Of a stretch of 64,000 bases of DNA, positions 1 to 64,000 are shown one piece after another; the first letter of the stretch is position 1, and the number at the start of each line of letters is the position of its first letter. The notes under the pieces are model-generated. The model made no database searches and was not told the origin of the DNA. It worked only from the letters and a program-made list of their open reading frames with translations. The stretch comes from Macrostomum lignano (taxonomy: Eukaryota). The stretch covers positions 26,822 through 90,821 of the forward strand of contig NIVC01003569.1 of NCBI GenBank assembly GCA_002269645.1, given 5' to 3'. A program made the position numbers and the translations under genes.

Positions 1-3000
1 ACCCTAACCCTAACCCTAACCCTAACCCTAACCCTAACCCTAACCCTAACCCTAACCCTAACCCTAACCCTAACCCTAACCCTAACCCTAACCCTAACCC
101 TAACCCTAACCCTAACCCTAACCCTAACCTAACCCTAACCCTAACCCTAACCCTAACCCTAACCCTAACCCTAACCCTAACCCTAACCCTAACCCTAACC
201 CTAACCCTAACCTAACCCTAACCCTAACCCTAACCCTAACCCTAACCCTAACCCTAACCCTAACCCTAACCCTAACCCTAACCCTAACCCTAACCCTAAC
301 CCTAACCCTAACCCTAACCCTAACCCTAACCCTAACCCTAACCCTAACCCTAACCCTAACCCTAACCCTAACCCTAACCCTAACCCTAACCCTAACCCTA
401 ACCCTAACCTAACCCTAACCCTAACCCTAACCCTAACCCTAACCCTAACCCTAACCCTAACCCTAACCCTAACCCTAACCCTAACCCTAACCCTAACCCT
501 AACCCTAACCCTAACCCTAACCCTAACCCTAACCCTAACCTAACCCTAACCCTAACCCTAACCCTAACCCTAACCTAACCCTAACCCTAACCCTAACCCT
601 AACCCTAACCCTAACCCTAACCCTAACCCTAACCCTAACCCTAACCCTAACCCTAACCCTAACCCTAACCCTAACCCTAACCCTAACCCTAACCCTAACC
701 CTAACCCTAACCCTAACCCTAACCCTAACCCTAACCCTAACCCTAACCCTAACCCTAACCCTAACCCTAACCTAACCCTAACCCTAACCCTAACCCTAAC
801 CCTAACCCTAACCCTAACCCTAACCCTAACCCTAACCCTAACCCTAACCCTAACCCTAACCCTAACCCTAACCCTAACCCTAACCCTAACCCTAACCCTA
901 ACCCTAACCCTAACCCTAACCCTAACCCTAACCCTAACCCTAACCCTAACCCTAACCCTAACCCTAACCCTAACCCTAACCCTAACCTAACCCTAACCCT
1001 AACCCTAACCCTAACCCTAACCCTAACCCTAACCCTAACCCTAACCCTAACCCTAACCCTAACCCTAACCCTAACCCTAACCCTAACCCTAACCCTAACC
1101 CTAACCCTAACCCTAACCCTAACCCTAACCCTAACCCTAACCCTAACCCTAACCCTAACCCTAACCCTAACCCTAACCCTAACCCTAACCCTAACCCTAA
1201 CCCTAACCCTAACCCTAACCCTAACCCTAACCCTAACCCTAACCCTAACCCTAACCCTAACCCTAACCCTAACCCTAACCCTAACCCTAACCCTAACCCT
1301 AACCCTAACCCTAACCCTAACCCTAACCCTAACCCTAACCCTAACCTAACCCTAACCCTAACCCTAACCCTAACCCTAACCCTAACCCTAACCCTAACCC
1401 TAACCCTAACCCTAACCCTAACCCTAACCCTAACCCTAACCCTAACCCTAACCCTAACCCTAACCCTAACCCTAACCCTAACCCTAACCCTAACCCTAAC
1501 CCTAACCCTAACCCTAACCCTAACCCTAACCCTAACCCTAACCCTAACCCTAACCCTAACCCTAACCCTAACCCTAACCCTAACCCTAACCCTAACCCTA
1601 ACCCTAACCCTAACCCTAACCTAACCCTAACCCTAACCCTAACCTAACCCTAACCCTAACCCTAACCCTAACCCTAACCCTAACCCTAACCCTAACCCTA
1701 ACCCTAACCCTAACCCTAACCCTAACCCTAACCCTAACCCTAACCCTAACCCTAACCCTAACCCTAACCCTAACCCTAACCCTAACCCTAACCCTAACCC
1801 TAACCCTAACCCTAACCCTAACCCTAACCCTAACCCTAACCCTAACCCTAACCCTAACCCTAACCCTAACCCTAACCCTAACCCTAACCCTAACCCTAAC
1901 CTAACCCTAACCCTAACCCTAACCCTAACCCTAACCCTAACCCTAACCCTAACCCTAACCCTAACCCTAACCCTAACCCTAACCCTAACCCTAACCCTAA
2001 CCCTAACCCTAACCCTAACCCTAACCCTAACCCTAACCCTAACCCTAACCCTAACCCTAACCCTAACCCTAACCCTAACCCTAACCCTAACCCTAACCCT
2101 AACCCTAACCCTAACCCTAACCTAACCCTAACCCTAACCCTAACCCTAACCCTAACCCTAACCCTAACCCTAACCCTAACCCTAACCCTAACCCTAACCC
2201 TAACCCTAACCCTAACCCTAACCCTAACCCTAACCCTAACCCTAACCCTAACCCTAACCCTAACCCTAACCCTAACCCTAACCCTAACCCTAACCCTAAC
2301 CCTAACCCTAACCCTAACCCTAACCCTAACCCTAACCCTAACCCTAACCCTAACCCTAACCCTAACCCTAACCCTAACCCTAACCCTAACCCTAACCCTA
2401 ACCTAACCCTAACCCTAACCCTAACCCTAACCCTAACCCTAACCCTAACCCTAACCCTAACCCTAACCCTAACCCTAACCCTAACCCTAACCCTAACCCT
2501 AACCCTAACCCTAACCCTAACCCTAACCCTAACCCTAACCCTAACCCTAACCCTAACCTAACCCTAACCCTAACCCTAACCCTAACCCTAACCCTAACCC
2601 TAACCCTAACCCTAACCCTAACCCTAACCCTAACCCTAACCCTAACCCTAACCCTAACCCTAACCCTAACCCTAACCCTAACCCTAACCCTAACCCTAAC
2701 CCTAACCCTAACCCTAACCCTAACCCTAACCCTAACCCTAACCCTAACCCTAACCCTAACCCTAACCCTAACCCTAACCCTAACCCTAACCCTAACCCTA
2801 ACCCTAACCCTAACCCTAACCCTAACCCTAACCCTAACCCTAACCCTAACCCTAACCCTAACCCTAACCTAACCCTAACCCTAACCCTAACCCTAACCCT
2901 AACCCTAACCCTAACCCTAACCCTAACCCTAACCCTAACCCTAACCCTAACCCTAACCCTAACCCTAACCCTAACCCTAACCCTAACCCTAACCCTAACC

Positions 3001-6000
3001 CTAACCCTAACCCTAACCCTAACCCTAACCCTAACCCTAACCCTAACCCTAACCCTAACCCTAACCCTAACCCTAACCCTAACCCTAACCCTAACCCTAA
3101 CCCTAACCCTAACCCTAACCCTAACCCTAACCCTAACCCTAACCCTAACCCTAACCCTAACCCTAACCCTAACCCTAACCCTAACCCTAACCCTAACCCT
3201 AACCCTAACCCTAACCCTAACCCTAACCCTAACCCTAACCCTAACCCTAACCCTAACCCTAACCCTAACCCTAACCCTAACCCTAACCCTAACCCTAACC
3301 CTAACCCTAACCCTAACCCTAACCCTAACCCTAACCCTAACCCTAACCCTAACCCTAACCCTAACCCTAACCCTAACCCTAACCCTAACCCTAACCCTAA
3401 CCCTAACCCTAACCCTAACCCTAACCCTAACCCTAACCCTAACCCTAACCCTAACCCTAACCCTAACCCTAACCCTAACCCTAACCCTAACCCTAACCCT
3501 AACCCTAACCCTAACCCTAACCCTAACCTAACCCTAACCCTAACCCTAACCCTAACCCTAACCCTAACCCTAACCCTAACCCTAACCCTAACCCTAACCC
3601 TAACCCTAACCCTAACCCTAACCCTAACCCTAACCCTAACCCTAACCCTAACCCTAACCCTAACCCTAACCCTAACCCTAACCCTAACCCTAACCCTAAC
3701 CCTAACCCTAACCCTAACCCTAACCCTAACCCTAACCCTAACCCTAACCCTAACCCTAACCCTAACCCTAACCCTAACCCTAACCCTAACCCTAACCCTA
3801 ACCCTAACCCTAACCCTAACCCTAACCCTAACCCTAACCCTAACCCTAACCCTAACCCTAACCCTAACCCTAACCCTAACCCTAACCCTAACCCTAACCC
3901 TAACCCTAACCCTAACCCTAACCCTAACCCTAACCCTAACCCTAACCCTAACCCTAACCCTAACCCTAACCCTAACCCTAACCCTAACCCTAACCCTAAC
4001 CCTAACCCTAACCCTAACCCTAACCCTAACCCTAACCCTAACCCTAACCCTAACCCTAACCCTAACCCTAACCCTAACCCTAACCCTAACCCTAACCCTA
4101 ACCCTAACCCTAACCCTAACCCTAACCCTAACCCTAACCCTAACCCTAACCCTAACCCTAACCCTAACCCTAACCCTAACCCTAACCCTAACCCTAACCC
4201 TAACCCTAACCCTAACCCTAACCCTAACCCTAACCCTAACCCTAACCCTAACCCTAACCCTAACCCTAACCCTAACCCTAACCCTAACCCTAACCCTAAC
4301 CCTAACCCTAACCCTAACCCTAACCCTAACCCTAACCCTAACCCTAACCCTAACCCTAACCCTAACCCTAACCCTAACCCTAACCCTAACCCTAACCCTA
4401 ACCCTAACCCTAACCCTAACCCTAACCCTAACCCTAACCCTAACCCTAACCCTAACCCTAACCCTAACCCTAACCCTAACCCTAACCCTAACCCTAACCC
4501 TAACCCTAACCCTAACCCTAACCCTAACCCTAACCCTAACCCTAACCCTAACCCTAACCCTAACCCTAACCCTAACCCTAACCCTAACCCTAACCCTAAC
4601 CTAACCCTAACCCTAACCCTAACCCTAACCCTAACCCTAACCCTAACCCTAACCCTAACCCTAACCCTAACCCTAACCCTAACCCTAACCCTAACCCTAA
4701 CCCTAACCCTAACCCTAACCCTAACCCTAACCCTAACCCTAACCCTAACCCTAACCCTAACCCTAACCCTAACCCTAACCCTAACCCTAACCCTAACCCT
4801 AACCCTAACCCTAACCCTAACCCTAACCCTAACCCTAACCCTAACCCTAACCCTAACCCTAACCCTAACCCTAACCCTAACCCTAACCCTAACCCTAACC
4901 CTAACCCTAACCCTAACCCTAACCCTAACCCTAACCCTAACCCTAACCCTAACCCTAACCCTAACCCTAACCCTAACCCTAACCCTAACCCTAACCCTAA
5001 CCCTAACCCTAACCCTAACCCTAACCCTAACCCTAACCCTAACCCTAACCCTAACCCTAACCCTAACCCTAACCCTAACCCTAACCCTAACCCTAACCCT
5101 AACCCTAACCCTAACCCTAACCCTAACCCTAACCCTAACCCTAACCCTAACCCTAACCCTAACCCTAACCCTAACCCTAACCCTAACCCTAACCCTAACC
5201 CTAACCCTAACCCTAACCCTAACCCTAACCCTAACCCTAACCCTAACCCTAACCCTAACCCTAACCCTAACCCTAACCCTAACCCTAACCCTAACCCTAA
5301 CCCTAACCCTAACCCTAACCCTAACCCTAACCCTAACCCTAACCCTAACCCTAACCCTAACCCTAACCCTAACCCTAACCCTAACCCTAACCCTAACCCT
5401 AACCCTAACCCTAACCCTAACCCTAACCCTAACCCTAACCCTAACCCTAACCCTAACCCTAACCCTAACCCTAACCCTAACCCTAACCCTAACCCTAACC
5501 CTAACCCTAACCCTAACCCTAACCCTAACCCTAACCCTAACCCTAACCCTAACCCTAACCCTAACCCTAACCCTAACCCTAACCCTAACCCTAACCCTAA
5601 CCCTAACCCTAACCCTAACCCTAACCCTAACCCTAACCCTAACCCTAACCCTAACCCTAACCCTAACCCTAACCCTAACCCTAACCCTAACCCTAACCCT
5701 AACCCTAACCCTAACCCTAACCCTAACCCTAACCCTAACCCTAACCCTAACCCTAACCCTAACCCTAACCCTAACCCTAACCCTAACCCTAACCCTAACC
5801 CTAACCCTAACCCTAACCCTAACCCTAACCCTAACCCTAACCCTAACCCTAACCCTAACCCTAACCCTAACCCTAACCCTAACCCTAACCCTAACCCTAA
5901 CCCTAACCCTAACCCTAACCCTAACCCTAACCCTAACCCTAACCCTAACCCTAACCCTAACCCTAACCCTAACCCTAACCCTAACCCTAACCCTAACCCT

Positions 6001-6726
6001 AACCCTAACCCTAACCCTAACCCTAACCCTAACCCTAACCCTAACCCTAACCCTAACCCTAACCCTAACCCTAACCCTAACCCTAACCCTAACCCTAACC
6101 CTAACCCTAACCCTAACCCTAACCCTAACCCTAACCCTAACCCTAACCCTAACCCTAACCCTAACCCTAACCCTAACCCTAACCCTAACCCTAACCCTAA
6201 CCCTAACCCTAACCCTAACCCTAACCCTAACCCTAACCCTAACCCTAACCCTAACCCTAACCCTAACCCTAACCCTAACCCTAACCCTAACCCTAACCCT
6301 AACCCTAACCCTAACCCTAACCCTAACCCTAACCCTAACCCTAACCCTAACCCTAACCCTAACCCTAACCCTAACCCTAACCCTAACCCTAACCCTAACC
6401 CTAACCCTAACCCTAACCCTAACCCTAACCCTAACCCTAACCCTAACCCTAACCCTAACCCTAACCCTAACCCTAACCCTAACCCTAACCCTAACCCTAA
6501 CCCTAACCCTAACCCTAACCCTAACCCTAACCCTAACCCTAACCCTAACCCTAACCCTAACCCTAACCCTAACCCTAACCCTAACCCTAACCCTAACCCT
6601 AACCCTAACCCTAACCCTAACCCTAACCCTAACCCTAACCCTAACCCTAACCCTAACCCTAACCCTAACCCTAACCCTAACCCTAACCCTAACCCTAACC
6701 CTAACCCTAACCCTAACCCTAACCCT
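1..6726. repeat. Telomeric array (CCCTAA)n = (TTAGGG)n on the minus strand; left chromosome end
   Basis: Continuous CCCTAA hexamers from base 1 to 6726. Scattered CCTAA 5-mers occur up to ~4600 and none are seen from ~4602 to 6726. Confidence 0.99.
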
Positions 6727-7178
6727 TTTAGTCCCTACCCCAAATTTCATTGTCTCCAATTTCCAATTCTTAAATCCCTCTCTCTCCCTCTCCTATCTCA
6801 CCAATGCACACACCCTTTAGCCCCTCTAATTCCCTCTCCCCGCCGCATACCACGTGCGCCCATCCTCGCCCTGTATTTCCTCTTACTCTCGCTAATTCCC
6901 ACCCCCAGTTTTTCCTTCTTGAGTCCCTGCCTCCACTGCGCCACACTCTCACTGGCACGTCGCTCCTATCTCTCTCATACTTTCTCTCTCCGGCTCCCAT
7001 TCCATCCATTCTTTCTCTCTCCCACCCTCTCCCCCAGCCACTCACGACCCCCAATTTTTCTCCTCTGCGTTCTCATTTGCTCCTTGTACCCCACGCGCGC
7101 TCCCATTCGCTGTAACCTCCCCTCAGATTTTATATTTATTAAATATACCAGACTCAACTTAGATGTCTCTACTAACTA

Positions 7179-7218
7179 GCTCCTGATGAAGGTTAATCTT
7201 AACCGAAACGCGTCGAGC
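7179..7218 (+). ncRNA. Minimal type I hammerhead ribozyme (Penelope-like element type)
   Basis: GCTC (7179-7182), CTGATGA core (7183-7189), one extra A, helix II GGTTA-ATCT-TAACC (7191-7204), GAAAC (7205-7209), GC loop, GTC (7212-7214, predicted cleavage after C7214), then GAGC (7215-7218) pairing with GCTC as helix I. The palindromic ACGCGT helix III is typical of PLE hammerheads. Confidence 0.85.
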
Positions 7219-7800
7219 ACCAAATCCATTTCTAGCTTCTGTCTTTTAGCCTTCCTTATTTTAAGTGGTTCAGCGGCCGACTGGTCTGACGGATCAGTAA
7301 CCCTTGTTCTAACCCTAACCCTAACCCTAACCCTAACCCTGATTATTTCGAAGATGCTATGGGTGGATGTCAGTGGATTATGTCAGTGTCAGTGAGCATA
7401 ACAGGTGTTGGTGGACATTTGTTATGCTCTGATTCTGTCAGGGATACTATGGATGGATTTAATGGGATTATGGAGGACGTTTTGTGAGCGAGTGCGACCC
7501 CCCTTTTTTCCGATTCTGTCAGGGATAATATGGATGGATTTAATGGGATTATGTTCCAAGTTTTCGGAGCAAGGGCGAGCCCCCTTTTTTCTGATTCTGT
7601 TGGGGATAATATGGATGGATTTAATGGGATTATGGAGGACGTGAAAAAATTTGTCCCAGAAGCCCCCTCATGCATTCTACTGCGTCGAGCACCAAATCCC
7701 TTTTTAGCTACTGTCTTTTTAGCCTTCCTTATTTTAAGTGTTCAGCGGCCGACTGGTCTGACGGATCAGTAACCCTTGTCCTAACCCTAACCCTAACCCT
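7210..7800 (+). repeat. Duplicated ~120-130 bp subtelomeric unit, each copy ending in a short (CCCTAA)n tract
   Basis: Copy 1 is 7210-7340, with telomeric repeats at 7309-7340. Copy 2 is 7682-7800, with repeats at 7780-7800. Both run GCGTCGAGCACCAAATCC...CAGCGGCCGACTGGTCTGACGGATCAGTAACCCTTGT. Confidence 0.9.
7341..7681 (-). mobile_element. Terminal fragment of an AGTAG-ended (Polinton-like) element with ~70-bp internal repeats
   Basis: Its reverse complement matches 35976-36296 and 37370-37530. All three copies share the end 5'-AGTAGAAT(G/A)CATGAGGGGGCTT. Internal repeat: GATTCTGT..GGGATAATATGGATGGATTTAATGGGATTATG. Confidence 0.7.
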
Positions 7801-7874
7801 TGGCGAGACCTAGCTGGTCTTGAGAGTTGGTCTTGAGATGTGAATGTTTTATGATTTTTTAAAAGAGGGTAGTT

Positions 7875-8260
7875 TTGCATTTTCCCCTTATTGCACTGTG
7901 ACAGCTGATTTTATATGTAAGGGCATTGTGTATGAATATGTTATAGTGACGTTAATCTAAGAGGATTTAGGTTGTTTTATGGAAGGGGCTGGCTGACTGG
8001 TTTTTCCCCCTTATATAGTTAGATAAACAGGTGTAGGTATTGCATTGTGATAGCTGATTTTAGATTTAAGCGCATTAGGTTTAAATAGATTTTAGATGTT
8101 GATCTAAGGGGGATTAGGTTGTTTTATGGAAGGGGGTGGTTGACTAGTTTTTCCTGTTAGATCAGCGGCTGTTGGTATTGCATGGTGATGGTTGATTTTA
8201 GATGTAAGTGCATTGTGTATGAATAGATCTTAGTAGATGTTGATCTAAGGGGGAAAGGCT
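7875..8260. repeat. Diverged ~140-bp subtelomeric tandem repeat, about 3 copies
   Basis: Recurring block GTGA.AG.TGATTTTA.AT.TAAG.GCATT...GATCTAAG.GG.ATTAGGTTGTTTTATGGAAGGGG near 7895, 8045 and 8185. Confidence 0.7.
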
Positions 8261-9290
8261 ATATTTTTTGACAATCGGCAGGAGGAGTTCCACTCGTTTG
8301 AATATAATAATCTACCGTTAATTGCACTGACGCTGGTCACGATTTGATAAAGATTTGCGTTCAGTGTACACTTGCTTCAGTCTATAGTGTCTGAGAGCTA
8401 ACCCTATCTGCCATAGCCAGCCCGGGGTCGTTTAGCCCGTGAGTTTCTTGCCTAAACAGTGCGCAATCAACAAATGCACGGGTACATTGCCTAGCTATCT
8501 TGCGAGCCGAAACACGCGGACTGCCCCACGCACTCTATTGTGGCAGTTTACTGTTGGATGCTTGGGGCAGGGGTGTCTGCAGTTTACAATAAGTCGGAGT
8601 GGTTGGTTGTCTATTTGAGGAATGAGTGTGCAAGTTAAAGATGAAACTGAGGTATGCAGCCAGAAAGACTGCTTGCTTAGCTCGCATCTAGTGTCCTCAT
8701 TGAGTTCTGAACCGTTGCTAGCATATCCGGGAGGAAATACAGCTGCTACTGCTATAACCAAGGTATTTATAAATTTCAATATATGAGTGTAACAATTTGC
8801 AAGATTACATTTTCTTACTACATGTAGTAGGATTACTATTACTATTAAAAGTCCTGGGGACTTTTTGAGTTGATAGTGTAGATACTCGTAGATGTGGTCT
8901 TAGCGATCTAAGGCTGCAAATGGATCCGAATCTCGCTATTTCGGCATTTCGCACTGTCGAGATCGCTACGAGCTACATGTACGCACATGTATGATCTTTT
9001 CATTTAACATTTGATCTTTTGGAATTTATTGTAATGCTTGCACTATACAGCTCGTAGTTCACGTACATGTACGAGCTATGCTGAAGATATCCTCGATCAT
9101 TTCTACAAAACATTGCTCCTTGCAACCAGTTGTGTTCCTAAAAACATGCAAAACACGATTCGATTAAAACAGTGCACGTGATGTATACCCTTGTGATTTC
9201 CAAATTAGAAAGGCAAATAATAATGCACTTGTGGAGACAAACCCCTTTAAGTGTTAACAACGCCTCGCATAATTTTTTTCAGATTTTGAA

Positions 9291-10562
9291 ATGGCCGATG
9301 AGAACGAGTACGAGACTGATTGTGTAATTGTCCGGACTGAGAACATTGCTCTGCAGGACCATAGGCCTCCTTCAGACTGTGGTGCCAGAAAACAGCCAGA
9401 TTGTCATGAGAATGTTGGTGCACAGACAGAGGGGAAAACTGAGAGGCAGCAAGTAGGCCCCACAATAGCTCCGGAATTGGAAAAGTGCAGCGACACCATC
9501 GTAGTGACCAGGCAACACCTAGAGGCGATGAGGCGTTACTACATGGCAGTAAAGAGTGCCTACTTTAATTACAGCACTCTTGATGCTGATTCGGCCCTAG
9601 TGTTACAAAAGTTGTTTGAACAGACTCCAGAAGTTCTCAGCACATCAAACAAACAGGGCTACAGTCCTATTGAGTCGGCACTATCACAGAAAAAGTGGAC
9701 AGCAGCCACGCACCTGCTGGATTTGGCCGCTCGCAAGAATCCCAGGGCCTTGCAGCATCGCACAGCCACTGGGGATGATGCCCTGATGCTGGCGGTGACT
9801 GGCGGGGGAGAGAACGTCGTGGAAAAACTCATCAACCTGGGTTGCGGCAGTTTTGCTTGCATGCACTACAATGCGAGCGGTAGAAATGTACTACACATGT
9901 GCGCCCTCGGTTCCAGTGACACAATCCTTCATAAGATCCTTGCTTCGCTAAGCGATCTGCTGAAAAGTCAGCAGCTTGCGCCAAAATGCGTCACTGCGGC
10001 TCTGTGCACCAGCGACTGCGACGGTTGCACGCCGCTACATTACATGGCCCGCGAAAATCGAGTCAGCATGCAGAAGGCTGTGCACCAGTTCGCCCAGCAA
10101 AACCTCCTGCGGTTCGATTGGGATGTCCGCCAAACCACTGGCGACCGCCTGACGCCCCTTGCGATGGCCGCCAGAGTAAATGCGGTGGACGCCTGCCGCT
10201 TTCTGCTGCAGCAAGGCCTGGTCGGCATCGACCTGAATGATCACATTGACCTGTGGCTTCAGGTGACGCTCAGTGACTCAGCCAGATCCTTGCTTGGCAG
10301 GCATTGCAAGCTGCTGGAACCAATTAATGACCTGCCACCAGAGAACCTTCAAAAATTGCAGGATGGACTGCAGCAGAAAGGACTTACAGACGAGTTCTTA
10401 TTGCAATTGCGGACTCACTGGCCTGACCTGCCCCAGCTTCCAACCGTAAGCACCGTGTTGCTTGTGAGTCAGAACTACTGCAGCTCTTGTCGTCTGGTGG
10501 CCTGGGACATACTGAAGAGCCTGGGCGCTGCTGATCTTGCCGAGTTATTGGAGGGGCGATGA
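9291..10562 (+). CDS. Ankyrin-repeat protein (423 aa) with a possible C-terminal death-fold (PYD/DED-like) domain
   Basis: Intact ORF with about five ankyrin-type motifs (GYSPIESAL, GDDALMLAV, GRNVLHMCA, GCTPLHYMA, RLTPLAMAA). A polypyrimidine/CAG acceptor just upstream suggests a 5' intron. Confidence 0.8.
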   Translation: MADENEYETDCVIVRTENIALQDHRPPSDCGARKQPDCHENVGAQTEGKTERQQVGPTIAPELEKCSDTIVVTRQHLEAMRRYYMAVKSAYFNYSTLDADSALVLQKLFEQTPEVLSTSNKQGYSPIESALSQKKWTAATHLLDLAARKNPRALQHRTATGDDALMLAVTGGGENVVEKLINLGCGSFACMHYNASGRNVLHMCALGSSDTILHKILASLSDLLKSQQLAPKCVTAALCTSDCDGCTPLHYMARENRVSMQKAVHQFAQQNLLRFDWDVRQTTGDRLTPLAMAARVNAVDACRFLLQQGLVGIDLNDHIDLWLQVTLSDSARSLLGRHCKLLEPINDLPPENLQKLQDGLQQKGLTDEFLLQLRTHWPDLPQLPTVSTVLLVSQNYCSSCRLVAWDILKSLGAADLAELLEGR

Positions 10563-12849
10563 ACATCCGTTTGCGAATTCGATAATTGACTGAATTGATG
10601 ATTGAACTGTCTGTAAAAGTTTTGAAGTTATGCGTGTGAAAACCCCAAGTTCTATTAATATTTTAACGTTTCTTTAATCAACATTAATTAAAAATTAATT
10701 AAGCAAATTTTTTATTTAGAATTTGAACTAACTTATCAATTTACTTGTGTTTTATTCGGCGCATGCACACGAGTGTGGTTGTCGACCGTGGGCATGTTTT
10801 CCAGCTTGTATGCACAAAAACCACAGAAATTTGTTATTGTCTCAATGCGAGCAAGCTTCAGTAAAGTAATAAACTTGGATTGATTTCAGACAAAATTCAC
10901 TGTCATGCAGTGCAATAAACAGTTTTTTAACACCAGTTAAAAATCAATGCAACAATAGATGTCAGCTTTTTTCGTACAGCCGACTTAGTATAGGCAATTA
11001 AGCAAAGCTGCCTTTGCTGCCGGTCGTTCATGGACCTCTGGAAGCACTGACGGGAGCCTATAAATCCCTTAAGTCCCTTAATCAATCACAGATTAATAAA
11101 TTAGAAAGACACAACATGGCGCAAATCATGAATACTTTTGAGGGCTGATTATTTAAAACAGTCCCGCACAGCAATCCGACGTTCCCGAGGTCTATATCGA
11201 GGTCGTCACGTCAATGACAAATAGGCTCGTATGTGCTTTTACATTACATCGACGTGTATAACGACGTCATACGTCAGCTGAACGTCGGCGTAATGTAAAA
11301 GGTGCATGTTTTTCATCGACATCGAGAGACGTCGAGAACATCGGCCTACATGTACGAGTATCTTGGCTATAGATGTGCATTAATTTGTAGAATGCGCAAA
11401 TTAGTAAAATATATTAATATTGTAATTTTAAACTTTACAACTTTACAAAGCCGAGGCCAGCTACGGACTCTAGCTAGACGGACACTCTCGAATTAGTAAG
11501 TTGACGCAGTGCATCCTGGCCTGCTGAGACCCCGATTCGCGCCCTCTCTCGTAGCAACTAAATGTCAGCGCATTTTTGTTCTTTTCTACGGCGTCGAAAT
11601 TAATACTCAGCTCTAAAAGGCTTTGGTACGAGTAGTGTATCTTGCTGTATGATTAACATATGATTCTTCGTTGCTCCAGTGGAGAAGACTTCGTCAGCGC
11701 AATTCGACATTTATGTTCCACGTGGAGTAACGTGTACAATCTGCGCTTTCCTTCTAAACCAATTAAGGGACGCTTCTTGCTGTGCTTGTGTCTCTCAGGA
11801 AGAAGGAATCCATCTCTAATTCATCAAATTATTCGTGGCTCGCTGGGAAGCTCCAGACCTCTGGCACTGAGACCCCGGTTCGTCATACATGGCTGCTTGT
11901 TTCCTTTGGTCTTCCTTGGCGCATTTTCGATCCGCTCCGATCGTCGCCAGACGCCAGTTGATGTTTTAAATAAGGAATTTTTTATAGATAAGTGTCCAAG
12001 TACATGTAATATAGCTGGAGAAGTACATGTAGATGCTCCCGGCTGGGCCAGTTCTTTCAGCAGAGAGGGGCTAATATGGTATATGCCATACATTAGTACA
12101 TGTACGTCAGTAAGCCACGTACGTACAGTACGTTGCAATACATAACATGTAAGTATATGAACATTATGAAATGCATAGAATGCCGTCATATTTGCGAAGG
12201 GTGGCCGCCAATATTTGTTCTAATGTAGCCTATAAGAATTCCTGTTCCCACACGTATGCTCTTCAGAGTTTTAAATAAAAAGGACAGACAGTAGTGTAGA
12301 GGCGCTCGCTTTACTCTTTTCTCTCACCCGCCTCTGCGGGCCCAAAGGAGCGATGGCCATTGCCTCGGCTGGGCTGTAGAACTTCAGCAGCCTACTGGGC
12401 CCCGAAATACCGTGCTTTGAATGTTCAATCTTTGCTATCCGACGTGAGCAGAAGGTGCAGGCAGGACGCAAAATCCTACCTGTTACAAAGATACATGTAC
12501 ATGCGCGTACAATTTCGTATGATACCTTATTTGTTTTTTTTCAAAAATTACATGAATGCCGCGCGTTTCTCGCAAGGGGCGTTTATATAAGTGGTCCAGA
12601 AGCTCAATTTTCAAAAGGAAATTTCTGCAAGAAAATAAAGCGGAACTTAAATTGCCGTTTGAATAATAATAATCACGAAATATTACAAGAAAAGAATTCC
12701 ATTTGCGAAATCACCTTTTATTTCTATTACTCCTTTTACTTTTACTCTTGTAAATGTCGAAAAATCGTTCTTTTATATACAAGTAGCTACAAGGAAATGA
12801 AATTTAGTTACAATTCTATAATGTAATTTGTCTACACTAGGCCACTCTC

Positions 12850-13082
<233 letters not shown>

Positions 13083-14824
13083 CCGGCATGACGTTCAGAC
13101 TCTAACCAAATTGATTTGTCTCAACATACTATAACAAACCGTATAAAACATTTCTCCATTAATTTTTTATTTACCTCTGAGGCATATTTCTTCTGACAAA
13201 AGTAAATAAGTATTTTGTCACTAGAGTCTTAAGACCTATTTCAACGAATTATACATTTTGTGTTTCCTGCTGCTATCCACTAATATTCAAGTATTCATAA
13301 AGGAAAAATTTAAGAGGTAGATTATGCGATTCTACACGATTCAGTACGCGATTTGCAGAGATTGCCCTTTTAGTGTAGGCAAATCACAAAAATTGTGTTC
13401 ACTGTAGCTAGGCCTCTGACTATTAGTATATAAGTACATTATATATATATATATATGCTCGTATAGTATAGTGACAGTCGCAGCTAGAATTTTTAGGTGG
13501 GGTCACCCGACCCAGTTGTAATAAAAATAGCTGCATGTAATAATAATAAAATGATGCGAAATAAAAAACTACATTTCGAGCCTGTACTGTGCCCCTTGGC
13601 TACACCACCTATGATATAGTTAATGATCTTTGGTCTACTTTTCTTTAACTGTTGATGAAATTATTGTATTGGATTTGAATCAGTGCAAATGAATTCATAT
13701 ATACTATATGTCTGAGTTTGAAAGAATGAATAGCCTTATCAATCCATTAACATTAGTAACTCGTATTTGAATTATTTAAATTATAAAAACTAGATCCAGT
13801 TTTAATAGAATTATTCAAAACTTTGTTCCTATAAGGTTTGTTTAGGGTACTAAGCTCAAATTCAAGCTTCATTTCTATGTAGCATAGGGAACCACCAGCA
13901 CCAGTGCATGGGAATATAAATAACTACTAAGATACTATACATTGATTAGGATATAATATTAGATATTATTATCGAATAACTATTTATTCTTCATTACTAA
14001 TAGTTAATAAGTTAATAATATACATACAGACAACTCATTTTTAGTATACAGGATGATTCATCTATTGATGATAAATACATAGTAAAATTTGTATACTATG
14101 TATAGTAATAGTAATATTTGTATATTATATGTGCTATAATAATACAAGAGCCTCAAAGGTGTATATAAAATGCAATGAATGCCCCAGTTTGTATTATAAC
14201 CTATTTTATAACCATAATACATATAACCATATAATTTCCTCTCTATAATTATTTATTTGCTCCATCTATAATTAGTGACATTTAAGTTAGAAATTATAGA
14301 TATTTTTATACTTACTATATTTTTGTATCTATTTGGTATTTATTTTTTAATTAATTTCCTATTACTTACTGGTATTGATTTCAATTTTAAAGATTATTTA
14401 AATGGATAAAAATATTTACTTTTCTAAAATGAAAAACAATTTTCTTTGTACTGAGGTTAGGCCTATTCTTTTATTGAGTTAAATTTGCAGCTTTGCTTAT
14501 AAGCTTAAATTTTTATTCATATAATCCTGTTCTCGTTATTGTCTATTATAATTGTTTTCATAATTGTTTTTACAATTCTAGTTTTATAACCAATATCAAT
14601 TTTATCAATTTTATAACCAATTGCCAGATCTATTTAGCAAAAAATAAATTTTCAGTACTCAAAAATGATAGTATATAAGTATAAATCTGCTTAAAAAAAT
14701 TTTTCTGTGTGAATCATTTCATATAAATGTTGGTAAAAAAGTTTCTATATTGTTGGTACATAATTTTTTTAAATGCATGTTACCATGTTTTCTCTATTAA
14801 TAGTTTGATTGATTGGCAGAAGTT

Positions 14825-17800
14825 ATGTTGAAGTGTTTTGAAAAAATACTAACATTCATTGGTCTGAAAAGACCTATGTATGAAGAGTTCAGAACTATCT
14901 ATGTCAACCACAAGCAGCTACAATCAAAGGATCAGTTTCATGAGGAAAAATATTCTTCTAACCATGTTGTTACTTCCCGTTACACAGCACTCAACTTTTT
15001 GATAAAAAATCTACTGGAACAGTTCAGCCGCGTTGCTAACTTTTATTTTCTGATTATTTCTGTTGTTCAGCTTGGCATTGATTCACCAGTTAGCCCCGCA
15101 TCTTCATTTTTGCCTCTGGTCTGCGTTATGGGCGCCACAGCCATCAAGCAGGCATATGAAGACATCTTGCGACACAGGGCAGATGACAAAGTTAATAATG
15201 CGCTTGTTAAAGTCATTAGAGATGAAGCTTTGGTTGACGTGAAGGCTTTTCAAATCCGAGTTGGAGATGTCGTTCGAATTCACAAAGATGAAAGTTTTCC
15301 TTGCGATCTTGTACTGCTTTCATCATCAGAAGATAGTGGTAAGTTTTCTGACTTAAAAAATAAGCAAAACGCTAGATAAAGTATGCTCGTACGTTGCCTT
15401 ATACAAGCTACATATAGCTACTGTATTTACCCATACTAGCTCGTATCTAAAACATTAGTCGGTGAATTTGAAAATAAACTAAAACGGATAGAGATAGGAT
15501 AATATTTATTAAGTATTTTTCATTTTTTAGCGACCAAAAACAAAAAAGCATACTTTTCTCATACGAGTATTTTGTCACGCTTCACTTTTTAGGGGAATGC
15601 AACATAACGACGGCCAATTTGGACGGAGAGACAAATCTAAAAACAGTATACTCTGTTGAACCAACCAAACCAATGCGATCTGCCTCCAGCATCTGTAAAA
15701 GCCTTCGTGCTCGAATCACATGCGAACAGCCAACCACCGACCTGTACAAATTTAAGGGTAACATGGTTGTCAGGCACAAGTCTAGACCATATGATAAGGT
15801 GACACTAAGTGTGAAAAATTTGCTACTTCGAGGCGCAGTGCTGCGGAACACAGAATACGCCATTGGAGTGGCAGTTTACACTGGACAGGAAACCAAAATG
15901 CAGCTTAATTCCCAGCACGTTCGACCAAAGAAATCTGTAATTGAGCGGCGACTTGACAAATTCCTTCTGTTTTTTATGATAGCCCTGCTGATTGAGTCAA
16001 TATTTTGCACTGCGATGAAATGGGGATACGCCACTTTGGACGGCACTGTCACAGGGGCATGGTACGTTTCTGCTGAAACCGCAACGCCCTGGAGAGTTAT
16101 CCAAGATTTATTGGGCTTCATAGTTTTGTTTAACTACTTGATTCCGATCTCACTGTATGTGACAATTGAGCTACAAAAGTTTATCGGCTCTATTTTCTTC
16201 GGGTTTGACTTGGATATGTACTTTGAAGACCCCGAAACTGGAGAAAAACTCCGTGCAAAGGCGAACACATCTGATCTGAATGAAGAACTGGGTCAAGTGC
16301 AGTATCTATTCTCAGATAAGACTGGAACATTGACAGAAAATAAAATGACATTCAGGAAATGCTCCATAGGCAAGCGCACGTTCTGCGATGACAACGGTGA
16401 ATTATGGGAGACAGAAGGCTGTGGTGGGCGCAAGCTGAGTCGTCGAGAGACTCTGGATGGTCAAGAACTTTTGTTTTTTACAATTCTAGCGCTTTGCCAC
16501 ACTATACGAGTAGAGCGGCCCAAGTCTTTTGACAGGGACTCGGCGGCATTAGCTCCGAATGATCGCAGGTACACGGCGTCCGAAGCGGAAGTCTACACGT
16601 ACCAGGCAAGTTCGCCGGATGAGAAAGCATTCGCGGAAGCAGCTCGAAACTATGGAGTAATATTTCATGGCACTGAAAGTGGTGTCAGCATCCTTAGCGT
16701 GACTAGTGACGGCGAAGAGGTTATTCATCGGTATCGAATTCTGCATGTACTTGAGTTCGATTCGGATCGCAAGTGCATGTCTGTTATACTGCAGCGGTCC
16801 AATGGGACCTACTGGTTACTGACTAAAGGAGCTGAGAGCTCTATGCTAGAGAAGTGCTCGACTGGAGATCGGGACTCAGTTGTGCAATACTCTGGTGAAT
16901 TGGCCCTTGAAGGCCTTCGAGTTTTGGTCATAGCTCACAAAGAGCTAACGGAAGAGGAGTATCGTCAGATGAGTTTACAGTTGCTCAGTGCGGAGCAAGA
17001 CGTTGCCAACAGAGAAGAAAGACTAATTGAAGCGTATAAGTGAGTAATATCAGATGAAATGTATTGCGATTTATTCTTAAGCTCATTTGTTCTTTTGTCA
17101 AAACGCTCAACTTCTATTATAAAACTATTTCTGCAAGTTCTCTACTTAAACTTTAAAACATCTATCCTATCTTATCAGGTCAGTGGAGTGCAATCTTGAA
17201 GCTGTGGGCTTGACTGCCATAGAAGATGAACTACAGTCTGGTGTGTGCGAGACCATTACCGCTCTACGTGACGCAGGTATTCAAGTTTGGGTGCTCACTG
17301 GAGACAAGCGTGAGACAGCGGAAAACATAAGCTTATCTGCCGGGCACTTTACCGAGTCAATGCAACGCATCCGCATCATCGACCAGCAGTCAGCTGAGGG
17401 ATGCCGTGAGAGTTTGCGTTGTGGCCTTGAAGAGATTGAAACAGGTGGCTCCCCACTTTCAGTTCAATATTGTGTTGTAGTTGATGGCCAATCATTACAG
17501 TTTCTTGTGGCCAACGAGTATTCTGAACTAAAGGACTCATTCCTTGAACTCTGTCGCAGAACTTCCGCAGTCTTGTGCTGCCGCTGCACTCCATTGCAAA
17601 AAGCAAGAGTTGTTTCCATGGTTAGAAATGGAATAAAGCCAGAGCCAACCACTTGTGCCATCGGTGACGGCGCGAACGATGTTTCTATGATTCGCGAGGC
17701 TCATGTTGGCATTGGAATCTTCGGCAAGGAAGGCCGTGCTGCCGCTCTTAATTCGGACTATTGCTTTGCTAAGTTTAGATTTTCTCGCAACGCTCTCCTG

Positions 17801-18598
17801 TTCCACGGACATCTCTACTATGTCCGTCTTGCAGTTCTTGTCTTGTTTTTCTTCTACAAGAATGTTGCCTTTATTACTGCGGAGCTCTACTACGCGTTTT
17901 TCTCAGCTTTTACCGCTCAGTCAGTTTACGACACATTGTTCCTGACCATCTACAATATGACTATGACGGCACTACCCGTGCTGCTATATGGGCTTTTTGA
18001 GCAACATTTACCGCGACACCGGCTAGAGTCAGAGCCAAGCCTGTATAGGAACATCGCGCAGAACAGAAAACTTTGGTGGAGAGAACTGGGCGGCTGGTGC
18101 ACAATTGGTCTGTGGCATTCCGTTTGTTGTTTTTTCGGAGTTGCTGCCGTGTTCTTAGTTAATGATTGGGTCGGCACCAATGGATTCGTTTTTGACGTTT
18201 ACGCTTTTGGAACTGTAGTAGTGTATTGTGTGCTAGCCTGCGTTACAGCACGAATTCTAATTGTGACATTCAGTTTTAATGTGCCTGCTCTAATCGGCTT
18301 GCTGGTAACAGCTATTGGATTCGTCCTAGTTTTGTGCATCTACAGTGTATCAACCGTGACCCTTCTGTCAAACCATCTCACCTTTTTATGGGCTTATTTT
18401 GATATAAGCCTTCAACCAATTTCCTGGCTTCTGCTTCTGTGTGTCTCAGTGCTGGCTCTGACCCCCGACATCATATTGCGTAGCATGCAAGACATTCGCA
18501 CTGACCGGTTGCTTAGGAGGCGTGGAACTGCTGGAGAGCTACCGGTACGTTTCAAAAATATTTTATCTAGTCGTTTGTTTTACCTTTGTGGCAACTGA
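14825..18598 (+). CDS. ATP11: P4-type ATPase phospholipid flippase, ATP11-like (spliced)
   Basis: Exons 14825-15338, 15593-17039 and 17179-18598 join in frame across GT-AG introns (3381 nt, ~1126 aa). Motifs: KNLLEQFSRVANFYFL, TANLDGETNLK, FNYLIPISLYVTIE, DKTGTLTEN (phosphorylation site), GDGANDVSMI. A further donor at 18545 and a short last exon from 18689 are possible. Paralog assignment is tentative. Confidence 0.93.
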
Positions 18599-20307
18599 CA
18601 TCATTGCTTGGGGACTGCTTAAGAAATAATATACACTCATCAAAATGTTACAATTTCCACCCCAAAACTAGTGGTCAACTTTTCTCAGATCTTAGCCCTC
18701 AAGTGACGCAATTCACACCATGCCCGCGGTTGTCGTCTTAACTGTTGGTGATGCAGGCCCTAGCCAGGGAAGCCTCTTTGTTCGCTTCGCTCACCAGGAA
18801 GCGACACTCACATGGCCCCTCCCCACCTCCTCTACAAGTTTAGTCTCGTTTTGGGAACTTGGGAAGCAAAGAATTTTTGTCCTTCGTTTACTGTACACTG
18901 AATACTCATATCTTTTCTATGTTATGCCTATATCTTCTCGTGCAGGATATCATTTAGGCAGCAAAAAACAACTGATATCAACTCACTCTGAGCAATTCTC
19001 TGATTTTCTAAACTCTAATTTTTTAATCGAACATTTGCATAATACATCATGGGATACAAGTGCTGTGTTCCAGCTTGTGTTACTAATTTGCCTCGATATA
19101 AGAAGGACCCGACTGTTTCCATCCACAAGTTTCCTTCTATCAAGAATCTGGATCTGCTGAACAAGTGGATCGCTACAATTCCTCGACAATGAACTGAGGC
19201 CGAGCTGTGTAAGCTGCGGTCTGACCCAAGTCACAACTATCGGGTTTGCTCTATTGCTACTGCTAAGCTGAAAAACCGGCGTCTGACAGATGATGCTGTG
19301 CCGTGCATCTTCCCGAATGTTGCATCCTACTTGAGCAAGGCCGTCCTGGAAGAGAGGCAAACCGCGGTTTGTACATCGGCTGAGAGCCGTCGAGAGAACG
19401 ACATTCAGCGTTGCGAGGTAGAAGCAGAGGAGCTTCTACAAAAGGATGTGATTTCTGACTTCCACGCTATTGGGTCATACGATCTACCAGATCGTAAGGT
19501 GCTCTCTAAGGTGCTTTTTCAAGGTGATCTCTGAATCGAGTGTAACCTTTTTTACAACTAGAATGTCCGGTGCCGGCAACTTGGAGATCGCCACATTGCT
19601 GAATGTTGGCCAAGAGCTGCTGTTTGAGGTCACAGTTGGTGGTGATAAGCAAGCCTCTTTTGCTGGAGATCTGGTAGCTGATGGCAGTCTTAAAACCTTT
19701 GCCCAACTTGAAAACATCCTAGCTAGGCTAAAAAATGTCCGTTTGGAAGATTGCCGGCATGGCTATAAGGAGCACCTCTTACTAGCTCAGGAGGCAGTCA
19801 CGAAAGCTATCACCGACTTGTCAGCTAAGATTGAAGTCAAGAGTGATCAAGAGCTGGATACATCCATTGAGGAGGCTGCTTTTGCTAAACTGAATTTTCT
19901 TGTCGAGCAGCTAAGCTTTTCGAGTTTGAAGAAGGGGAAGCTAACATACTCCAGCGAGCTACTTGCTTTTTCATACCTTTTTCATACCTGTTGCAGCACC
20001 ACAGCCCATCAGCGTACAATTTCATTCAGAAATCCAACACAGTCAACCTCCCAAGTGTTAGGCATCTGCAGAGGCTTTCTTCCGGGTTGAGCAATGACCC
20101 TGACATCAAGGCTACCGAAGATTATCTCAAGCTAAAATTTTACAGCCTGTCTGAGTCTGAGAGGGTAGTGCTTCTTGAAATCGACGAAATTTATTCGTCG
20201 AAGCGAATGGAATTCAGTGGAGGCAAGGTATTTGGCACTGACTCAGAAACCGATGAGCTTGCCAAACTGTGTGCGCTTTTTCGATCAAGTCGCTGCATGG
20301 AGACTTC

Positions 20308-23300
20308 TGTGAATTGGCTGTCTTATACCGATTTGAACTATACTGCTTTGTGCGCTTGGCTGCTCAATTTTAGCTTACCATTGTAGACCCTCCCCCTCCA
20401 CTGAACTGATCGATTTCTATTTATGCGTACAGTACTTCTTCGCAATGTACATCGTTCGTCCTAACTACATGTACTCAGTTCTATAATACAATATAAAGGA
20501 CCAACGCGTCAGTTTAGAAACGCTGTCTACAACTTGCGGCTCAAGCCAATTCAATCGCTTCGTCTCAATCTCAATTCATCACAATGGCGACGAGGACTTT
20601 TGGCCAAATTCCAGAACTTTCTGCTGAATCAGACCTTGAAATCTACGCTGAGCGCATGAACCAATATTTCATATGCAACAAAGTTGAGACTGCCGAGGCC
20701 AAGCGTGCTATCTTTCTTACTGCCATTGGTGAGAAGTACTACAAATTGCTTCGCGACTTGTGTCAGCCACAGAAACTGACTCAAAAATCCTACGAAGAGC
20801 TGCAGGACATACTAAAGAAGCATTGCTCGCCTGAACCTTCGGAGATCGCCGCACGTTTCAAATATCAGCAACGTCTTCAGCAAGATGGTGAATCTTTCGC
20901 TAACTTCTTGGCAGGACTAAAAAACGCTGCAAACCATTGCAAGTTTGGCGAATCCTTCAGGAGCGACTTCGAGATCAGTTTTTGTTCGGAATGAGAAGCG
21001 ACAATTTCCGCTCTAAGCTACTTGAGAGTTCGGATCATTCGTACGCTGGGCTGATCAAACTGGCCTTGGACCTCGAAGCTGCTCACAAATCTTCAAGCGA
21101 GATGGCGCACACTTCAGCAACCAATCGAGTCAGCGCGAATCCATCAGTGGCACGCCCGAGAGCACAGTACATCAGCCAACACTCTGGTCCCGCTGGATCA
21201 GCATCCAAGCCAGGTACCTGCGACAGCTGTGGAGGTCCACATTCGCGTCAGACCTGTAAATTCCGTAATTCGAAATGCCATGCTTGCGGGAAGGTTGGCC
21301 ACATTAAGAAGGTTTGCAGGTCAGCAAAATCTGTGAAACTCCTAGAGGAGAATGAAACCGGGTCTCAGTACGACGAAGAAAACTACGAGGAAGAGCCAAT
21401 ATTTCATGTCTCAATGACTTCCAAGTCCCCGATTCTGGTGCCTCTGCAAATCGAGGAAGTGCAATCTCATTTTGAGCTGGACACAGGATCTGCTGTAAGT
21501 CTCGTTCCTAAGGCATTCTATGATAGCCATTTGTCTCATCTGCGACTGCATCCGTCCAAGACGACTCTGCGAACCTACACGGACCAGGAGTTCTCTCCGA
21601 TCGGAGAAGTAACAGTGAAGGTCACTTACGAAGGGCAGGTAGCTTCTCTGCCGCTACTCGTGGTGTCTGAAGGCAGCGCTCGACTCCTGGGACGCAACTG
21701 GCTAACCGTCATCCGCCTAGATTGGCCTCGCTTGACAGCACCTGTCAACTCGTTGATCGCAGCACCTAACGATATGGCTACTGAGCTGGTCCGTCAGTTT
21801 CCGGATGTCTTCGCCGAGGGTCTCGGTAAGTATCGCCTCAGTGAAGTCGACCTTCATTTACAAGAAAATGCTACGCCAAGGTTTTACAAGGCGCGACCGA
21901 TTCCCTATGCTCTGCGTGAGACCGTCGATTTAGAGCTTCAGCGCATGGAATCAGAAGGGGTCATCACTCCAATAGCGACCTCTCGATGGGCTGCCCCGAT
22001 TGTGCCAGTAGTAAAGAAGGACGGTTCTGTACGAATCTGCGGAGATTACAAGTGCACATTCAACCAGGTCGCAAAGCAAGAGCACTACCCTCTGCCGAGG
22101 ATCGAAGATTTATTTGCGAGACTGGGTGGCAGCCACAAATGGAGCAAACTCGACCTGGCAAAGGCATTTCTGCAGCTCCCAATATCAGAAGACAGCAAAC
22201 AGTACCTCGTTATCAACACTCAACGTGGACTGTTCAAGGTGAACCGCCTGCCATTCGGTATCTGCTCGGCCAGTGCAATTTTTCAACGCATCTTTGACAG
22301 TCTGCTCGGGCATCTCAACGGCGTCCAGGTTTATCAGGACGACATCCTGGTTACCGGGTCTTCACTGGCGGCTCACAAAGAAAATCTGCTGCAAGTCCTG
22401 CACAAGCTTCAAGAGGCCGGACTGCGTCTCAACGTCGCCAAGTGTGCTTTCTTCCAAGACTCCATCGACTATTTGGGCCACCGAATTGACCAACACGGGC
22501 TGCGGCCGCTCGAGAGCAAGGTCGACGCCGTTCAGAACGCGCCGGCTCCGAAAGACGTATCTCAGCTGCGATCCTATTTGGGAATGCTGACGCATTACGC
22601 CAAGTTTCTTCCCAACCTGGCATCAGTCGTGGCGCCGCTTAATCAGCTCTTGTCGAAGGGAGTCAGCTGGCTTTGGGGCGACCGCGAGAATGAAGCCTTC
22701 CAAGCATCGAAGCGAATGCTGCTCGAATCAAAAGCTCTGATGCACTTTGATCCAAATCTGCCGATTCGTCTCGAGTGCGACGCTTCCGCGTACGGCATTG
22801 GCGTGGTTCTCAGTCACCGGGTGGGCGGTCAGGATCACGCGATCGCATTTGCTAGCAAGTCGTTGACTTCAGCCCAGCGAAACTATTCTCAGCTGGATAA
22901 AGAGGCACTAGCCATAATCTACGGTGTCCAACGCTTCCACCAATTCCTCTATGGGCGGCACTTTACGATTGTCACTGACCATCAGCCTCTGCTGGGACTG
23001 CTGGGCCCAGACAAAGAGATTCCGACACGTGCGGCTGCCAGGATGCAGCGATGGGCCATCCGTCTATCTGGATACCGGTACGCCATGGAGTTCAGGCCCA
23101 CCCAGAAGCACAGCAATTGCGACTCTCTTTCCCGGTTGCCTCAAAAAGGAAACTTTATTGAAGAAGAGGCGGTGCACTCGCTCACGCTCGAGGAGGACTC
23201 TTCCATTGCTGTGACTGCGGCTTTGGTCGCCAAAGCAACTCTGGCTGACCCTATACTGTCCAAGCTGCTTCGCCTTCTGCAATCCGGAGAGCGACTATCC

Positions 23301-25145
23301 GGCAAAGAATTTCCAGAGTTCGCTCATCAGCAAAACGAGATGACCATCGAAGCCGGCTGCTTACTCTGGGGGACTCGCGTTATAATCCCGGAGGCCCTGC
23401 GCAAGCCCGTCCTACAGGAACTCCATTTGGCTCACACCGGTGCCAGTCGCATGAAAGCCCTGGCACGCAGTTTTGTTTGGTGGCCAGGGCTGGACAAGGA
23501 CTTGGAGCAGTTGGCTAGAACATGCGAAACCTGCAAGGCTCACCAGTCTGATCCAGCCAAAGCTCCGGTGCATCCTTGGATATTTTCCAGCGAACCTTGG
23601 AGCAGAATTCACTTGGACTTTGCTGGTCCTGTTAATGGGCGAGTCTACCTGGTCATCATGGACGCTCACAGCAAATGACCCGAGGTTCGTCTAGTCAAGG
23701 ATACTTCAGCAGAAACCACCATCGCACATCTCTGTGAAATCTTCAGCCGTCTGGGCCTACCAAGAATTATTGTCTCCGACAACGGGCCTCAGTTCATTTC
23801 CAGGGAATTCGCAAGCTTTACACGCAGCAACGGCATTCGGCATGTCACGTCAGCGCCTTACCATCCTGCTACGAACGGTCAAGCTGAAAGATTTGTACAA
23901 ACACTGAAGCTGCACATCAGGAAATCCGGTCACTCCGCCGCTGCTTTGCAACGCTTTCTCTTCGCCTACAGGGTAACGCCGCATTCGACTACAGGCACCT
24001 CTCCCAGCGAACTGCTTCTGGGACGTCGGCTGCGCTCCAGACTGGACCTTCTGCGGCCATCTCTAGTAGACCAAGTGCGCGATAGGCAAGAGGCTGCCGC
24101 TGAGTCCCAGCGCCGCACCCGGTTCTTCGGGATCGGCGAAAATGTTCGAGTGAAAGGATTCGGCAAGGAATCCGGCTGGCTGCCTGGAGTGGTCGTCGCG
24201 GCGTCGCAACGGAACTACGATGTTCGAGTTGGCACCAGCATCGTCCGGCGGCACGTTGACCAGATGCTGCCTGATTCGGCGCAGCCTCCGCCATCCGCCG
24301 CTGACTCTCAGCACCTCGGCACCAGCATCTCGACTCCATCGTCGGCGCCTCCGGCTCTAGATGTTCTGAGCCCCGCGGCTGTCTCCGAGCCCGCTATCCA
24401 GCCACCATCGGAGGAAAGAGCCGCGGTCCCCGCAGGCCCGGCAGACAAGGCGGCAGCCGCGGACGCGGACGTACCTGACCAGTTGCCAGAGGGTGCGACC
24501 CGCCGATACCCGCCTCGAATTCGGTCATGTCCAGAGCGACTTCAAGTGGGGGTGTGATGGGTGACTGTGCGGGAGCTGACAATGATCTTGAACTGACTTT
24601 TCGCAAATTCTCCTGTCTCTCAGGTAACCCATTATTACGTATGTTTCTCCAATACAAATTATTGATTCACTACTAATTCTAGTTTTCGACAATGCAATAT
24701 TTCGCTATTTTGTTCGACACAATTTTATTTCCTTACTTTTCATCGGCTCAGCAGTTGTGTTTGCTAATTCGATTGTTTTCCAATACTAAAATACTACATG
24801 TACGCTATCGTCGATTCGCTTTTCGTAAAAATTCATCTCATTGATCCCACTTCCCCTTGGGGAGGGAAGTGTGAATTGGCTGTCTTATACCGATTTGAAC
24901 TATACTGCTTTGTGCGCTTGGCTGCTCAATTTTAGCTTACCATTTTAGACCCTCCCCCTCCACTGAACTGATCGATTTCTATTTATGCGTACAGTACTTC
25001 TTCGCAATGTACATCGTTCGTCCTAACTACATGTACTCAGTTCTATAATACAATATAAAGGACCAACGCGTCAGTTTAGAAACGCTGTCTACAACTTGCG
25101 GCTCAAGCCAATTCAATCGCTTCGTCTCAATCTCAATTCATCGCA
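20308..25145 (+). mobile_element. Full-length Ty3/Gypsy LTR retrotransposon, recent insertion
   Basis: 276-bp LTRs at 20308-20583 and 24870-25145 (TG..CA; two differences seen by eye). PBS TGGCGACGAGG at 20585, PPT GGGGAGGGAAG before 24870, 5-bp TSD ACTTC. Confidence 0.97.
20584..24557 (+). pseudogene. Gypsy gag-pol (Gag, zinc knuckles, protease, RT, RNase H, integrase)
   Basis: CHACGKVGHIKKVC knuckle, LDTGSAVS protease, YQDDIL RT, ECDASAYG RNase H, SDNGPQF and HPATNGQAERFV integrase. One apparent 1-nt frameshift near 20955 and an in-frame TGA at 23676-23678 where W is expected. Confidence 0.92.
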
Positions 25146-28100
25146 ACTTCCAGGAAGTAATTTCTCTTATTCCAAAAAGTAGGCATAGTGCTCCGGACTT
25201 GCAAAATCACCTCACTGACTGCCTTGCTCTGCTTGATCGGGTTCACCTGAAGCCAGTGTTGTGCATTGTTGACAACAATGCAGTGAATAGGAGCCTCTTT
25301 CAAGGTCTTCTATGCAAAGACAAGCTGCAATCATCAATTCCAAATCCGTTGTCTGGCGAGCCGCTGTTCCTTCTCTTCGACCCTGTACACAACTTTAAGA
25401 ACATCTTGAACAATTGGATTTCGCGCCAGGTGTTTCAATTTCCGGACTTCACCGATCCCCAGAAAATCTAAACAGCAGATTTTCGCGATTTGCACAAACT
25501 TCATGAACAAGAACTTGGGCCACCAGCTCGGATCGCCTTTCAACTGAATACAAGGTCCTTGAATCCAACGAACCTGGAGAAGACTAATGTTCAGCACGCA
25601 GCCAGCATCGATCTTCAGCGAGTCTACTGTAGAAGCAGCAAAGTTCTACAATTTTTCCTCTGACTTGGTAGCTTTCCTAGCGCTCATTCTTAACATGTGG
25701 ACGATCTGGAATGTCAAGACCACTAGGAAAGCGAAGGAAAAGCGGCTTCCCGACGCCGCTCTTCTGGTGCCAAACGATCACCGCCTCGACAAGCTGCGCC
25801 AGTTTGCCGCTTTCTTCCAACGTTGGGAGGATTCGAAGTTTCCCGGCTTGACTGCTCCCACTTTCCTTGCTGTTAAATCCTGCTGTCTCAATCTTGCTGA
25901 TCTTTCCGAGCACCTTTTCTCTAGGTATTTATTTCCCTCTGTTTTGACAGGTAGGATAGTCAGTGACTGGATCGAGCGGCGCTTTGGTCGCTACCGCCAG
26001 TTTCACGGAGACAACTATTTTGTTTCTGTCCGGCAGATCCTTCAAGCCGAGAAGAAAATTCGCGTTTTCAGCCTGCTTCAGTTTCATGGCCTTGGACTGA
26101 AAGATTTAAAAATTCTTGACCAGGCGAGTTCATTCGAGTTTTTTAATCCACTCTTATCCGTGAAGCTTCCAGTTCTCCAGCATCTTGACGCCGCTCTTAC
26201 ATCTAGTGACAGAAACATTTGTTCCTATCTTGGTGGCTACGTGTCTAAAGCTCTATGCGGCCAGCTGAAGTGCACTGACTGCAAGAATCTTCTACTTACT
26301 AACGATTACTTGGAGTTTATTGCCCAAGAAGACTGTGCTGACGACTTTGCCCTGATTCAAATGCGTGACCGAGGCGGTCTGAAGTGCCCCAGCAAATTCG
26401 TATTTTTTCTTTTGAAGGCATCCTACTTCATGTTTGGACATCTGCGAGATAATGGTCTGTTAATTGCTGATCTTCTCACCTCTGGTAATTTAGTTCAAAA
26501 TATTGTTGAGCTCTGCCAGGACTACGTGAGTGAATCCACTGATTTTACGACCCTTTCAAGCCGGACTTGCAGTTGTAGAAAGGCAGCTGCTACTCTTTCT
26601 TCGCGGATCTTAATTCCTGCAGTCCGGATTTATCTAAAGAATTCTGTCAATGAGACAAACGATGAGAAGGCGAAGAACCAGAAGGCGACGAATCGTAAGG
26701 CGTCCAAGCTTTCCAGCAAGAGTTCGAGTTAGCTGTTTAATATGCGTTTTAACGAGGGAAGCTCAGATTTTAAGCCAAGATTTTTCCTTTTGTGTGTAAT
26801 ATTTAATGACGATTTTTAGTTTTTTTTCAGTTTCATTTATTTGTTGTATACTTTGTAATCGCAGCTTTTTATTTTCCAAATAAACACGTATCAATTTATA
26901 CACTTTTTTATACTGAGTGCACTGAAATAAGTGGGCTCTCGGGTAGTCTGGGGAAGAAAAACGAGACCCAACTTCAACTTGTATAGGCACGATTTCAGTG
27001 TCGCTTCCTGGTGAGCGAAGCGAGCAGAAGGCTTCCCTGCCCTAGCTTAGGCTAGTAAGGATCGAGAGAGTACATGGCTAGATTTGTTGAGGTTGGTTGG
27101 TTGGATTGGTAATTGGTAATGACTAGATTGGTATTAGAGTAAAAGCTGCCACTTGTTGACTACTGGTTTCGGAGTGGAAACTTTAACATGTTACTGAGCG
27201 TAACAACTTTGGGCCAGCAATTGACTTTATGTAATTCAACTGAAAAGTACGAGTCTAATAGCAATGGGTTTTAACATGATAAATGTTTTAATATTATTAT
27301 TTGTGTTATGTGTTATTTTTTATGATGATTTTGAGGTATTTGAGTTCAGATCTGCGCGATGACGCTCGGTAAAGTAGAATTTCACGGCCAGTTAGCTGTG
27401 CATTAGATTTAGATGTGCTTCTGTATCCATCTTAAACTACGCGATCGATTTAACAGGACGCTGGGGCCTCCGAATTTCACTACTCCGCGGATGTCCAGCA
27501 GGGAACATTCGTCAACAATGGTTTTGTAAGTTCAGAAATTCCTGTTGACTTTACATGCGCTATTTTATGATGCTTCATGCGTTTAGGGACATTGTGAGCA
27601 GTTCGTGTCATGTATTGAAGTTTATACAGGTACCCTGCTTACCCTCATTTAACTTGCTGCCATGTGCAATTTGCATCATTGCAAGTACTTTTTCCCGCCT
27701 GTTGTGTGTGGCTTGTGTACTAATATCGCTATTCTATTGACTCCGTAGTTTCGTGTACTTCAGTGTACGAGCTACACTGTTCACACCCCTTCTATTTGTG
27801 TTCTAGACGCTAATCGGCTTGTTTACCCAATGTCTGGGTCTAAGAGTTTTCGTAGCTTGCAACTATTATAACATGACTTGGCTTATATATTTCATAACAC
27901 CGCCTTCGCAAAGAACTGAAAAACTAAAACTCAAAAGAAAAAAATTATAGTTACTACGCGTTTTGGTCCACCTAAAATCCCACCTAAAAGCTCGGGGCAA
28001 TTTTTCCGGTTTAATGGCTACCCAAAAAGCATTATAGGCATGATTATCAATTCGTTTGAAACTCAAAAATTACCCGGAATCCTGATAAAAAGATCAAAAG

Positions 28101-31100
28101 AGACTAGTGGGGCAGAGAGTAGCACAGACAAAGAGACATCTAGCTAGTCTTTGCGCGGACGCGTTCGCAGAACAACCGAGAAGGGCAAGTCATAGCGGAC
28201 TGGGGGCTGAGTCCAATGGCCTGCAAGTCAGTGGTTCTGATAAAGCACTGATTACTCTGCCACTCCTTGGTGTTGCGTCTCGTCTATTTAGTTCAAGAAT
28301 TGCTTTAAAAGGCTCTTCTCAGAGCTTTTGAAAGCCACATCACAGTGGTCTTACGGGCCGAAAACTTCGGGTCATTATGTGTGCAAGTTGAAGTCGGTTG
28401 TTTCTCGTGATCTGAATGCTTGTGTCGTTTATAAATTTTGCTGCTCTGGTGATCAAAGCGTTTACTACGTGGATAATACCAAAAGACTAAGACACATGCC
28501 ATACCAGGGCCAGAGAACAACTGGCTAAAAAACTCTGCAATCAATGACCACTTACTTACTTGGATCCAAAGACTGCTGTGATAGTGAGCCTATTCAGCTG
28601 TTTTATCGTTGCAATTCCGACTTTAAGCTTAGGATCTTAGAGGCTATACACATTTGGGTCATTTAATGAGGGTGCTCCACTTCTGGCCTAGGACTGTCCC
28701 TGATTTGTTTGACCGCCTTATCAACCACCCTTATACATGTATATTCAGCATCATCGAAAAATCGCCATTACAGAAGATTCCGTCTGTGGTCGCCACTTTT
28801 GCGAGTGAAGCAACTTAGCTTTGTATATGCCGCGGTAGACTTGAGTTGAGGAATAAAGTGGGGGAGCAGTGTGCGAGAGTTGGACGGATTAAAGCTACCC
28901 CGATCAGTTTTCTCGTATCTTTTATTTCAGAATAGTACAAGAGAAATCATGCTCACTGGCGCATAGAGTGGCGACTTTTCAATGTTGCTGAGATTATGTA
29001 TTTGTTGGGACAATTATTTTACTTTTAATAATAATAATTTATTTTTCCATAATAATGTACTTTTTAAAACCCTTATGTACTCTACGCTTGTTTTCAATTT
29101 ATTTTCTTACCCTACGTACACAGTACTTGAAGTAGAAGGCAGACCGAAACGTGTTGCAATAATAAATGTTAATTTGAGCTTTTGTTTATTTCACTGGTTA
29201 AGCGAATTCAATTCCTAAGAAGTAAAACTTAGAACTAGAAAACTTAATCACTGACACTAACACATGATGGCGCCTCCCATTCATCAAGTATTACGAGTAA
29301 TAAGGGGTCCTCATGATACTGTTATGTAGGAGAGTCAGGCACACGAAGTTCGGTAGCACGGGCTTTTGAGACCCGCTGGCGCGGGTTCAGTTCTGCGCCA
29401 TTTAGCAAAAATCCATATTTTCCTTGTTTTGAACGTCGTAGTTGTCTGTCAGGCTGATTATGAATAAGACAGGCGTAGCAGTCATTTTTATGCTCAGGAT
29501 CAGTGAAGCGTTGTTTTTCACCGATGACTGAACTTTGCGAAATCGTGTAGTTCACGGAGGAGTCATTGGATATTTCGAATGCTTCTGAATGAAGCTTGCT
29601 GTCATTTTCAAAATGTTTAAAAAGTTTATGAAATTTTTTTGCTTGGCTGCCGTTCTCGACTCGGGCGCACCAAAAGTCGCTTCCCTTGTCTAACAGAGAA
29701 ATTAAAAAGCTGCTGCCATTGTTTTTTCACAGCAATAACCAATATTACGACCTAGTATTTTATCTCAAAACTGCTTATGCTAAGCAGAAGCAAATAAATC
29801 AGTAATAACTGTTCACCACCACAACTGATAGGAGAGAGCAGACCGCACCGAGCCGGACAGCCACTCTGGTCCGCATTGCTCCCAAGCAGCTGGCAGCTCC
29901 AATAGTGTGCAGTTCTCCAGCAAGCACACATTCCACACAAATGAGGCGTTCGAGCAGCAGGATCGAGTCTAAGATAAAGTGAAGTGATTTGCAAAAATTG
30001 ATTGCTGGTAGTGGCTTACTCTTCGTATTTTTTTACTTGCTTCTTTTTAATATTTGAGTGCAAGGTCTGGGAAGTGTCAGTCAGCCTTCGTTTTTACATC
30101 GTCCTTGAACTACAAGGGAACGCGTCCGTGCAGGTCTCCGTGCAGAACTCTAGCAAACCGCGACACTCAGAATGCCCTTCCATGACAGTTGCACTTTTGA
30201 TAGTCGCACAAATGTGGCAATTATCCCTGACACTGGTTTTTGCCTCTTAATTTTTATTAGCAGCTTGTACTTTTGTTAGTTTGGTACATGCAGACACAAG
30301 TTTTTTATACCGTAATTTTGTGGTAAAAATGCTGCTCGATCAGTGCTTTTTACGCACTGACCCACACAAATTTGGGGAGTCGAAACGCAGTGGCTGGAGA
30401 GCAGATAGTCCGGAATAATGAGGAAGTAGCTAGCTCGTAATTAAGTTTAATTGGCTTGATTTAGACTTTACACACTGCTGGAAATGCTTCTGCTTGTAAA
30501 AATATTTTTCACAAGTGTATATATGTAACATGAAAACTGAAAAATCGCTCATTGCTAAATGTACAGTGTATGGCGATTGGCAAGTAAAAACATCTAGGAA
30601 ATGTAAAGTAGTAAGAAGTATGTAAGAACTAAACATCTCAGAGAAGTGTCAGCTCTCTAGCCACTTCTGGATAAAAAATGACAGGGATTATTGGAAGTTT
30701 AGGGATCATTAAGAGTTCATATTTTTATTGATACTTATTTATCTGTACGTACAAGTGAGCACTTGATCAAATTTTGAGATGCGATAAATGCTCGGGCTCT
30801 CGAAGCTAATGTGGTCGCACTTGCACAATCTAAAATATACGCTATAATCCGTCAGTTTCTATTGTCTAAAAATTTTTATTTTGCCTGTCTTTTTATCAGA
30901 CCAATTTTGATTTTTAATTGCGCGCACATTCCTTGTAATCTCAGCTGCGGTTACGCTCTACCTTTTCACTGGCTGTTGGTTTTTAAATTTTGTGTCCGAG
31001 CCTTTTAAGCTTTTTAAGCACTTACTACACAATATTGCTTCCTTTTTGTTAGCTGAGCTCGAAATCCATTTGCTTGTATTTTAAGATTTTTTGAGTGGTG

Positions 31101-31278
31101 AATACTTTCGGTTGGACTTTGATGCACTGTAATAGTAATGACGACTAGTAATAACAACAAGAAGTTATTCATGATTTAAATAAGTATCCTAAACAGTTTC
31201 ATTTTAAAAAGATCTTTGAAACACATTGTAACTTGCTTTAGAAGAAAATAGAAATTTCACGATACAAGGAATACAATT

Positions 31279-31760
31279 TCAAGTGCCATAAAGCTCAAAG
31301 ACTAGATGTACGCTCGTACACTCGTACGCTGGCTCTCTTGTACTCGCCTTTCTTGTCCGTGCTGACGGCGAACATGCTTTGCTGGGCGGATTTGTCGCAG
31401 TCGACACCCTGAACCTTCTTCTAAGCTGAGTGCGGTGCCGTGGTCCTGCTCTTGCACACGCTGGCGAAGTGGTTGAGCTTCTCGCACTTCTGACATGCTT
31501 TGCCACGGGCAGCGAAGCGCGGGTCGCTGCCTGTGCGGTGGCCCGGCTTACCGCAGTGCAAACAGCTGGGCTCCTGCAATGGTCGCGCTGCCTGGCCTCT
31601 GGGGCCAATCGGAACTCTCTTGGCGTTGATCTTTCTGATGCTGTCGTCAGTTGCATTCTTACCGGTCAAGGACTTTTCACCTGGGCGGCAATCTGAATTG
31701 CTCCATCCAGGGTGAGCTCTTGCTCTAGCAGGAGGCGTTTACGCACCTTCGCTTATGAAG
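31279..31760 (-). pseudogene. LTR-retrotransposon gag remnant with zinc knuckles
   Basis: CLHCGKPGH...RGKACQKCEKLNHFASVCKS, typical of Gypsy gag C-termini; surrounding frames are broken. Confidence 0.7.
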
Positions 31761-32139
31761 TGCCGAAGATCAGTTCTGTAATGACTTAAGAACGAAGTCT
31801 TGATTAGCTATTGCACTGGGAAGTGGCTCCCGAGTGACAGACAGAAATAAGAGATGTGAGCCCGGACCGTGGCGTCCGGTTTGACTATATATTTGGGGGC
31901 TCCTGGGCCCCAACATAGAAAGGCGTGCTGTGGCACGAAACATACTCCTACGAATGGTACGAATGGTGGGAGTGGGCAGAAGGGGAGACTCCGATGAGTC
32001 AGTGAGGGGAACTAACAGGGTGCAAAATAACATTATTCAGTGGGAGCGGTAGACCCTGGCCAGGCTGTGGCCGCGATCTCGGTAGCGGCAGCGGGAGCGG
32101 CAGGCAGGTGCGCCGGTGTCTCGGAGCCGAAGGCTGGCA

Positions 32140-32435
32140 GCGATAGCAGCTGATCCGTGTGCCGCCGCATAAGAGTGCCGTCTGCGCTCACTCGCCAGAC
32201 TCGACGGTGCCCTCTTGCTAACGGTTGCTAGTGGTGCAATCTCGCAACAGCACTCGGTCTCCAGGTCGGAACATCCTGGCCTGCCTGGGCGACTGTTGAA
32301 GCGCTGACTCCTGCTGCTGGTGCCGGTTGCTGACGAGTGAGGGCGTTAGCAGATCAAGCCGGGATCGAAGTCGGCGCCCGAAGAACAGCTGGCTGGGAGC
32401 CGATACCGTGGATGAATGCGGCGTATTGCGATAGT
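32140..32435 (-). pseudogene. Gypsy integrase C-terminal remnant
   Basis: The minus strand reads YRNTPHSSTVSAPSQLFFGRRLRSRLDLLTP...MFRPGDRVLLR, resembling the integrase tail of the element at 23946-24557. Confidence 0.8.
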
Positions 32436-33380
32436 GTAGTGCATACGCCCTTGTAGGTTGGCAGGGCGCGTTGCACTTTGGGGCTGGCTAGGGGAAGTTG
32501 GCGGGCGTGGCAGGGTCTGGCCGCCGGCCGGGCTTTGCGCGTGCCCCTCTCCAGCCGTGCCCCTGCCCCGGGCTCAGGGCTGGTTGGCTGCGGCCGGGCC
32601 AGCTTTGGCGCGGGTGCGGCCCCTCCCCCCCCCCTAGGCGGGGTTTTGATTGGCTGGCCGGCGCGGCCAGTCTATTTTTTGGGTAGTTTGTTTGTTTTGG
32701 TGGGCTTAGCCGGTGGGGCCGTCTGCCCCACGGTTTGGGGTATTTATGGTGCGACTCTGGGTTTGCCCACGCCCTGTGTGCTTTTTGTGTTTTGGTGTGC
32801 TCCGAGAGTGCAAGCGCGAGACTTGACGCAAAAAACAGCAACATTAGCTACTTCGATAAAAGAAACACAAAAGCCTAATCGAGAAGAAGTCAAACTGCGC
32901 TTGAGACCTACGAGCAAATCAATAAAACGTACGAACGGCAATTTGGCCATTGGTAAGCCGCCTGCTGCTTGAGTTCATTCTTTTCTGGGGAGCTTGTTAG
33001 GCTGCAGGGAGTTCTTGCCAGAGCGTCATAACGCCGGGAGAGCATATAGCGTATTGTAGTACTACCGGCTACTCTATATAGTGTGTACAACCTACAGTAT
33101 CGAGACTAGAAGCACTCGAGAGTGTCACCACACCTCGAGCCGCAGCGTGAACTCTGAGTGTCATGTCACAACACCAGAGGGATCGAACTATTATCGCAGA
33201 GCGTCGTCACGCCTGCTCGTATCCATAAAAGTACAGACAGAGCGTCACTACGCCTGTATATTACGCATAATATATATTGTATTCGGGACTGGGCACCCAA
33301 ACCGACCCGGGTTACAACAAATTGGCGCCCGAACAGGGACCCTGTCGTCCCTCTGAGTAGAAGTCTGATAGACCGTGATA

Positions 33381-33670
33381 GATTGTCAGCGACTGCAAGC
33401 TATTATCAGCGATTGTCAGCGGCTGCAAGTGATTATCAGCGATTTTCAGCGACTGCAAGCGATTGTCAGCAACTGTACGCGATTGTCAACGGTTGTAAGC
33501 GATTGTCAGCGTTTGTCAGCGACTGCAAGCGATTGTCAGCAACTGTACGCGATTGTCAGCAACTGTACGCGATTGTCAACGGTTGTAAGCGATTGTCAGC
33601 GACGGTTAGCGATTGTCAGTGATTGTCAGCGACTGTAAGCGATTTTCAGCGATCGTCAGCGATTTTCAGC
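33381..33670. repeat. 10-bp-period minisatellite (GATTGTCAGC / GACTGCAAGC variants), 29 units
   Basis: Strict 10-nt register from 33381 to 33670, ending just before the gag-fragment ATG at 33672. Confidence 0.95.
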
Positions 33671-35711
33671 GATGGACGGCGAAGCGATGGACGTTCGAGT
33701 GTCCGATTCGGTGAGAGAGAGGCTCTTCCTACAGCAGCCAGCGGATCTGACGGATGCAATCCGGACAGTTAGGCAACTGGAGGCAGCGCAGAAAGCGTCA
33801 GCATCGCAACATAAACCTAAGCCAAGAGGTGGACTGAATGTGTTCTCAACCGCCCAAGAACATCCGGGAGCCGAAGAGGTGCGGCAGCTGAGGGCGAAAA
33901 TGGAGAGGATGGAAGAGACGATCCGCCAGTTGCAGCAGGGCCCCGTCAATGCAGCCGGTCCCCAAAGAGCCGCCGAACCAACCGGTACAGGCCCACACCA
34001 GGACACAGTCGCGTGTCTATCACAAGGCCCTCCACAGGCATCTGGCGCCACCGGAGGCTCGGCTCCGAAAAGGGTCACCTGTTTTCGGTGCGGGAAAACC
34101 GGGCATCTCTCGTTTAATTGCAAGCAGCAGGAAAAAGCCAACAGGAACTCACGTCCTGGAGGCCACTGAGTTCCTGCAATCATCCTGCCTCCACCAGCAG
34201 CACCCAGCATCATCAGCAACTCATCGACAGCACCCAGCATCATCAGCAACTCATCGACAGCACCATGCATCATCAGCAACTCGTGCCCGGCAACAAGGAT
34301 CATCAACCTGGCGCTAGTATCAAGCATCACGAAGTCCCCAGCGCCAGCCTCAACAACCCTAGCATCAAAGGCCGCCATCAAGCTAATGTCATTTTCACCG
34401 GTCACTCTCAGCATGGCATTCAGTTGGGCTCGTCGGCCCTTTATGTGACAGCAACGGTGTCCGGCAGGAAGCTCAATGCGCTCATTGATTCAGGAGCTTC
34501 GTGTACAATCATGTCAGAAGAGGCCTTTGAAAGACTACCGAAACGAGAGATCGAAGTCCTTTCGAAGCTAGACGGCGGTATCAGCATGGCGAACGGCGCT
34601 ACGGTCGAGGTCCTAGGCACAGCTTTACTCTCATTAAGAATCGCGGGCGAGACAATCCCTACGGTCGTGGCGGTCGTCTCGGGAATCAAGTATCAGCTGG
34701 TGATAGGCTCCGACTTCTTCAGGCAGAATAACTGCATTATTGATTACAAGAAGGCAGTCATAAAAAATCAACGAAAGGGCGATCCCGTTCCGGTGGCAAG
34801 AAGAGCATCCAACGACATGTCGGATTTTTGCAGATCGTTATAGCACGCTTCCCCCGGCCATCAGGTTATCTTGCCTGGGAAACTCGACCGGAGATGGAAG
34901 AAGAACAGAGGATGTGTCGGCTTGACAGAAAATTTTGCGGGAAGCACCCTTACTTCTGGACAACGCCTGGTGAAGCCTGTAGGTGCCTACAGAAGTAGGA
35001 CGCGTACCAGTCTGCTTGATGAATCTTACAGACGAGCCTGTGAAGCTGAAAAAGGGCAGTGTGCTAGGTTGGTACTTCCCGCTGGACCCCACGGAGCCAC
35101 TGAACAACTTAAAGATCCACTTAATGGAGCCTACAGAGAAGACCGACTAGCAAGACGAAAACGACGGAGATGAGATCGAACTCATTCCAAACGAGTATGG
35201 TACCTTTGGCCTCTCTCCCGAGGAGGACAAGGAATTTAAAAACTTGGTTAGCAATTTCAAGGACGTGTTCGTTACATCACAGTCACCGTGCCGGAAGACA
35301 AGCGTCGTCGAACACGAGATCGAGACTGGAGCGTCTCGACCGATCAAAATCCCGCCAAGACGATTGCCACCGCATCTCGCGGAGGAGGTGAATCGTCAGA
35401 TTGACGGACTGCTCAAAGACGGACAAATCGAAGAAGCGCAGTCACCTTGGTGTTCGCCGCTCGTCTGTGTGAGGAAGAAAACCGGGGAAATCAGACTTTG
35501 CGTGGACTATAGAAAGCTGAATGAAGTGACGGTGAAAGACGCGGTCCCGATGCCTCGAGTCGATGATGCCCTGGAGGCTCTTCACGGGCGAAGATTTTCT
35601 CCACCATGGACTTGCATAGTGGCTTCTGGCAGGTGAGCGTCAAAGAAGCCGATCGAGGGAAGACTGCATTCGCTGTACCAAATAGAGGCCAGTTCAAATG
35701 GAGGTCATGCC

Positions 35712-35964
35712 TGTAATGACTCAGAAGTCAGTCTCAATTTTGCAGTGCGAAAACGCTTGGCCCTCCAAGTAGGGCGAGAGCGCCGATATATATTTTTTGG
35801 CTTTAGGTCTCGACCAATCACGTGCGGCCGCGTAGGCATAACAGGCATAAAAAGGGGGGAGGAAAGCCAGGGGTACAGTGTACACAAACTAAGTACAGTG
35901 CGTGAGCACCCCACACTGCTAGGCACCCCGTCTAAACAAGCGAGTGCAGGGCTGCGGCATGACA
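35712..35964. mobile_element. Solo LTR inserted in the Gypsy RT gene
   Basis: TGTAATG...CATGACA termini, with a 5-bp TSD ATGCC (35707-35711 and 35965-35969). The host RT motif MPFG resumes after it. Confidence 0.85.
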
Positions 35965-36404
35965 ATGCCGTTCGGAGTAGAATGCATGAGGGGGCTTTTG
36001 GGACAAATTTTTAACGTCCTCCATAATCCCTTTAAATCCATCCATATTATCCCCGACAGAATCAGAAAAAAGGCGGGGGTCGCACTTGCTCCGAAAACTT
36101 CGGAAATAATCCCATTAAATCCATCCATATTATCCCTGAATCAGAAAAAAAGAGGGTCGCACTTGCACCGAAAACTTCGAACATAATCCTCCTAAATCCA
36201 TCCATTTTATCCCTGACAGAATCAAAGCATAGCAGGTGTCCTACATAATCCACTGACATCCACCCACAGTATCTTCGAAACAACCAGAAAATAATCTACA
36301 TTCTTCTCCCCACATTCAATTCGCAACGCGAAACCAGATCCCTAAGACTTTAAATCATTAGCGCAGGGTCCTTACCCTTTGAAAAATCTAAATTTTCTCT
36401 AAAA

Positions 36405-36644
36405 ATGCTTCCAATCGTCTCTCCAGGTTCTTATTACAAAGCGCACGAGCCTAATTACAAGAGTAAGTACCAATGCAAACTAGAATGCAGCGAGTACATG
36501 AGAAAATATTGGCCCGGTGTTGATATCAATGTCCCTAATATTAATCAAGCTCTCCGAAGTCACTGGTTTCTTAAGTATGGAGTAACCTACGTAAAAGATT
36601 ACGACAGCTACAATAACTCTGCAGCAATCATTAAGCAATTGTGA
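36405..36644 (+). CDS. Hypothetical 79-aa protein of the Polinton-like fragment
   Basis: ATG-initiated ORF whose stop lies 7 nt from the stop of the convergent penton-like gene. No family recognised. Confidence 0.35.
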   Translation: MLPIVSPGSYYKAHEPNYKSKYQCKLECSEYMRKYWPGVDINVPNINQALRSHWFLKYGVTYVKDYDSYNNSAAIIKQL

Positions 36645-36651
36645 TTTTTTC

Positions 36652-37348
36652 TCACATTCTCTCAATGATCAACGTCAATACAAACTCTTCACCGTTGAAA
36701 TCAACGCCAACACCATCTTCAGTCTCAAACTGTAGCACAATCTCGTGAATCTCCTTATTACTCAATGCAACTCTTTTCACTGGATTTGGTTTCTCTACCA
36801 GCATCTGTCCTCCAGCTACAGAGTTAGAGATGTTGTAAAAATATTCGTTCGCTTTCCCTTAAATACCCAATCAAGACTGAGATTATACTTCTGATTAGAA
36901 TATTCAAACCCTTTACAATGTCTGCAATATTGGGTGCTAAGAACAAACCGCTTACACTTTCCCGGGCCATGCTAACGACCCCCGATGATTTTGGCGCTTG
37001 AGTGGCGGTCCGCGCCGGGGATTCTACCTTATAAACTTTCTTCTCGAATCCCAATTCCATATACCAAGTGTCATCTTTAAACTCAACCTCCGCATCTTTG
37101 TGAACTTGCATGACCACTCTCATTACAGTGAGATCATAGGTTAGTTTGACAGGGAACAGTTTCTTCTCTGGCTTACTCGCATCAGGTGTCTCAAAATGGC
37201 CTCTTTTAGTAAAGACATTTTCTAGAAAGTTATTGTAGGTATCCACACTTTGCGTGCTCACAGGGAATACCACAGCTTCTACTGCCGCAACTTTCCATTT
37301 GTAATAAAACTTATTATTGCTGCCGTCACATTGGGAACGTTTGACCAA
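36652..37348 (-). pseudogene. Minor capsid protein (penton, single jelly-roll) of Polinton/adintovirus type, frameshifted
   Basis: Across two frameshifts it reads ...NIADIVKGLNILIRSII / FKGKRTNIF / YNISNSVAGGQMLVEKPNPVKRVALSNKEIHEIVLQFETEDGVGVDFNGEEFVLTLII*. This resembles the Polinton penton C-terminal pattern (G..I.E.P...L....I..I.i...D..G..vDF.GE...l.L.i). Confidence 0.7.
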
Positions 37349-37592
37349 CTAGTGAAGTCGTTAAGATAGAGTAGAATACATGAGGGGGCTTCTGGGACAA
37401 TTTTTTAACGTCCTCCATAATCCCATTAAATCCATCCATATTATCCCCGACAGAATCAGAAAAAAATGGGGGTCGCAGTTGCTCCGAAAAATTCGAACAT
37501 AATCCCATTAAATCCATCCATATTATCCCATTGCATTGCAATCAGTTATTCATTAATTTTTCGCTATTTTTACAAACCATCATACATTGTCT

Positions 37593-37763
37593 CAGGCGCC
37601 GCGGAACGAGTTTTTGCCAGGGGGGGCAGGACCAAGTTTCCGAAACTCAAGCCCAGACCCTGTCTTGGACAATGACCAAAAATTTGAGCAAAATTATGCT
37701 GTTGAACGGTATTTGAGGGGGGCAATGTGCCCCCCTGCCCCCCCCCCTGTTCCGCGGCGCCTG
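37593..37763. mobile_element. hAT-type MITE, 171 bp
   Basis: 15-bp TIR CAGGCGCCGCGGAAC / GTTCCGCGGCGCCTG and an 8-bp TSD CATTGTCT (37585-37592 and 37764-37771). Confidence 0.9.
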
Positions 37764-37782
37764 CATTGTCTTGACTTTTGAT

Positions 37783-38632
37783 TTGCCATCCACTGTTAAA
37801 CTGCTGCAGACTTGTGTCTATACAGAGGACAGTGGTTTGAATCTCTCGCTAAACTGTCTCTCTTCTCTACGCCTCTCCACTCGCGGGGGTACAGAAAAGG
37901 CTATTAAAAAGTTATTCCAAAATACTGTACATTCGCTATGTACATTGAGCCCTATCGCCTGACCTTTTCTTTGTCTGGGCTGGGGGAATGAGTGAGTGAG
38001 CGGCACAAACAACAGAAAAAGCAGACAAACTTCACATCATGCTTATAGTTTCCGTCCTGATTAAGATACAGAGTTGAGACTTTACATTTAGACAGAGAAT
38101 GAGTCAATAAAGAATTGAAGAATTGTGTCAAATTTGAAGCCAATCGCCTCACGTGGAGCAAAGTATGGCAGCCGAAAGTTAGTCATTTTAAAACCTATTT
38201 ACACCCTTTGCCCAGAACGGGAGAGGCAGGCGGGCGGAGGTTGGGGTGGCTGCCTCGACGAAAAAAAACAGCCTAACTTTAAAAGTGCACAGCGCCGTTC
38301 AGAATTAACTTTAATACTCGAAATTTTACACGATTGTGTCAAAATAGTTGAAGATTGTTTGTGTCAAATTTGAAGAAAATCGGTAGAAGTGGAGCGGCGC
38401 TATGGAGGATTTAGTGAAAAAATCGCGCATTTTGAGCAGTTTTTTGTACTTTTTGGTAGGAAGACTTGAGTCTAGGAAATTAAAAGGTAGCCTAAGACAT
38501 TCTCCGTAGTAAGTTTAGAGTGGGTGTAAAGTTTGGTGTCATTTGGTTGAGCGGTTTGGGAGTCCATAGCGATCAAAATTGTCCACACAGACACACAGAC
38601 ACACAGACAGAGTTTTGATTTTTATATGTAGA
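37783..38632 (+). mobile_element. Interspersed ~850-bp repeat, DINE-1/HINE (Helentron-associated)-like, copy 1
   Basis: Aligns by eye with 53497-54349 in the same orientation. It ends in an (ACAG/ACAC)n microsatellite followed by TTTATA.GTAGA, as in DINE-1-like elements. The family assignment is tentative. Confidence 0.65.
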
Positions 38633-39891
38633 AAAATTAAAATAACCTAAAGCCTGCTCCGGAAAATTTGCAGTTTTCCCATATAAGTTTCGACGCTGAC
38701 TTGCCAGAATTGTAGGAGTTCACTTGCAACATACAGACAGACAGACAGACAGACAGACGGACAGACAAACATCGTCTGTATAAGGAGATGAAAAAAGTAG
38801 AATGCTACACTTTTGCAATAAAAGCCTTATAAAATTCAACAAAGCAATAATGCTTTCAATTTATATCAAAATATATCAACTTCACTGCTTCTTCAACTCA
38901 AATTTAGCTATCTATTTCGCATAAAAAAACATTATATTCTTCTATCATGCTAGTTCCACCAGTGAACGAGCCGAGAGAACCCGAGGCCCCGCCAGGGGCC
39001 GAGGCGAGTGAATAATTTAGGCTAGAAAGTATTTACGAGTAAATAAGTTAGACTCTAATGCATTTTGAAATTTCACGTTTTTTCGCCAAAAAATGCTCCT
39101 GTTTTGCAACCACTGCACGGATTGAGTTGAGTGAGGTGTCGATCGATAGAAAACTTTTAGATCTATCGAATGAATATACTTTTAAGTGCAGAGATTTTAT
39201 TACTAAGCCGTAAATTAAGGGGAAAGACGATTTTTTCAAAAGTGCTTCTAGGAGATCTCAAAATTCTGGTACACCTTACGAGATACGGCTTCGACATCTG
39301 AAGATCAAAGTTGTAAAACTAAATTTCCTACAAAATAGTATATGGCGCTTTAATTTATTTCGACATATTTATTCAGTTTTGGTGAGTTTTTTGGGTAAAA
39401 AAGTCACCCTCATTTTATTATTTTGCCACTTTTTCCTACAAAGGTTTTTGAGTTTGGGCTTCAAAGCAGTGCAGTTAGATGCGCAATGCAAAAATCTACA
39501 AGTGTCTAAAGTTTTGTTTTCCTACGATTCTGCAGTGCTGAGAAAATCGATAAAGATCGATTTTTCAAAAAATCACATGACTTTCGTATTATTGCTCATT
39601 ATAATTTTGAGAACATGGTGCGAATAATCCGATTTCGAATTTCTATAGCATAGTTGCTGTACTATATTGGTTTGGATTTCCGCCGTCTGATTTGGCTGCT
39701 TTCGGGTTGAAAAATCGATCAGAAATCGATAATTTGTGATTTTTGGCTGATTGGGTGCCAGAAAAATGGGTGATTAAATTTTTTAAAGAATGGTAGATCA
39801 AATGCGGATACTGCAACGAGTTGTACTAATGTCTGGCTAAAATCGACCAAGTTTTTGAGTGTCTGCAACAAGTGCTCATGTGTCAAAAGTG

Positions 39892-41232
39892 ACTACTAAG
39901 GACCCATTTATCCGCCCTTTTTGGAGGTGGGGTGGGTGTCAACCCTCCCCGCCTCTCATTGGCTGGCGCTCGGCGCGCGCGCGCCGCAGGCGCGTGGCGC
40001 CAAGCGCCGACCAGCCGCAGGCGCACCCTCCCGATATGTATGCCCACCCTCCCGATATGTACCCCGATATGTACACCATCCCGATATGTATACCCACCCT
40101 CCAGAGCAGCAGGCGCCCATGCCGCAGACGCCCATGCCGCCGGCACCCCGAGTGTACACTCTCCCAAGTCGCAGGCACCCCGAGTGTACACTCTCCCAAG
40201 TCGCAGGCACCCCGAGTGTACACTCTCCCATGTCGCAGGCGCCCCGAGTGTACACTCCCCCATGCCGCAGGCACCCCGAGTGTACACTCTCCCCAGTACA
40301 CTCTCCCGATATGTAGTCAGCGATATTAGGCTAGTGAAAACTACTTATAGTAGGTGAAATTGCGTATATTTGCATAAAAAAGTAGATAAAACATATTGGT
40401 AGGTGTGAATAATGACGCATAATGCATATTAAAATGTACATATTGGAGCATATGAGCAGCAAAAAACACACAATGTAGGTGCATTTTATCGATATTTTGG
40501 CAGAAAAGTAGGTGAAATAGACAAAATAGTAGGTATAATACACAGAACCTACTCATTAGTGTAGTAGGCGCTTGTAGATGCTAGTATAATGCAGGTGCAT
40601 ACATACACACAATGTAGGTGCAAATTGAGTATAATACAGGAAAATTATAATACATAGCATATAATGTAGGCGCATTTTAAACAATACATTTTGCATATTA
40701 ACTCGCAGGTACAAATTTCAGTGCATAGGGTAAAATACACACACTGCAAATTGAGTATAATGCAGGAAAATTGTGACATATACAACATATGTATGCAAAA
40801 TTAAGCTTATAGGTGCAAAGTAAAATATCAGGCTTCCTAGTAAAGAGACACGCCCCAGAGCCAGGGCCGGGGGATCCTAGCGGAGTACAGTTCAGGTAGG
40901 AGCGTTCCTAGTCTGCAACCCATAGCTTCCAAATAGGGTACGAGGGGCCAATGTTTCGAGAGGGGATCCTCAGTACAGTGCGGTCAGAGAGGAGTAACAT
41001 AGAGAAATTCCTCCCCAAGCCCCAAATAAGGTTTTTTCAAGGGGATCCCAAGTACAGTGAGGGCAGAGAGAAATTCCAATTCCTCCCCAAGCCCCAAATA
41101 AGGTTTTTTCAAGGGGATCCCAAGTACAGTGCGCTCCCTGGTGTCAAATGATGAAGGAATCCCGCCCCCCAATGCACAGTGCGCTCCGGGGTGTTAAATG
41201 AGGAAGGATCCCGCTCAATGTACAGTGGAGGT
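39892..41232 (+). repeat. Left terminal inverted repeat of the pPolB element
   Basis: Reverse complement of 47625-48877. Contains five 32-bp units (CCCCGAGTGTACACT core), CCGATATGTA repeats, AT-rich repeats and GGGATCCC..AGTACAGTG repeats. Confidence 0.93.
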
Positions 41233-41368
41233 GCCAAATGAGTAAGGACCCCTAAGTACAGTGCGGGCGTAAAACCATTTTCATCCCCACGAGTCAAGGG
41301 ATCCCAAGTGGGCACATAGGGGAATCCCAGGCAGGGAGGCGTAAAAAAGATAGATCCTTATCTTTCAC

Positions 41369-44300
41369 TCACTCCCGAAAGCCATACGGGCGGCTAGCGG
41401 CCCCATACACCCTCTTAGTCATTACGCGCTGGAAAGTCTTGTCCATCTCGAGGGTCCGGATTGTACAGCTAGCCTTATCGCGCCTGAACTGGGCCTGGGG
41501 CAGGCGTACAGTCCCGCCGTGGCGCAGAATTTCCTGCAGCTCGTCCTCGCGCTCGGAAATCTCGGGGTGACTCTGATGCCCTTGCACTTGAGCACCGAGT
41601 ACAGCGACCCGTCGGGCTTCTCCACTAAGTACCGGTAGAGCTTGGGGCCTCCCGTGGTGAACTGTACCATGCGGCAGCCAGCAGGTACCTCGTCAGTCCA
41701 CTGCCCCAAACTCGAACCACCCGGAGGCTCGTACTCGCCCGGGGAGCAGCGGTATACAACCCTGGGAGGAGGAGGAGAATAAAGTGTTAAGGGGAGAAAG
41801 AGAGACAGATACAGTGAAAAAATTACTTACGAATCGGTATCGGCGTAAATGACTCGGGTTCCTAGGCCCTCCAGAGCCTCGTAGAGTCGCAGCCGGGCGT
41901 GGGAGGTGGTGAAAACGCCAATAGGTACATTAGCGTACTTGAACGCCCGCTCGCCAGCACCGCCAAATCGGGGCTTGTACTCGAGCATCATGAAGCTCTC
42001 CCCAATTGGCTCGCACGACTTGACCTTGATCGAGGGGTCGGTCAGGCGCTGCAGCCACGCCTCGTAGCTGTCCACAATCTCTGTGGAGGTCAGGTCGTCG
42101 CGCTGGCAGAATTTGCCCCAGAGCCTGCAGGGAAAAATAAATTTTTTTTTGTAAGTAGAAAAACACGGCCCCCACTGCAAGTAGAAAAACTTACGAGTTT
42201 AGAAAAATCTTGGCCACAAAGCGCAAGCCAGGATTCTCCTCCACCTTTTCCAGCCGGACGCCTTCGCGCTCGAAAAAGCTGGCCATGTAGGCAGCCTTGG
42301 CGTCCTCAGCCATCCCCGGCGAACCGCTAGACTCGGCTTTGAGCTTCAAAAAAGTGTTTACATAATCTGCAAACAGGCCCGTGCGAGTCTCGGTCCAATA
42401 GGCCAGGGCATGAACTGACTGCAGCTTGTAACCCAACTGCAGGGCTTTGTGGAGCTCTGGGGTTGACCACGTGCCGCGGAGCATTCTCTCAGCGTCAGTG
42501 TGTGTACACTCGCTGCTGCACTGGGTCTCCATGCAGACGCGGCAGAGGCCGAAAACCAGCTTCTTGTTAATCTTGGCGGGCAGTAGCGGGATGTGGAGAT
42601 TGGTTGGCGGCAGAATCGACACCTCGGCGATGCCAAAATACCGGGCCAGCTGCAGCTCATCCAGTAGATGAGGCTCGGGGTGGTGTACCGGGTGCCCGAC
42701 CGGGTACTTGTCAAACTTGTTGACAGTCGGGTAGAGCGACACCTAGGGGATAAGGATAAGATAAACTCAAACGCATGTCAACTGTGTGTGTACAAGTGTA
42801 CAAACTTACCACATCCCGATAGCGCAGCTCTACAGTCTCGGTGGCCTCGGCGTGCGGGACAAAAGCCTCGGTACGGCCGCCAAACAGGGCTTCCTCCAGG
42901 CGAATAGGCTGCTGGACTGGCGCTCCCTCGTCCTGATAGTCGTGCTCCCACAGAACACGCACATTGTAGGCAGTGGAGAGCAGCCGGGTGAAGCGCTCAG
43001 TCTCCTCATAAATCGCCCGCATTGGCTGGTTCTTGAGCGGGTGCAGCACGTCGCCGTTGGGGAAGCACTTGGGACAGCCATGGTAGAAGCAGCCATGAAA
43101 CTGCAGCACTGTCCTGGTCTCTGGGTCGAAGCCGTCGACCTTACGGCCCATGGCGAAAGCCTCGCCGCCAGAATCGGCTGTCCGCAACCGGCCGCCAAAC
43201 TCGGTTGCATTCAAATGCGCAAGCCAGCACCGCGCCTTGTGCGACTGTACATCGGACCGGCGGGAAATCACCCCAAGAGTGTTGGGCTCCATAAACTTGG
43301 TGGTGAAAACAGCCATAGCCAAGCCCGCAATGGTGTTGGATTGAACAAATGCGTCCAGTCCGCAAATGTCCTTAATCAGGCGGGTGTACTTTAGACAGCC
43401 TTCCCGCAAAATTAACGTGTCCTGCAGGCAGTAGTCCAGGTACTCCTTATTGAAATTAAACACCTGTCCCTCCTGCTTGGCCAGCCAGTCGGCGATGGAG
43501 TCATGCTGCTTATTCTTCTTCCCGCCGTACATATCAATTGAGCAGTAGGGTCCCACGTACCCCCAGTTTTCCGGCTGGTTAAACACGTGCGGGAAATCTC
43601 CTTTGGTCAGTTGGGTGCCCAAACCAAGCGCCTTTGGGAATTGCGCCAGACCAATAGGGATGAAATTGAGGCTGTCCTTGAAGGTGATCTTGTCGCACTT
43701 CATGTACATTAGGCGGCTGTTCTGGAAGATCACTTGCGGCTTCTTCTTGGCCAGTCCGTTGAGTAGGGCGCCGAGCAGGAGGAATGCGTCATACGCAGAG
43801 CCATTGTGCGCAATAGCAATTGCCCCCTGCTTGAACACACTAGTCAGCCAGCAGTAAAATGCATCGATAGAGTGCGGCCCGACAGATACAAACTCTCGCA
43901 TCCCACAGGCACAGTCATTGTGCGAGACACAGCTCGTAAAATCCAGCGCCAGATTGCGTCCCGCAATGCAATTGGCTGAGCTGTGTAGTCCCCCGCACAC
44001 GCTGCAGCGGGGCCTGGGGAAGAGTTTGGGACACGCCTCGCAGGAGGTGGCAGCCGTAACCAAGTGTACCCGGTGCTGCTTGCCAGAGTCCAAGTACGTC
44101 TCGAAATCATAGTAAACATACGGGGCGCTAGACTCTTTGGCTTTTGGCGGGGTGACAAAGCACTCGTGGGTGGCAGTTTCGTCGTACTGCTTGCAGACTG
44201 GGCACTTGGCATAACCACACTGATGCTCAGGGGGCTGGCCTACTTTTAGTTCTTCTAGATAGCCACACGTGCCGCAAACGTGGACCGAATCACAGCGCGA

Positions 44301-46520
44301 TCTGCCGGCCTTATTCTTGCGTTTGTGATTTTCTAGGCACTGAGCATTATAGCAATTTAGCCCGCAATCATGGCATCTTACATATGCGCGGTTTGCCTTA
44401 CAGTTGGAGCCCGGAGTCTTGCATGTACTGCAGGCATCCGCACACTTGTGCTTGGCGTTGGCGCAGTCGTAGGCCATCTCGCACTTGGGGCAGTAGCGCA
44501 CGGAGCCGAAAAACGCAGGCAGCTTGGTAACCACATTAAAGTGCTGCTCGACCAGGTGCAGGTGCAGAATCTCGGTGCCAGGCAGGTTGAAGATGCACCT
44601 GTTGGCCTCCTCTGCGCGGTACACGCGTACACCAAAATCGTGCCCCGGATGCAGCCGGTTCAGGGCACGGATCGCTTCGGGCAGTGCATCCACCCCGAAA
44701 GGACCAGCCTGCGAGACGGTTTGAAGAGTCTGTGTGGAGGGTAAAATATTTCTTTTAGTGTTCCTTATCGTAAAATTTCTTATCAGAGTATGGTTCTTTT
44801 AGTATTCCCTGATACTGTGTAAAAAATCTTATCAAAAAATATATCTTTTAGTACTCCATGATACTGTGTAAAAATTCTTTTAGTATTCCCTGATACTGCG
44901 TAAAAATTCTTTTAGTATTCCCTGATACTGCGTAAAAATTCTTTTAGTATTCCCTGATACTGCGTAAAAATTCTTTTAGTATTCCCTGATACTGCGTAAA
45001 AATTCTTATCAGAAAAATACTAGAAACTTACCGAGTAGAGACCCGCTTCGATTTGTAGCTCAGCCACCAGCTTAGTCTGCTTGGGCGAATTGACCTTGAT
45101 TGTGCGCCACACCTTCTCGGTGATGGACTTGGCCACGAATTGCAGGTAGGCGCAGGCCACGACCAGAGCGCGCAGCAGGCATCTCTTGTCCGAGTTGGTG
45201 ATGCGGACATAGTGCTTTGAAAAAGCGTGCCTCTCTTCTAGATGCTTGTTCTCGAGAGCACATCCACCTCGAGGCACCCAGGCCTTTAGCAACCGGATAG
45301 AAAAGTTGCCCGTCAGGACAGTGGCATCCGACTGTACAATCTTGTTGATGTGCTTAAACAACAATTCAGCCGTCATGCGGGATGCACGCACCGGGGGAGT
45401 ATGGGCCGCTTTGAGCATATTGTCGCTCTCGAATTTCGCGGCCATAAAGTCATCACCAGCCAAATCTTGCTTGAAAACTTCGAGCATGTCGGCAAACACC
45501 TCCCGCAAATCTTCGGTGTTGGTAATACGCACCACATACTCGACACCCTTTGCCCTAAACTTGGGCAGGTCACGCTGATTATCCAGCCGGGCCGTAAAAC
45601 CTGCATGGGGGGAATGGGGGAGTGTGAGTCAGCCCGGGTCTGTGTGGGAAATGGGGGGCGGGATAACTCACCCGGTCCGGTAACAGATTCCGGCTGTGTT
45701 GGCGGGACAAACGCGTCTGAAAAAACACAAGGAGATAAAAAAACCAGAAGAATCTGTCATTTTCCTGGCCCCAGCGTGTTTCCCCGCCCTAGCCCCAGTA
45801 ATTTCTTAACAGAGTTTACTCTGCTGTCCCCGCAGCAACTCTCTGCAATTTCTTATCTGCACCCCCGCTGCAGCCTGTCGCAGCAGTCTTTGTTTACTCA
45901 CCCCTGCAACTCTCTGTCGCAGCAATTTGCACCTAGCTGCAGCCTGTCTGGGTAGCGCCCTATCTGCAGCCCCAGTCTGTCCCAGCAACTCTCTGCCCCC
46001 ACCCGGCTGTAACTTGTCTAGCCCGCCCCAACGATTCTGCAGCAATTTCTTATCTGCCGCAGCACCCTAGCAACTGTCTGTTTTTGCAGCAATTTCTTAT
46101 CAGCACACCCCTCCCTGTCTAGACAACACCCCACCCCAGTCTTTGTTTACTCACCCCTGCAACTCTCTGTCGCAGCAATTTGCACCCCAGCTGCAGCCTG
46201 TCTGGACAACACCCCCCTAGCAGCAATTTCTTATCAGCACACACCCGGCTGAAACTTGTCTAGCCCTCCCCTGCAACTCTCTGTTACAGACCCTGCCGCA
46301 GCACCCCACCCTAGCAACTCCAGTCTAGACCCCTGCAGCTGTCGCAGCAGTCTTTGTTGTTTACTCTGCGGTCCCACAGACCCTGCAGCTGCTGCTGCTG
46401 CTCAGCCCCTACCCCCACCCTAGCAACTACAGTCTAGACAGAAATTAATTAAAACTTACCATAAAGACGTTGCCTCTTGTCAGCCAGGAAAGCAGTTGCG
46501 GTGGCGCTGCGTTTAGCCAT
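41369..46520 (-). CDS. Protein-primed family B DNA polymerase (Polinton/adintovirus type), six exons, ~1260 aa, one apparent 1-nt frameshift near the C-terminus
   Basis: Exons 46460-46520, 45032-45600, 42810-44729, 42195-42742, 41831-42124 and 41369-41761, joined by GTAAG..AG introns in matching phases. Motifs: Exo YYDFET, HNGSAYD, DSLNF, YCLQDT; Pol A YRDV|VSLYP, Pol B KIFLNS|LWGKF, Pol C YADTDS|VVY, then GPKLY and KCKGI. Exon total is 3785 nt, one short of a multiple of 3; the frame changes near 41565. Confidence 0.93.
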
Positions 46521-46764
46521 TTTGCAAACAGAGAGTGTGAGAGAGCGAGCGGAGAGAAGGATTATCTCTCTACCCTGGCTCTGGGGGTCTGTATATATAC
46601 TAAAAAATCTGCTCAGCTCGCCTGTTATTGGATAAATCGCCAAAAACCAACCAAAATCATCAAAAATCACCCCCAAAATCACCACCCACCCCACCCTCCA
46701 TCCGGGGGTATATAAGGCGCTGCACGGCTGTCAGAGAGCTCTCTGCTGCTGCTGCTGCTAAATC
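46521..46764. promoter_or_regulatory. Putative compact bidirectional promoter between pPolB and the PC4-like gene
   Basis: 244-bp gap between divergent ATGs, with TATA-like GTATATATAC (46591-46600) and GGTATATAAGG (~46708-46718). Confidence 0.5.
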
Positions 46765-47262
46765 ATGTCTTCTATCTCTCTATACGAAAACTTTGTGGCG
46801 CGGAAGCCCACATTTGAAACTGAACACAACTTGATTGAAATTCGGCGTCTCTACACCAACGAGGCTGGAGTGTGGAAGGACGGCTTCCCTGCAATCTACT
46901 TGAGCGAGCCAGAGTGGAAGAAGCTCGAAGCTGCGCGCCCTGACCTGGAGGCTGCTGCCCGCCTTCACGTGAACAAGCGGGTCCTGTTGGGCAATTTCAA
47001 GGCAGTTGAAGCTTCGCGAGGGAGGATCCGTTTGCTGCGCAATTGGCTCAATCAGGACCCAAAGTTTAATTGGCGCTACACGATCGAATTCACGCCTGAA
47101 CTGTGGCGCCGGATGTTTGCCGCCCGTTTGGACAAGCTCTTCAAGCTGGCACCCGAGGTCCCACCGTCTGCCAAGCGAGCCAAGACAGAGGACAATCTGC
47201 AGGACTGCCTTGACAGCATCAAACCCTACCCTTGGGGAAATCTGTTTGACGAGGGTTGCTAA
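46765..47262 (+). CDS. Tandem PC4-like ssDNA-binding protein (165 aa; the C-terminus may be incomplete)
   Basis: LIEIRRLY..EAGVWKDGFPAIYLSEPEWKKL and RIRLLRNWL...RYTIEFTPELWRRM each resemble the PC4 pattern vDIR.y...G...g.kGIsLt.eqW..L. PSAKRAK is NLS-like. Assignment is from visual pattern match only. Confidence 0.65.
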   Translation: MSSISLYENFVARKPTFETEHNLIEIRRLYTNEAGVWKDGFPAIYLSEPEWKKLEAARPDLEAAARLHVNKRVLLGNFKAVEASRGRIRLLRNWLNQDPKFNWRYTIEFTPELWRRMFAARLDKLFKLAPEVPPSAKRAKTEDNLQDCLDSIKPYPWGNLFDEGC

Positions 47263-47624
47263 TTGAGGCGTGCCGCATCCGTACAGCGCGAACCCGATTT
47301 TTGGTAAGCTTAATTTCATATAAATCGTATATAAATTACATATAATCTGTCTACATTGAATATTTTTTACTTTGACAGATGTTTCGAGAGCGCTGATGAG
47401 GAGGAGACTGCCCTGGCTGAAGATCGAGCTCGAGTTTGACTGATAAGGGAATTTCTCTTTGTACTCTATTACTCTCTGCCTGCACTGTACTTGGGCCTCG
47501 CAACACACTGGGGGATCCCTCAACTTGGAGAGCTACCCTCTGGGGATCCACTAAAACCCTCATTTGGGGTGGGAGCTGCGGTAAAGTTTGACTGGAATTC
47601 TCTTTGTATGCGGTCTGTTACTCT

Positions 47625-48877
47625 ACCTCCACTGTACATTGGGGCGGGATCCTTCCTCATTTAACACCCCGGAGCGCACTGTGCATTGGGGGGCGGGATT
47701 CCTTCATCATTTGACACCAGGGAGCGCACTGTACTTGGGATCCCCTTGAAAAAACCTTATTTGGGACTTGGGGAGAAATTTCTCTATGTTACTCCTCTCT
47801 GACCGCACTGTACTGAGGATCCCCTCTCGAAACATTGGCCCCTCGTACCCTATTTGGAAGCTATGGGTTGCAGACTAGGAACGCTCCTACCTGAACTGTA
47901 CTTGGGATCCCCCGGCCCTGGGAGGAATTTCTCTATGTTACTCCGCCCGCACTGTACATTGGGATCCCCCGGCCCTGACTCTGGGGGCGTGTCTCTTTAC
48001 TAGGAAGCCTGATATTTTACTTTGCACCTACATTATATGCTTAATTTTGCATACATATGTTGTATTATACTCAATTTGCAGTGTGTGTATTTTATCCTAT
48101 GCACTGAAATTTGTACCTGCGGGTTATTATGCAAAAATGTATCGTTTAAAATGCGCCTACATTATATGCTATGTAATTTTCTTGTATTATACTCAATTTG
48201 CACCTACATTGTGTGTATGTATGCACCTGCATTATACTAGCATCTACAAGCGCCTACTACACTAATGAGTAGGTTCTGTGTATTATACCTACTATTTTGT
48301 CTATTTCACCTACTTTTCTGCCAAAATATCGATAAAATGCACCTACATTGTGTGTTTTTTGCTGCTCATATGCTCCAATATGTACATTTTAATATGCATT
48401 ATGCGTCATTATTCACACCTACCAATATGTTTTATCTACTTTTTTATGCAAATATACGCAATTTCACCTACTATAAGTAGTTTTCACTAGCCTAATATCG
48501 CTGACTACATATCGGGAGAGTGTACTGGGGAGAGTGTACACTCGGGGTGCCTGCGACTTGGGAGAGTGTACACTCGGGGTGCCTGCGACTTGGGAGAGTG
48601 TACACTCGGGGTGCCGGCGGCATGGGCGTCTGCGGCATGGGCGCCTGCTGCTCTGGAGGGTGGGTATACATATCGGGAGGGTGTACATATCGGGGTACAT
48701 ATCGGGGTACATATCGGGAGGGTGGTCATACATATCGGGAGGGTGCGCCTGCGGCTGGTCGGCGCTTGGCGCCACGCGCCTGCGGCGCGCGCGCGCCGAG
48801 CGCCAGCCAATGAGAGGCGGGGAGGGTTGACACCCACCCCACCTCCAAAAAGGGCGGATAAATGGGTCCTTAGTAGT
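47625..48877 (-). repeat. Right terminal inverted repeat of the pPolB element
   Basis: Reverse complement of 39892-41232, with three rather than five 32-bp units. Confidence 0.93.
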
Positions 48878-51689
48878 AAAGTGATTGGAAATCGATCAGA
48901 GTAGTGATTTTTTAATATTTTGCTTGAAATCAGGCAAAAAACGCAATAGGACGGCAATATTTTAATGACGTCTGATTTCCCACATAACGAGGCACATTTG
49001 TGTCCAATTTCTAGAGATTCGGTTCATTGGGTAAAAAATTATCGATAAAAAACTGAAAACTTGACTTTTTACTTTTATGTTAGTTCCGGGGCTATTTAAA
49101 CTGGAAATGGTAGGAATTTTGCACTGAAATCAATGCACAGTGTTCCATATAGTTAATTTAACAAATTTCTTGAATTTCATAACCATTCGATGTTTTTTTC
49201 ATGTAAAAAATGCCTTTTTTGCATCGAAATTCATCACATTAAGCTGCATACCGCTTTGCATAATCTGCATTTGCATGCGATTGCTTGCATAGCTTTGGCG
49301 TTAGGCTAAGTTAAGCTGGTTAGAAAGGAAAGGAAAGGAAAGGAAAGGAAGGAATATTCGTACATACAATGTACACACCCGTCCCTTCCAAGTGGGGTTG
49401 TGGCAACGCGAGAGGGCTTGGCGGCTTGGTTTGGAGGGCGTGTAATAGAGCTTCATTTGACTCGCGCACAGACCAAGGCAAATTAGATCGATAAACGGGC
49501 GTCACGTGATTTGACGCCTGATTTGCCTGATTTCAAGCAAAATATTAAAAAATCACTACTCTGATCGATTTCCAATCACTTTTGACACATGAGCACTTGT
49601 TGCAGACACTCAAAAACTTGGTCGATTTTAGCCAGACATTAGTACAACTCGTTGCAGTATCCGCATTTGATCTACCATTCTTTAAAAAATTTAATCACCC
49701 ATTTTTCTGGCACCCAATCAGCCAAAAATCACAAATTATCGATTTCTGATCGATTTTTCAACCCGAAAGCAGCCAAATCAGACGGCGGAAATCCAAACCA
49801 ATATAGTACAGCAACTATGCTATAGAAATTCGAAATCGGATTATTCGCACCATGTTCTCAAAATTATAATGAGCAATAATACGAAAGTCATGTGATTTTT
49901 TGAAAAATCGATCTTTATCGATTTTCTCAGCACTGCAGAATCGTAGGAAAACAAAACTTTAGACACTTGTAGATTTTTGCATTGCGCATCTAACTGCACT
50001 GCTTTGAAGCCCAAACTCAAAAACCTTTGTAGGAAAAAGTGGCAAAATAATAAAATGAGGGTGACTTTTTTACCCAAAAAACTCACCAAAACTGAATAAA
50101 TATGTCGAAATAAATTAAAGCGCCATATACTATTTTGTAGGAAATTTAGTTTTACAACTTTGATCTTCAGATGTCGAAGCCGTATCTCGTAAGGTGTACC
50201 AGAATTTTGAGATCTCCTAGAAGCACTTTTGAAAAAATCGTCTTTCCCCTTAATTTACGGCTTAGTAATAAAATCTCTGCACTTAAAAGTATATTCATTC
50301 GATAGATCTAAAAGTTTTCTATCGATCGATACCTCACTCAACTCAATCCGTGCAGTGGTTGCAAAACAGGAGCATTTTTTGGCGAAAAAACGTGAAATTT
50401 CAAAATGCATTAGAGTCTAACTTATTTACTCGTAAATACTTTCTAGCCTTCGGCGGCGCCGGGCTCGGCTCGTTCACTGGTGGAACTAGGTTTATTAAGT
50501 AGTATGAAGACCCACGTCTAAAAAGAAGCCCGTTCACTGGTGGCAAAAAGACGTGTGCGTCTTCATACTACTTGTGTATTTACGCAAAAATTTGGCCTCC
50601 AGCCCAATTTCCACAAAAGCCAAATGTAATGTCCTTCTACTCTAGTTGTCCATGAATAAATGTTGGCAATGTCCTAGTTTCCCGCGTTAAATTAGGATCT
50701 GTATAAAAGCAGGGCACCATTGGCACATTGGACACCCCTTATGTTAACAAAAATCGAGTTTTGATCGTTGTTTTGCTTGAATAAATATACTTTGGCTTTC
50801 GAATGAAAATGTAAATATTTATTTATAATTGCACTTTTTCATATACTTCTAACAACCATGAGATTGGTAGTGTAGCGACTTTGAAATGAAAAAGGTAGAG
50901 CTAGGCGGTGGTTCGCCCTTGCTTGCTTCTTTGTTTGGCACTTGAGTTGCTCGAATATCAAAGAGGCTTGGAGCAGATGCTGGTTTAGCTACTGTATATT
51001 TATACTATAATTTGTCCTTCCGGAAATTTCTAGAATCATTCTAGTGCGGTAAAACAAACTGTATAGTAAGTATCGTACGCACGGTATTCATATTTTGTAT
51101 GATGATGAATTACAGTAAATGAATATTTATTGAGTAGAAATATTTACTACGAGATTAGAAATAGATAGATAAAGAATTTTCAAGAATTTAACTCGTACTG
51201 TATAGCAGAAATTTCTGGAAGTAAACATCATACGTTATAGAACTTTCGCGAAGGTCACTACAACAGTCCCCCGCGGAAGATGGAGTCCCTATGAGTCAGT
51301 TGATCGCGGATGAGTATGTACAAGATGAAACGCACTGCATGTAGGTCTGCGGATGAAAATTGTACAATGAGAAAGCGTCAGCTGTTAGTGGGTAAAGAGT
51401 TAGTCAAAAGTAGAAATAGTCATTTTTAGGTTTAAACAAGCTGTTGAAACCCGCGGATTTTGAACCCGGGGAATTCCAATCCCCGGAACTACTTTTGCAT
51501 GTATTCTGAAATCTAAGGCCATACACAAACAAAAACTTGTTAATAGTTAGTAGGATAGAGGTAGACATAAAATGGAGCACATTCGTGTAAAATTAGGATT
51601 TGAGGCAAACATTGATATTGTTGTCTGGGGTACTGCGCAGAATGTCAGGCAATGTCTGTCTGACTCTAAAACATGTATGGGCAAACTCT

Positions 51690-52334
51690 GGCCTCTCCCT
51701 GCCTCTCCCTACGTCCCTTGGATCCTTTAAAATTTCTATCGTCTCTTCTGTTTCCTCTCTTCTCTCTCGTCCCTCGTCTCTCCTCTCTCATCTCTCCCCT
51801 CTTCTCTCGTATCTTTCCTCATCTCTCTTCTCTTTCATCTCTCTTCTCTTTCATCTCTCTTATCTCATCTCATGTCTCTTCTTTTCTCTCTCCTCTCCTC
51901 TCTCCTCTCTACTTTTTCGTTTTCTCTCTCCTCTCCTCTCTCCTCTCTACTCTTTCGTTTTCTCTCTCCTCTCCTCTCTCCTCTCCCATCTTTTCTCGTA
52001 TCTTCCCTCATCTCTCTTTTCTTTCATTTCTCTTATCTCATCTCTTCCCTCTTCTTTTCTCTCTCCTCTCCTCTCTCCTCTCCCCCCTCTTCTCTCGTCT
52101 CTTCCTTCTCCTCTCTATTCTTTTCTCTCTTCTCTTAACTGTCTCCTCTACTCTCTCATCTCTCCTCTCTACTCGTTCCTCTCTCTCTCTCCTCTCATCT
52201 CTTCTTTCCTCTCTCCTCTCTCCCCTCTTCTCTCGTCTCTTCCCTCACCTCTTTTTTCTCTCTCGCCTTTGGTCTTTCATCTTTCCTTTCTTTTCTTTTA
52301 TCTTTTCTCTCTTATCTCTTCTCATTTCTCTCTG

Positions 52335-52414
<80 letters not shown>

Positions 52415-53170
52415 GTCTTTCTCTCTTATCTCTCCTCCTCTCTCTACTCTCTCCCCTCTCCATTCTCCTCTTTCCTCTCCTCTCTCCTCACTCACTTCTC
52501 TACATTTGTCTCTTTCTCTCCTCTCGTCTCCGTAATCTCTTATCTCTTCTCTGTTCTCTCTACTCTCCCATCTTTCATCTGTTCACTCTCGTCTCTGCTC
52601 TCTCATCCCCCTCTTTAATCTGGCATCTCAGTCTTATATGTTCTCTCACCTCTCTCCTCTGTACTCTTTTCTTTCCCCTCTTTTGACTCCTCACTTTCCT
52701 TTCTCCTTACTTTTTTCTCTTCTCTTCCCTTTTCTATACTCTCTCTCCCTTTCTTCTCTCTCTCGAGTCTCCTCTCTCCTTTATCTCTCATCTCTCATTT
52801 CTCATCTCTCCTTCCACCTCTCTCATCTCTACAACCTTGGAGATGTAGAGATGTATCTTTATCTCTTCTCTCTTCCCCAGTGGTGGGAGTGAGGAGTGCC
52901 CATTTTTTTCGCGCCTACGATTTTTTTTCGCGCCGCAAGCTTTTTTGTGTCAATCTTTTGTGTCAACTCTCTGCTCTCCTCTCTGCTGTCTCCTCTCATC
53001 TGCAGCTCTCTGCTCTCATCTCTACTCTCTCCTCTCGCTTTTCCTCTCTCCCTCTTCTCCCCCTCTCTCTCATCGTCCTCACCCCCTCATCTCTCCTATT
53101 ATCTTTTATATTTTCTTTTATCCCCTCTTTCGCTTCTCCTCTCTTCGAATCGTCTATTCCTTCTTTCCAC
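51690..53170. repeat. Pyrimidine-rich (CT/CTCTC) low-complexity tract including a (CT)n run at ~52337-52410
   Basis: The plus strand is almost entirely C and T. Confidence 0.95.
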
Positions 53171-53496
53171 TCTCATCTGCCCCTCAGCCATAAGCTGGAT
53201 TCTTTATCTGGCCACTGACATGGTTGTTCTCATGCTTTGATCACGTCATATTTCTTGCCAATTCGCAGCCCTGAAAGGAATTTGTGTATCTTCAGCTCTA
53301 CTGCAGTTTGCATCAGTCTAACAACCAAGGAAATACGCATTTCTTAGGAGGCCATTTAAATTTTAAAGTACTTTTAAGAGAAACTTAAAATGTCCATGGT
53401 GTGCCTAATTTATTAGGGTTGTATTTCATTGCATCGCATCGCCTTTTCATAAATCTTTCGCTTTTACAAACCATGCTGGATTCCCTCGATTTGCCA

Positions 53497-54349
53497 ATTG
53501 CCATCCACTGTTAAACTGCTGCAGAGTTTGCCAATACAGAGAGGAGGGCAGTGGTTAGAATTTCTCACTAAACTGTTATGGCTAAACGTAGCCTCTCCAC
53601 TCTTGGGGTGCGAGAAGGCTATAAAAAAGTTATTCCAAAACACTGTACATTTGCTATGTACATTCAGTCCTATCGCCTGACCCTTCGTCTGGCTCTGGGG
53701 GAATGAGTGAGTGAGTGGCACAAACAACAGAAAAAGCAGACAAACTTCACATGCTTACAGTTTCTTTTTCGGTTGAGTTACAGAGTTGAAACTTTACATT
53801 TAGATAGAGAATGAGTCAATGAAGAATTGTGTCAAGTTGGGAGTCAATCGCTTTACGTGGAGCAAACTTATAGCAGCTGAAAGTTAGCCAATTTTGAAAC
53901 CCTTTTACACATCTGGGCCCAGATCGGGATCGGGAAAGAGAGGCAGGCGGGCGGAGGTTGGGGTGGTTGCTACGCTGAAAAAAACAGCCTAACTTTAAAA
54001 GTGCACAGCACCGCTCAGGATTGACTTTGAGACTCGAAATTTTACAAAATTGTGCCAAAATAGTTAAAGATTATCTGTGTCAAATTTGAAGAGAATCGGT
54101 AGAAGTGGAGCGGCGCTATGGAGGATTAAGTGAAAAAATCGCGCATTTTGAGCAGTTTTTTGTACTTTTAGGTAGGAAGACTCAAATTTAGGAAATTAAA
54201 AGGTAGCCTAAGACATTCTCCGTAGTAAGTTTAGGGTGGGTGTAAAGTTTGGTGTAATTTGGTTGAGCGGTTTGGGAGTCCATAGCGATCAAAATTGTCC
54301 ACACACAGACAGACAGACAGACAGAGTTTTGATTTTTATAGGTAGAGAT
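53497..54349 (+). mobile_element. Interspersed ~850-bp repeat, DINE-1/HINE-like, copy 2
   Basis: Homologous to 37783-38632; ends (ACAG)n-GAGTTTTGATTTTTATAGGTAGAGAT. Confidence 0.65.
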
Positions 54350-54350
54350 T

Positions 54351-57300
54351 GCACTCTACGGCCGCTCCTGGTACGTACTGGTGATGGTGGTGGTTGCTGC
54401 TGATGAATCGCGGTTCGCGTCCTGGTTCGCTCCGGCTCTGTCTGCTGCGAACCTGCCTCCGTCGGTGCTGTCGTGCTACGGTCGCTAATGTCGTCTTCCC
54501 TGGTGCCCGACTGAGATGTTGATTCCTGTGGCACCGTCGACTCGCTGTTGGGAGGGTCGGCTGTCGGAGATGCTCGTCGTCTGTCAGGTGCAGACTGCGG
54601 TGTTGATCGACAAGGCTTCAGGCGGTCGATGGAGTCTCCTGACGTCTCCTGACTCCTGACGTCCTGCGGCTGTTTCGATGATGAAAAACTTCGGCAGTCG
54701 CTTCACTACCGGGTAGGGACCTTGGTACGGTGCTTCCAAAGGCTTCATTGTTCGGTCGACTCGGACCCAAACCTTCTCGGCTGTCTCGAGGTCGCTCGGG
54801 ATGTGCTTAGGCCGATCTGGTGGAGGTCTCGTGTCGTCAAGCAGGTTATCCAGGCGCAGTCGAATCATCTCGGGTGTTGGATCCTCGGCTGTCGTCAGGA
54901 CGCGCGGCATCATCGGGTGTTCTCCGGTCAGACGAGTGAATGGGCTTATGCCGTCGTCGTTTGGTGAGATGCGCATCGCAAGTAGCGCTAGAGGAAGATT
55001 CTCCAGCCAGGAGTTCCGCGAGCCTTTAGAATGGCTTTCAGGGTGCGGTGGGCCCGCTCCACTTTCCCGTTCGTCTGCGGGTGATACGCTGTTGTGCGCA
55101 GTCGGTGAAATCCGATGTCCTTAGCGACTCGGTTGAAAAACTCGGCTTCGAACTGCGGTCCTCGGTCGGTGACGATGTACAGCGGAACTCCAAAACGCGA
55201 AATCCGGGTAGATATGAATGCTGAGGCTACACTCTCTGCGGTGACGGATTCCAGCGGCGTGGCCTCGATCCAGCTGGTGCTACGGTCGACCATCGTGAGT
55301 AGGTAACGAGGAGTGAGACCGCAGGAGATGTCGTACTTCCGGTCGGGTACAGGCAGCGGACCGACGATGTCGATGTGCACAACTTCGAGTCGTTTCGATG
55401 GTAGGTCGAACGCAGAACTGCCGGCTGTCGTGTGGCGCCCAATCTTAGTTCGTTGGCAGGTTGCGCACGCTCGACAGAACTGTTTGATGGCATCTCGCAT
55501 GTTCGGCCAGAAGTATCGGGTTGTTAGCAGGCTGGCGGTCTTGCGGACGCCGTAGTGGCCAAGCTGGTGGAACTGCCGAATGAGCGGCTGTTGTAGCGAA
55601 TCTGGGACGACTGGACGAGGATAGTGACTGGAGGTATCGCACAACAATGTCTGCTTTCCGTCGAACTCATAGAATCGGCAGTTGTTGCTTGGTTGCATCC
55701 CGATTCGTTTCTGCTCTGCGGCAATGGCTGGCAAGTCGACGGGTTCCTCTAGGGATGTCTCCTCTGCGGCTGCAACCGTTTGCGTCGGCGAACCTCCGGA
55801 CTCGGATAACCTTGATAGGGCGTCGGCGACTATATTGTCAGAGCCGCGGATATAGACCACATCGGTGACGTATTCGGATATGATGCTCAGATAACGCTGG
55901 TTCCTGTCGGAGGTACCCTGGCTGCCGCTGTGGAAGGCCTGAACAAGGGGCTTGTGATCCGTAAAGATCGTGACCTGACGGCCCTCGATAAGGCTCCGGA
56001 AGTGAAGAACTGCCAGGTAGACTGCTAGGAGTTCTCGATCGAAAGCAGAGTAGGCTCGCTGCGTCGGCAAAAGGGTCTTGCTGAACAGCCCGAGCGGGAC
56101 TGGCGACTGACCGTCGGCTTGGTGTAGAGCGGCTCCCACGCAGGTTGCCGAGGCATCGGTGACCAGGCTGTAGGACGAACACTGCGGGTCGGGATGGTGA
56201 AGCAATTGATACGATCGGCTAGCTTACCCTTCAGCTGATTGAACGCGTCCTCGTGCTGCGATGTCCACTCGTACGTGCGCGGCGCCTTGAGTGACTTGGT
56301 GACCAGGTCTTGCAGCGGTGCAGCGGTGTGGCTGAAATGCGGGATGAAGCGGCGGTAGAACCCGATTGTGCCGAGGAACCTGCGCAGGGCCTGTGCGTTG
56401 CGAGGTGCCGGCCACTCACGGATGGCGTCAACCTTGGATTCGAGCGGCCGGATCCCGTCTGCTGTTACCTGGTGTCCAAGAAACGTGATTTCCTTCTGCA
56501 TGAAAGCACACTTGGTGAGCTGGACCTTCAAACCGTGTTGTTCAAGGCGTCGGAGTACGCTTTCGAGCACTCGGAGGTGGTCTTCCTCGTCCTTGGAGTA
56601 GACTAGCAAGTCGTCCACGTAGGCGAGCACGCCGTCGATGCCACGGAGCACAGTGTCAATGAATCGCTGAAACGTTTGACCTGCATTACGAAGACCAAAT
56701 GGCATGCGGATCCACTCGTAAAGACCGAACGGTGTGATGATTGCTGTCTTCGGTATGTCCTCTTCGGCGATTGGAATTTGATGATAGGCTCGCACCAGAT
56801 CCAGCTTGGAGAAAACCTTGGCACCGTGGAGATACCGTGTGAAACACTGGATATGAGGCACGGGATAATGATCCGGCTGGGTGATCTTGTTTAGCTGTCG
56901 ATAGTCTCCGCAGGGTCGCCACTTACCATTGGGTTTGCCGTCGTCCTTCTTAGGAGCCATGTGCAGCGGTGATGCCCAAGAGCTCGACGACGGCCGGAGG
57001 TACCCGGCTTCCAAGAGTTGCCGAAACTCTTCTCGGGCGATGGCGAGCTTCTCCGGATGCAGCTGTCGGGCTTTGGCGTGCGTCGGTGGTCTATCGCTCG
57101 TGATGATGTGGTGCTTCGTGTCATGTTTAACTTCGGTGGCCGGAGGTAGCCTCCCTCCTTCGACGCACGTGAAGGTGCTGCGGTAACGATCGATGAGTGC
57201 GCGTACACGAGGATCGCAGTGGTCTGGATACGCCAGCGACACGGCGAGTTCATCGAGGTCCACTGCGGTAACCGGCAGAGATGGCGTATGTAGTCTCGTT

Positions 57301-57653
57301 GTAGGGTCAACTAGTCGACGCCCCTTGCAGTCGACGATCAATTCGAAATGACTGAGGAAGTCGTACCCCAGGATAGGTTGTACGACGGATGCGACCAGGA
57401 ACGTCCAGCGGAATTCACGACGGAGTCCTCGGATGTTGACGTCGAGCGAGATCTCTCCAGCGACCGGTATCGATGCACCGGTGGCGGTGGTCAGGCGAAA
57501 TCCGGTCTCCTGAAGGTCCCGGTGGAATTGCTTCTGCGGAATTATCGACACTGCTGCGCCGGTATCGACCAGGAACGGGTAGTACTTGCTGTCTATCTTG
57601 ATATCCACCACCAGGAATTTCTTGCTCGCCGCCGGGGATGATGCACTGCTCAC
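54351..57653 (-). pseudogene. Gypsy pol (protease, RT, RNase H, integrase), frameshifted
   Basis: [54 protein letters not shown] and the tail VRTRSGRRV. Frame breaks near 56205, 55020 and 54600. Confidence 0.92.
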
Positions 57654-57676
57654 TGCGGCAAGTTGGGCAGTGCCCT

Positions 57677-58576
57677 CTAGTTTGACGGCTGACGTGTCGG
57701 AGAGGCTGACCTGGACTGTGCAGGTGTCTTTTCGTGAGTACTCAGAATTCGCGGCCGCCTACCACCCAAGGCGGACGGGAAACGACACCACGGTCGGCAG
57801 GTAAGCGCGCGTTCACCGTAGTAGATGTGGGCCCGGCAGACGACCGGACGCTGTCCTGGCTTGAACGGGGTGACGCTTGTCTGTGGCTGCAGTTGTCGGC
57901 GTGGCAGTTCGTCCCGTCTGGAGTTGATGGTCGGCGGTGGCGTCGGCTGTACAGCGCTGACTGAGCTCGCCGAGCTCTGGTAGCTGACCATGAAATCAGC
58001 GATTTCAGCGAGCTTCTCTGGCGATTCCTGCTGGAAGCCTGATAGTGCGACTCGTAGCTCACTGGGCAGGCAGCGGATGAGAGTCGCCTTGAGCATGTCG
58101 GAGCAGGAGCCCATGCCGCACTGAGCCATCTTGGCGCTGAGCTTCTTGACGAAGATTGAAGGCTTGTCGCCACCTAGATCGGACGTGGCCAGGATCTCGT
58201 TGATCTTCTCCTGCTGACTCTTCTGCAGAAGGTTGGAGATGGCGGCTTCAAGCGGCTCGTACTGTCGAGGCGTTGATGTCGTGATCAGCATCGACGAGAT
58301 ATCCTCCGGCAGGTGCGCAACCAAGTAGTGGTACTTGGTCTCGTCCGAAGTTATGCGCGCTAGGTGGAATTGCGACTCTAGGGTCCGGAACCAAGCTTCC
58401 GAATTGTTCCGGTACAGCGGCGGAACCTTAACGGACACGGCGGACACGCTTGGCTCAAGTATCGGTGGTGTATGTTGAACAGGTAGCTGCCCAGTGGGGT
58501 TGAGCACCGGGGCCTGGTTGTTGTCGGCGGCTGCTGCGGCCTGCTGCGATAGCTGCGGATCGCTTTCGTCGGCCAT
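57677..58576 (-). CDS. Gypsy Gag (299 aa)
   Basis: Intact ORF just after the PBS, with VKVPPLY..NSEAWF..LESQF..ARIT..ETKY and a C-terminal C..H..YG..A..C..C motif. Confidence 0.88.
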
Positions 58577-61500
58577 GACGACTCACCGGACCAGTTCTAT
58601 AACGTATGATGAAGTAAACATCATACGTTATAGAACTTTCGCAAAGGTCACTACAGTAGTATCAACAAGTTTTATTCTACATTTAAATTCATTTCTTATC
58701 TTGCTTTATTGTCGAACTACTTTCGGTACGTCATTTTCATTTACCTAGTTGGTGCACTTACAGAAAACATAGAAACATTAAATGCCGTTTCTTGTCCTCA
58801 ATAAACGTTGGAAAAAGTGAGCAGCAGACTAGTTGCAGAATTTTATAGCCGGACATGGCATATTTGACAATTTGCAGCTGCTCTGGCTTGTTTACTGCCT
58901 TTTCATAAATCAACAGCAATGGTGAAAGTGAATCTAATCCTTCTCTCTCTCTCTCTCTCTTCTCTCTCCCATAATGTTAATGTTTGATTTGTTGTTAATA
59001 TGGACTTTTAAAATCCCCCGTGTCTTAAATAAAAAAACGAATAATTTTTTAAGTTATGATTTCCATCAAAATGCAATTAATTAATGTTTTAAAAACATTT
59101 AAACTCAATAAATTATTTATTCTCTTATCAAATAGAATCCAACTCTAGAATATTTTTCAAGGAAGGAATACTAACTATCCTTAATATTCAATATGCATGA
59201 TAATAAAGCAGTGCATTACTTTTTCAATTTAGAGAATCTAACAAGGAAATAAATATAATTTAGTACAGTACCATTGTAAGCAAAAAACCATAAGCTTACA
59301 GGTACAATTTTTTGTAAAGATAGATACAGCGGAAAATTAAAATTTGACAAAAGAATACCACAAACACTAAAAATGGGGAGAAAAAGTATAACAAACATTG
59401 GCATTAATAAAAAAGTAATAAATATTGCAGTTGAGCAAATGAAATTAGCAATTAAACAATGCAATGAGTTAAATGATAAATAACAAAGAAATGCTAAATA
59501 ACATCTAGCAATGTATATTAAAGCAATTGAAGTGCACTCTGAGTTGAAAGGCTTACAACTCATAAAGTACAGTTTAAATGCAATGTAACTTTTTATTTAT
59601 TTGTAACTTTATAACAATAGAAATCATTACCATAAGCAATTGTATGAAAAGTTGCTATTAATAGTCTTATGTACTTTATCTCTACTCTAAGAGCTAACTT
59701 TCTATAAATATATATGATTCCTTGTATAAAATTAGGGATTCTTTAAAAAATTCATGCTGCAATATGCATATATCACACTCTTGACCCAAGAAAATTATTG
59801 AAAGTGGTCAACCAATTAGCACAAAAAAATTATAGACAGGGCTGTAATGGTGCAAGTGGTGTTTCGGCACACCACTTAAATTTAAATTTAAATTTTTGGA
59901 GCAGTTACACTAAAGAAAATTATTATTTTATAAAATTAAGAGAGGCTAATAAAATTAGTAGGGCTTGAATTGAATAATATGCTGTGAAGACTCAAACTTG
60001 TAAGCCAAGAAGGCTAGAATTAGGGTTAGCAATTAGGCAATTAGGCAAACTATAGACATTAAGGAATGTGTAGGTATTAAATAAATAAATCATGCAGGTG
60101 CTAATAGTAGCTTAAAACCTATCACTTGGTCCCTTAGAATGCCATAATTCTGGACATTAGAATTAAAAAATAGTGTTTTACTGATTGGAAACTTGTTCTT
60201 ATTGGAAAACTTCTCATAAATATAGAAATATTACTATAAACAATACTAATAAATTTGCCTATTAAAACTTTGTGGCATTTGTAGGATTTTAGAAGAAGGA
60301 AGTATACCCTGCAACATATGTGCAGAATATTTATGTGCTAAAGGATTTTGTCTGAAATAAATGACAATAATTGTTATGTGAAGATGGTTTATATGTTGTT
60401 TATTCAAAGCATCACATACAACTTTTCAGTAAAAAGACTTCTTGGTCTGTAAGGTAGATTTTTTACTTATATGCTTGCATTTTTTAACTCATAATTTAAA
60501 TGATTAGCACAATTTCTTAAATATCAAGACTTGGCAAATTATTCATAATAATAAAGGTTTTCTTAAAAGGATTGTATATAAAGAAGAGACTGTAATTTGA
60601 ACTTTCACTGAGTAGCTATTCCTTTTTTGTTGGTTGAAATCATACAAAAAGTAATTAAACTAATAAAAGAAGAAGCTTGGAAATTATTAATTTAATCATC
60701 ATCTTACAAAGTAAAAAAAACTTTTTGGGTGCAATTTTTTCATCAAATAATCTGCCAATGTATTAACTTTTTTAATATAGAAATACTTGCTTGCAAATTT
60801 GAAATATCCAAAGTTCGTTCTTCATGAAGTAATCCTAACAAAATAAGTTGTGGTTTTTTTATAAAAGCAGAATGCTTCATCATTTTATGGAAAATTGAGT
60901 TCTGACTATTAGTTTGATCATTTCATATATCAGGCATATTTAGCATTAAATCGGTACGCCTGTAGTACAGAACCTTCGGGTAGTAAAATCACAGTGTAAT
61001 AGCATTGCAAGCTGCAGTTTTTGCATGTGCGATTATTTTAAAAAATCGAATGCCAAATTCAGGACATGTACAAAAAACGATAATACAAAGAATATTTAAC
61101 AAATCATCTATCACGAAAGCAAGGATGTCATTTCTATTATTATCAATTTTTTAAAATTATTTAAAAGTAACTCCGCAGGTTTATTCTGCATTTTCATAAC
61201 TAATTTTGTTATAAAAAAGGGTGTCCAATGTATCCAATGTGCCAGCTTTTATACACACCCGTTAAATGGGTTAAATTAAATTATTTTGACATAAAATTTG
61301 AAACAAACAAACAAAAGCAAGTTTATTAAAGATTTAAAATGAGTCTTAGGTCTTAAAGGGAGTATTACACCACATTGTAATATGTCAACCAGTACAGAAA
61401 GTTGCTAAAGCTCTCTTTTTGGATAGAGTTAGTGCCAGAAAAACTCGCCGAGGTGGAAACCCGTCAAAAGGGTGATTCTCATCGAGAGGTTTCGGAGGTT

Positions 61501-64000
61501 TTGAGGTTTTTCAGAGGTTTCATTTCAAACAAATATTTTCGCGCAAAATTTTTAATTCTGCACAAAATTTGAAAGGTTACTAAAATTTAGTAATGAATAC
61601 AATTTTTCTTTAGAAAATAGCTCGAAGGTTTCGGATTCTTTTCAATTTTGCTTGTGATAGGTACGCGCGGAAATTATTTAACTATTTTTATACAGTGTTT
61701 TTAAAAATACACTACACACGACACTGTTAATGTCCTCGTTCCCATTGGCTTTCGCCATTCACTATTTAATGTGCATGAATAAAATAAAAAACTTAGACAA
61801 AGGCGCTGCTTGAAATCTCATAAAACATAGACAGCTGTTTCACCCATTTTTCCGTTTTTACTTTTGAATGCTGCCATTTTGTATTCGAATTATGTTATGA
61901 CATTGACGTACTGCATGCATACTACACACATAAGTAAATAGCAGCAGTATTGCTGTCTCAATGTTTTTTTATAAATATCTAAGTGCCTGGAATTACAAAT
62001 ATGCTTCTTCTAGCAAAGCATTTTACTTTTAATGATAAAATTTATTTTAATTACTAAAAACTGTTAGATTTTCTCTTATAAATAACACTAGTTACCTTGC
62101 ACAACTGTTCCTGCTGACCAAAGCGCTAACACTTTAAAATTAGTTCTTTTACAAACAAAATGTTTGCAGTAAGACTTTGTATTTTGTACATGCATTGCAC
62201 CACCTTTGTTCGATGCTAATCTATTTTGAGCAATAAGCTAGATAGCTGATACCAGTAGTTTTATTAGAGTTAAAACTAAAAAGTCATCAGACATAGTTTT
62301 TGGCATTATTTATTCGAAAATAATATAATAATATAATATAATTTAATATAATATAATATAATTTCTTAAATTTTTAATGTGTTTTCTTCTTTAAAGATTG
62401 CAAGAGCAAATGCACAGGAAAATCATTGTTTATTAACATTTAAAATTGTTTATGAAAAGTTATAGATGAAAGTATTCAATACCTTTTATTTCAACATGAT
62501 TTGTTTCTGCTGCCAGCACCAAAGCCTAAACTACTACTTGCCTGGTCTCCTGCCTGCATTCTGAGCCTATTTACTAAGCTGTGTACAGGCCAACAATGCT
62601 TCATGTTTGTCTAACCTAATAACAGGCATTATGGCATTCCATGTCCTATACCCACTTGTCGCAACTCGGTGCACCTAGCTCGCCACCCTTAGAGTTGTGG
62701 CAGACTGGTTGCTTTTGAGGTGGCAATTGGTTTGGTTATCAGCATACAGAAGATGGCTGTGCTAACCACAGCCTAGAGGCTAATCTACTGCGAACTGCCT
62801 TCAAGATGAGTGACCGAAGTTCTTCAACTGCTTGCTGGCCAACACAGGTGCTCCAGCCTTTGTTTTTGCAGGCATCGTCTTTCATATGCATTAACTCCCA
62901 AATTTAAGAACTTCACTTTCATCTGAGTAAATAAAAAGACAAGTCTTATATTCTCTCATGTACAGATTGGAAATGTGAACTTTTAAAGTGTTTTGATTTG
63001 TGTTTTGTGTTTTGATTAGTGTATAGTGTATTTATGCAATGTAACAGCAATGTATGGATAAATTTTGTATACATACTGATATTTAAAATAGAAAATGCTC
63101 CTTTGTTTTTGAAATGCATTCTTGTAATGTTCAATGTTTTAAAAAATGTAAGGCCTGAAAAAATAAGGCAAGGCCAAATTGGCAACCACCATGATGCTCA
63201 TCAGCTTGGATCAAGCTTGCGCAGTTGGCCTACGCTGACTGACATTTGGATTATCTATCAGACTCAGAGTCTCGCCGCACTAAACCCTTCAAAAAACGTT
63301 AGCCAGCCTTTTTGAGATGCAGCATAGCATTCCAGGTTCAATGGGCATGTCTATGAAAATTGCATCATAAATTGTCAAGACCACCAAGGTGAGACCTCAA
63401 TATTAGGCTGAGGAACATGGGCGATGCTTCTCAGTGCGCGATTTCCGTTAAGGTCAGCAAAGTGCAATCGGGCAGCCGCATTATGTCAGTTGTAGTGAGT
63501 TCCATTTGGATGAGTAACACTTAGCTGTTGCTGCTGCTGCTGGACAAAAATGATTGGCGCGAGTTCTCTTGGCACAATTCCCGCAGGGCAATCAGGTGGG
63601 CTCCAAATTCCTCTCCAAGCTTGGCACCAGCATGCCTGACATTGCTTTTCATGGCCTCCAATTGAGACTATCGAAACAGTTGATGCTGGAAGCCCAAAAA
63701 TTCGACAATGGGACTTGGGTGCTGCAATGATGAGCAACAATGCTGAAGTTGAGCCGCATCAAAATGTCCTGTAGTTATGGGTAATAGTGAAATGAGGAAT
63801 TTTATCTGTCTAATCATTGGAATGAACTTCCCTGAAAGGTCATGCTATAACTTTTGCTGAAAATTGCGCCATTAGGAATTTAGGGACACTAGCCATGTAA
63901 CATGTAAGAATGTCATCACTTGCCTCAACCATTGGCTACCCTTGATCCTCACATATTGGAAAGATAGCATTATTTAGAAAATTTACTCACTTGGTGCAGT

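What the first reader, a model, noticed from the sequence alone, without database searches (positions are those of the whole stretch)
39892..48877. Two-gene Polinton-like replicon: protein-primed polymerase plus SSB, with no integrase or virion genes
Seen in sequence: exact boundaries (ACTACT termini, 6-bp TSD AAAGTG, and the empty site preserved in the other arm of the host palindrome), ~1.3 kb TIRs, and a 6.4 kb core fully accounted for by a pPolB gene and a PC4-like gene. Established: canonical Polintons/Mavericks are ~15-20 kb, make 6-bp TSDs with a retroviral-type integrase, and encode capsids, a packaging ATPase and a protease. Inference: this is a replication-competent but integration- and packaging-dependent satellite, or a nuclear linear plasmid-like replicon integrated by a helper's integrase. 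Both genes look nearly intact and sit divergently around a compact promoter, which argues for a stable design rather than random decay. I cannot confirm that such a family is undescribed.
Basis: partly seen in the sequence, partly recalled or inferred. Interest (0 to 1): 0.92.

Follow-up and report, generated by a model that had tools for sequence, protein, structure and literature searches.

The report
Integrase-less two-gene Polinton derivative in flatworm
A 9-kb virus-like mobile element, freshly inserted near a chromosome end of the flatworm Macrostomum lignano, keeps only the DNA-copying genes of its Polinton/adintovirus relatives (a protein-primed polymerase and a single-strand-DNA binding protein). 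It has no integrase or capsid genes, so it probably needs a helper to insert.

Summary
Window 39892-48877 is an 8,986-bp insertion with 1.25-1.34-kb terminal inverted repeats (98.9% identical), ACTACT termini and a 6-bp duplication, AAAGTG. An uninterrupted empty site survives in the other arm of a host palindrome.

The core holds two divergent genes around a ~245-bp promoter region with two TATA boxes.
- **Polymerase:** a 7-exon protein-primed family-B polymerase. It carries vOTU-type Cys/His motifs, a Zn-rich module, exonuclease motifs, a Vsr-like nuclease insert and polymerase motifs. It has one frameshift.
- **ORF2:** a PC4-like single-strand-DNA-binding protein. Its best viral structural match is the 'MOSUB' protein of a lancelet adintovirus.

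No integrase, ATPase or capsid remnant was found. The host is Macrostomum lignano, which has about 45 polymerase and 13 or more PC4-like gene models; 12 of the listed models carry both regions together.

Bivalve relatives (40-44% polymerase identity) are 9-10-kb elements with AGTAGT termini and 6-bp duplications, and they do encode an rve-chromodomain integrase.

Best reading: an integrase-less, capsid-less derivative of the Vsr-bearing pPolB2 Polinton lineage that keeps the replication module and is integrated in trans. Whether this exact layout is an amplified family could not be tested, because the host genome was not searchable. I rate it a new variant of a known kind, of moderate interest.

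The parts
39886..39891 (.). Left copy of the 6-bp target-site duplication, AAAGTG
39892..41232 (+). Left terminal inverted repeat (1,341 bp). It begins ACTACTAAGGACCC and contains 12-, 15-, 32- and 50-bp tandem repeats plus repeated GTACAGTG(C/A)G motifs in its inner part.
41369..46520 (-). [quoted passage not shown] It has 7 exons and 6 GT-AG introns, with the ATG at 46520. The product as it stands is 1,258 aa: an N-terminal region (TP by analogy), vOTU-type Cys/His motifs, a Zn-rich module, Exo I/II, a Vsr-like insert, polymerase motifs A, B and C, and KxY. Breaks: one frameshift relative to paralogues, and no in-frame stop in the modelled exons.
42900..43172 (-). Approximate span of the Vsr-like (PD-(D/E)xK) nuclease domain, inserted between the exonuclease and polymerase domains. 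It contains the FHGCFYHGC motif.
   Evidence: The profile hits only the three Vsr entries of the PDB (E about 0.011). PMC10748475 describes the same insertion in mollusc and marine-nematode pPolB2.
46521..46764 (.). Divergent promoter region. TATA-like boxes read from the sequence: TATATAAGG near 46708 for ORF2 (plus strand) and TATATATA near 46598 for the polymerase (minus strand).
   Evidence: Read directly. No transcription data.
46765..47439 (+). ORF2, a PC4/MoSub1-like single-strand-DNA-binding protein. The unspliced product is 165 aa (46765-47262). An optional GT-AG intron (47244-47378) gives the acidic tail CFESADEEETALAEDRARV seen in M. lignano gene models. The fold shows two beta-sheet-plus-helix halves (a tandem PC4-like arrangement) followed by a disordered tail with a KRAK motif.
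47625..48877 (-). Right terminal inverted repeat (1,253 bp), 98.9% identical to the left one over 1,199 aligned columns.
48878..48883 (.). Right copy of the 6-bp target-site duplication, AAAGTG
49577..49582 (.). Empty site. A single CACTTT (= AAAGTG) lies in the uninterrupted other arm of the host palindrome. The arms are 39019-39891 plus 48884-48938 versus 49522-50449, and they are 100% identical.
   Evidence: (I1, I11).

Best explanation
This is an integrated copy of a capsid-less, integrase-less derivative of the Polinton/Maverick-adintovirus lineage, in the polymerase clade called pPolB2 with a Vsr nuclease insert. The host is Macrostomum lignano.

It keeps only the genome-replication module:
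- a polymerase with an N-terminal region that in Polintons is the terminal protein, vOTU-type protease motifs, a 3'-5' exonuclease, a Vsr-like insert and a family-B polymerase domain;
- a tandem PC4-like single-strand-DNA-binding protein.

Both genes are driven from a short divergent promoter region and are processed as nuclear genes (6 + 1 spliceosomal introns).

**Shown:** the anatomy, the exact insertion with a 6-bp duplication and an empty site, the domain and fold assignments, the multi-copy status of both genes, and their recurrent adjacency.

**Inferred:**
- The element is copied by protein-primed, strand-displacement synthesis started at the doubled ACT-ACT terminus (a sliding or jumping-back start, as in adenovirus and phi29), with ORF2 coating the displaced strand.
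- Insertion is carried out by an rve-type integrase supplied in trans by a related element. Relatives with the same end structure and 6-bp duplications encode such an integrase.
- This particular copy may be polymerase-defective, because it carries one frameshift.
For: **Boundaries, duplication, empty site:**

**Polymerase:**
- PF03175 at E=1e-43 on the product of exons joined as they stand, with all six introns GT-AG.
- The same junctions are reproduced gap-free by 1, 9, 27, 20, 36 and 22 independent M. lignano gene models.
- The vOTU-type motifs N-x-D-x-x-C-x-x-R-A and H-F/Y-x-V/L-x-T, and nine Zn-ligand positions, are invariant across flatworm, bivalve, beetle and metagenome homologues. This matches the TP + vOTU architecture described for Polinton polymerases (PMC11161782).
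- The inserted domain hits only the Vsr endonucleases in the PDB. This matches the Vsr-bearing pPolB2 of molluscs and a marine nematode (PMC10748475).

**ORF2:**
- The family profile hits human PC4 at E=3e-9.
- 5 of 7 family members hit Pfam PC4.
- The AlphaFold model has pLDDT about 90 over residues 1-129.
- The top PDB matches are PC4 and MoSub1, with target-normalised TM about 0.8.
- The top viral match is 'MOSUB' of Branchiostoma lancelet adintovirus (E=1.2e-4, 158 columns).

**No integrase, ATPase or capsid signal:**

**Relatives:**
- Pecten maximus: 9.3-kb element, AGTAGT ends, duplication GCTGAC.
- Mya arenaria: 10.0-kb element, AGTAGT ends, duplication GAAGAA.
- Both encode an rve + chromodomain integrase, an A32/IVa2-like P-loop ORF and this polymerase.

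**Multi-copy status:** about 45 polymerase and 13 or more ORF2 gene models in M. lignano at 59-100% identity. 12 of the listed models combine polymerase and ORF2-region sequence.
Against: - No second genomic copy with the same two-gene boundaries could be examined. The M. lignano genome is not in any searchable collection here, and the window holds no other copy.
- No helper integrase was identified in the host.
- The polymerase/ORF2 adjacency would also be expected if both genes sat next to each other inside a full-length element.
- The polymerase of this copy carries one frameshift. This could be an assembly error or a real defect.
- The TP and vOTU assignments rest on motif conservation and the literature; a sequence profile found no OTU structure.
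- The Vsr hit is weak (E about 0.011).
- No PC4-like gene was found in any of ten related loci from other organisms, so the gene pairing is so far documented only in this species.
Confidence: 0.65

Rival explanations
1. One-off internal-deletion remnant. A full-length Polinton/adintovirus-like element lost its integrase and virion module by deletion in this copy only. The two-gene layout is accidental and not a propagating lineage.
For: - Deletion derivatives of this lineage exist. Mercenaria carries a 3.8-kb copy with AGTAGT ends and the duplication CATCAA that retains only the Vsr + polymerase half of the gene.
- The Pecten ATPase-like ORF is split into three pieces.
- No other copy's boundaries could be examined.
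- This copy has a frameshift.
Against: - The insertion has an intact 6-bp duplication and an empty site in a 100%-identical paralogous arm. The element therefore transposed in this short form, or the deletion happened after a very recent insertion without touching either TIR.
- Only 136 nt and 185 nt separate the gene ends from the TIRs, both genes keep their own TATA box and start codon, and no pseudogene debris was found.
- ORF2 is itself multi-copy, with two subfamilies.
Confidence: 0.15
2. Self-sufficient, integrase-independent element. Insertion is carried out by the element's own proteins, for example staggered nicking by the Vsr-like nuclease domain of the polymerase followed by end joining or target-primed synthesis. 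Alternatively, host repair captures a terminal-protein-capped linear DNA at a staggered break. No helper is needed.
For: - The Vsr-like domain keeps the residues that are invariant in the family: D60, G74, C75, H78, C80, C83 and W122 of alignment A6.
- No integrase was found in cis.
- The element is compact, with intact genes.
Against: - Relatives with the same Vsr-bearing polymerase, the same end type and the same 6-bp duplication do encode an rve-chromodomain integrase. The integrase therefore explains the 6-bp duplication more simply.
- Nuclease inserts in Polinton polymerases are interpreted in the literature as homing-endonuclease or intein-type invasions (PMC11161782).
- Vsr-type enzymes nick one strand at mismatches and are not known to act as recombinases.
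Confidence: 0.1
3. Satellite of an exogenous or endogenous adintovirus. The element replicates with its own polymerase but is packaged, spread between cells or animals, and integrated by a helper virus's capsid, ATPase and integrase.
For: - The element keeps the replication module while lacking the morphogenesis module.
- It has long TIRs with many internal repeats that could serve as cis signals.
- ORF2's closest viral structural match is an adintovirus protein.
Against: - No helper was seen.
- Six plus one spliceosomal introns are shared across paralogues. The beetle and Mya polymerase homologues are each a single uninterrupted ORF. This points to long intragenomic residence rather than a virus-like transmission cycle.
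- Nothing here bears on packaging.
Confidence: 0.07
4. Not a mobile element at all: an assembly artefact, or a pair of domesticated host genes that happen to lie between inverted repeats.
For: - The surrounding 100%-identical palindrome and the subtelomeric position are places where assemblies err.
Against: - The element has 1.2-kb TIRs with the doubled-trinucleotide start typical of relatives in three bivalves, an exact 6-bp duplication and an empty site.
- Dozens of diverged paralogues exist.
Confidence: 0.03

Closest known systems
Polintons/Mavericks of the pPolB2 class with a Vsr nuclease insert (molluscs, marine nematode; Jeong et al. 2023, PMC10748475)
   Same: - A protein-primed family-B polymerase with a Vsr-like domain between the exonuclease and polymerase parts.
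- Best non-flatworm matches are mollusc proteins at 40-44% identity.
- TIRs and a 6-bp target-site duplication.
- Termini made of a doubled trinucleotide.
   Different: - No rve integrase, capsid proteins, packaging ATPase or protease.
- 9 kb instead of 15-20 kb.
- TIRs of 1.3 kb.
- A polymerase gene with six spliceosomal introns.
- Platyhelminthes is not among the phyla listed for integrase-linked pPolB2 in that paper.
9-10-kb capsid-less elements found here in Pecten maximus (L004 3244-12546) and Mya arenaria (L006 2225-12221)
   Same: - Similar size, with the polymerase occupying one half and the other genes divergent from it.
- TIRs starting with a doubled trinucleotide (AGTAGT) followed by an AGG-containing motif.
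- 6-bp duplications.
   Different: - They encode an rve + chromodomain integrase and a zinc-finger/P-loop (A32/IVa2-like) ORF, and they have no PC4-like gene.
- Their TIRs are about 300 bp.
- The Mya polymerase is a single uninterrupted ORF; the Pecten polymerase is split across several ORFs.
Adintoviruses (Adintoviridae; Starrett et al. 2021, PMC8502044)
   Same: - An animal-associated protein-primed polymerase lineage.
- A PC4/MoSub1-like accessory protein ('MOSUB' of the lancelet adintovirus) is the best viral structural match of ORF2.
   Different: - Adintoviruses carry integrase and a full virion module.
- No sequence-level link between ORF2 and MOSUB was tested; the match is structural only.
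Linear plasmids with terminal proteins (yeast cytoplasmic killer plasmids, fungal and plant mitochondrial plasmids); from my own knowledge and PMC11161782
   Same: - TIR-bounded linear replicon logic, with a terminal protein fused to the polymerase.
- No capsid or integrase.
- The yeast plasmids also encode an SSB.
   Different: - This element is integrated in a nuclear chromosome with a target-site duplication.
- It has nuclear-type promoters and spliceosomal introns.
- It encodes no RNA polymerase.
- No extrachromosomal form was shown.
PC4/Sub1 family (Pfam PF02229) and the phage T5 PC4-like protein
   Same: - The fold and the sequence profile of the ORF2 N-terminal half match.
- The T5 homologue appears lower in the fold list.
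   Different: - ORF2 has two such halves in one chain plus a disordered tail.
- It sits in a mobile element next to a protein-primed polymerase.
- DNA binding was not tested.

Membership tests
Polinton/Maverick (self-synthesizing transposon) | [quoted passage not shown] | tested here: met
   PF03175 at E=1e-43 on the spliced product. Exo I/II, motifs A, B and C and KxY are present.
Polinton/Maverick (self-synthesizing transposon) | Retrovirus-like (rve) integrase encoded in the element | tested here: not met
   No rve hit in the Pfam scans of the ORFs, the spliced product or the plus-strand frames. tblastn with the integrases of the Pecten and Mya relatives finds nothing inside the element. 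The only hit, at E=1e-5, is an LTR-retrotransposon integrase at 23649-24152.
Polinton/Maverick (self-synthesizing transposon) | Terminal inverted repeats and a 6-bp target-site duplication | tested here: met
Polinton/Maverick (self-synthesizing transposon) | Virion module: double and single jelly-roll capsid proteins, packaging ATPase, maturation protease | tested here: not met
   No Pfam signal. No match to the relatives' ATPase-like ORF. Only 321 nt of the core lie outside the two genes and the promoter region. Capsid profiles as such were not available, so this rests mainly on the lack of coding space.
pPolB2 class with Vsr insert (PMC10748475) | Vsr-type endonuclease domain inserted in the polymerase | tested here: met
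   The profile of the inserted domain hits only 1odg, 1vsr and 1cw0 (E 0.011-0.016), with the hGCfWH motif aligned. Individual family members give weak Pfam hits to Vsr, DUF559 and MTES_1575. The match is weak but specific.
pPolB2 class with Vsr insert (PMC10748475) | Phylogenetic placement inside the pPolB2 clade | not tested
   Only similarity ranking was done. The best non-flatworm hits are bivalve and gastropod proteins at 40-44% identity. No tree with pPolB1, pPolB2 and plasmid references was built, because reference sequences were not obtainable by name.
Polinton-type polymerase architecture (TP + vOTU + Exo + Pol; PMC11161782) | vOTU-like cysteine protease domain with catalytic Cys and His | tested here: inconclusive
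   Cys176 and His288 sit in motifs that are invariant across six distant homologues.
Polinton-type polymerase architecture (TP + vOTU + Exo + Pol; PMC11161782) | N-terminal terminal-protein domain that primes replication | not testable with these tools
   A conserved N-terminal region exists (invariant D86, Q125-S126, P145, G147). Its priming role can only be inferred.
PC4/Sub1 ssDNA-binding fold (PF02229) | PC4 sequence profile and beta-sheet-plus-helix fold | tested here: met
   Profile versus PDB PC4 at E=3e-9. Pfam PC4 in 5 of 7 members, best 1e-6. Foldseek probability 1.00, rmsd 1.7-2.0 A over 66 columns.
PC4/Sub1 ssDNA-binding fold (PF02229) | Binding of single-stranded DNA | not testable with these tools
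   Inferred from the fold only.
Adintoviridae | Adenovirus-like virion genes plus an rve integrase | tested here: not met
   Same negative searches as above. Only the polymerase and a MOSUB-like protein are shared.
Terminal-protein linear plasmids | Extrachromosomal linear DNA with protein-capped 5' ends | not testable with these tools
   Only an integrated copy is seen.

The most novel reading that the evidence does not exclude
Macrostomum harbours an amplifying lineage of nuclear 'replication-only' Polinton derivatives that have shed both the integrase and the virion module yet still transpose. The lineage consists of the polymerase plus a tandem-PC4 SSB between long TIRs. It would be a living intermediate between Polintons/adintoviruses and terminal-protein linear plasmids. 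Its insertion would depend either on a helper integrase or on an integrase-independent route. Together with the 3-gene bivalve elements, it would define a capsid-less branch of self-synthesizing transposons.
Probability: 0.3. Interest if true: 0.8.

Novelty: new variant of a known kind. Interest (0 to 1): 0.55.

Why it matters
Polintons are defined by a polymerase plus an integrase and are now viewed as viruses because of their capsid genes. An element that keeps only the replication module, and was nevertheless inserted recently and precisely, bears on three questions.
- Which functions of a self-synthesizing transposon must act in cis (replication) and which can be borrowed in trans (integration, packaging)?
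- How could capsid-less linear plasmids have arisen from Polinton-like ancestors?
- What is the role of PC4-like proteins, annotated but unexplained in adintoviruses? The pairing here suggests they serve as the SSB of protein-primed replication.

It also extends the Vsr-bearing pPolB2 lineage to flatworms, and it shows that this lineage can acquire a full set of spliceosomal introns. Practically, dozens of M. lignano 'DNA-directed DNA polymerase' gene models, and oddly named ORF2 models, are copies of this element. Some are mis-joined with antisense ORF2 sequence.

Tried and rejected
- **Reaching the host genome.** Exact look-ups of ORF2 and of the M. lignano model P0043 found nothing. All other M. 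lignano hits are UniRef-only, without contigs.
- **Window self-search.** No further copy or solo TIR lies in the window.
- **Six-frame Pfam via DNA references.** I repeated it for the three plus-strand frames with stops marked X, and found nothing. The minus frames were covered instead by ORF scans, by the spliced product, and by tblastn with the relatives' integrase and ATPase-like proteins.
- **AlphaFold of ORF2 with only close paralogues.** It failed (pLDDT 36). Adding four distant homologues fixed it.
- **OTU assignment by profile versus PDB.** Negative.
- **A same-length 165-aa ORF at 33672-34169.** Unrelated; it is a gag-like zinc knuckle.
- **Distant metagenomic polymerase hits (L001, L002, P0041).** They gave no useful context.
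- **Kalilo-type integration.** I considered and rejected that the host palindrome was generated by the insertion. The element lies inside one arm, not at the centre, and the other arm holds the empty site.
- **Rfam and tRNA scans of the element.** Empty.
- **Literature.** No paper in the library links Macrostomum with Polintons or Mavericks.

Full report
**Setting.** The window begins with a (CCCTAA)n telomere array at 1-6722. The finding lies about 33 kb inside it, in subtelomeric DNA. That region also holds an ankyrin gene, pieces of a P4-ATPase gene, and two Ty3/gypsy retrotransposons. All close protein matches are to Macrostomum lignano at up to 97-100% identity. The host is therefore this flatworm or a very close relative.

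**Check of the observation.** The repeat finder shows inverted repeats across 39892-41214 and 47644-48877. A global alignment sets the TIRs at 39892-41232 and 47625-48877. 1186 of 1199 aligned columns are identical, and about ten indels are mostly copy-number differences of 12- to 50-bp tandem repeats. Both ends read ACTACTAAGGACCC. AAAGTG flanks both ends.

The element sits in one arm of a host palindrome whose arms are 100% identical (I1 and I11). The other arm, read in reverse complement, passes through a single AAAGTG without interruption. This proves the exact boundaries and the 6-bp target-site duplication. It also shows that the insertion is younger than the inverted duplication, or younger than its last homogenisation.

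**The polymerase gene.** The bacterial-code ORF list breaks the minus strand into several ORFs, which carry Pfam PF03175 in pieces. The interruptions are introns. Strong donors (GTAAGT or GTGAGT) are followed 67-743 nt later by pyrimidine-rich AG acceptors. I joined the seven exons as they stand: 46520-46460, 45716-45672, 45600-45032, 44729-42810, 42742-42195, 42124-41831, and 41761 onward. This gives an uninterrupted 1,258-aa product from an ATG, which scores PF03175 at E=1e-43. The six junctions are reproduced gap-free by 1, 9, 27, 20, 36 and 22 independent M. lignano gene models respectively. The intron set is therefore shared by the family.

The product has these features:
- Exo I (YYDFETY), Exo II (AHNGSAYD), motif A (DVVSLYP), motif B (KIFLNSLWGKF), motif C (YADTDS) and KLY.
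- Upstream motifs N-x-D-x-x-C-x-x-R-A and H-F/Y-x-V/L-x-T, and a nine-position Cys/His metal-binding pattern. All are invariant in an alignment with homologues from two bivalves, a beetle and two further contigs. This agrees with the TP + vOTU + Exo + Pol architecture described for Polinton polymerases (PMC11161782). A sequence profile did not retrieve an OTU structure, so I treat the vOTU fold as likely but untested.
- A domain with FHGCFYHGC between the exonuclease and polymerase parts. Its family profile matches only the three Vsr endonuclease entries of the PDB, at E about 0.011. Exactly such an insertion defines a subgroup of the pPolB2 polymerases of mollusc and marine-nematode Polintons (PMC10748475).

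Breaks: compared with at least nine paralogue models, this copy has one frameshift. There are no in-frame stops in the modelled exons, and all recognised catalytic motifs are in frame. I cannot tell whether the frameshift is real or an assembly error.

**The second gene.** ORF2 (46765-47262, plus strand, 165 aa) gave only a sub-threshold PC4 hint on its own. It has its own M. lignano gene models. Four of these show a splice that removes 47244-47378 and adds the acidic tail CFESADEEETALAEDRARV, which is present in the window in the right frame.

An exhaustive search of 1.84 billion representative proteins found only nine relatives, four of them distant. With those four:
- the family profile hits the DNA-binding domain of human PC4 at E=3e-9;
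- 5 of 7 members reach Pfam PC4;
- AlphaFold gives a confident model for residues 1-129;
- Foldseek puts PC4 and MoSub1 structures first.

The model has two beta-sheet-plus-helix halves. Whole-length weaker matches to PUR-alpha and Whirly-type proteins fit a tandem arrangement. In the viral structure library the best match, over 158 columns, is the protein annotated 'MOSUB' of Branchiostoma lancelet adintovirus (E=1.2e-4). A PC4/MoSub1-like gene is thus already a recognised, though unexplained, accessory gene in the animal branch of this virus group.

Nine M. lignano polymerase models start with sequence that maps antisense to ORF2. I regard this as mis-joining. The plus strand has the TATA box, the ATG, the GT-AG intron and the homologues. 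My alternative first exon (MAKRSATATAFLADKRQRLY) aligns with a KRQRL motif at the same place in the bivalve polymerases.

**What is absent.** The core is 6,392 bp. The two genes plus the 244-bp promoter region leave 136 nt and 185 nt next to the TIRs. Pfam scans found no integrase, ATPase, protease or capsid signal. These covered the ORFs, the spliced product and the three plus-strand frames. tblastn with the integrase and ATPase-like proteins of the closest foreign elements found nothing better than E=0.3 inside the element. There is no tRNA or Rfam match.

**Relatives.** The polymerase domain has hundreds of relatives at about 35-44% identity in bivalves, gastropods, beetles, a grasshopper, echinoderms and many unnamed contigs.

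| Host and locus | Element | Ends and duplication | Content |
|---|---|---|---|
| Pecten maximus (L004 3244-12546) | 9.3 kb, TIRs ~300 bp | AGTAGT, GCTGAC | rve + chromodomain integrase, ATPase-like pieces, polymerase split across several ORFs |
| Mya arenaria (L006 2225-12221) | 10.0 kb, TIRs 294 bp | AGTAGT, GAAGAA | same integrase, intact 536-aa zinc-finger/P-loop ORF with weak Pox_A32 similarity, intact 1,406-aa polymerase |
| Mercenaria (L003) | 3.8-kb deletion derivative | AGTAGT, CATCAA | only the Vsr + polymerase half of the gene |

The integrases of Pecten and Mya are about 49% identical. The lineage therefore has three constant traits: a doubled trinucleotide at the termini, a 6-bp duplication and, where complete, an rve integrase. 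None of ten related loci has a PC4-like ORF.

**How it most likely works.** The shown facts are the anatomy and the recent, precise insertion. The rest is inference from established knowledge of protein-primed replication. In adenovirus and phi29, priming occurs on an internal template base of a terminal repeat and is followed by jumping or sliding back. The polymerase, primed by its own N-terminal domain, would start at the ACT-ACT terminus and copy the element by strand displacement. ORF2 would coat the displaced strand, the role played by dedicated SSBs in phi29, adenovirus, PRD1 and the yeast linear plasmids. The repeated motifs inside the long TIRs are candidates for protein-binding sites.

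The 6-bp duplication is best explained by an rve-type integrase acting in trans, because relatives with the same ends and the same duplication length carry one in cis. The shared introns and TATA-type promoters indicate long residence as a nuclear element.

**Family or accident.** M. lignano has about 45 polymerase models and at least 13 ORF2 models. These span 59-100% identity, and the ORF2 models fall into a short and a long subfamily. Twelve of the listed models contain both polymerase and ORF2-region sequence. None of the extended models carries integrase, ATPase or capsid domains. This shows a multi-copy family with a recurrent gene pair. It does not show that other copies end at the TIRs in the same way. 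That needs a genome census, which I could not run.

**Comparison and novelty.** By the usual definition (polymerase plus integrase) the element fails Polinton membership on the integrase and virion features. It meets the polymerase, TIR and duplication features. It works like a non-autonomous member of that lineage that has kept replication rather than integration. This is the reverse of ordinary non-autonomous DNA transposons, which keep only the ends. In content it resembles terminal-protein linear plasmids, but it is chromosomal, intron-bearing and flanked by a duplication. No paper in the library describes Polintons in Macrostomum or a polymerase-plus-PC4 element. Its parts are all known. 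I therefore rate it a new variant of a known kind, with interest 0.55.

Noticed in passing
window 1-6722 (and 7313-7336): A telomere array (CCCTAA)n, 95% perfect over the first 7 kb. The window starts at a chromosome end and the element is subtelomeric. The 1,078-aa 'ORF' at 3523-6759 is an artefact of the repeat.
   Followed up: partly
window 39019-39891 + 48884-48938 versus 49522-50449: A host palindrome of about 930-bp arms, 100% identical, with a 583-bp spacer. Just outside the arms both flanks again share an inverted CAGTGAACGAGCCGAG. It may be another foldback-type repeat or a very young inverted duplication.
   Followed up: partly
L004 3244-12546 (Pecten maximus LR736849.1) and L006 2225-12221 (Mya arenaria CP111018.1): Conserved 9-10-kb capsid-less three-gene elements in two distant bivalves. 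Each holds an rve + chromodomain integrase, a zinc-finger/P-loop ORF with weak A32/IVa2 similarity, and a Vsr-bearing protein-primed polymerase. They have ~300-bp TIRs, AGTAGT termini and 6-bp duplications. I did not find this short architecture described in the papers read.
   Followed up: partly
L003 8341-12160 (Mercenaria mercenaria JAIXLV010001941.1): A 3.8-kb deletion derivative of the same lineage (AGTAGT ends, duplication CATCAA) that keeps only the Vsr + polymerase half of the gene. Several annotated mollusc proteins of about 505 aa (P0054-P0063) start at a Met inside the Vsr domain.
   Followed up: partly
L005 7955-11551 (Anoplophora glabripennis KZ487698.1): A solitary, uninterrupted 1,198-aa polymerase ORF of this family in a beetle. 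No other ORF of 150 aa or more and no inverted repeat lie in the 12 kb held.
   Followed up: no
M. lignano UniRef models P0004, P0006, P0022, P0024-P0026, P0028, P0032, P0035, P0027, P0172: Public gene models join polymerase exons to sequence antisense to ORF2, or nest polymerase pieces between the two ORF2 exons. ORF2 models carry unrelated automatic names ('Replication endonuclease', 'TEX11 protein', 'ParB'). These are probably annotation artefacts of this repeat family.
   Followed up: partly
window 44844-45007 and 45717-46459: Polymerase intron 3 holds five copies of a 32-bp tandem repeat. Intron 1 (743 nt) is built of repeats about 250 bp apart. Four of the six donors read GTAAGTTT.
   Followed up: no
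window 20937-24200 (+) and 54988-58576 (-): Two Ty3/gypsy-type retrotransposon bodies (protease, RT, RNase H, integrase). A gag-like zinc-knuckle ORF lies at 33672-34169, in a GC-rich block at 32-36 kb.
   Followed up: no
window 51742-52604: A CT-rich degenerate tandem array (period 12-14, about 60 copies). It explains the strong GC and AT skew of that stretch.
   Followed up: no
L008 8262-10017 and L009 7370-9125 (JGI metagenome contigs): A related polymerase gene is interrupted by a 1.7-kb insertion bounded by 333-bp inverted repeats (a nested small TIR element). An rve integrase lies upstream on the same strand.
   Followed up: no

What the first reader, a model, noticed from the sequence alone, without database searches (positions are those of the whole stretch)
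41369..46520. Viral-type pPolB gene with five spliceosomal introns, three of them inside the polymerase catalytic motifs A, B and C
Seen in sequence: introns of 859, 302, 67, 70 and 69 bp, all GTAAG...AG, with phases that restore one frame. The three small introns split YRDV|VSLYP, NS|LWGKF and DTDS|VVY. Retention of the motif B or C intron gives an immediate in-frame TAA. Established: Polinton and adenovirus polymerase coding regions are generally intron-free or intron-poor. Inference: the element has lived long in the nucleus and gained host-style introns, which makes polymerase production depend on splicing and offers a possible control point, for example germline-restricted activity.
Basis: partly seen in the sequence, partly recalled or inferred. 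Interest (0 to 1): 0.75.

Follow-up and report, generated by a model that had tools for sequence, protein, structure and literature searches.

The report
Minimal Polinton satellite with spliced polymerase
A 9-kb virus-derived jumping element, present in dozens of copies in this flatworm genome, keeps only an intron-split DNA polymerase gene and a small DNA-binding gene; it likely copies itself and likely borrows the integration enzyme of complete relatives, a stripped-down form that screens for intron-free, capsid-bearing elements would miss.

Summary
All six junctions appear in RNA-like contigs (each in at least 2 of 3 runs from three studies) and none in a DNA-like run. Three split motifs A, B and C. 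They are shared with a second family whose synonymous sites are saturated (dS about 2.3), and dN/dS is about 0.1. The gene lies in an 8,986-bp element (39892-48877) with ACTACT...AGTAGT ends, about 1.3-kb TIRs, a 6-bp TSD and only pPolB2 plus a PC4-like gene. No integrase, capsid, ATPase or protease was found inside any of 53 such loci, many of which are gene-less fold-back palindromes. Complete, intronless AGTAGT-ended Polintons co-reside in the genome. The host is very likely Macrostomum lignano. Best reading: a self-synthesising Polinton satellite integrated in trans. A splicing switch is unsupported. The window copy has a frame break in its last exon. This scan has noted intron-split pPolBs in other genomes, so introns alone recur; the minimal architecture is the more distinctive part.

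The parts
39886..39891 (.). Left copy of 6-bp target-site duplication AAAGTG
   Evidence: Sequence
39892..41214 (+). Left terminal inverted repeat, begins ACTACT (inner edge approximate)
   Evidence: Inverted arms; shared boundary of copies
41369..41761 (-). pPolB exon 7 (after motif C); frame break near 41563 in this copy
41762..41830 (-). Intron 6, 69 bp, phase 2, in motif C (DTDS|VVY)
   Evidence: junction in X1 and X4
41831..42124 (-). pPolB exon 6
42125..42194 (-). Intron 5, 70 bp, phase 2, in motif B (NS|LWGK)
   Evidence: junction in X1, X2, X4
42195..42742 (-). pPolB exon 5 (PF03175)
42743..42809 (-). Intron 4, 67 bp, phase 0, in motif A (YRDV|VSLYP)
   Evidence: junction in X1 and X2
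42810..44729 (-). pPolB exon 4: OTU His, Cys-rich region, Exo I-III, VSR-type insert (PF03175)
44730..45031 (-). Intron 3, 302 bp, phase 0, between the predicted OTU Cys and His; holds a 32-bp tandem repeat
   Evidence: junction in X1, X2, X4 with two variant letters at the edge
45032..45600 (-). pPolB exon 3: predicted terminal-protein domain (little-finger/PAD-like fold) and OTU Cys
45601..45671 (-).
   Evidence: junction in X1, X2, X4
45717..46459 (-). Intron 1, 743 bp, phase 1
   Evidence: junction in X1, X2, X4
46460..46520 (-). pPolB exon 1 with ATG
46521..46764 (.). Divergent intergenic region with two TATA-like boxes (about 46593 and 46710)
   Evidence: Sequence; promoter function inferred
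46765..47262 (+). orf2, 165 aa, PC4-like predicted ssDNA-binding protein
47644..48877 (-). Right terminal inverted repeat, ends AGTAGT (inner edge approximate)
48878..48883 (.). Right copy of target-site duplication AAAGTG
   Evidence: Sequence

Best explanation
This is a multi-copy, 9-kb, integrase-less and capsid-less Polinton derivative whose six-intron polymerase gene is spliced by the host; it likely replicates itself as linear DNA by protein priming and is likely inserted by the integrase of complete Polintons living in the same genome. Shown: ends, TSDs, gene content, splicing, intact catalytic residues, purifying selection, co-resident complete Polintons. Inferred: after excision, the terminal-protein domain primes at the ACT-repeat ends, the OTU domain would release it, pPolB copies by strand displacement with the PC4-like protein coating the displaced strand, and the TIRs pair into a panhandle that homogenises the two ends. 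Template switching would yield the gene-less fold-back copies. The introns were gained once, before families A and B split, are probably constitutive, and are kept because the element is transcribed in the nucleus. In motifs A, B and C only a precise loss would be viable, which would favour their survival there.
For: All six junctions in RNA-like contigs, 0 of 6 in the DNA-like run. 6-bp TSD in the window, in 8 of 10 family A copies and 7 of 8 family B copies. 145 ORFs from complete Polintons and relatives hit only pPolB, PC4 or dUTPase inside 53 ACTAC-type loci (65 of the queries hit the control loci). dN/dS 0.07-0.16 within A, 0.10-0.13 within B, about 0.13 between. TP-like fold; OTU Cys/His, Exo I-III and VSR residues intact. 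Left and right TIRs are 92-100% alike within 7 of 9 copies but 71-91% between subfamilies. Fold-back palindromes with TSDs. Complete Polintons with AGTAGT ends, integrase (115 matches) and capsid (73 matches) are present.
Against: The helper is not identified. No TIR similarity to the complete Polintons held was found, and their ends read AGTAGT, not ACTACT, so end recognition in trans is assumed. Free linear DNA or terminal-protein linkage was not observed. Only the first 100 of 141 and of 151 TIR-motif matches were listed. The structural match for the TP domain is moderate (Z 5.4-6.5). Runs are only guessed to be RNA and are contigs. Strong purifying selection among copies of a trans-acting enzyme needs some lineage-level selection that I did not show.
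Confidence: 0.62

Rival explanations
1. The 9-kb elements are deletion derivatives of an unassembled or now lost autonomous ACTAC-ended Polinton that supplied its own integrase.
For: Nearest metagenomic relatives sit beside integrase, ATPase and capsid-like genes. Some family B copies keep PC4, an unknown ORF and dUTPase. The end motif differs from all complete Polintons whose ends I could read. The assembly is fragmented.
Against: Both families, split at saturated dS, lack integrase in every locus examined. Of 38 family A TIR pairs, 25 span 7.5-9.2 kb, 10 are under 4 kb, and the 3 larger ones hold no integrase. Three larger family B pairs hold unrelated insertions or nothing.
Confidence: 0.2
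2. Splicing of one intron is regulated by tissue, as in the Drosophila P element (recalled), and limits polymerase to the germ line.
For: Retention of introns 1, 3, 5 or 6 stops translation within three codons. Intron 1 is the weakest junction in X2 and X4 (depth 13 and 16), while intron-1 contigs reach 27 and 39. This is a weak hint, since contig depth cannot rank parts.
Against: Stops on retention are expected of any AT-rich intron. All junctions occur in at least two studies. The motif introns are crossed by single contigs. No tissue labels were available.
Confidence: 0.12
3. The motif A, B and C introns mark targeted insertion, by homing-type elements or introners that later became spliceosomal, or they shield conserved sites from rival nucleases.
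For: One intron in each of the three motifs (P 1.6e-4 to 6e-3, post hoc). Inteins of family B polymerases occupy these motifs (recalled). Unchecked notes report motif-splitting introns in other genomes.
Against: The introns share no clear sequence, within or between families (21 pairs against shuffles; best 0 of 200 for one pair of pyrimidine-rich introns). They are 60-120 bp and carry no ORF. Three other introns lie outside these motifs.
Confidence: 0.15
4. The gene is domesticated by the host or is a decayed fossil.
For: It is transcribed and spliced like a host gene; the window copy has a frame break.
Against: 138 matches in the genome, distinct TSDs at each site, near-identical TIRs, and a near-identical copy (C173) at another site.
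Confidence: 0.03

Closest known systems
Polintons/Mavericks (animal adintovirus-type) with pPolB2 carrying a VSR insert
   Same: PF03175 polymerase with TP, OTU, Exo and VSR-type parts; long TIRs; 6-bp TSD; trinucleotide-repeat ends; PC4-like and (in some family B copies) dUTPase genes related to those of co-resident Polintons.
   Different: No integrase, capsid, ATPase or protease; 9 kb rather than 13-25 kb; 5'-ACTACT rather than AGTAGT; six spliced introns, whereas vertebrate Maverick genes (PMC8097293, passages) and nematode Maverick core genes (bioRxiv 2022.07.12.499685, passages) are described as intronless.
Cytoplasmic linear plasmids (pGKL-type) and transpovirons
   Same: Capsid-less Polinton-derived linear replicons with TP-vOTU polymerase or derivative (bioRxiv 2024.03.18.585575, passages).
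   Different: This one is nuclear, spliced, chromosomally integrated with TSDs, and in an animal.
Polintons/PLVs lacking a core gene
   Same: Insect polintons without polB stay mobile (bioRxiv 2025.02.07.637071, passages); integrase-less PLVs are found integrated, possibly in trans (PMC11296320, passages).
   Different: Those keep capsid genes; this keeps only the replication module.
Introner-invaded Polinton-like viruses of dinoflagellates
   Same: Spliceosomal introns inside Polinton-like elements (bioRxiv 2025.03.18.643946, first third read).
   Different: There the introns are repeated transposon families, mostly inserted after integration; here they are unrelated to each other, old and inherited by all copies.

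Membership tests
Polinton/Maverick | Protein-primed family B polymerase | tested here: met
   PF03175 over cut-off in exons 4 and 5; motifs intact
Polinton/Maverick | Retroviral-like integrase encoded by the element | tested here: not met
   No ORF in the element; no hit inside 53 loci
Polinton/Maverick | Capsid, ATPase and protease genes | tested here: not met
   capsid matches lie in other elements
Polinton/Maverick | Long TIRs | tested here: met
   About 0.7-1.4 kb in family A
Polinton/Maverick | 6-bp TSD | tested here: met
   Window, 8 of 10 A copies, 7 of 8 B copies
Polinton/Maverick | Short-repeat end motif (AGT)2 or (AG)3 | tested here: inconclusive
   Repeat present but (ACT)2 or ACTACG; an (AC)3A variant is published for swamp eel
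pPolB2, VSR subgroup | VSR nuclease insert | tested here: met
   FHGCFYHG motif aligned with relatives; two relatives are named VSR endonuclease by their source. No tree was built.
pPolB with TP-vOTU | Little-finger/PAD-like TP domain and OTU Cys/His | tested here: met
   Model pLDDT 89; Y-family little-finger matches Z 5.4-6.5, moderate; Cys in 41 of 41 rows, His in 13 of 13
Linear plasmid | Free linear DNA with covalent terminal protein | not testable with these tools
   Only integrated copies were seen
PC4 (PF02229) | PC4 ssDNA-binding fold | tested here: met
   Window protein alone misses Pfam; its 42% family B homolog passes the cut-off; profile hits PC4 at E 7e-9; Foldseek top hits PC4, E 4e-3
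Introner | Repeated, mutually similar introns | tested here: not met

The most novel reading that the evidence does not exclude
Animals harbour a hidden class of nuclear, integrating linear-plasmid-like satellites of Polintons: two-gene replicons that make their own terminal protein and polymerase, hijack helper integrases, spawn copy-back defective genomes, and have converged on spliceosomal introns inside polymerase motifs A, B and C, as inteins did, to pass as host genes and escape silencing of intronless foreign DNA.
Probability: 0.3. Interest if true: 0.82.

Novelty: new variant of a known kind. Interest (0 to 1): 0.64.

Why it matters
Polinton core genes are described as intronless, and surveys require several core ORFs close together (five proteins within 20 kb in bioRxiv 2023.08.22.554363), so elements like this are invisible to them. 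It shows an animal Polinton lineage reduced to a replication module that stayed mobile over a long time, a nuclear counterpart of linear plasmids. Because it is expressed, multi-copy and in a tractable flatworm, it offers observable tests of the untested Polinton replication model (panhandle end repair, copy-back products), of integrase sharing, and of why introns settle in catalytic motifs.

Tried and rejected
A second 'segment' with capsid or integrase and the same ends: TIR-bounded loci without pPolB were mostly gene-less palindromes or held unrelated insertions. The capsid-bearing elements share no TIR sequence with this family. The 874-bp arms at 39019-50449 are not the element's TIRs but the target it inserted into. 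PF04665 found no match in the genome although ATPase-like ORFs are visible, so that blank is uninformative. A pattern for the motif C intron in viral contigs gave 5 matches, none pPolB. Protosplice (MAG|G) context was not seen at the six sites. Fold search of exon 3 against viral models gave nothing at E <= 0.001; the top row was an adintovirus protein. No listed run was on record as RNA. The joint that skips the whole element was not used, since the target is itself a repeat. The earlier-findings look-ups by place and by sequence were empty. Literature: searches found no description of this element or of inherited spliceosomal introns in an animal pPolB. Repbase, subscription papers and supplements were not seen and may hold it.
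Full report
Observation. On the minus strand the polymerase gene has seven exons: 46520-46460, 45716-45672, 45600-45032, 44729-42810, 42742-42195, 42124-41831 and 41761-41369. The introns are 743, 71, 302, 67, 70 and 69 bp, phases 1, 1, 0, 0, 2, 2, all GT...AG. The last three split YRDV|VSLYP, NS|LWGKF and DTDS|VVY as stated. Exons 4 and 5 pass PF03175. The window copy has a frame break near 41563: its last exon closes at 112 codons, against 130 in 10 of 10 family A copies and 129 in 7 of 7 mapped family B copies.

Splicing. I laid 4 of 24 listed runs on the element. X1, X2 and X4, guessed to be RNA and from three studies, show joints at the exact intron edges: introns 1, 2, 3 and 5 in 3 of 3 runs, intron 4 in X1 and X2, intron 6 in X1 and X4. 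X18, which covers introns and TIRs evenly, shows 0 of 6. The intron 3 joint carries two variant letters at its edge. X1 and X4 also cover the TIRs, so they hold DNA or precursor as well. The data are contigs without tissue labels, and 29 joints were not shown.

The element. Copies share a boundary at 39892-48877: 8,986 bp, ends ACTACT...AGTAGT, TIRs of about 1.3 kb, TSD AAAGTG. It holds pPolB and one divergent 165-aa gene. That gene is PC4-like: a family B homolog passes PF02229, a profile hits PC4 structures at E 7e-9, and the model's best structural matches are PC4, though only at E 4e-3. An exon 4 fragment has 138 matches in the genome (132 of 158 candidates scored), falling into family A (95-100%) and family B (about 66%). 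TIR motifs occur 141 times for A and 151 times for B. Six-bp TSDs were found in 8 of 10 A copies (one truncated, one with unlike ends) and 7 of 8 B copies. The top database hits, 83-98% identical, are Macrostomum lignano proteins, so the host is very likely that flatworm.

Age and selection. In 10 A copies, 57 of 60 intron slots could be mapped, and 56 read GT...AG with freely varying lengths. In 8 B copies, 30 of 32 slots for introns 3-6 mapped at the same sites, all GT...AG. Intron 2 and the mini-exon were found in 5 of 6 B copies, and an intron 1 donor in one copy examined. Over 36 A pairs mean dS is 0.117 and dN 0.012; B pairs give dN/dS 0.10-0.13; A against B gives dS 2.2-2.4 and dN 0.30. 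The introns therefore predate an old split, and the polymerase is under purifying selection. Exon 3 folds (pLDDT 89) like the little-finger domain of Y-family polymerases (Z 5.4-6.5, moderate), the fold reported for Polinton terminal proteins (bioRxiv 2024.03.18.585575, passages). OTU Cys and His, Exo I-III and the VSR motif are intact.

What is missing. I searched 145 ORFs from this genome's complete Polintons and from relatives against 54 loci, 53 ACTAC-type plus C234. Inside the elements only pPolB, PC4 and dUTPase were hit. Other hits lay in flanks, in a nested retroelement, or in a complete Polinton inserted in C271. Among 38 family A TIR-motif pairs read from the first 100 listed matches, 25 span 7.5-9.2 kb, 10 under 4 kb, and 3 more; those 3 hold no integrase. 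Many TIR-bounded loci are gene-less palindromes with TSDs. Left and right TIRs agree at 92-100% within 7 of 9 copies but 71-91% between subfamilies, as expected if each end is copied from the other through a panhandle (inference). The genome also holds complete Polintons with AGTAGT...ACTACT ends, 115 integrase matches (114 of 2318 candidates scored) and 73 capsid matches. Their polymerases are uninterrupted and barely similar to this one. No TIR similarity links them to this element; the end motifs differ only by G/C at positions 2 and 5.

Relatives. The nearest non-flatworm proteins are 30-37% identical. In 104 viral and metagenomic loci, motif A was contiguous in 75, B in 58, C in 59, all three in 49, and in one open frame in 39. 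In 21 loci checked for a missing motif, truncation or frameshift, or a single continuous alignment was seen, not an intron-sized gap. Several have integrase, ATPase or capsid-like neighbours. The introns and the gene loss are thus derived.

Mechanism. Shown: structure, splicing, selection, mobility footprints, absence of integrase in the loci examined. Inferred: protein-primed self-replication, PC4 as the single-strand binder, copy-back derivatives, and integration by a helper integrase (0.62). Rivals are an unseen autonomous master (0.2), targeted intron insertion (0.15, concerning intron placement only) and a tissue-specific splicing switch (0.12). For the switch there is only a weak hint at intron 1, not at the motif introns. 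Three of six introns in motifs is unlikely by chance (post-hoc P 1.6e-4 to 6e-3), but the introns share no clear sequence, so an introner origin is not supported. Survival bias, or benefit against silencing of intronless DNA (shown for human HUSH, PMC8770142, abstract; untested in flatworms), are the plain candidates.

Known work. Vertebrate Mavericks are reported intronless with (AGT)2 or (AG)3 ends and 6-bp TSDs (PMC8097293, passages). Nematode core genes are intronless while cargo has introns (passages). Dinoflagellate elements carry introners (first third). Polintons without polB and PLVs without integrase are reported (passages). Passages of PMC8502044, PMC12220804, PMC12801592 and PMC6431247 added nothing. 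Nine searches found no account of this element; Repbase and supplements were not seen. Unchecked notes of this scan describe intron-split pPolBs in other genomes, several with motif-splitting introns, and one capsid-less, integrase-less PLV derivative. These notes lowered my view of the introns as unique and are not counted as evidence.

Verdict. The feature is real, spliced and old. It works like a Polinton replication module but fails Polinton membership on integrase and capsid. It is a new variant of a known kind; interest 0.64.

Noticed in passing
window 1-6726: Telomeric (TAACCC)n array, so the window begins at a chromosome end.
   Followed up: no
window 39019-50449: The element sits inside another repeat with 874-bp perfect inverted arms and a small inner inverted repeat (48878-49575), itself flanked by a further short inverted pair at about 38949 and 50490.
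   Followed up: partly
window 47304-47378: Candidate 75-bp GTAAG...ACAG intron just downstream of the orf2 stop, conserved in five copies; a public gene model uses the exon behind it. Not among the listed joints.
   Followed up: partly
L133, L134, L135, L136, L275, L277, L284, L285: Gene-less elements of 4-10 kb that are almost entirely one inverted repeat, many with 6-bp TSDs: copy-back-like derivatives of both families.
   Followed up: yes
L126:5694-8833, L137: Family B variant with PC4, an unknown low-complexity ORF and a dUTPase 43-50% identical to that of a co-resident complete Polinton family.
   Followed up: partly
L033/L034 (C41), L049/L050 (C135): Copies whose left and right TIRs come from different subfamilies yet have a matching TSD, suggesting recombination before insertion.
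   Followed up: partly
L047/L048 (C271): A family A copy interrupted by what looks like a complete Polinton of another family.
   Followed up: partly
L119:5047-9774 (C126): Family B ends around two long ORFs, one with a CIDE-N domain: possible cargo or nested insertion.
   Followed up: no
L068 (C234): AT-rich, degraded pPolB2 (35-45% identity) without the motif A intron and apparently without the others, about 16 kb from a capsid-like ORF: an intronless relative in the same genome.
   Followed up: partly
L079-L097, L099-L118, L139-L149: At least four families of complete Polintons with uninterrupted polymerase frames of up to 1478 codons; I found no paper on them.
   Followed up: partly
window 9273-18598, 20904-24557, 54289-58582: Ankyrin gene, P4-type ATPase gene and two Ty3/gypsy-type retroelements.
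   Followed up: no
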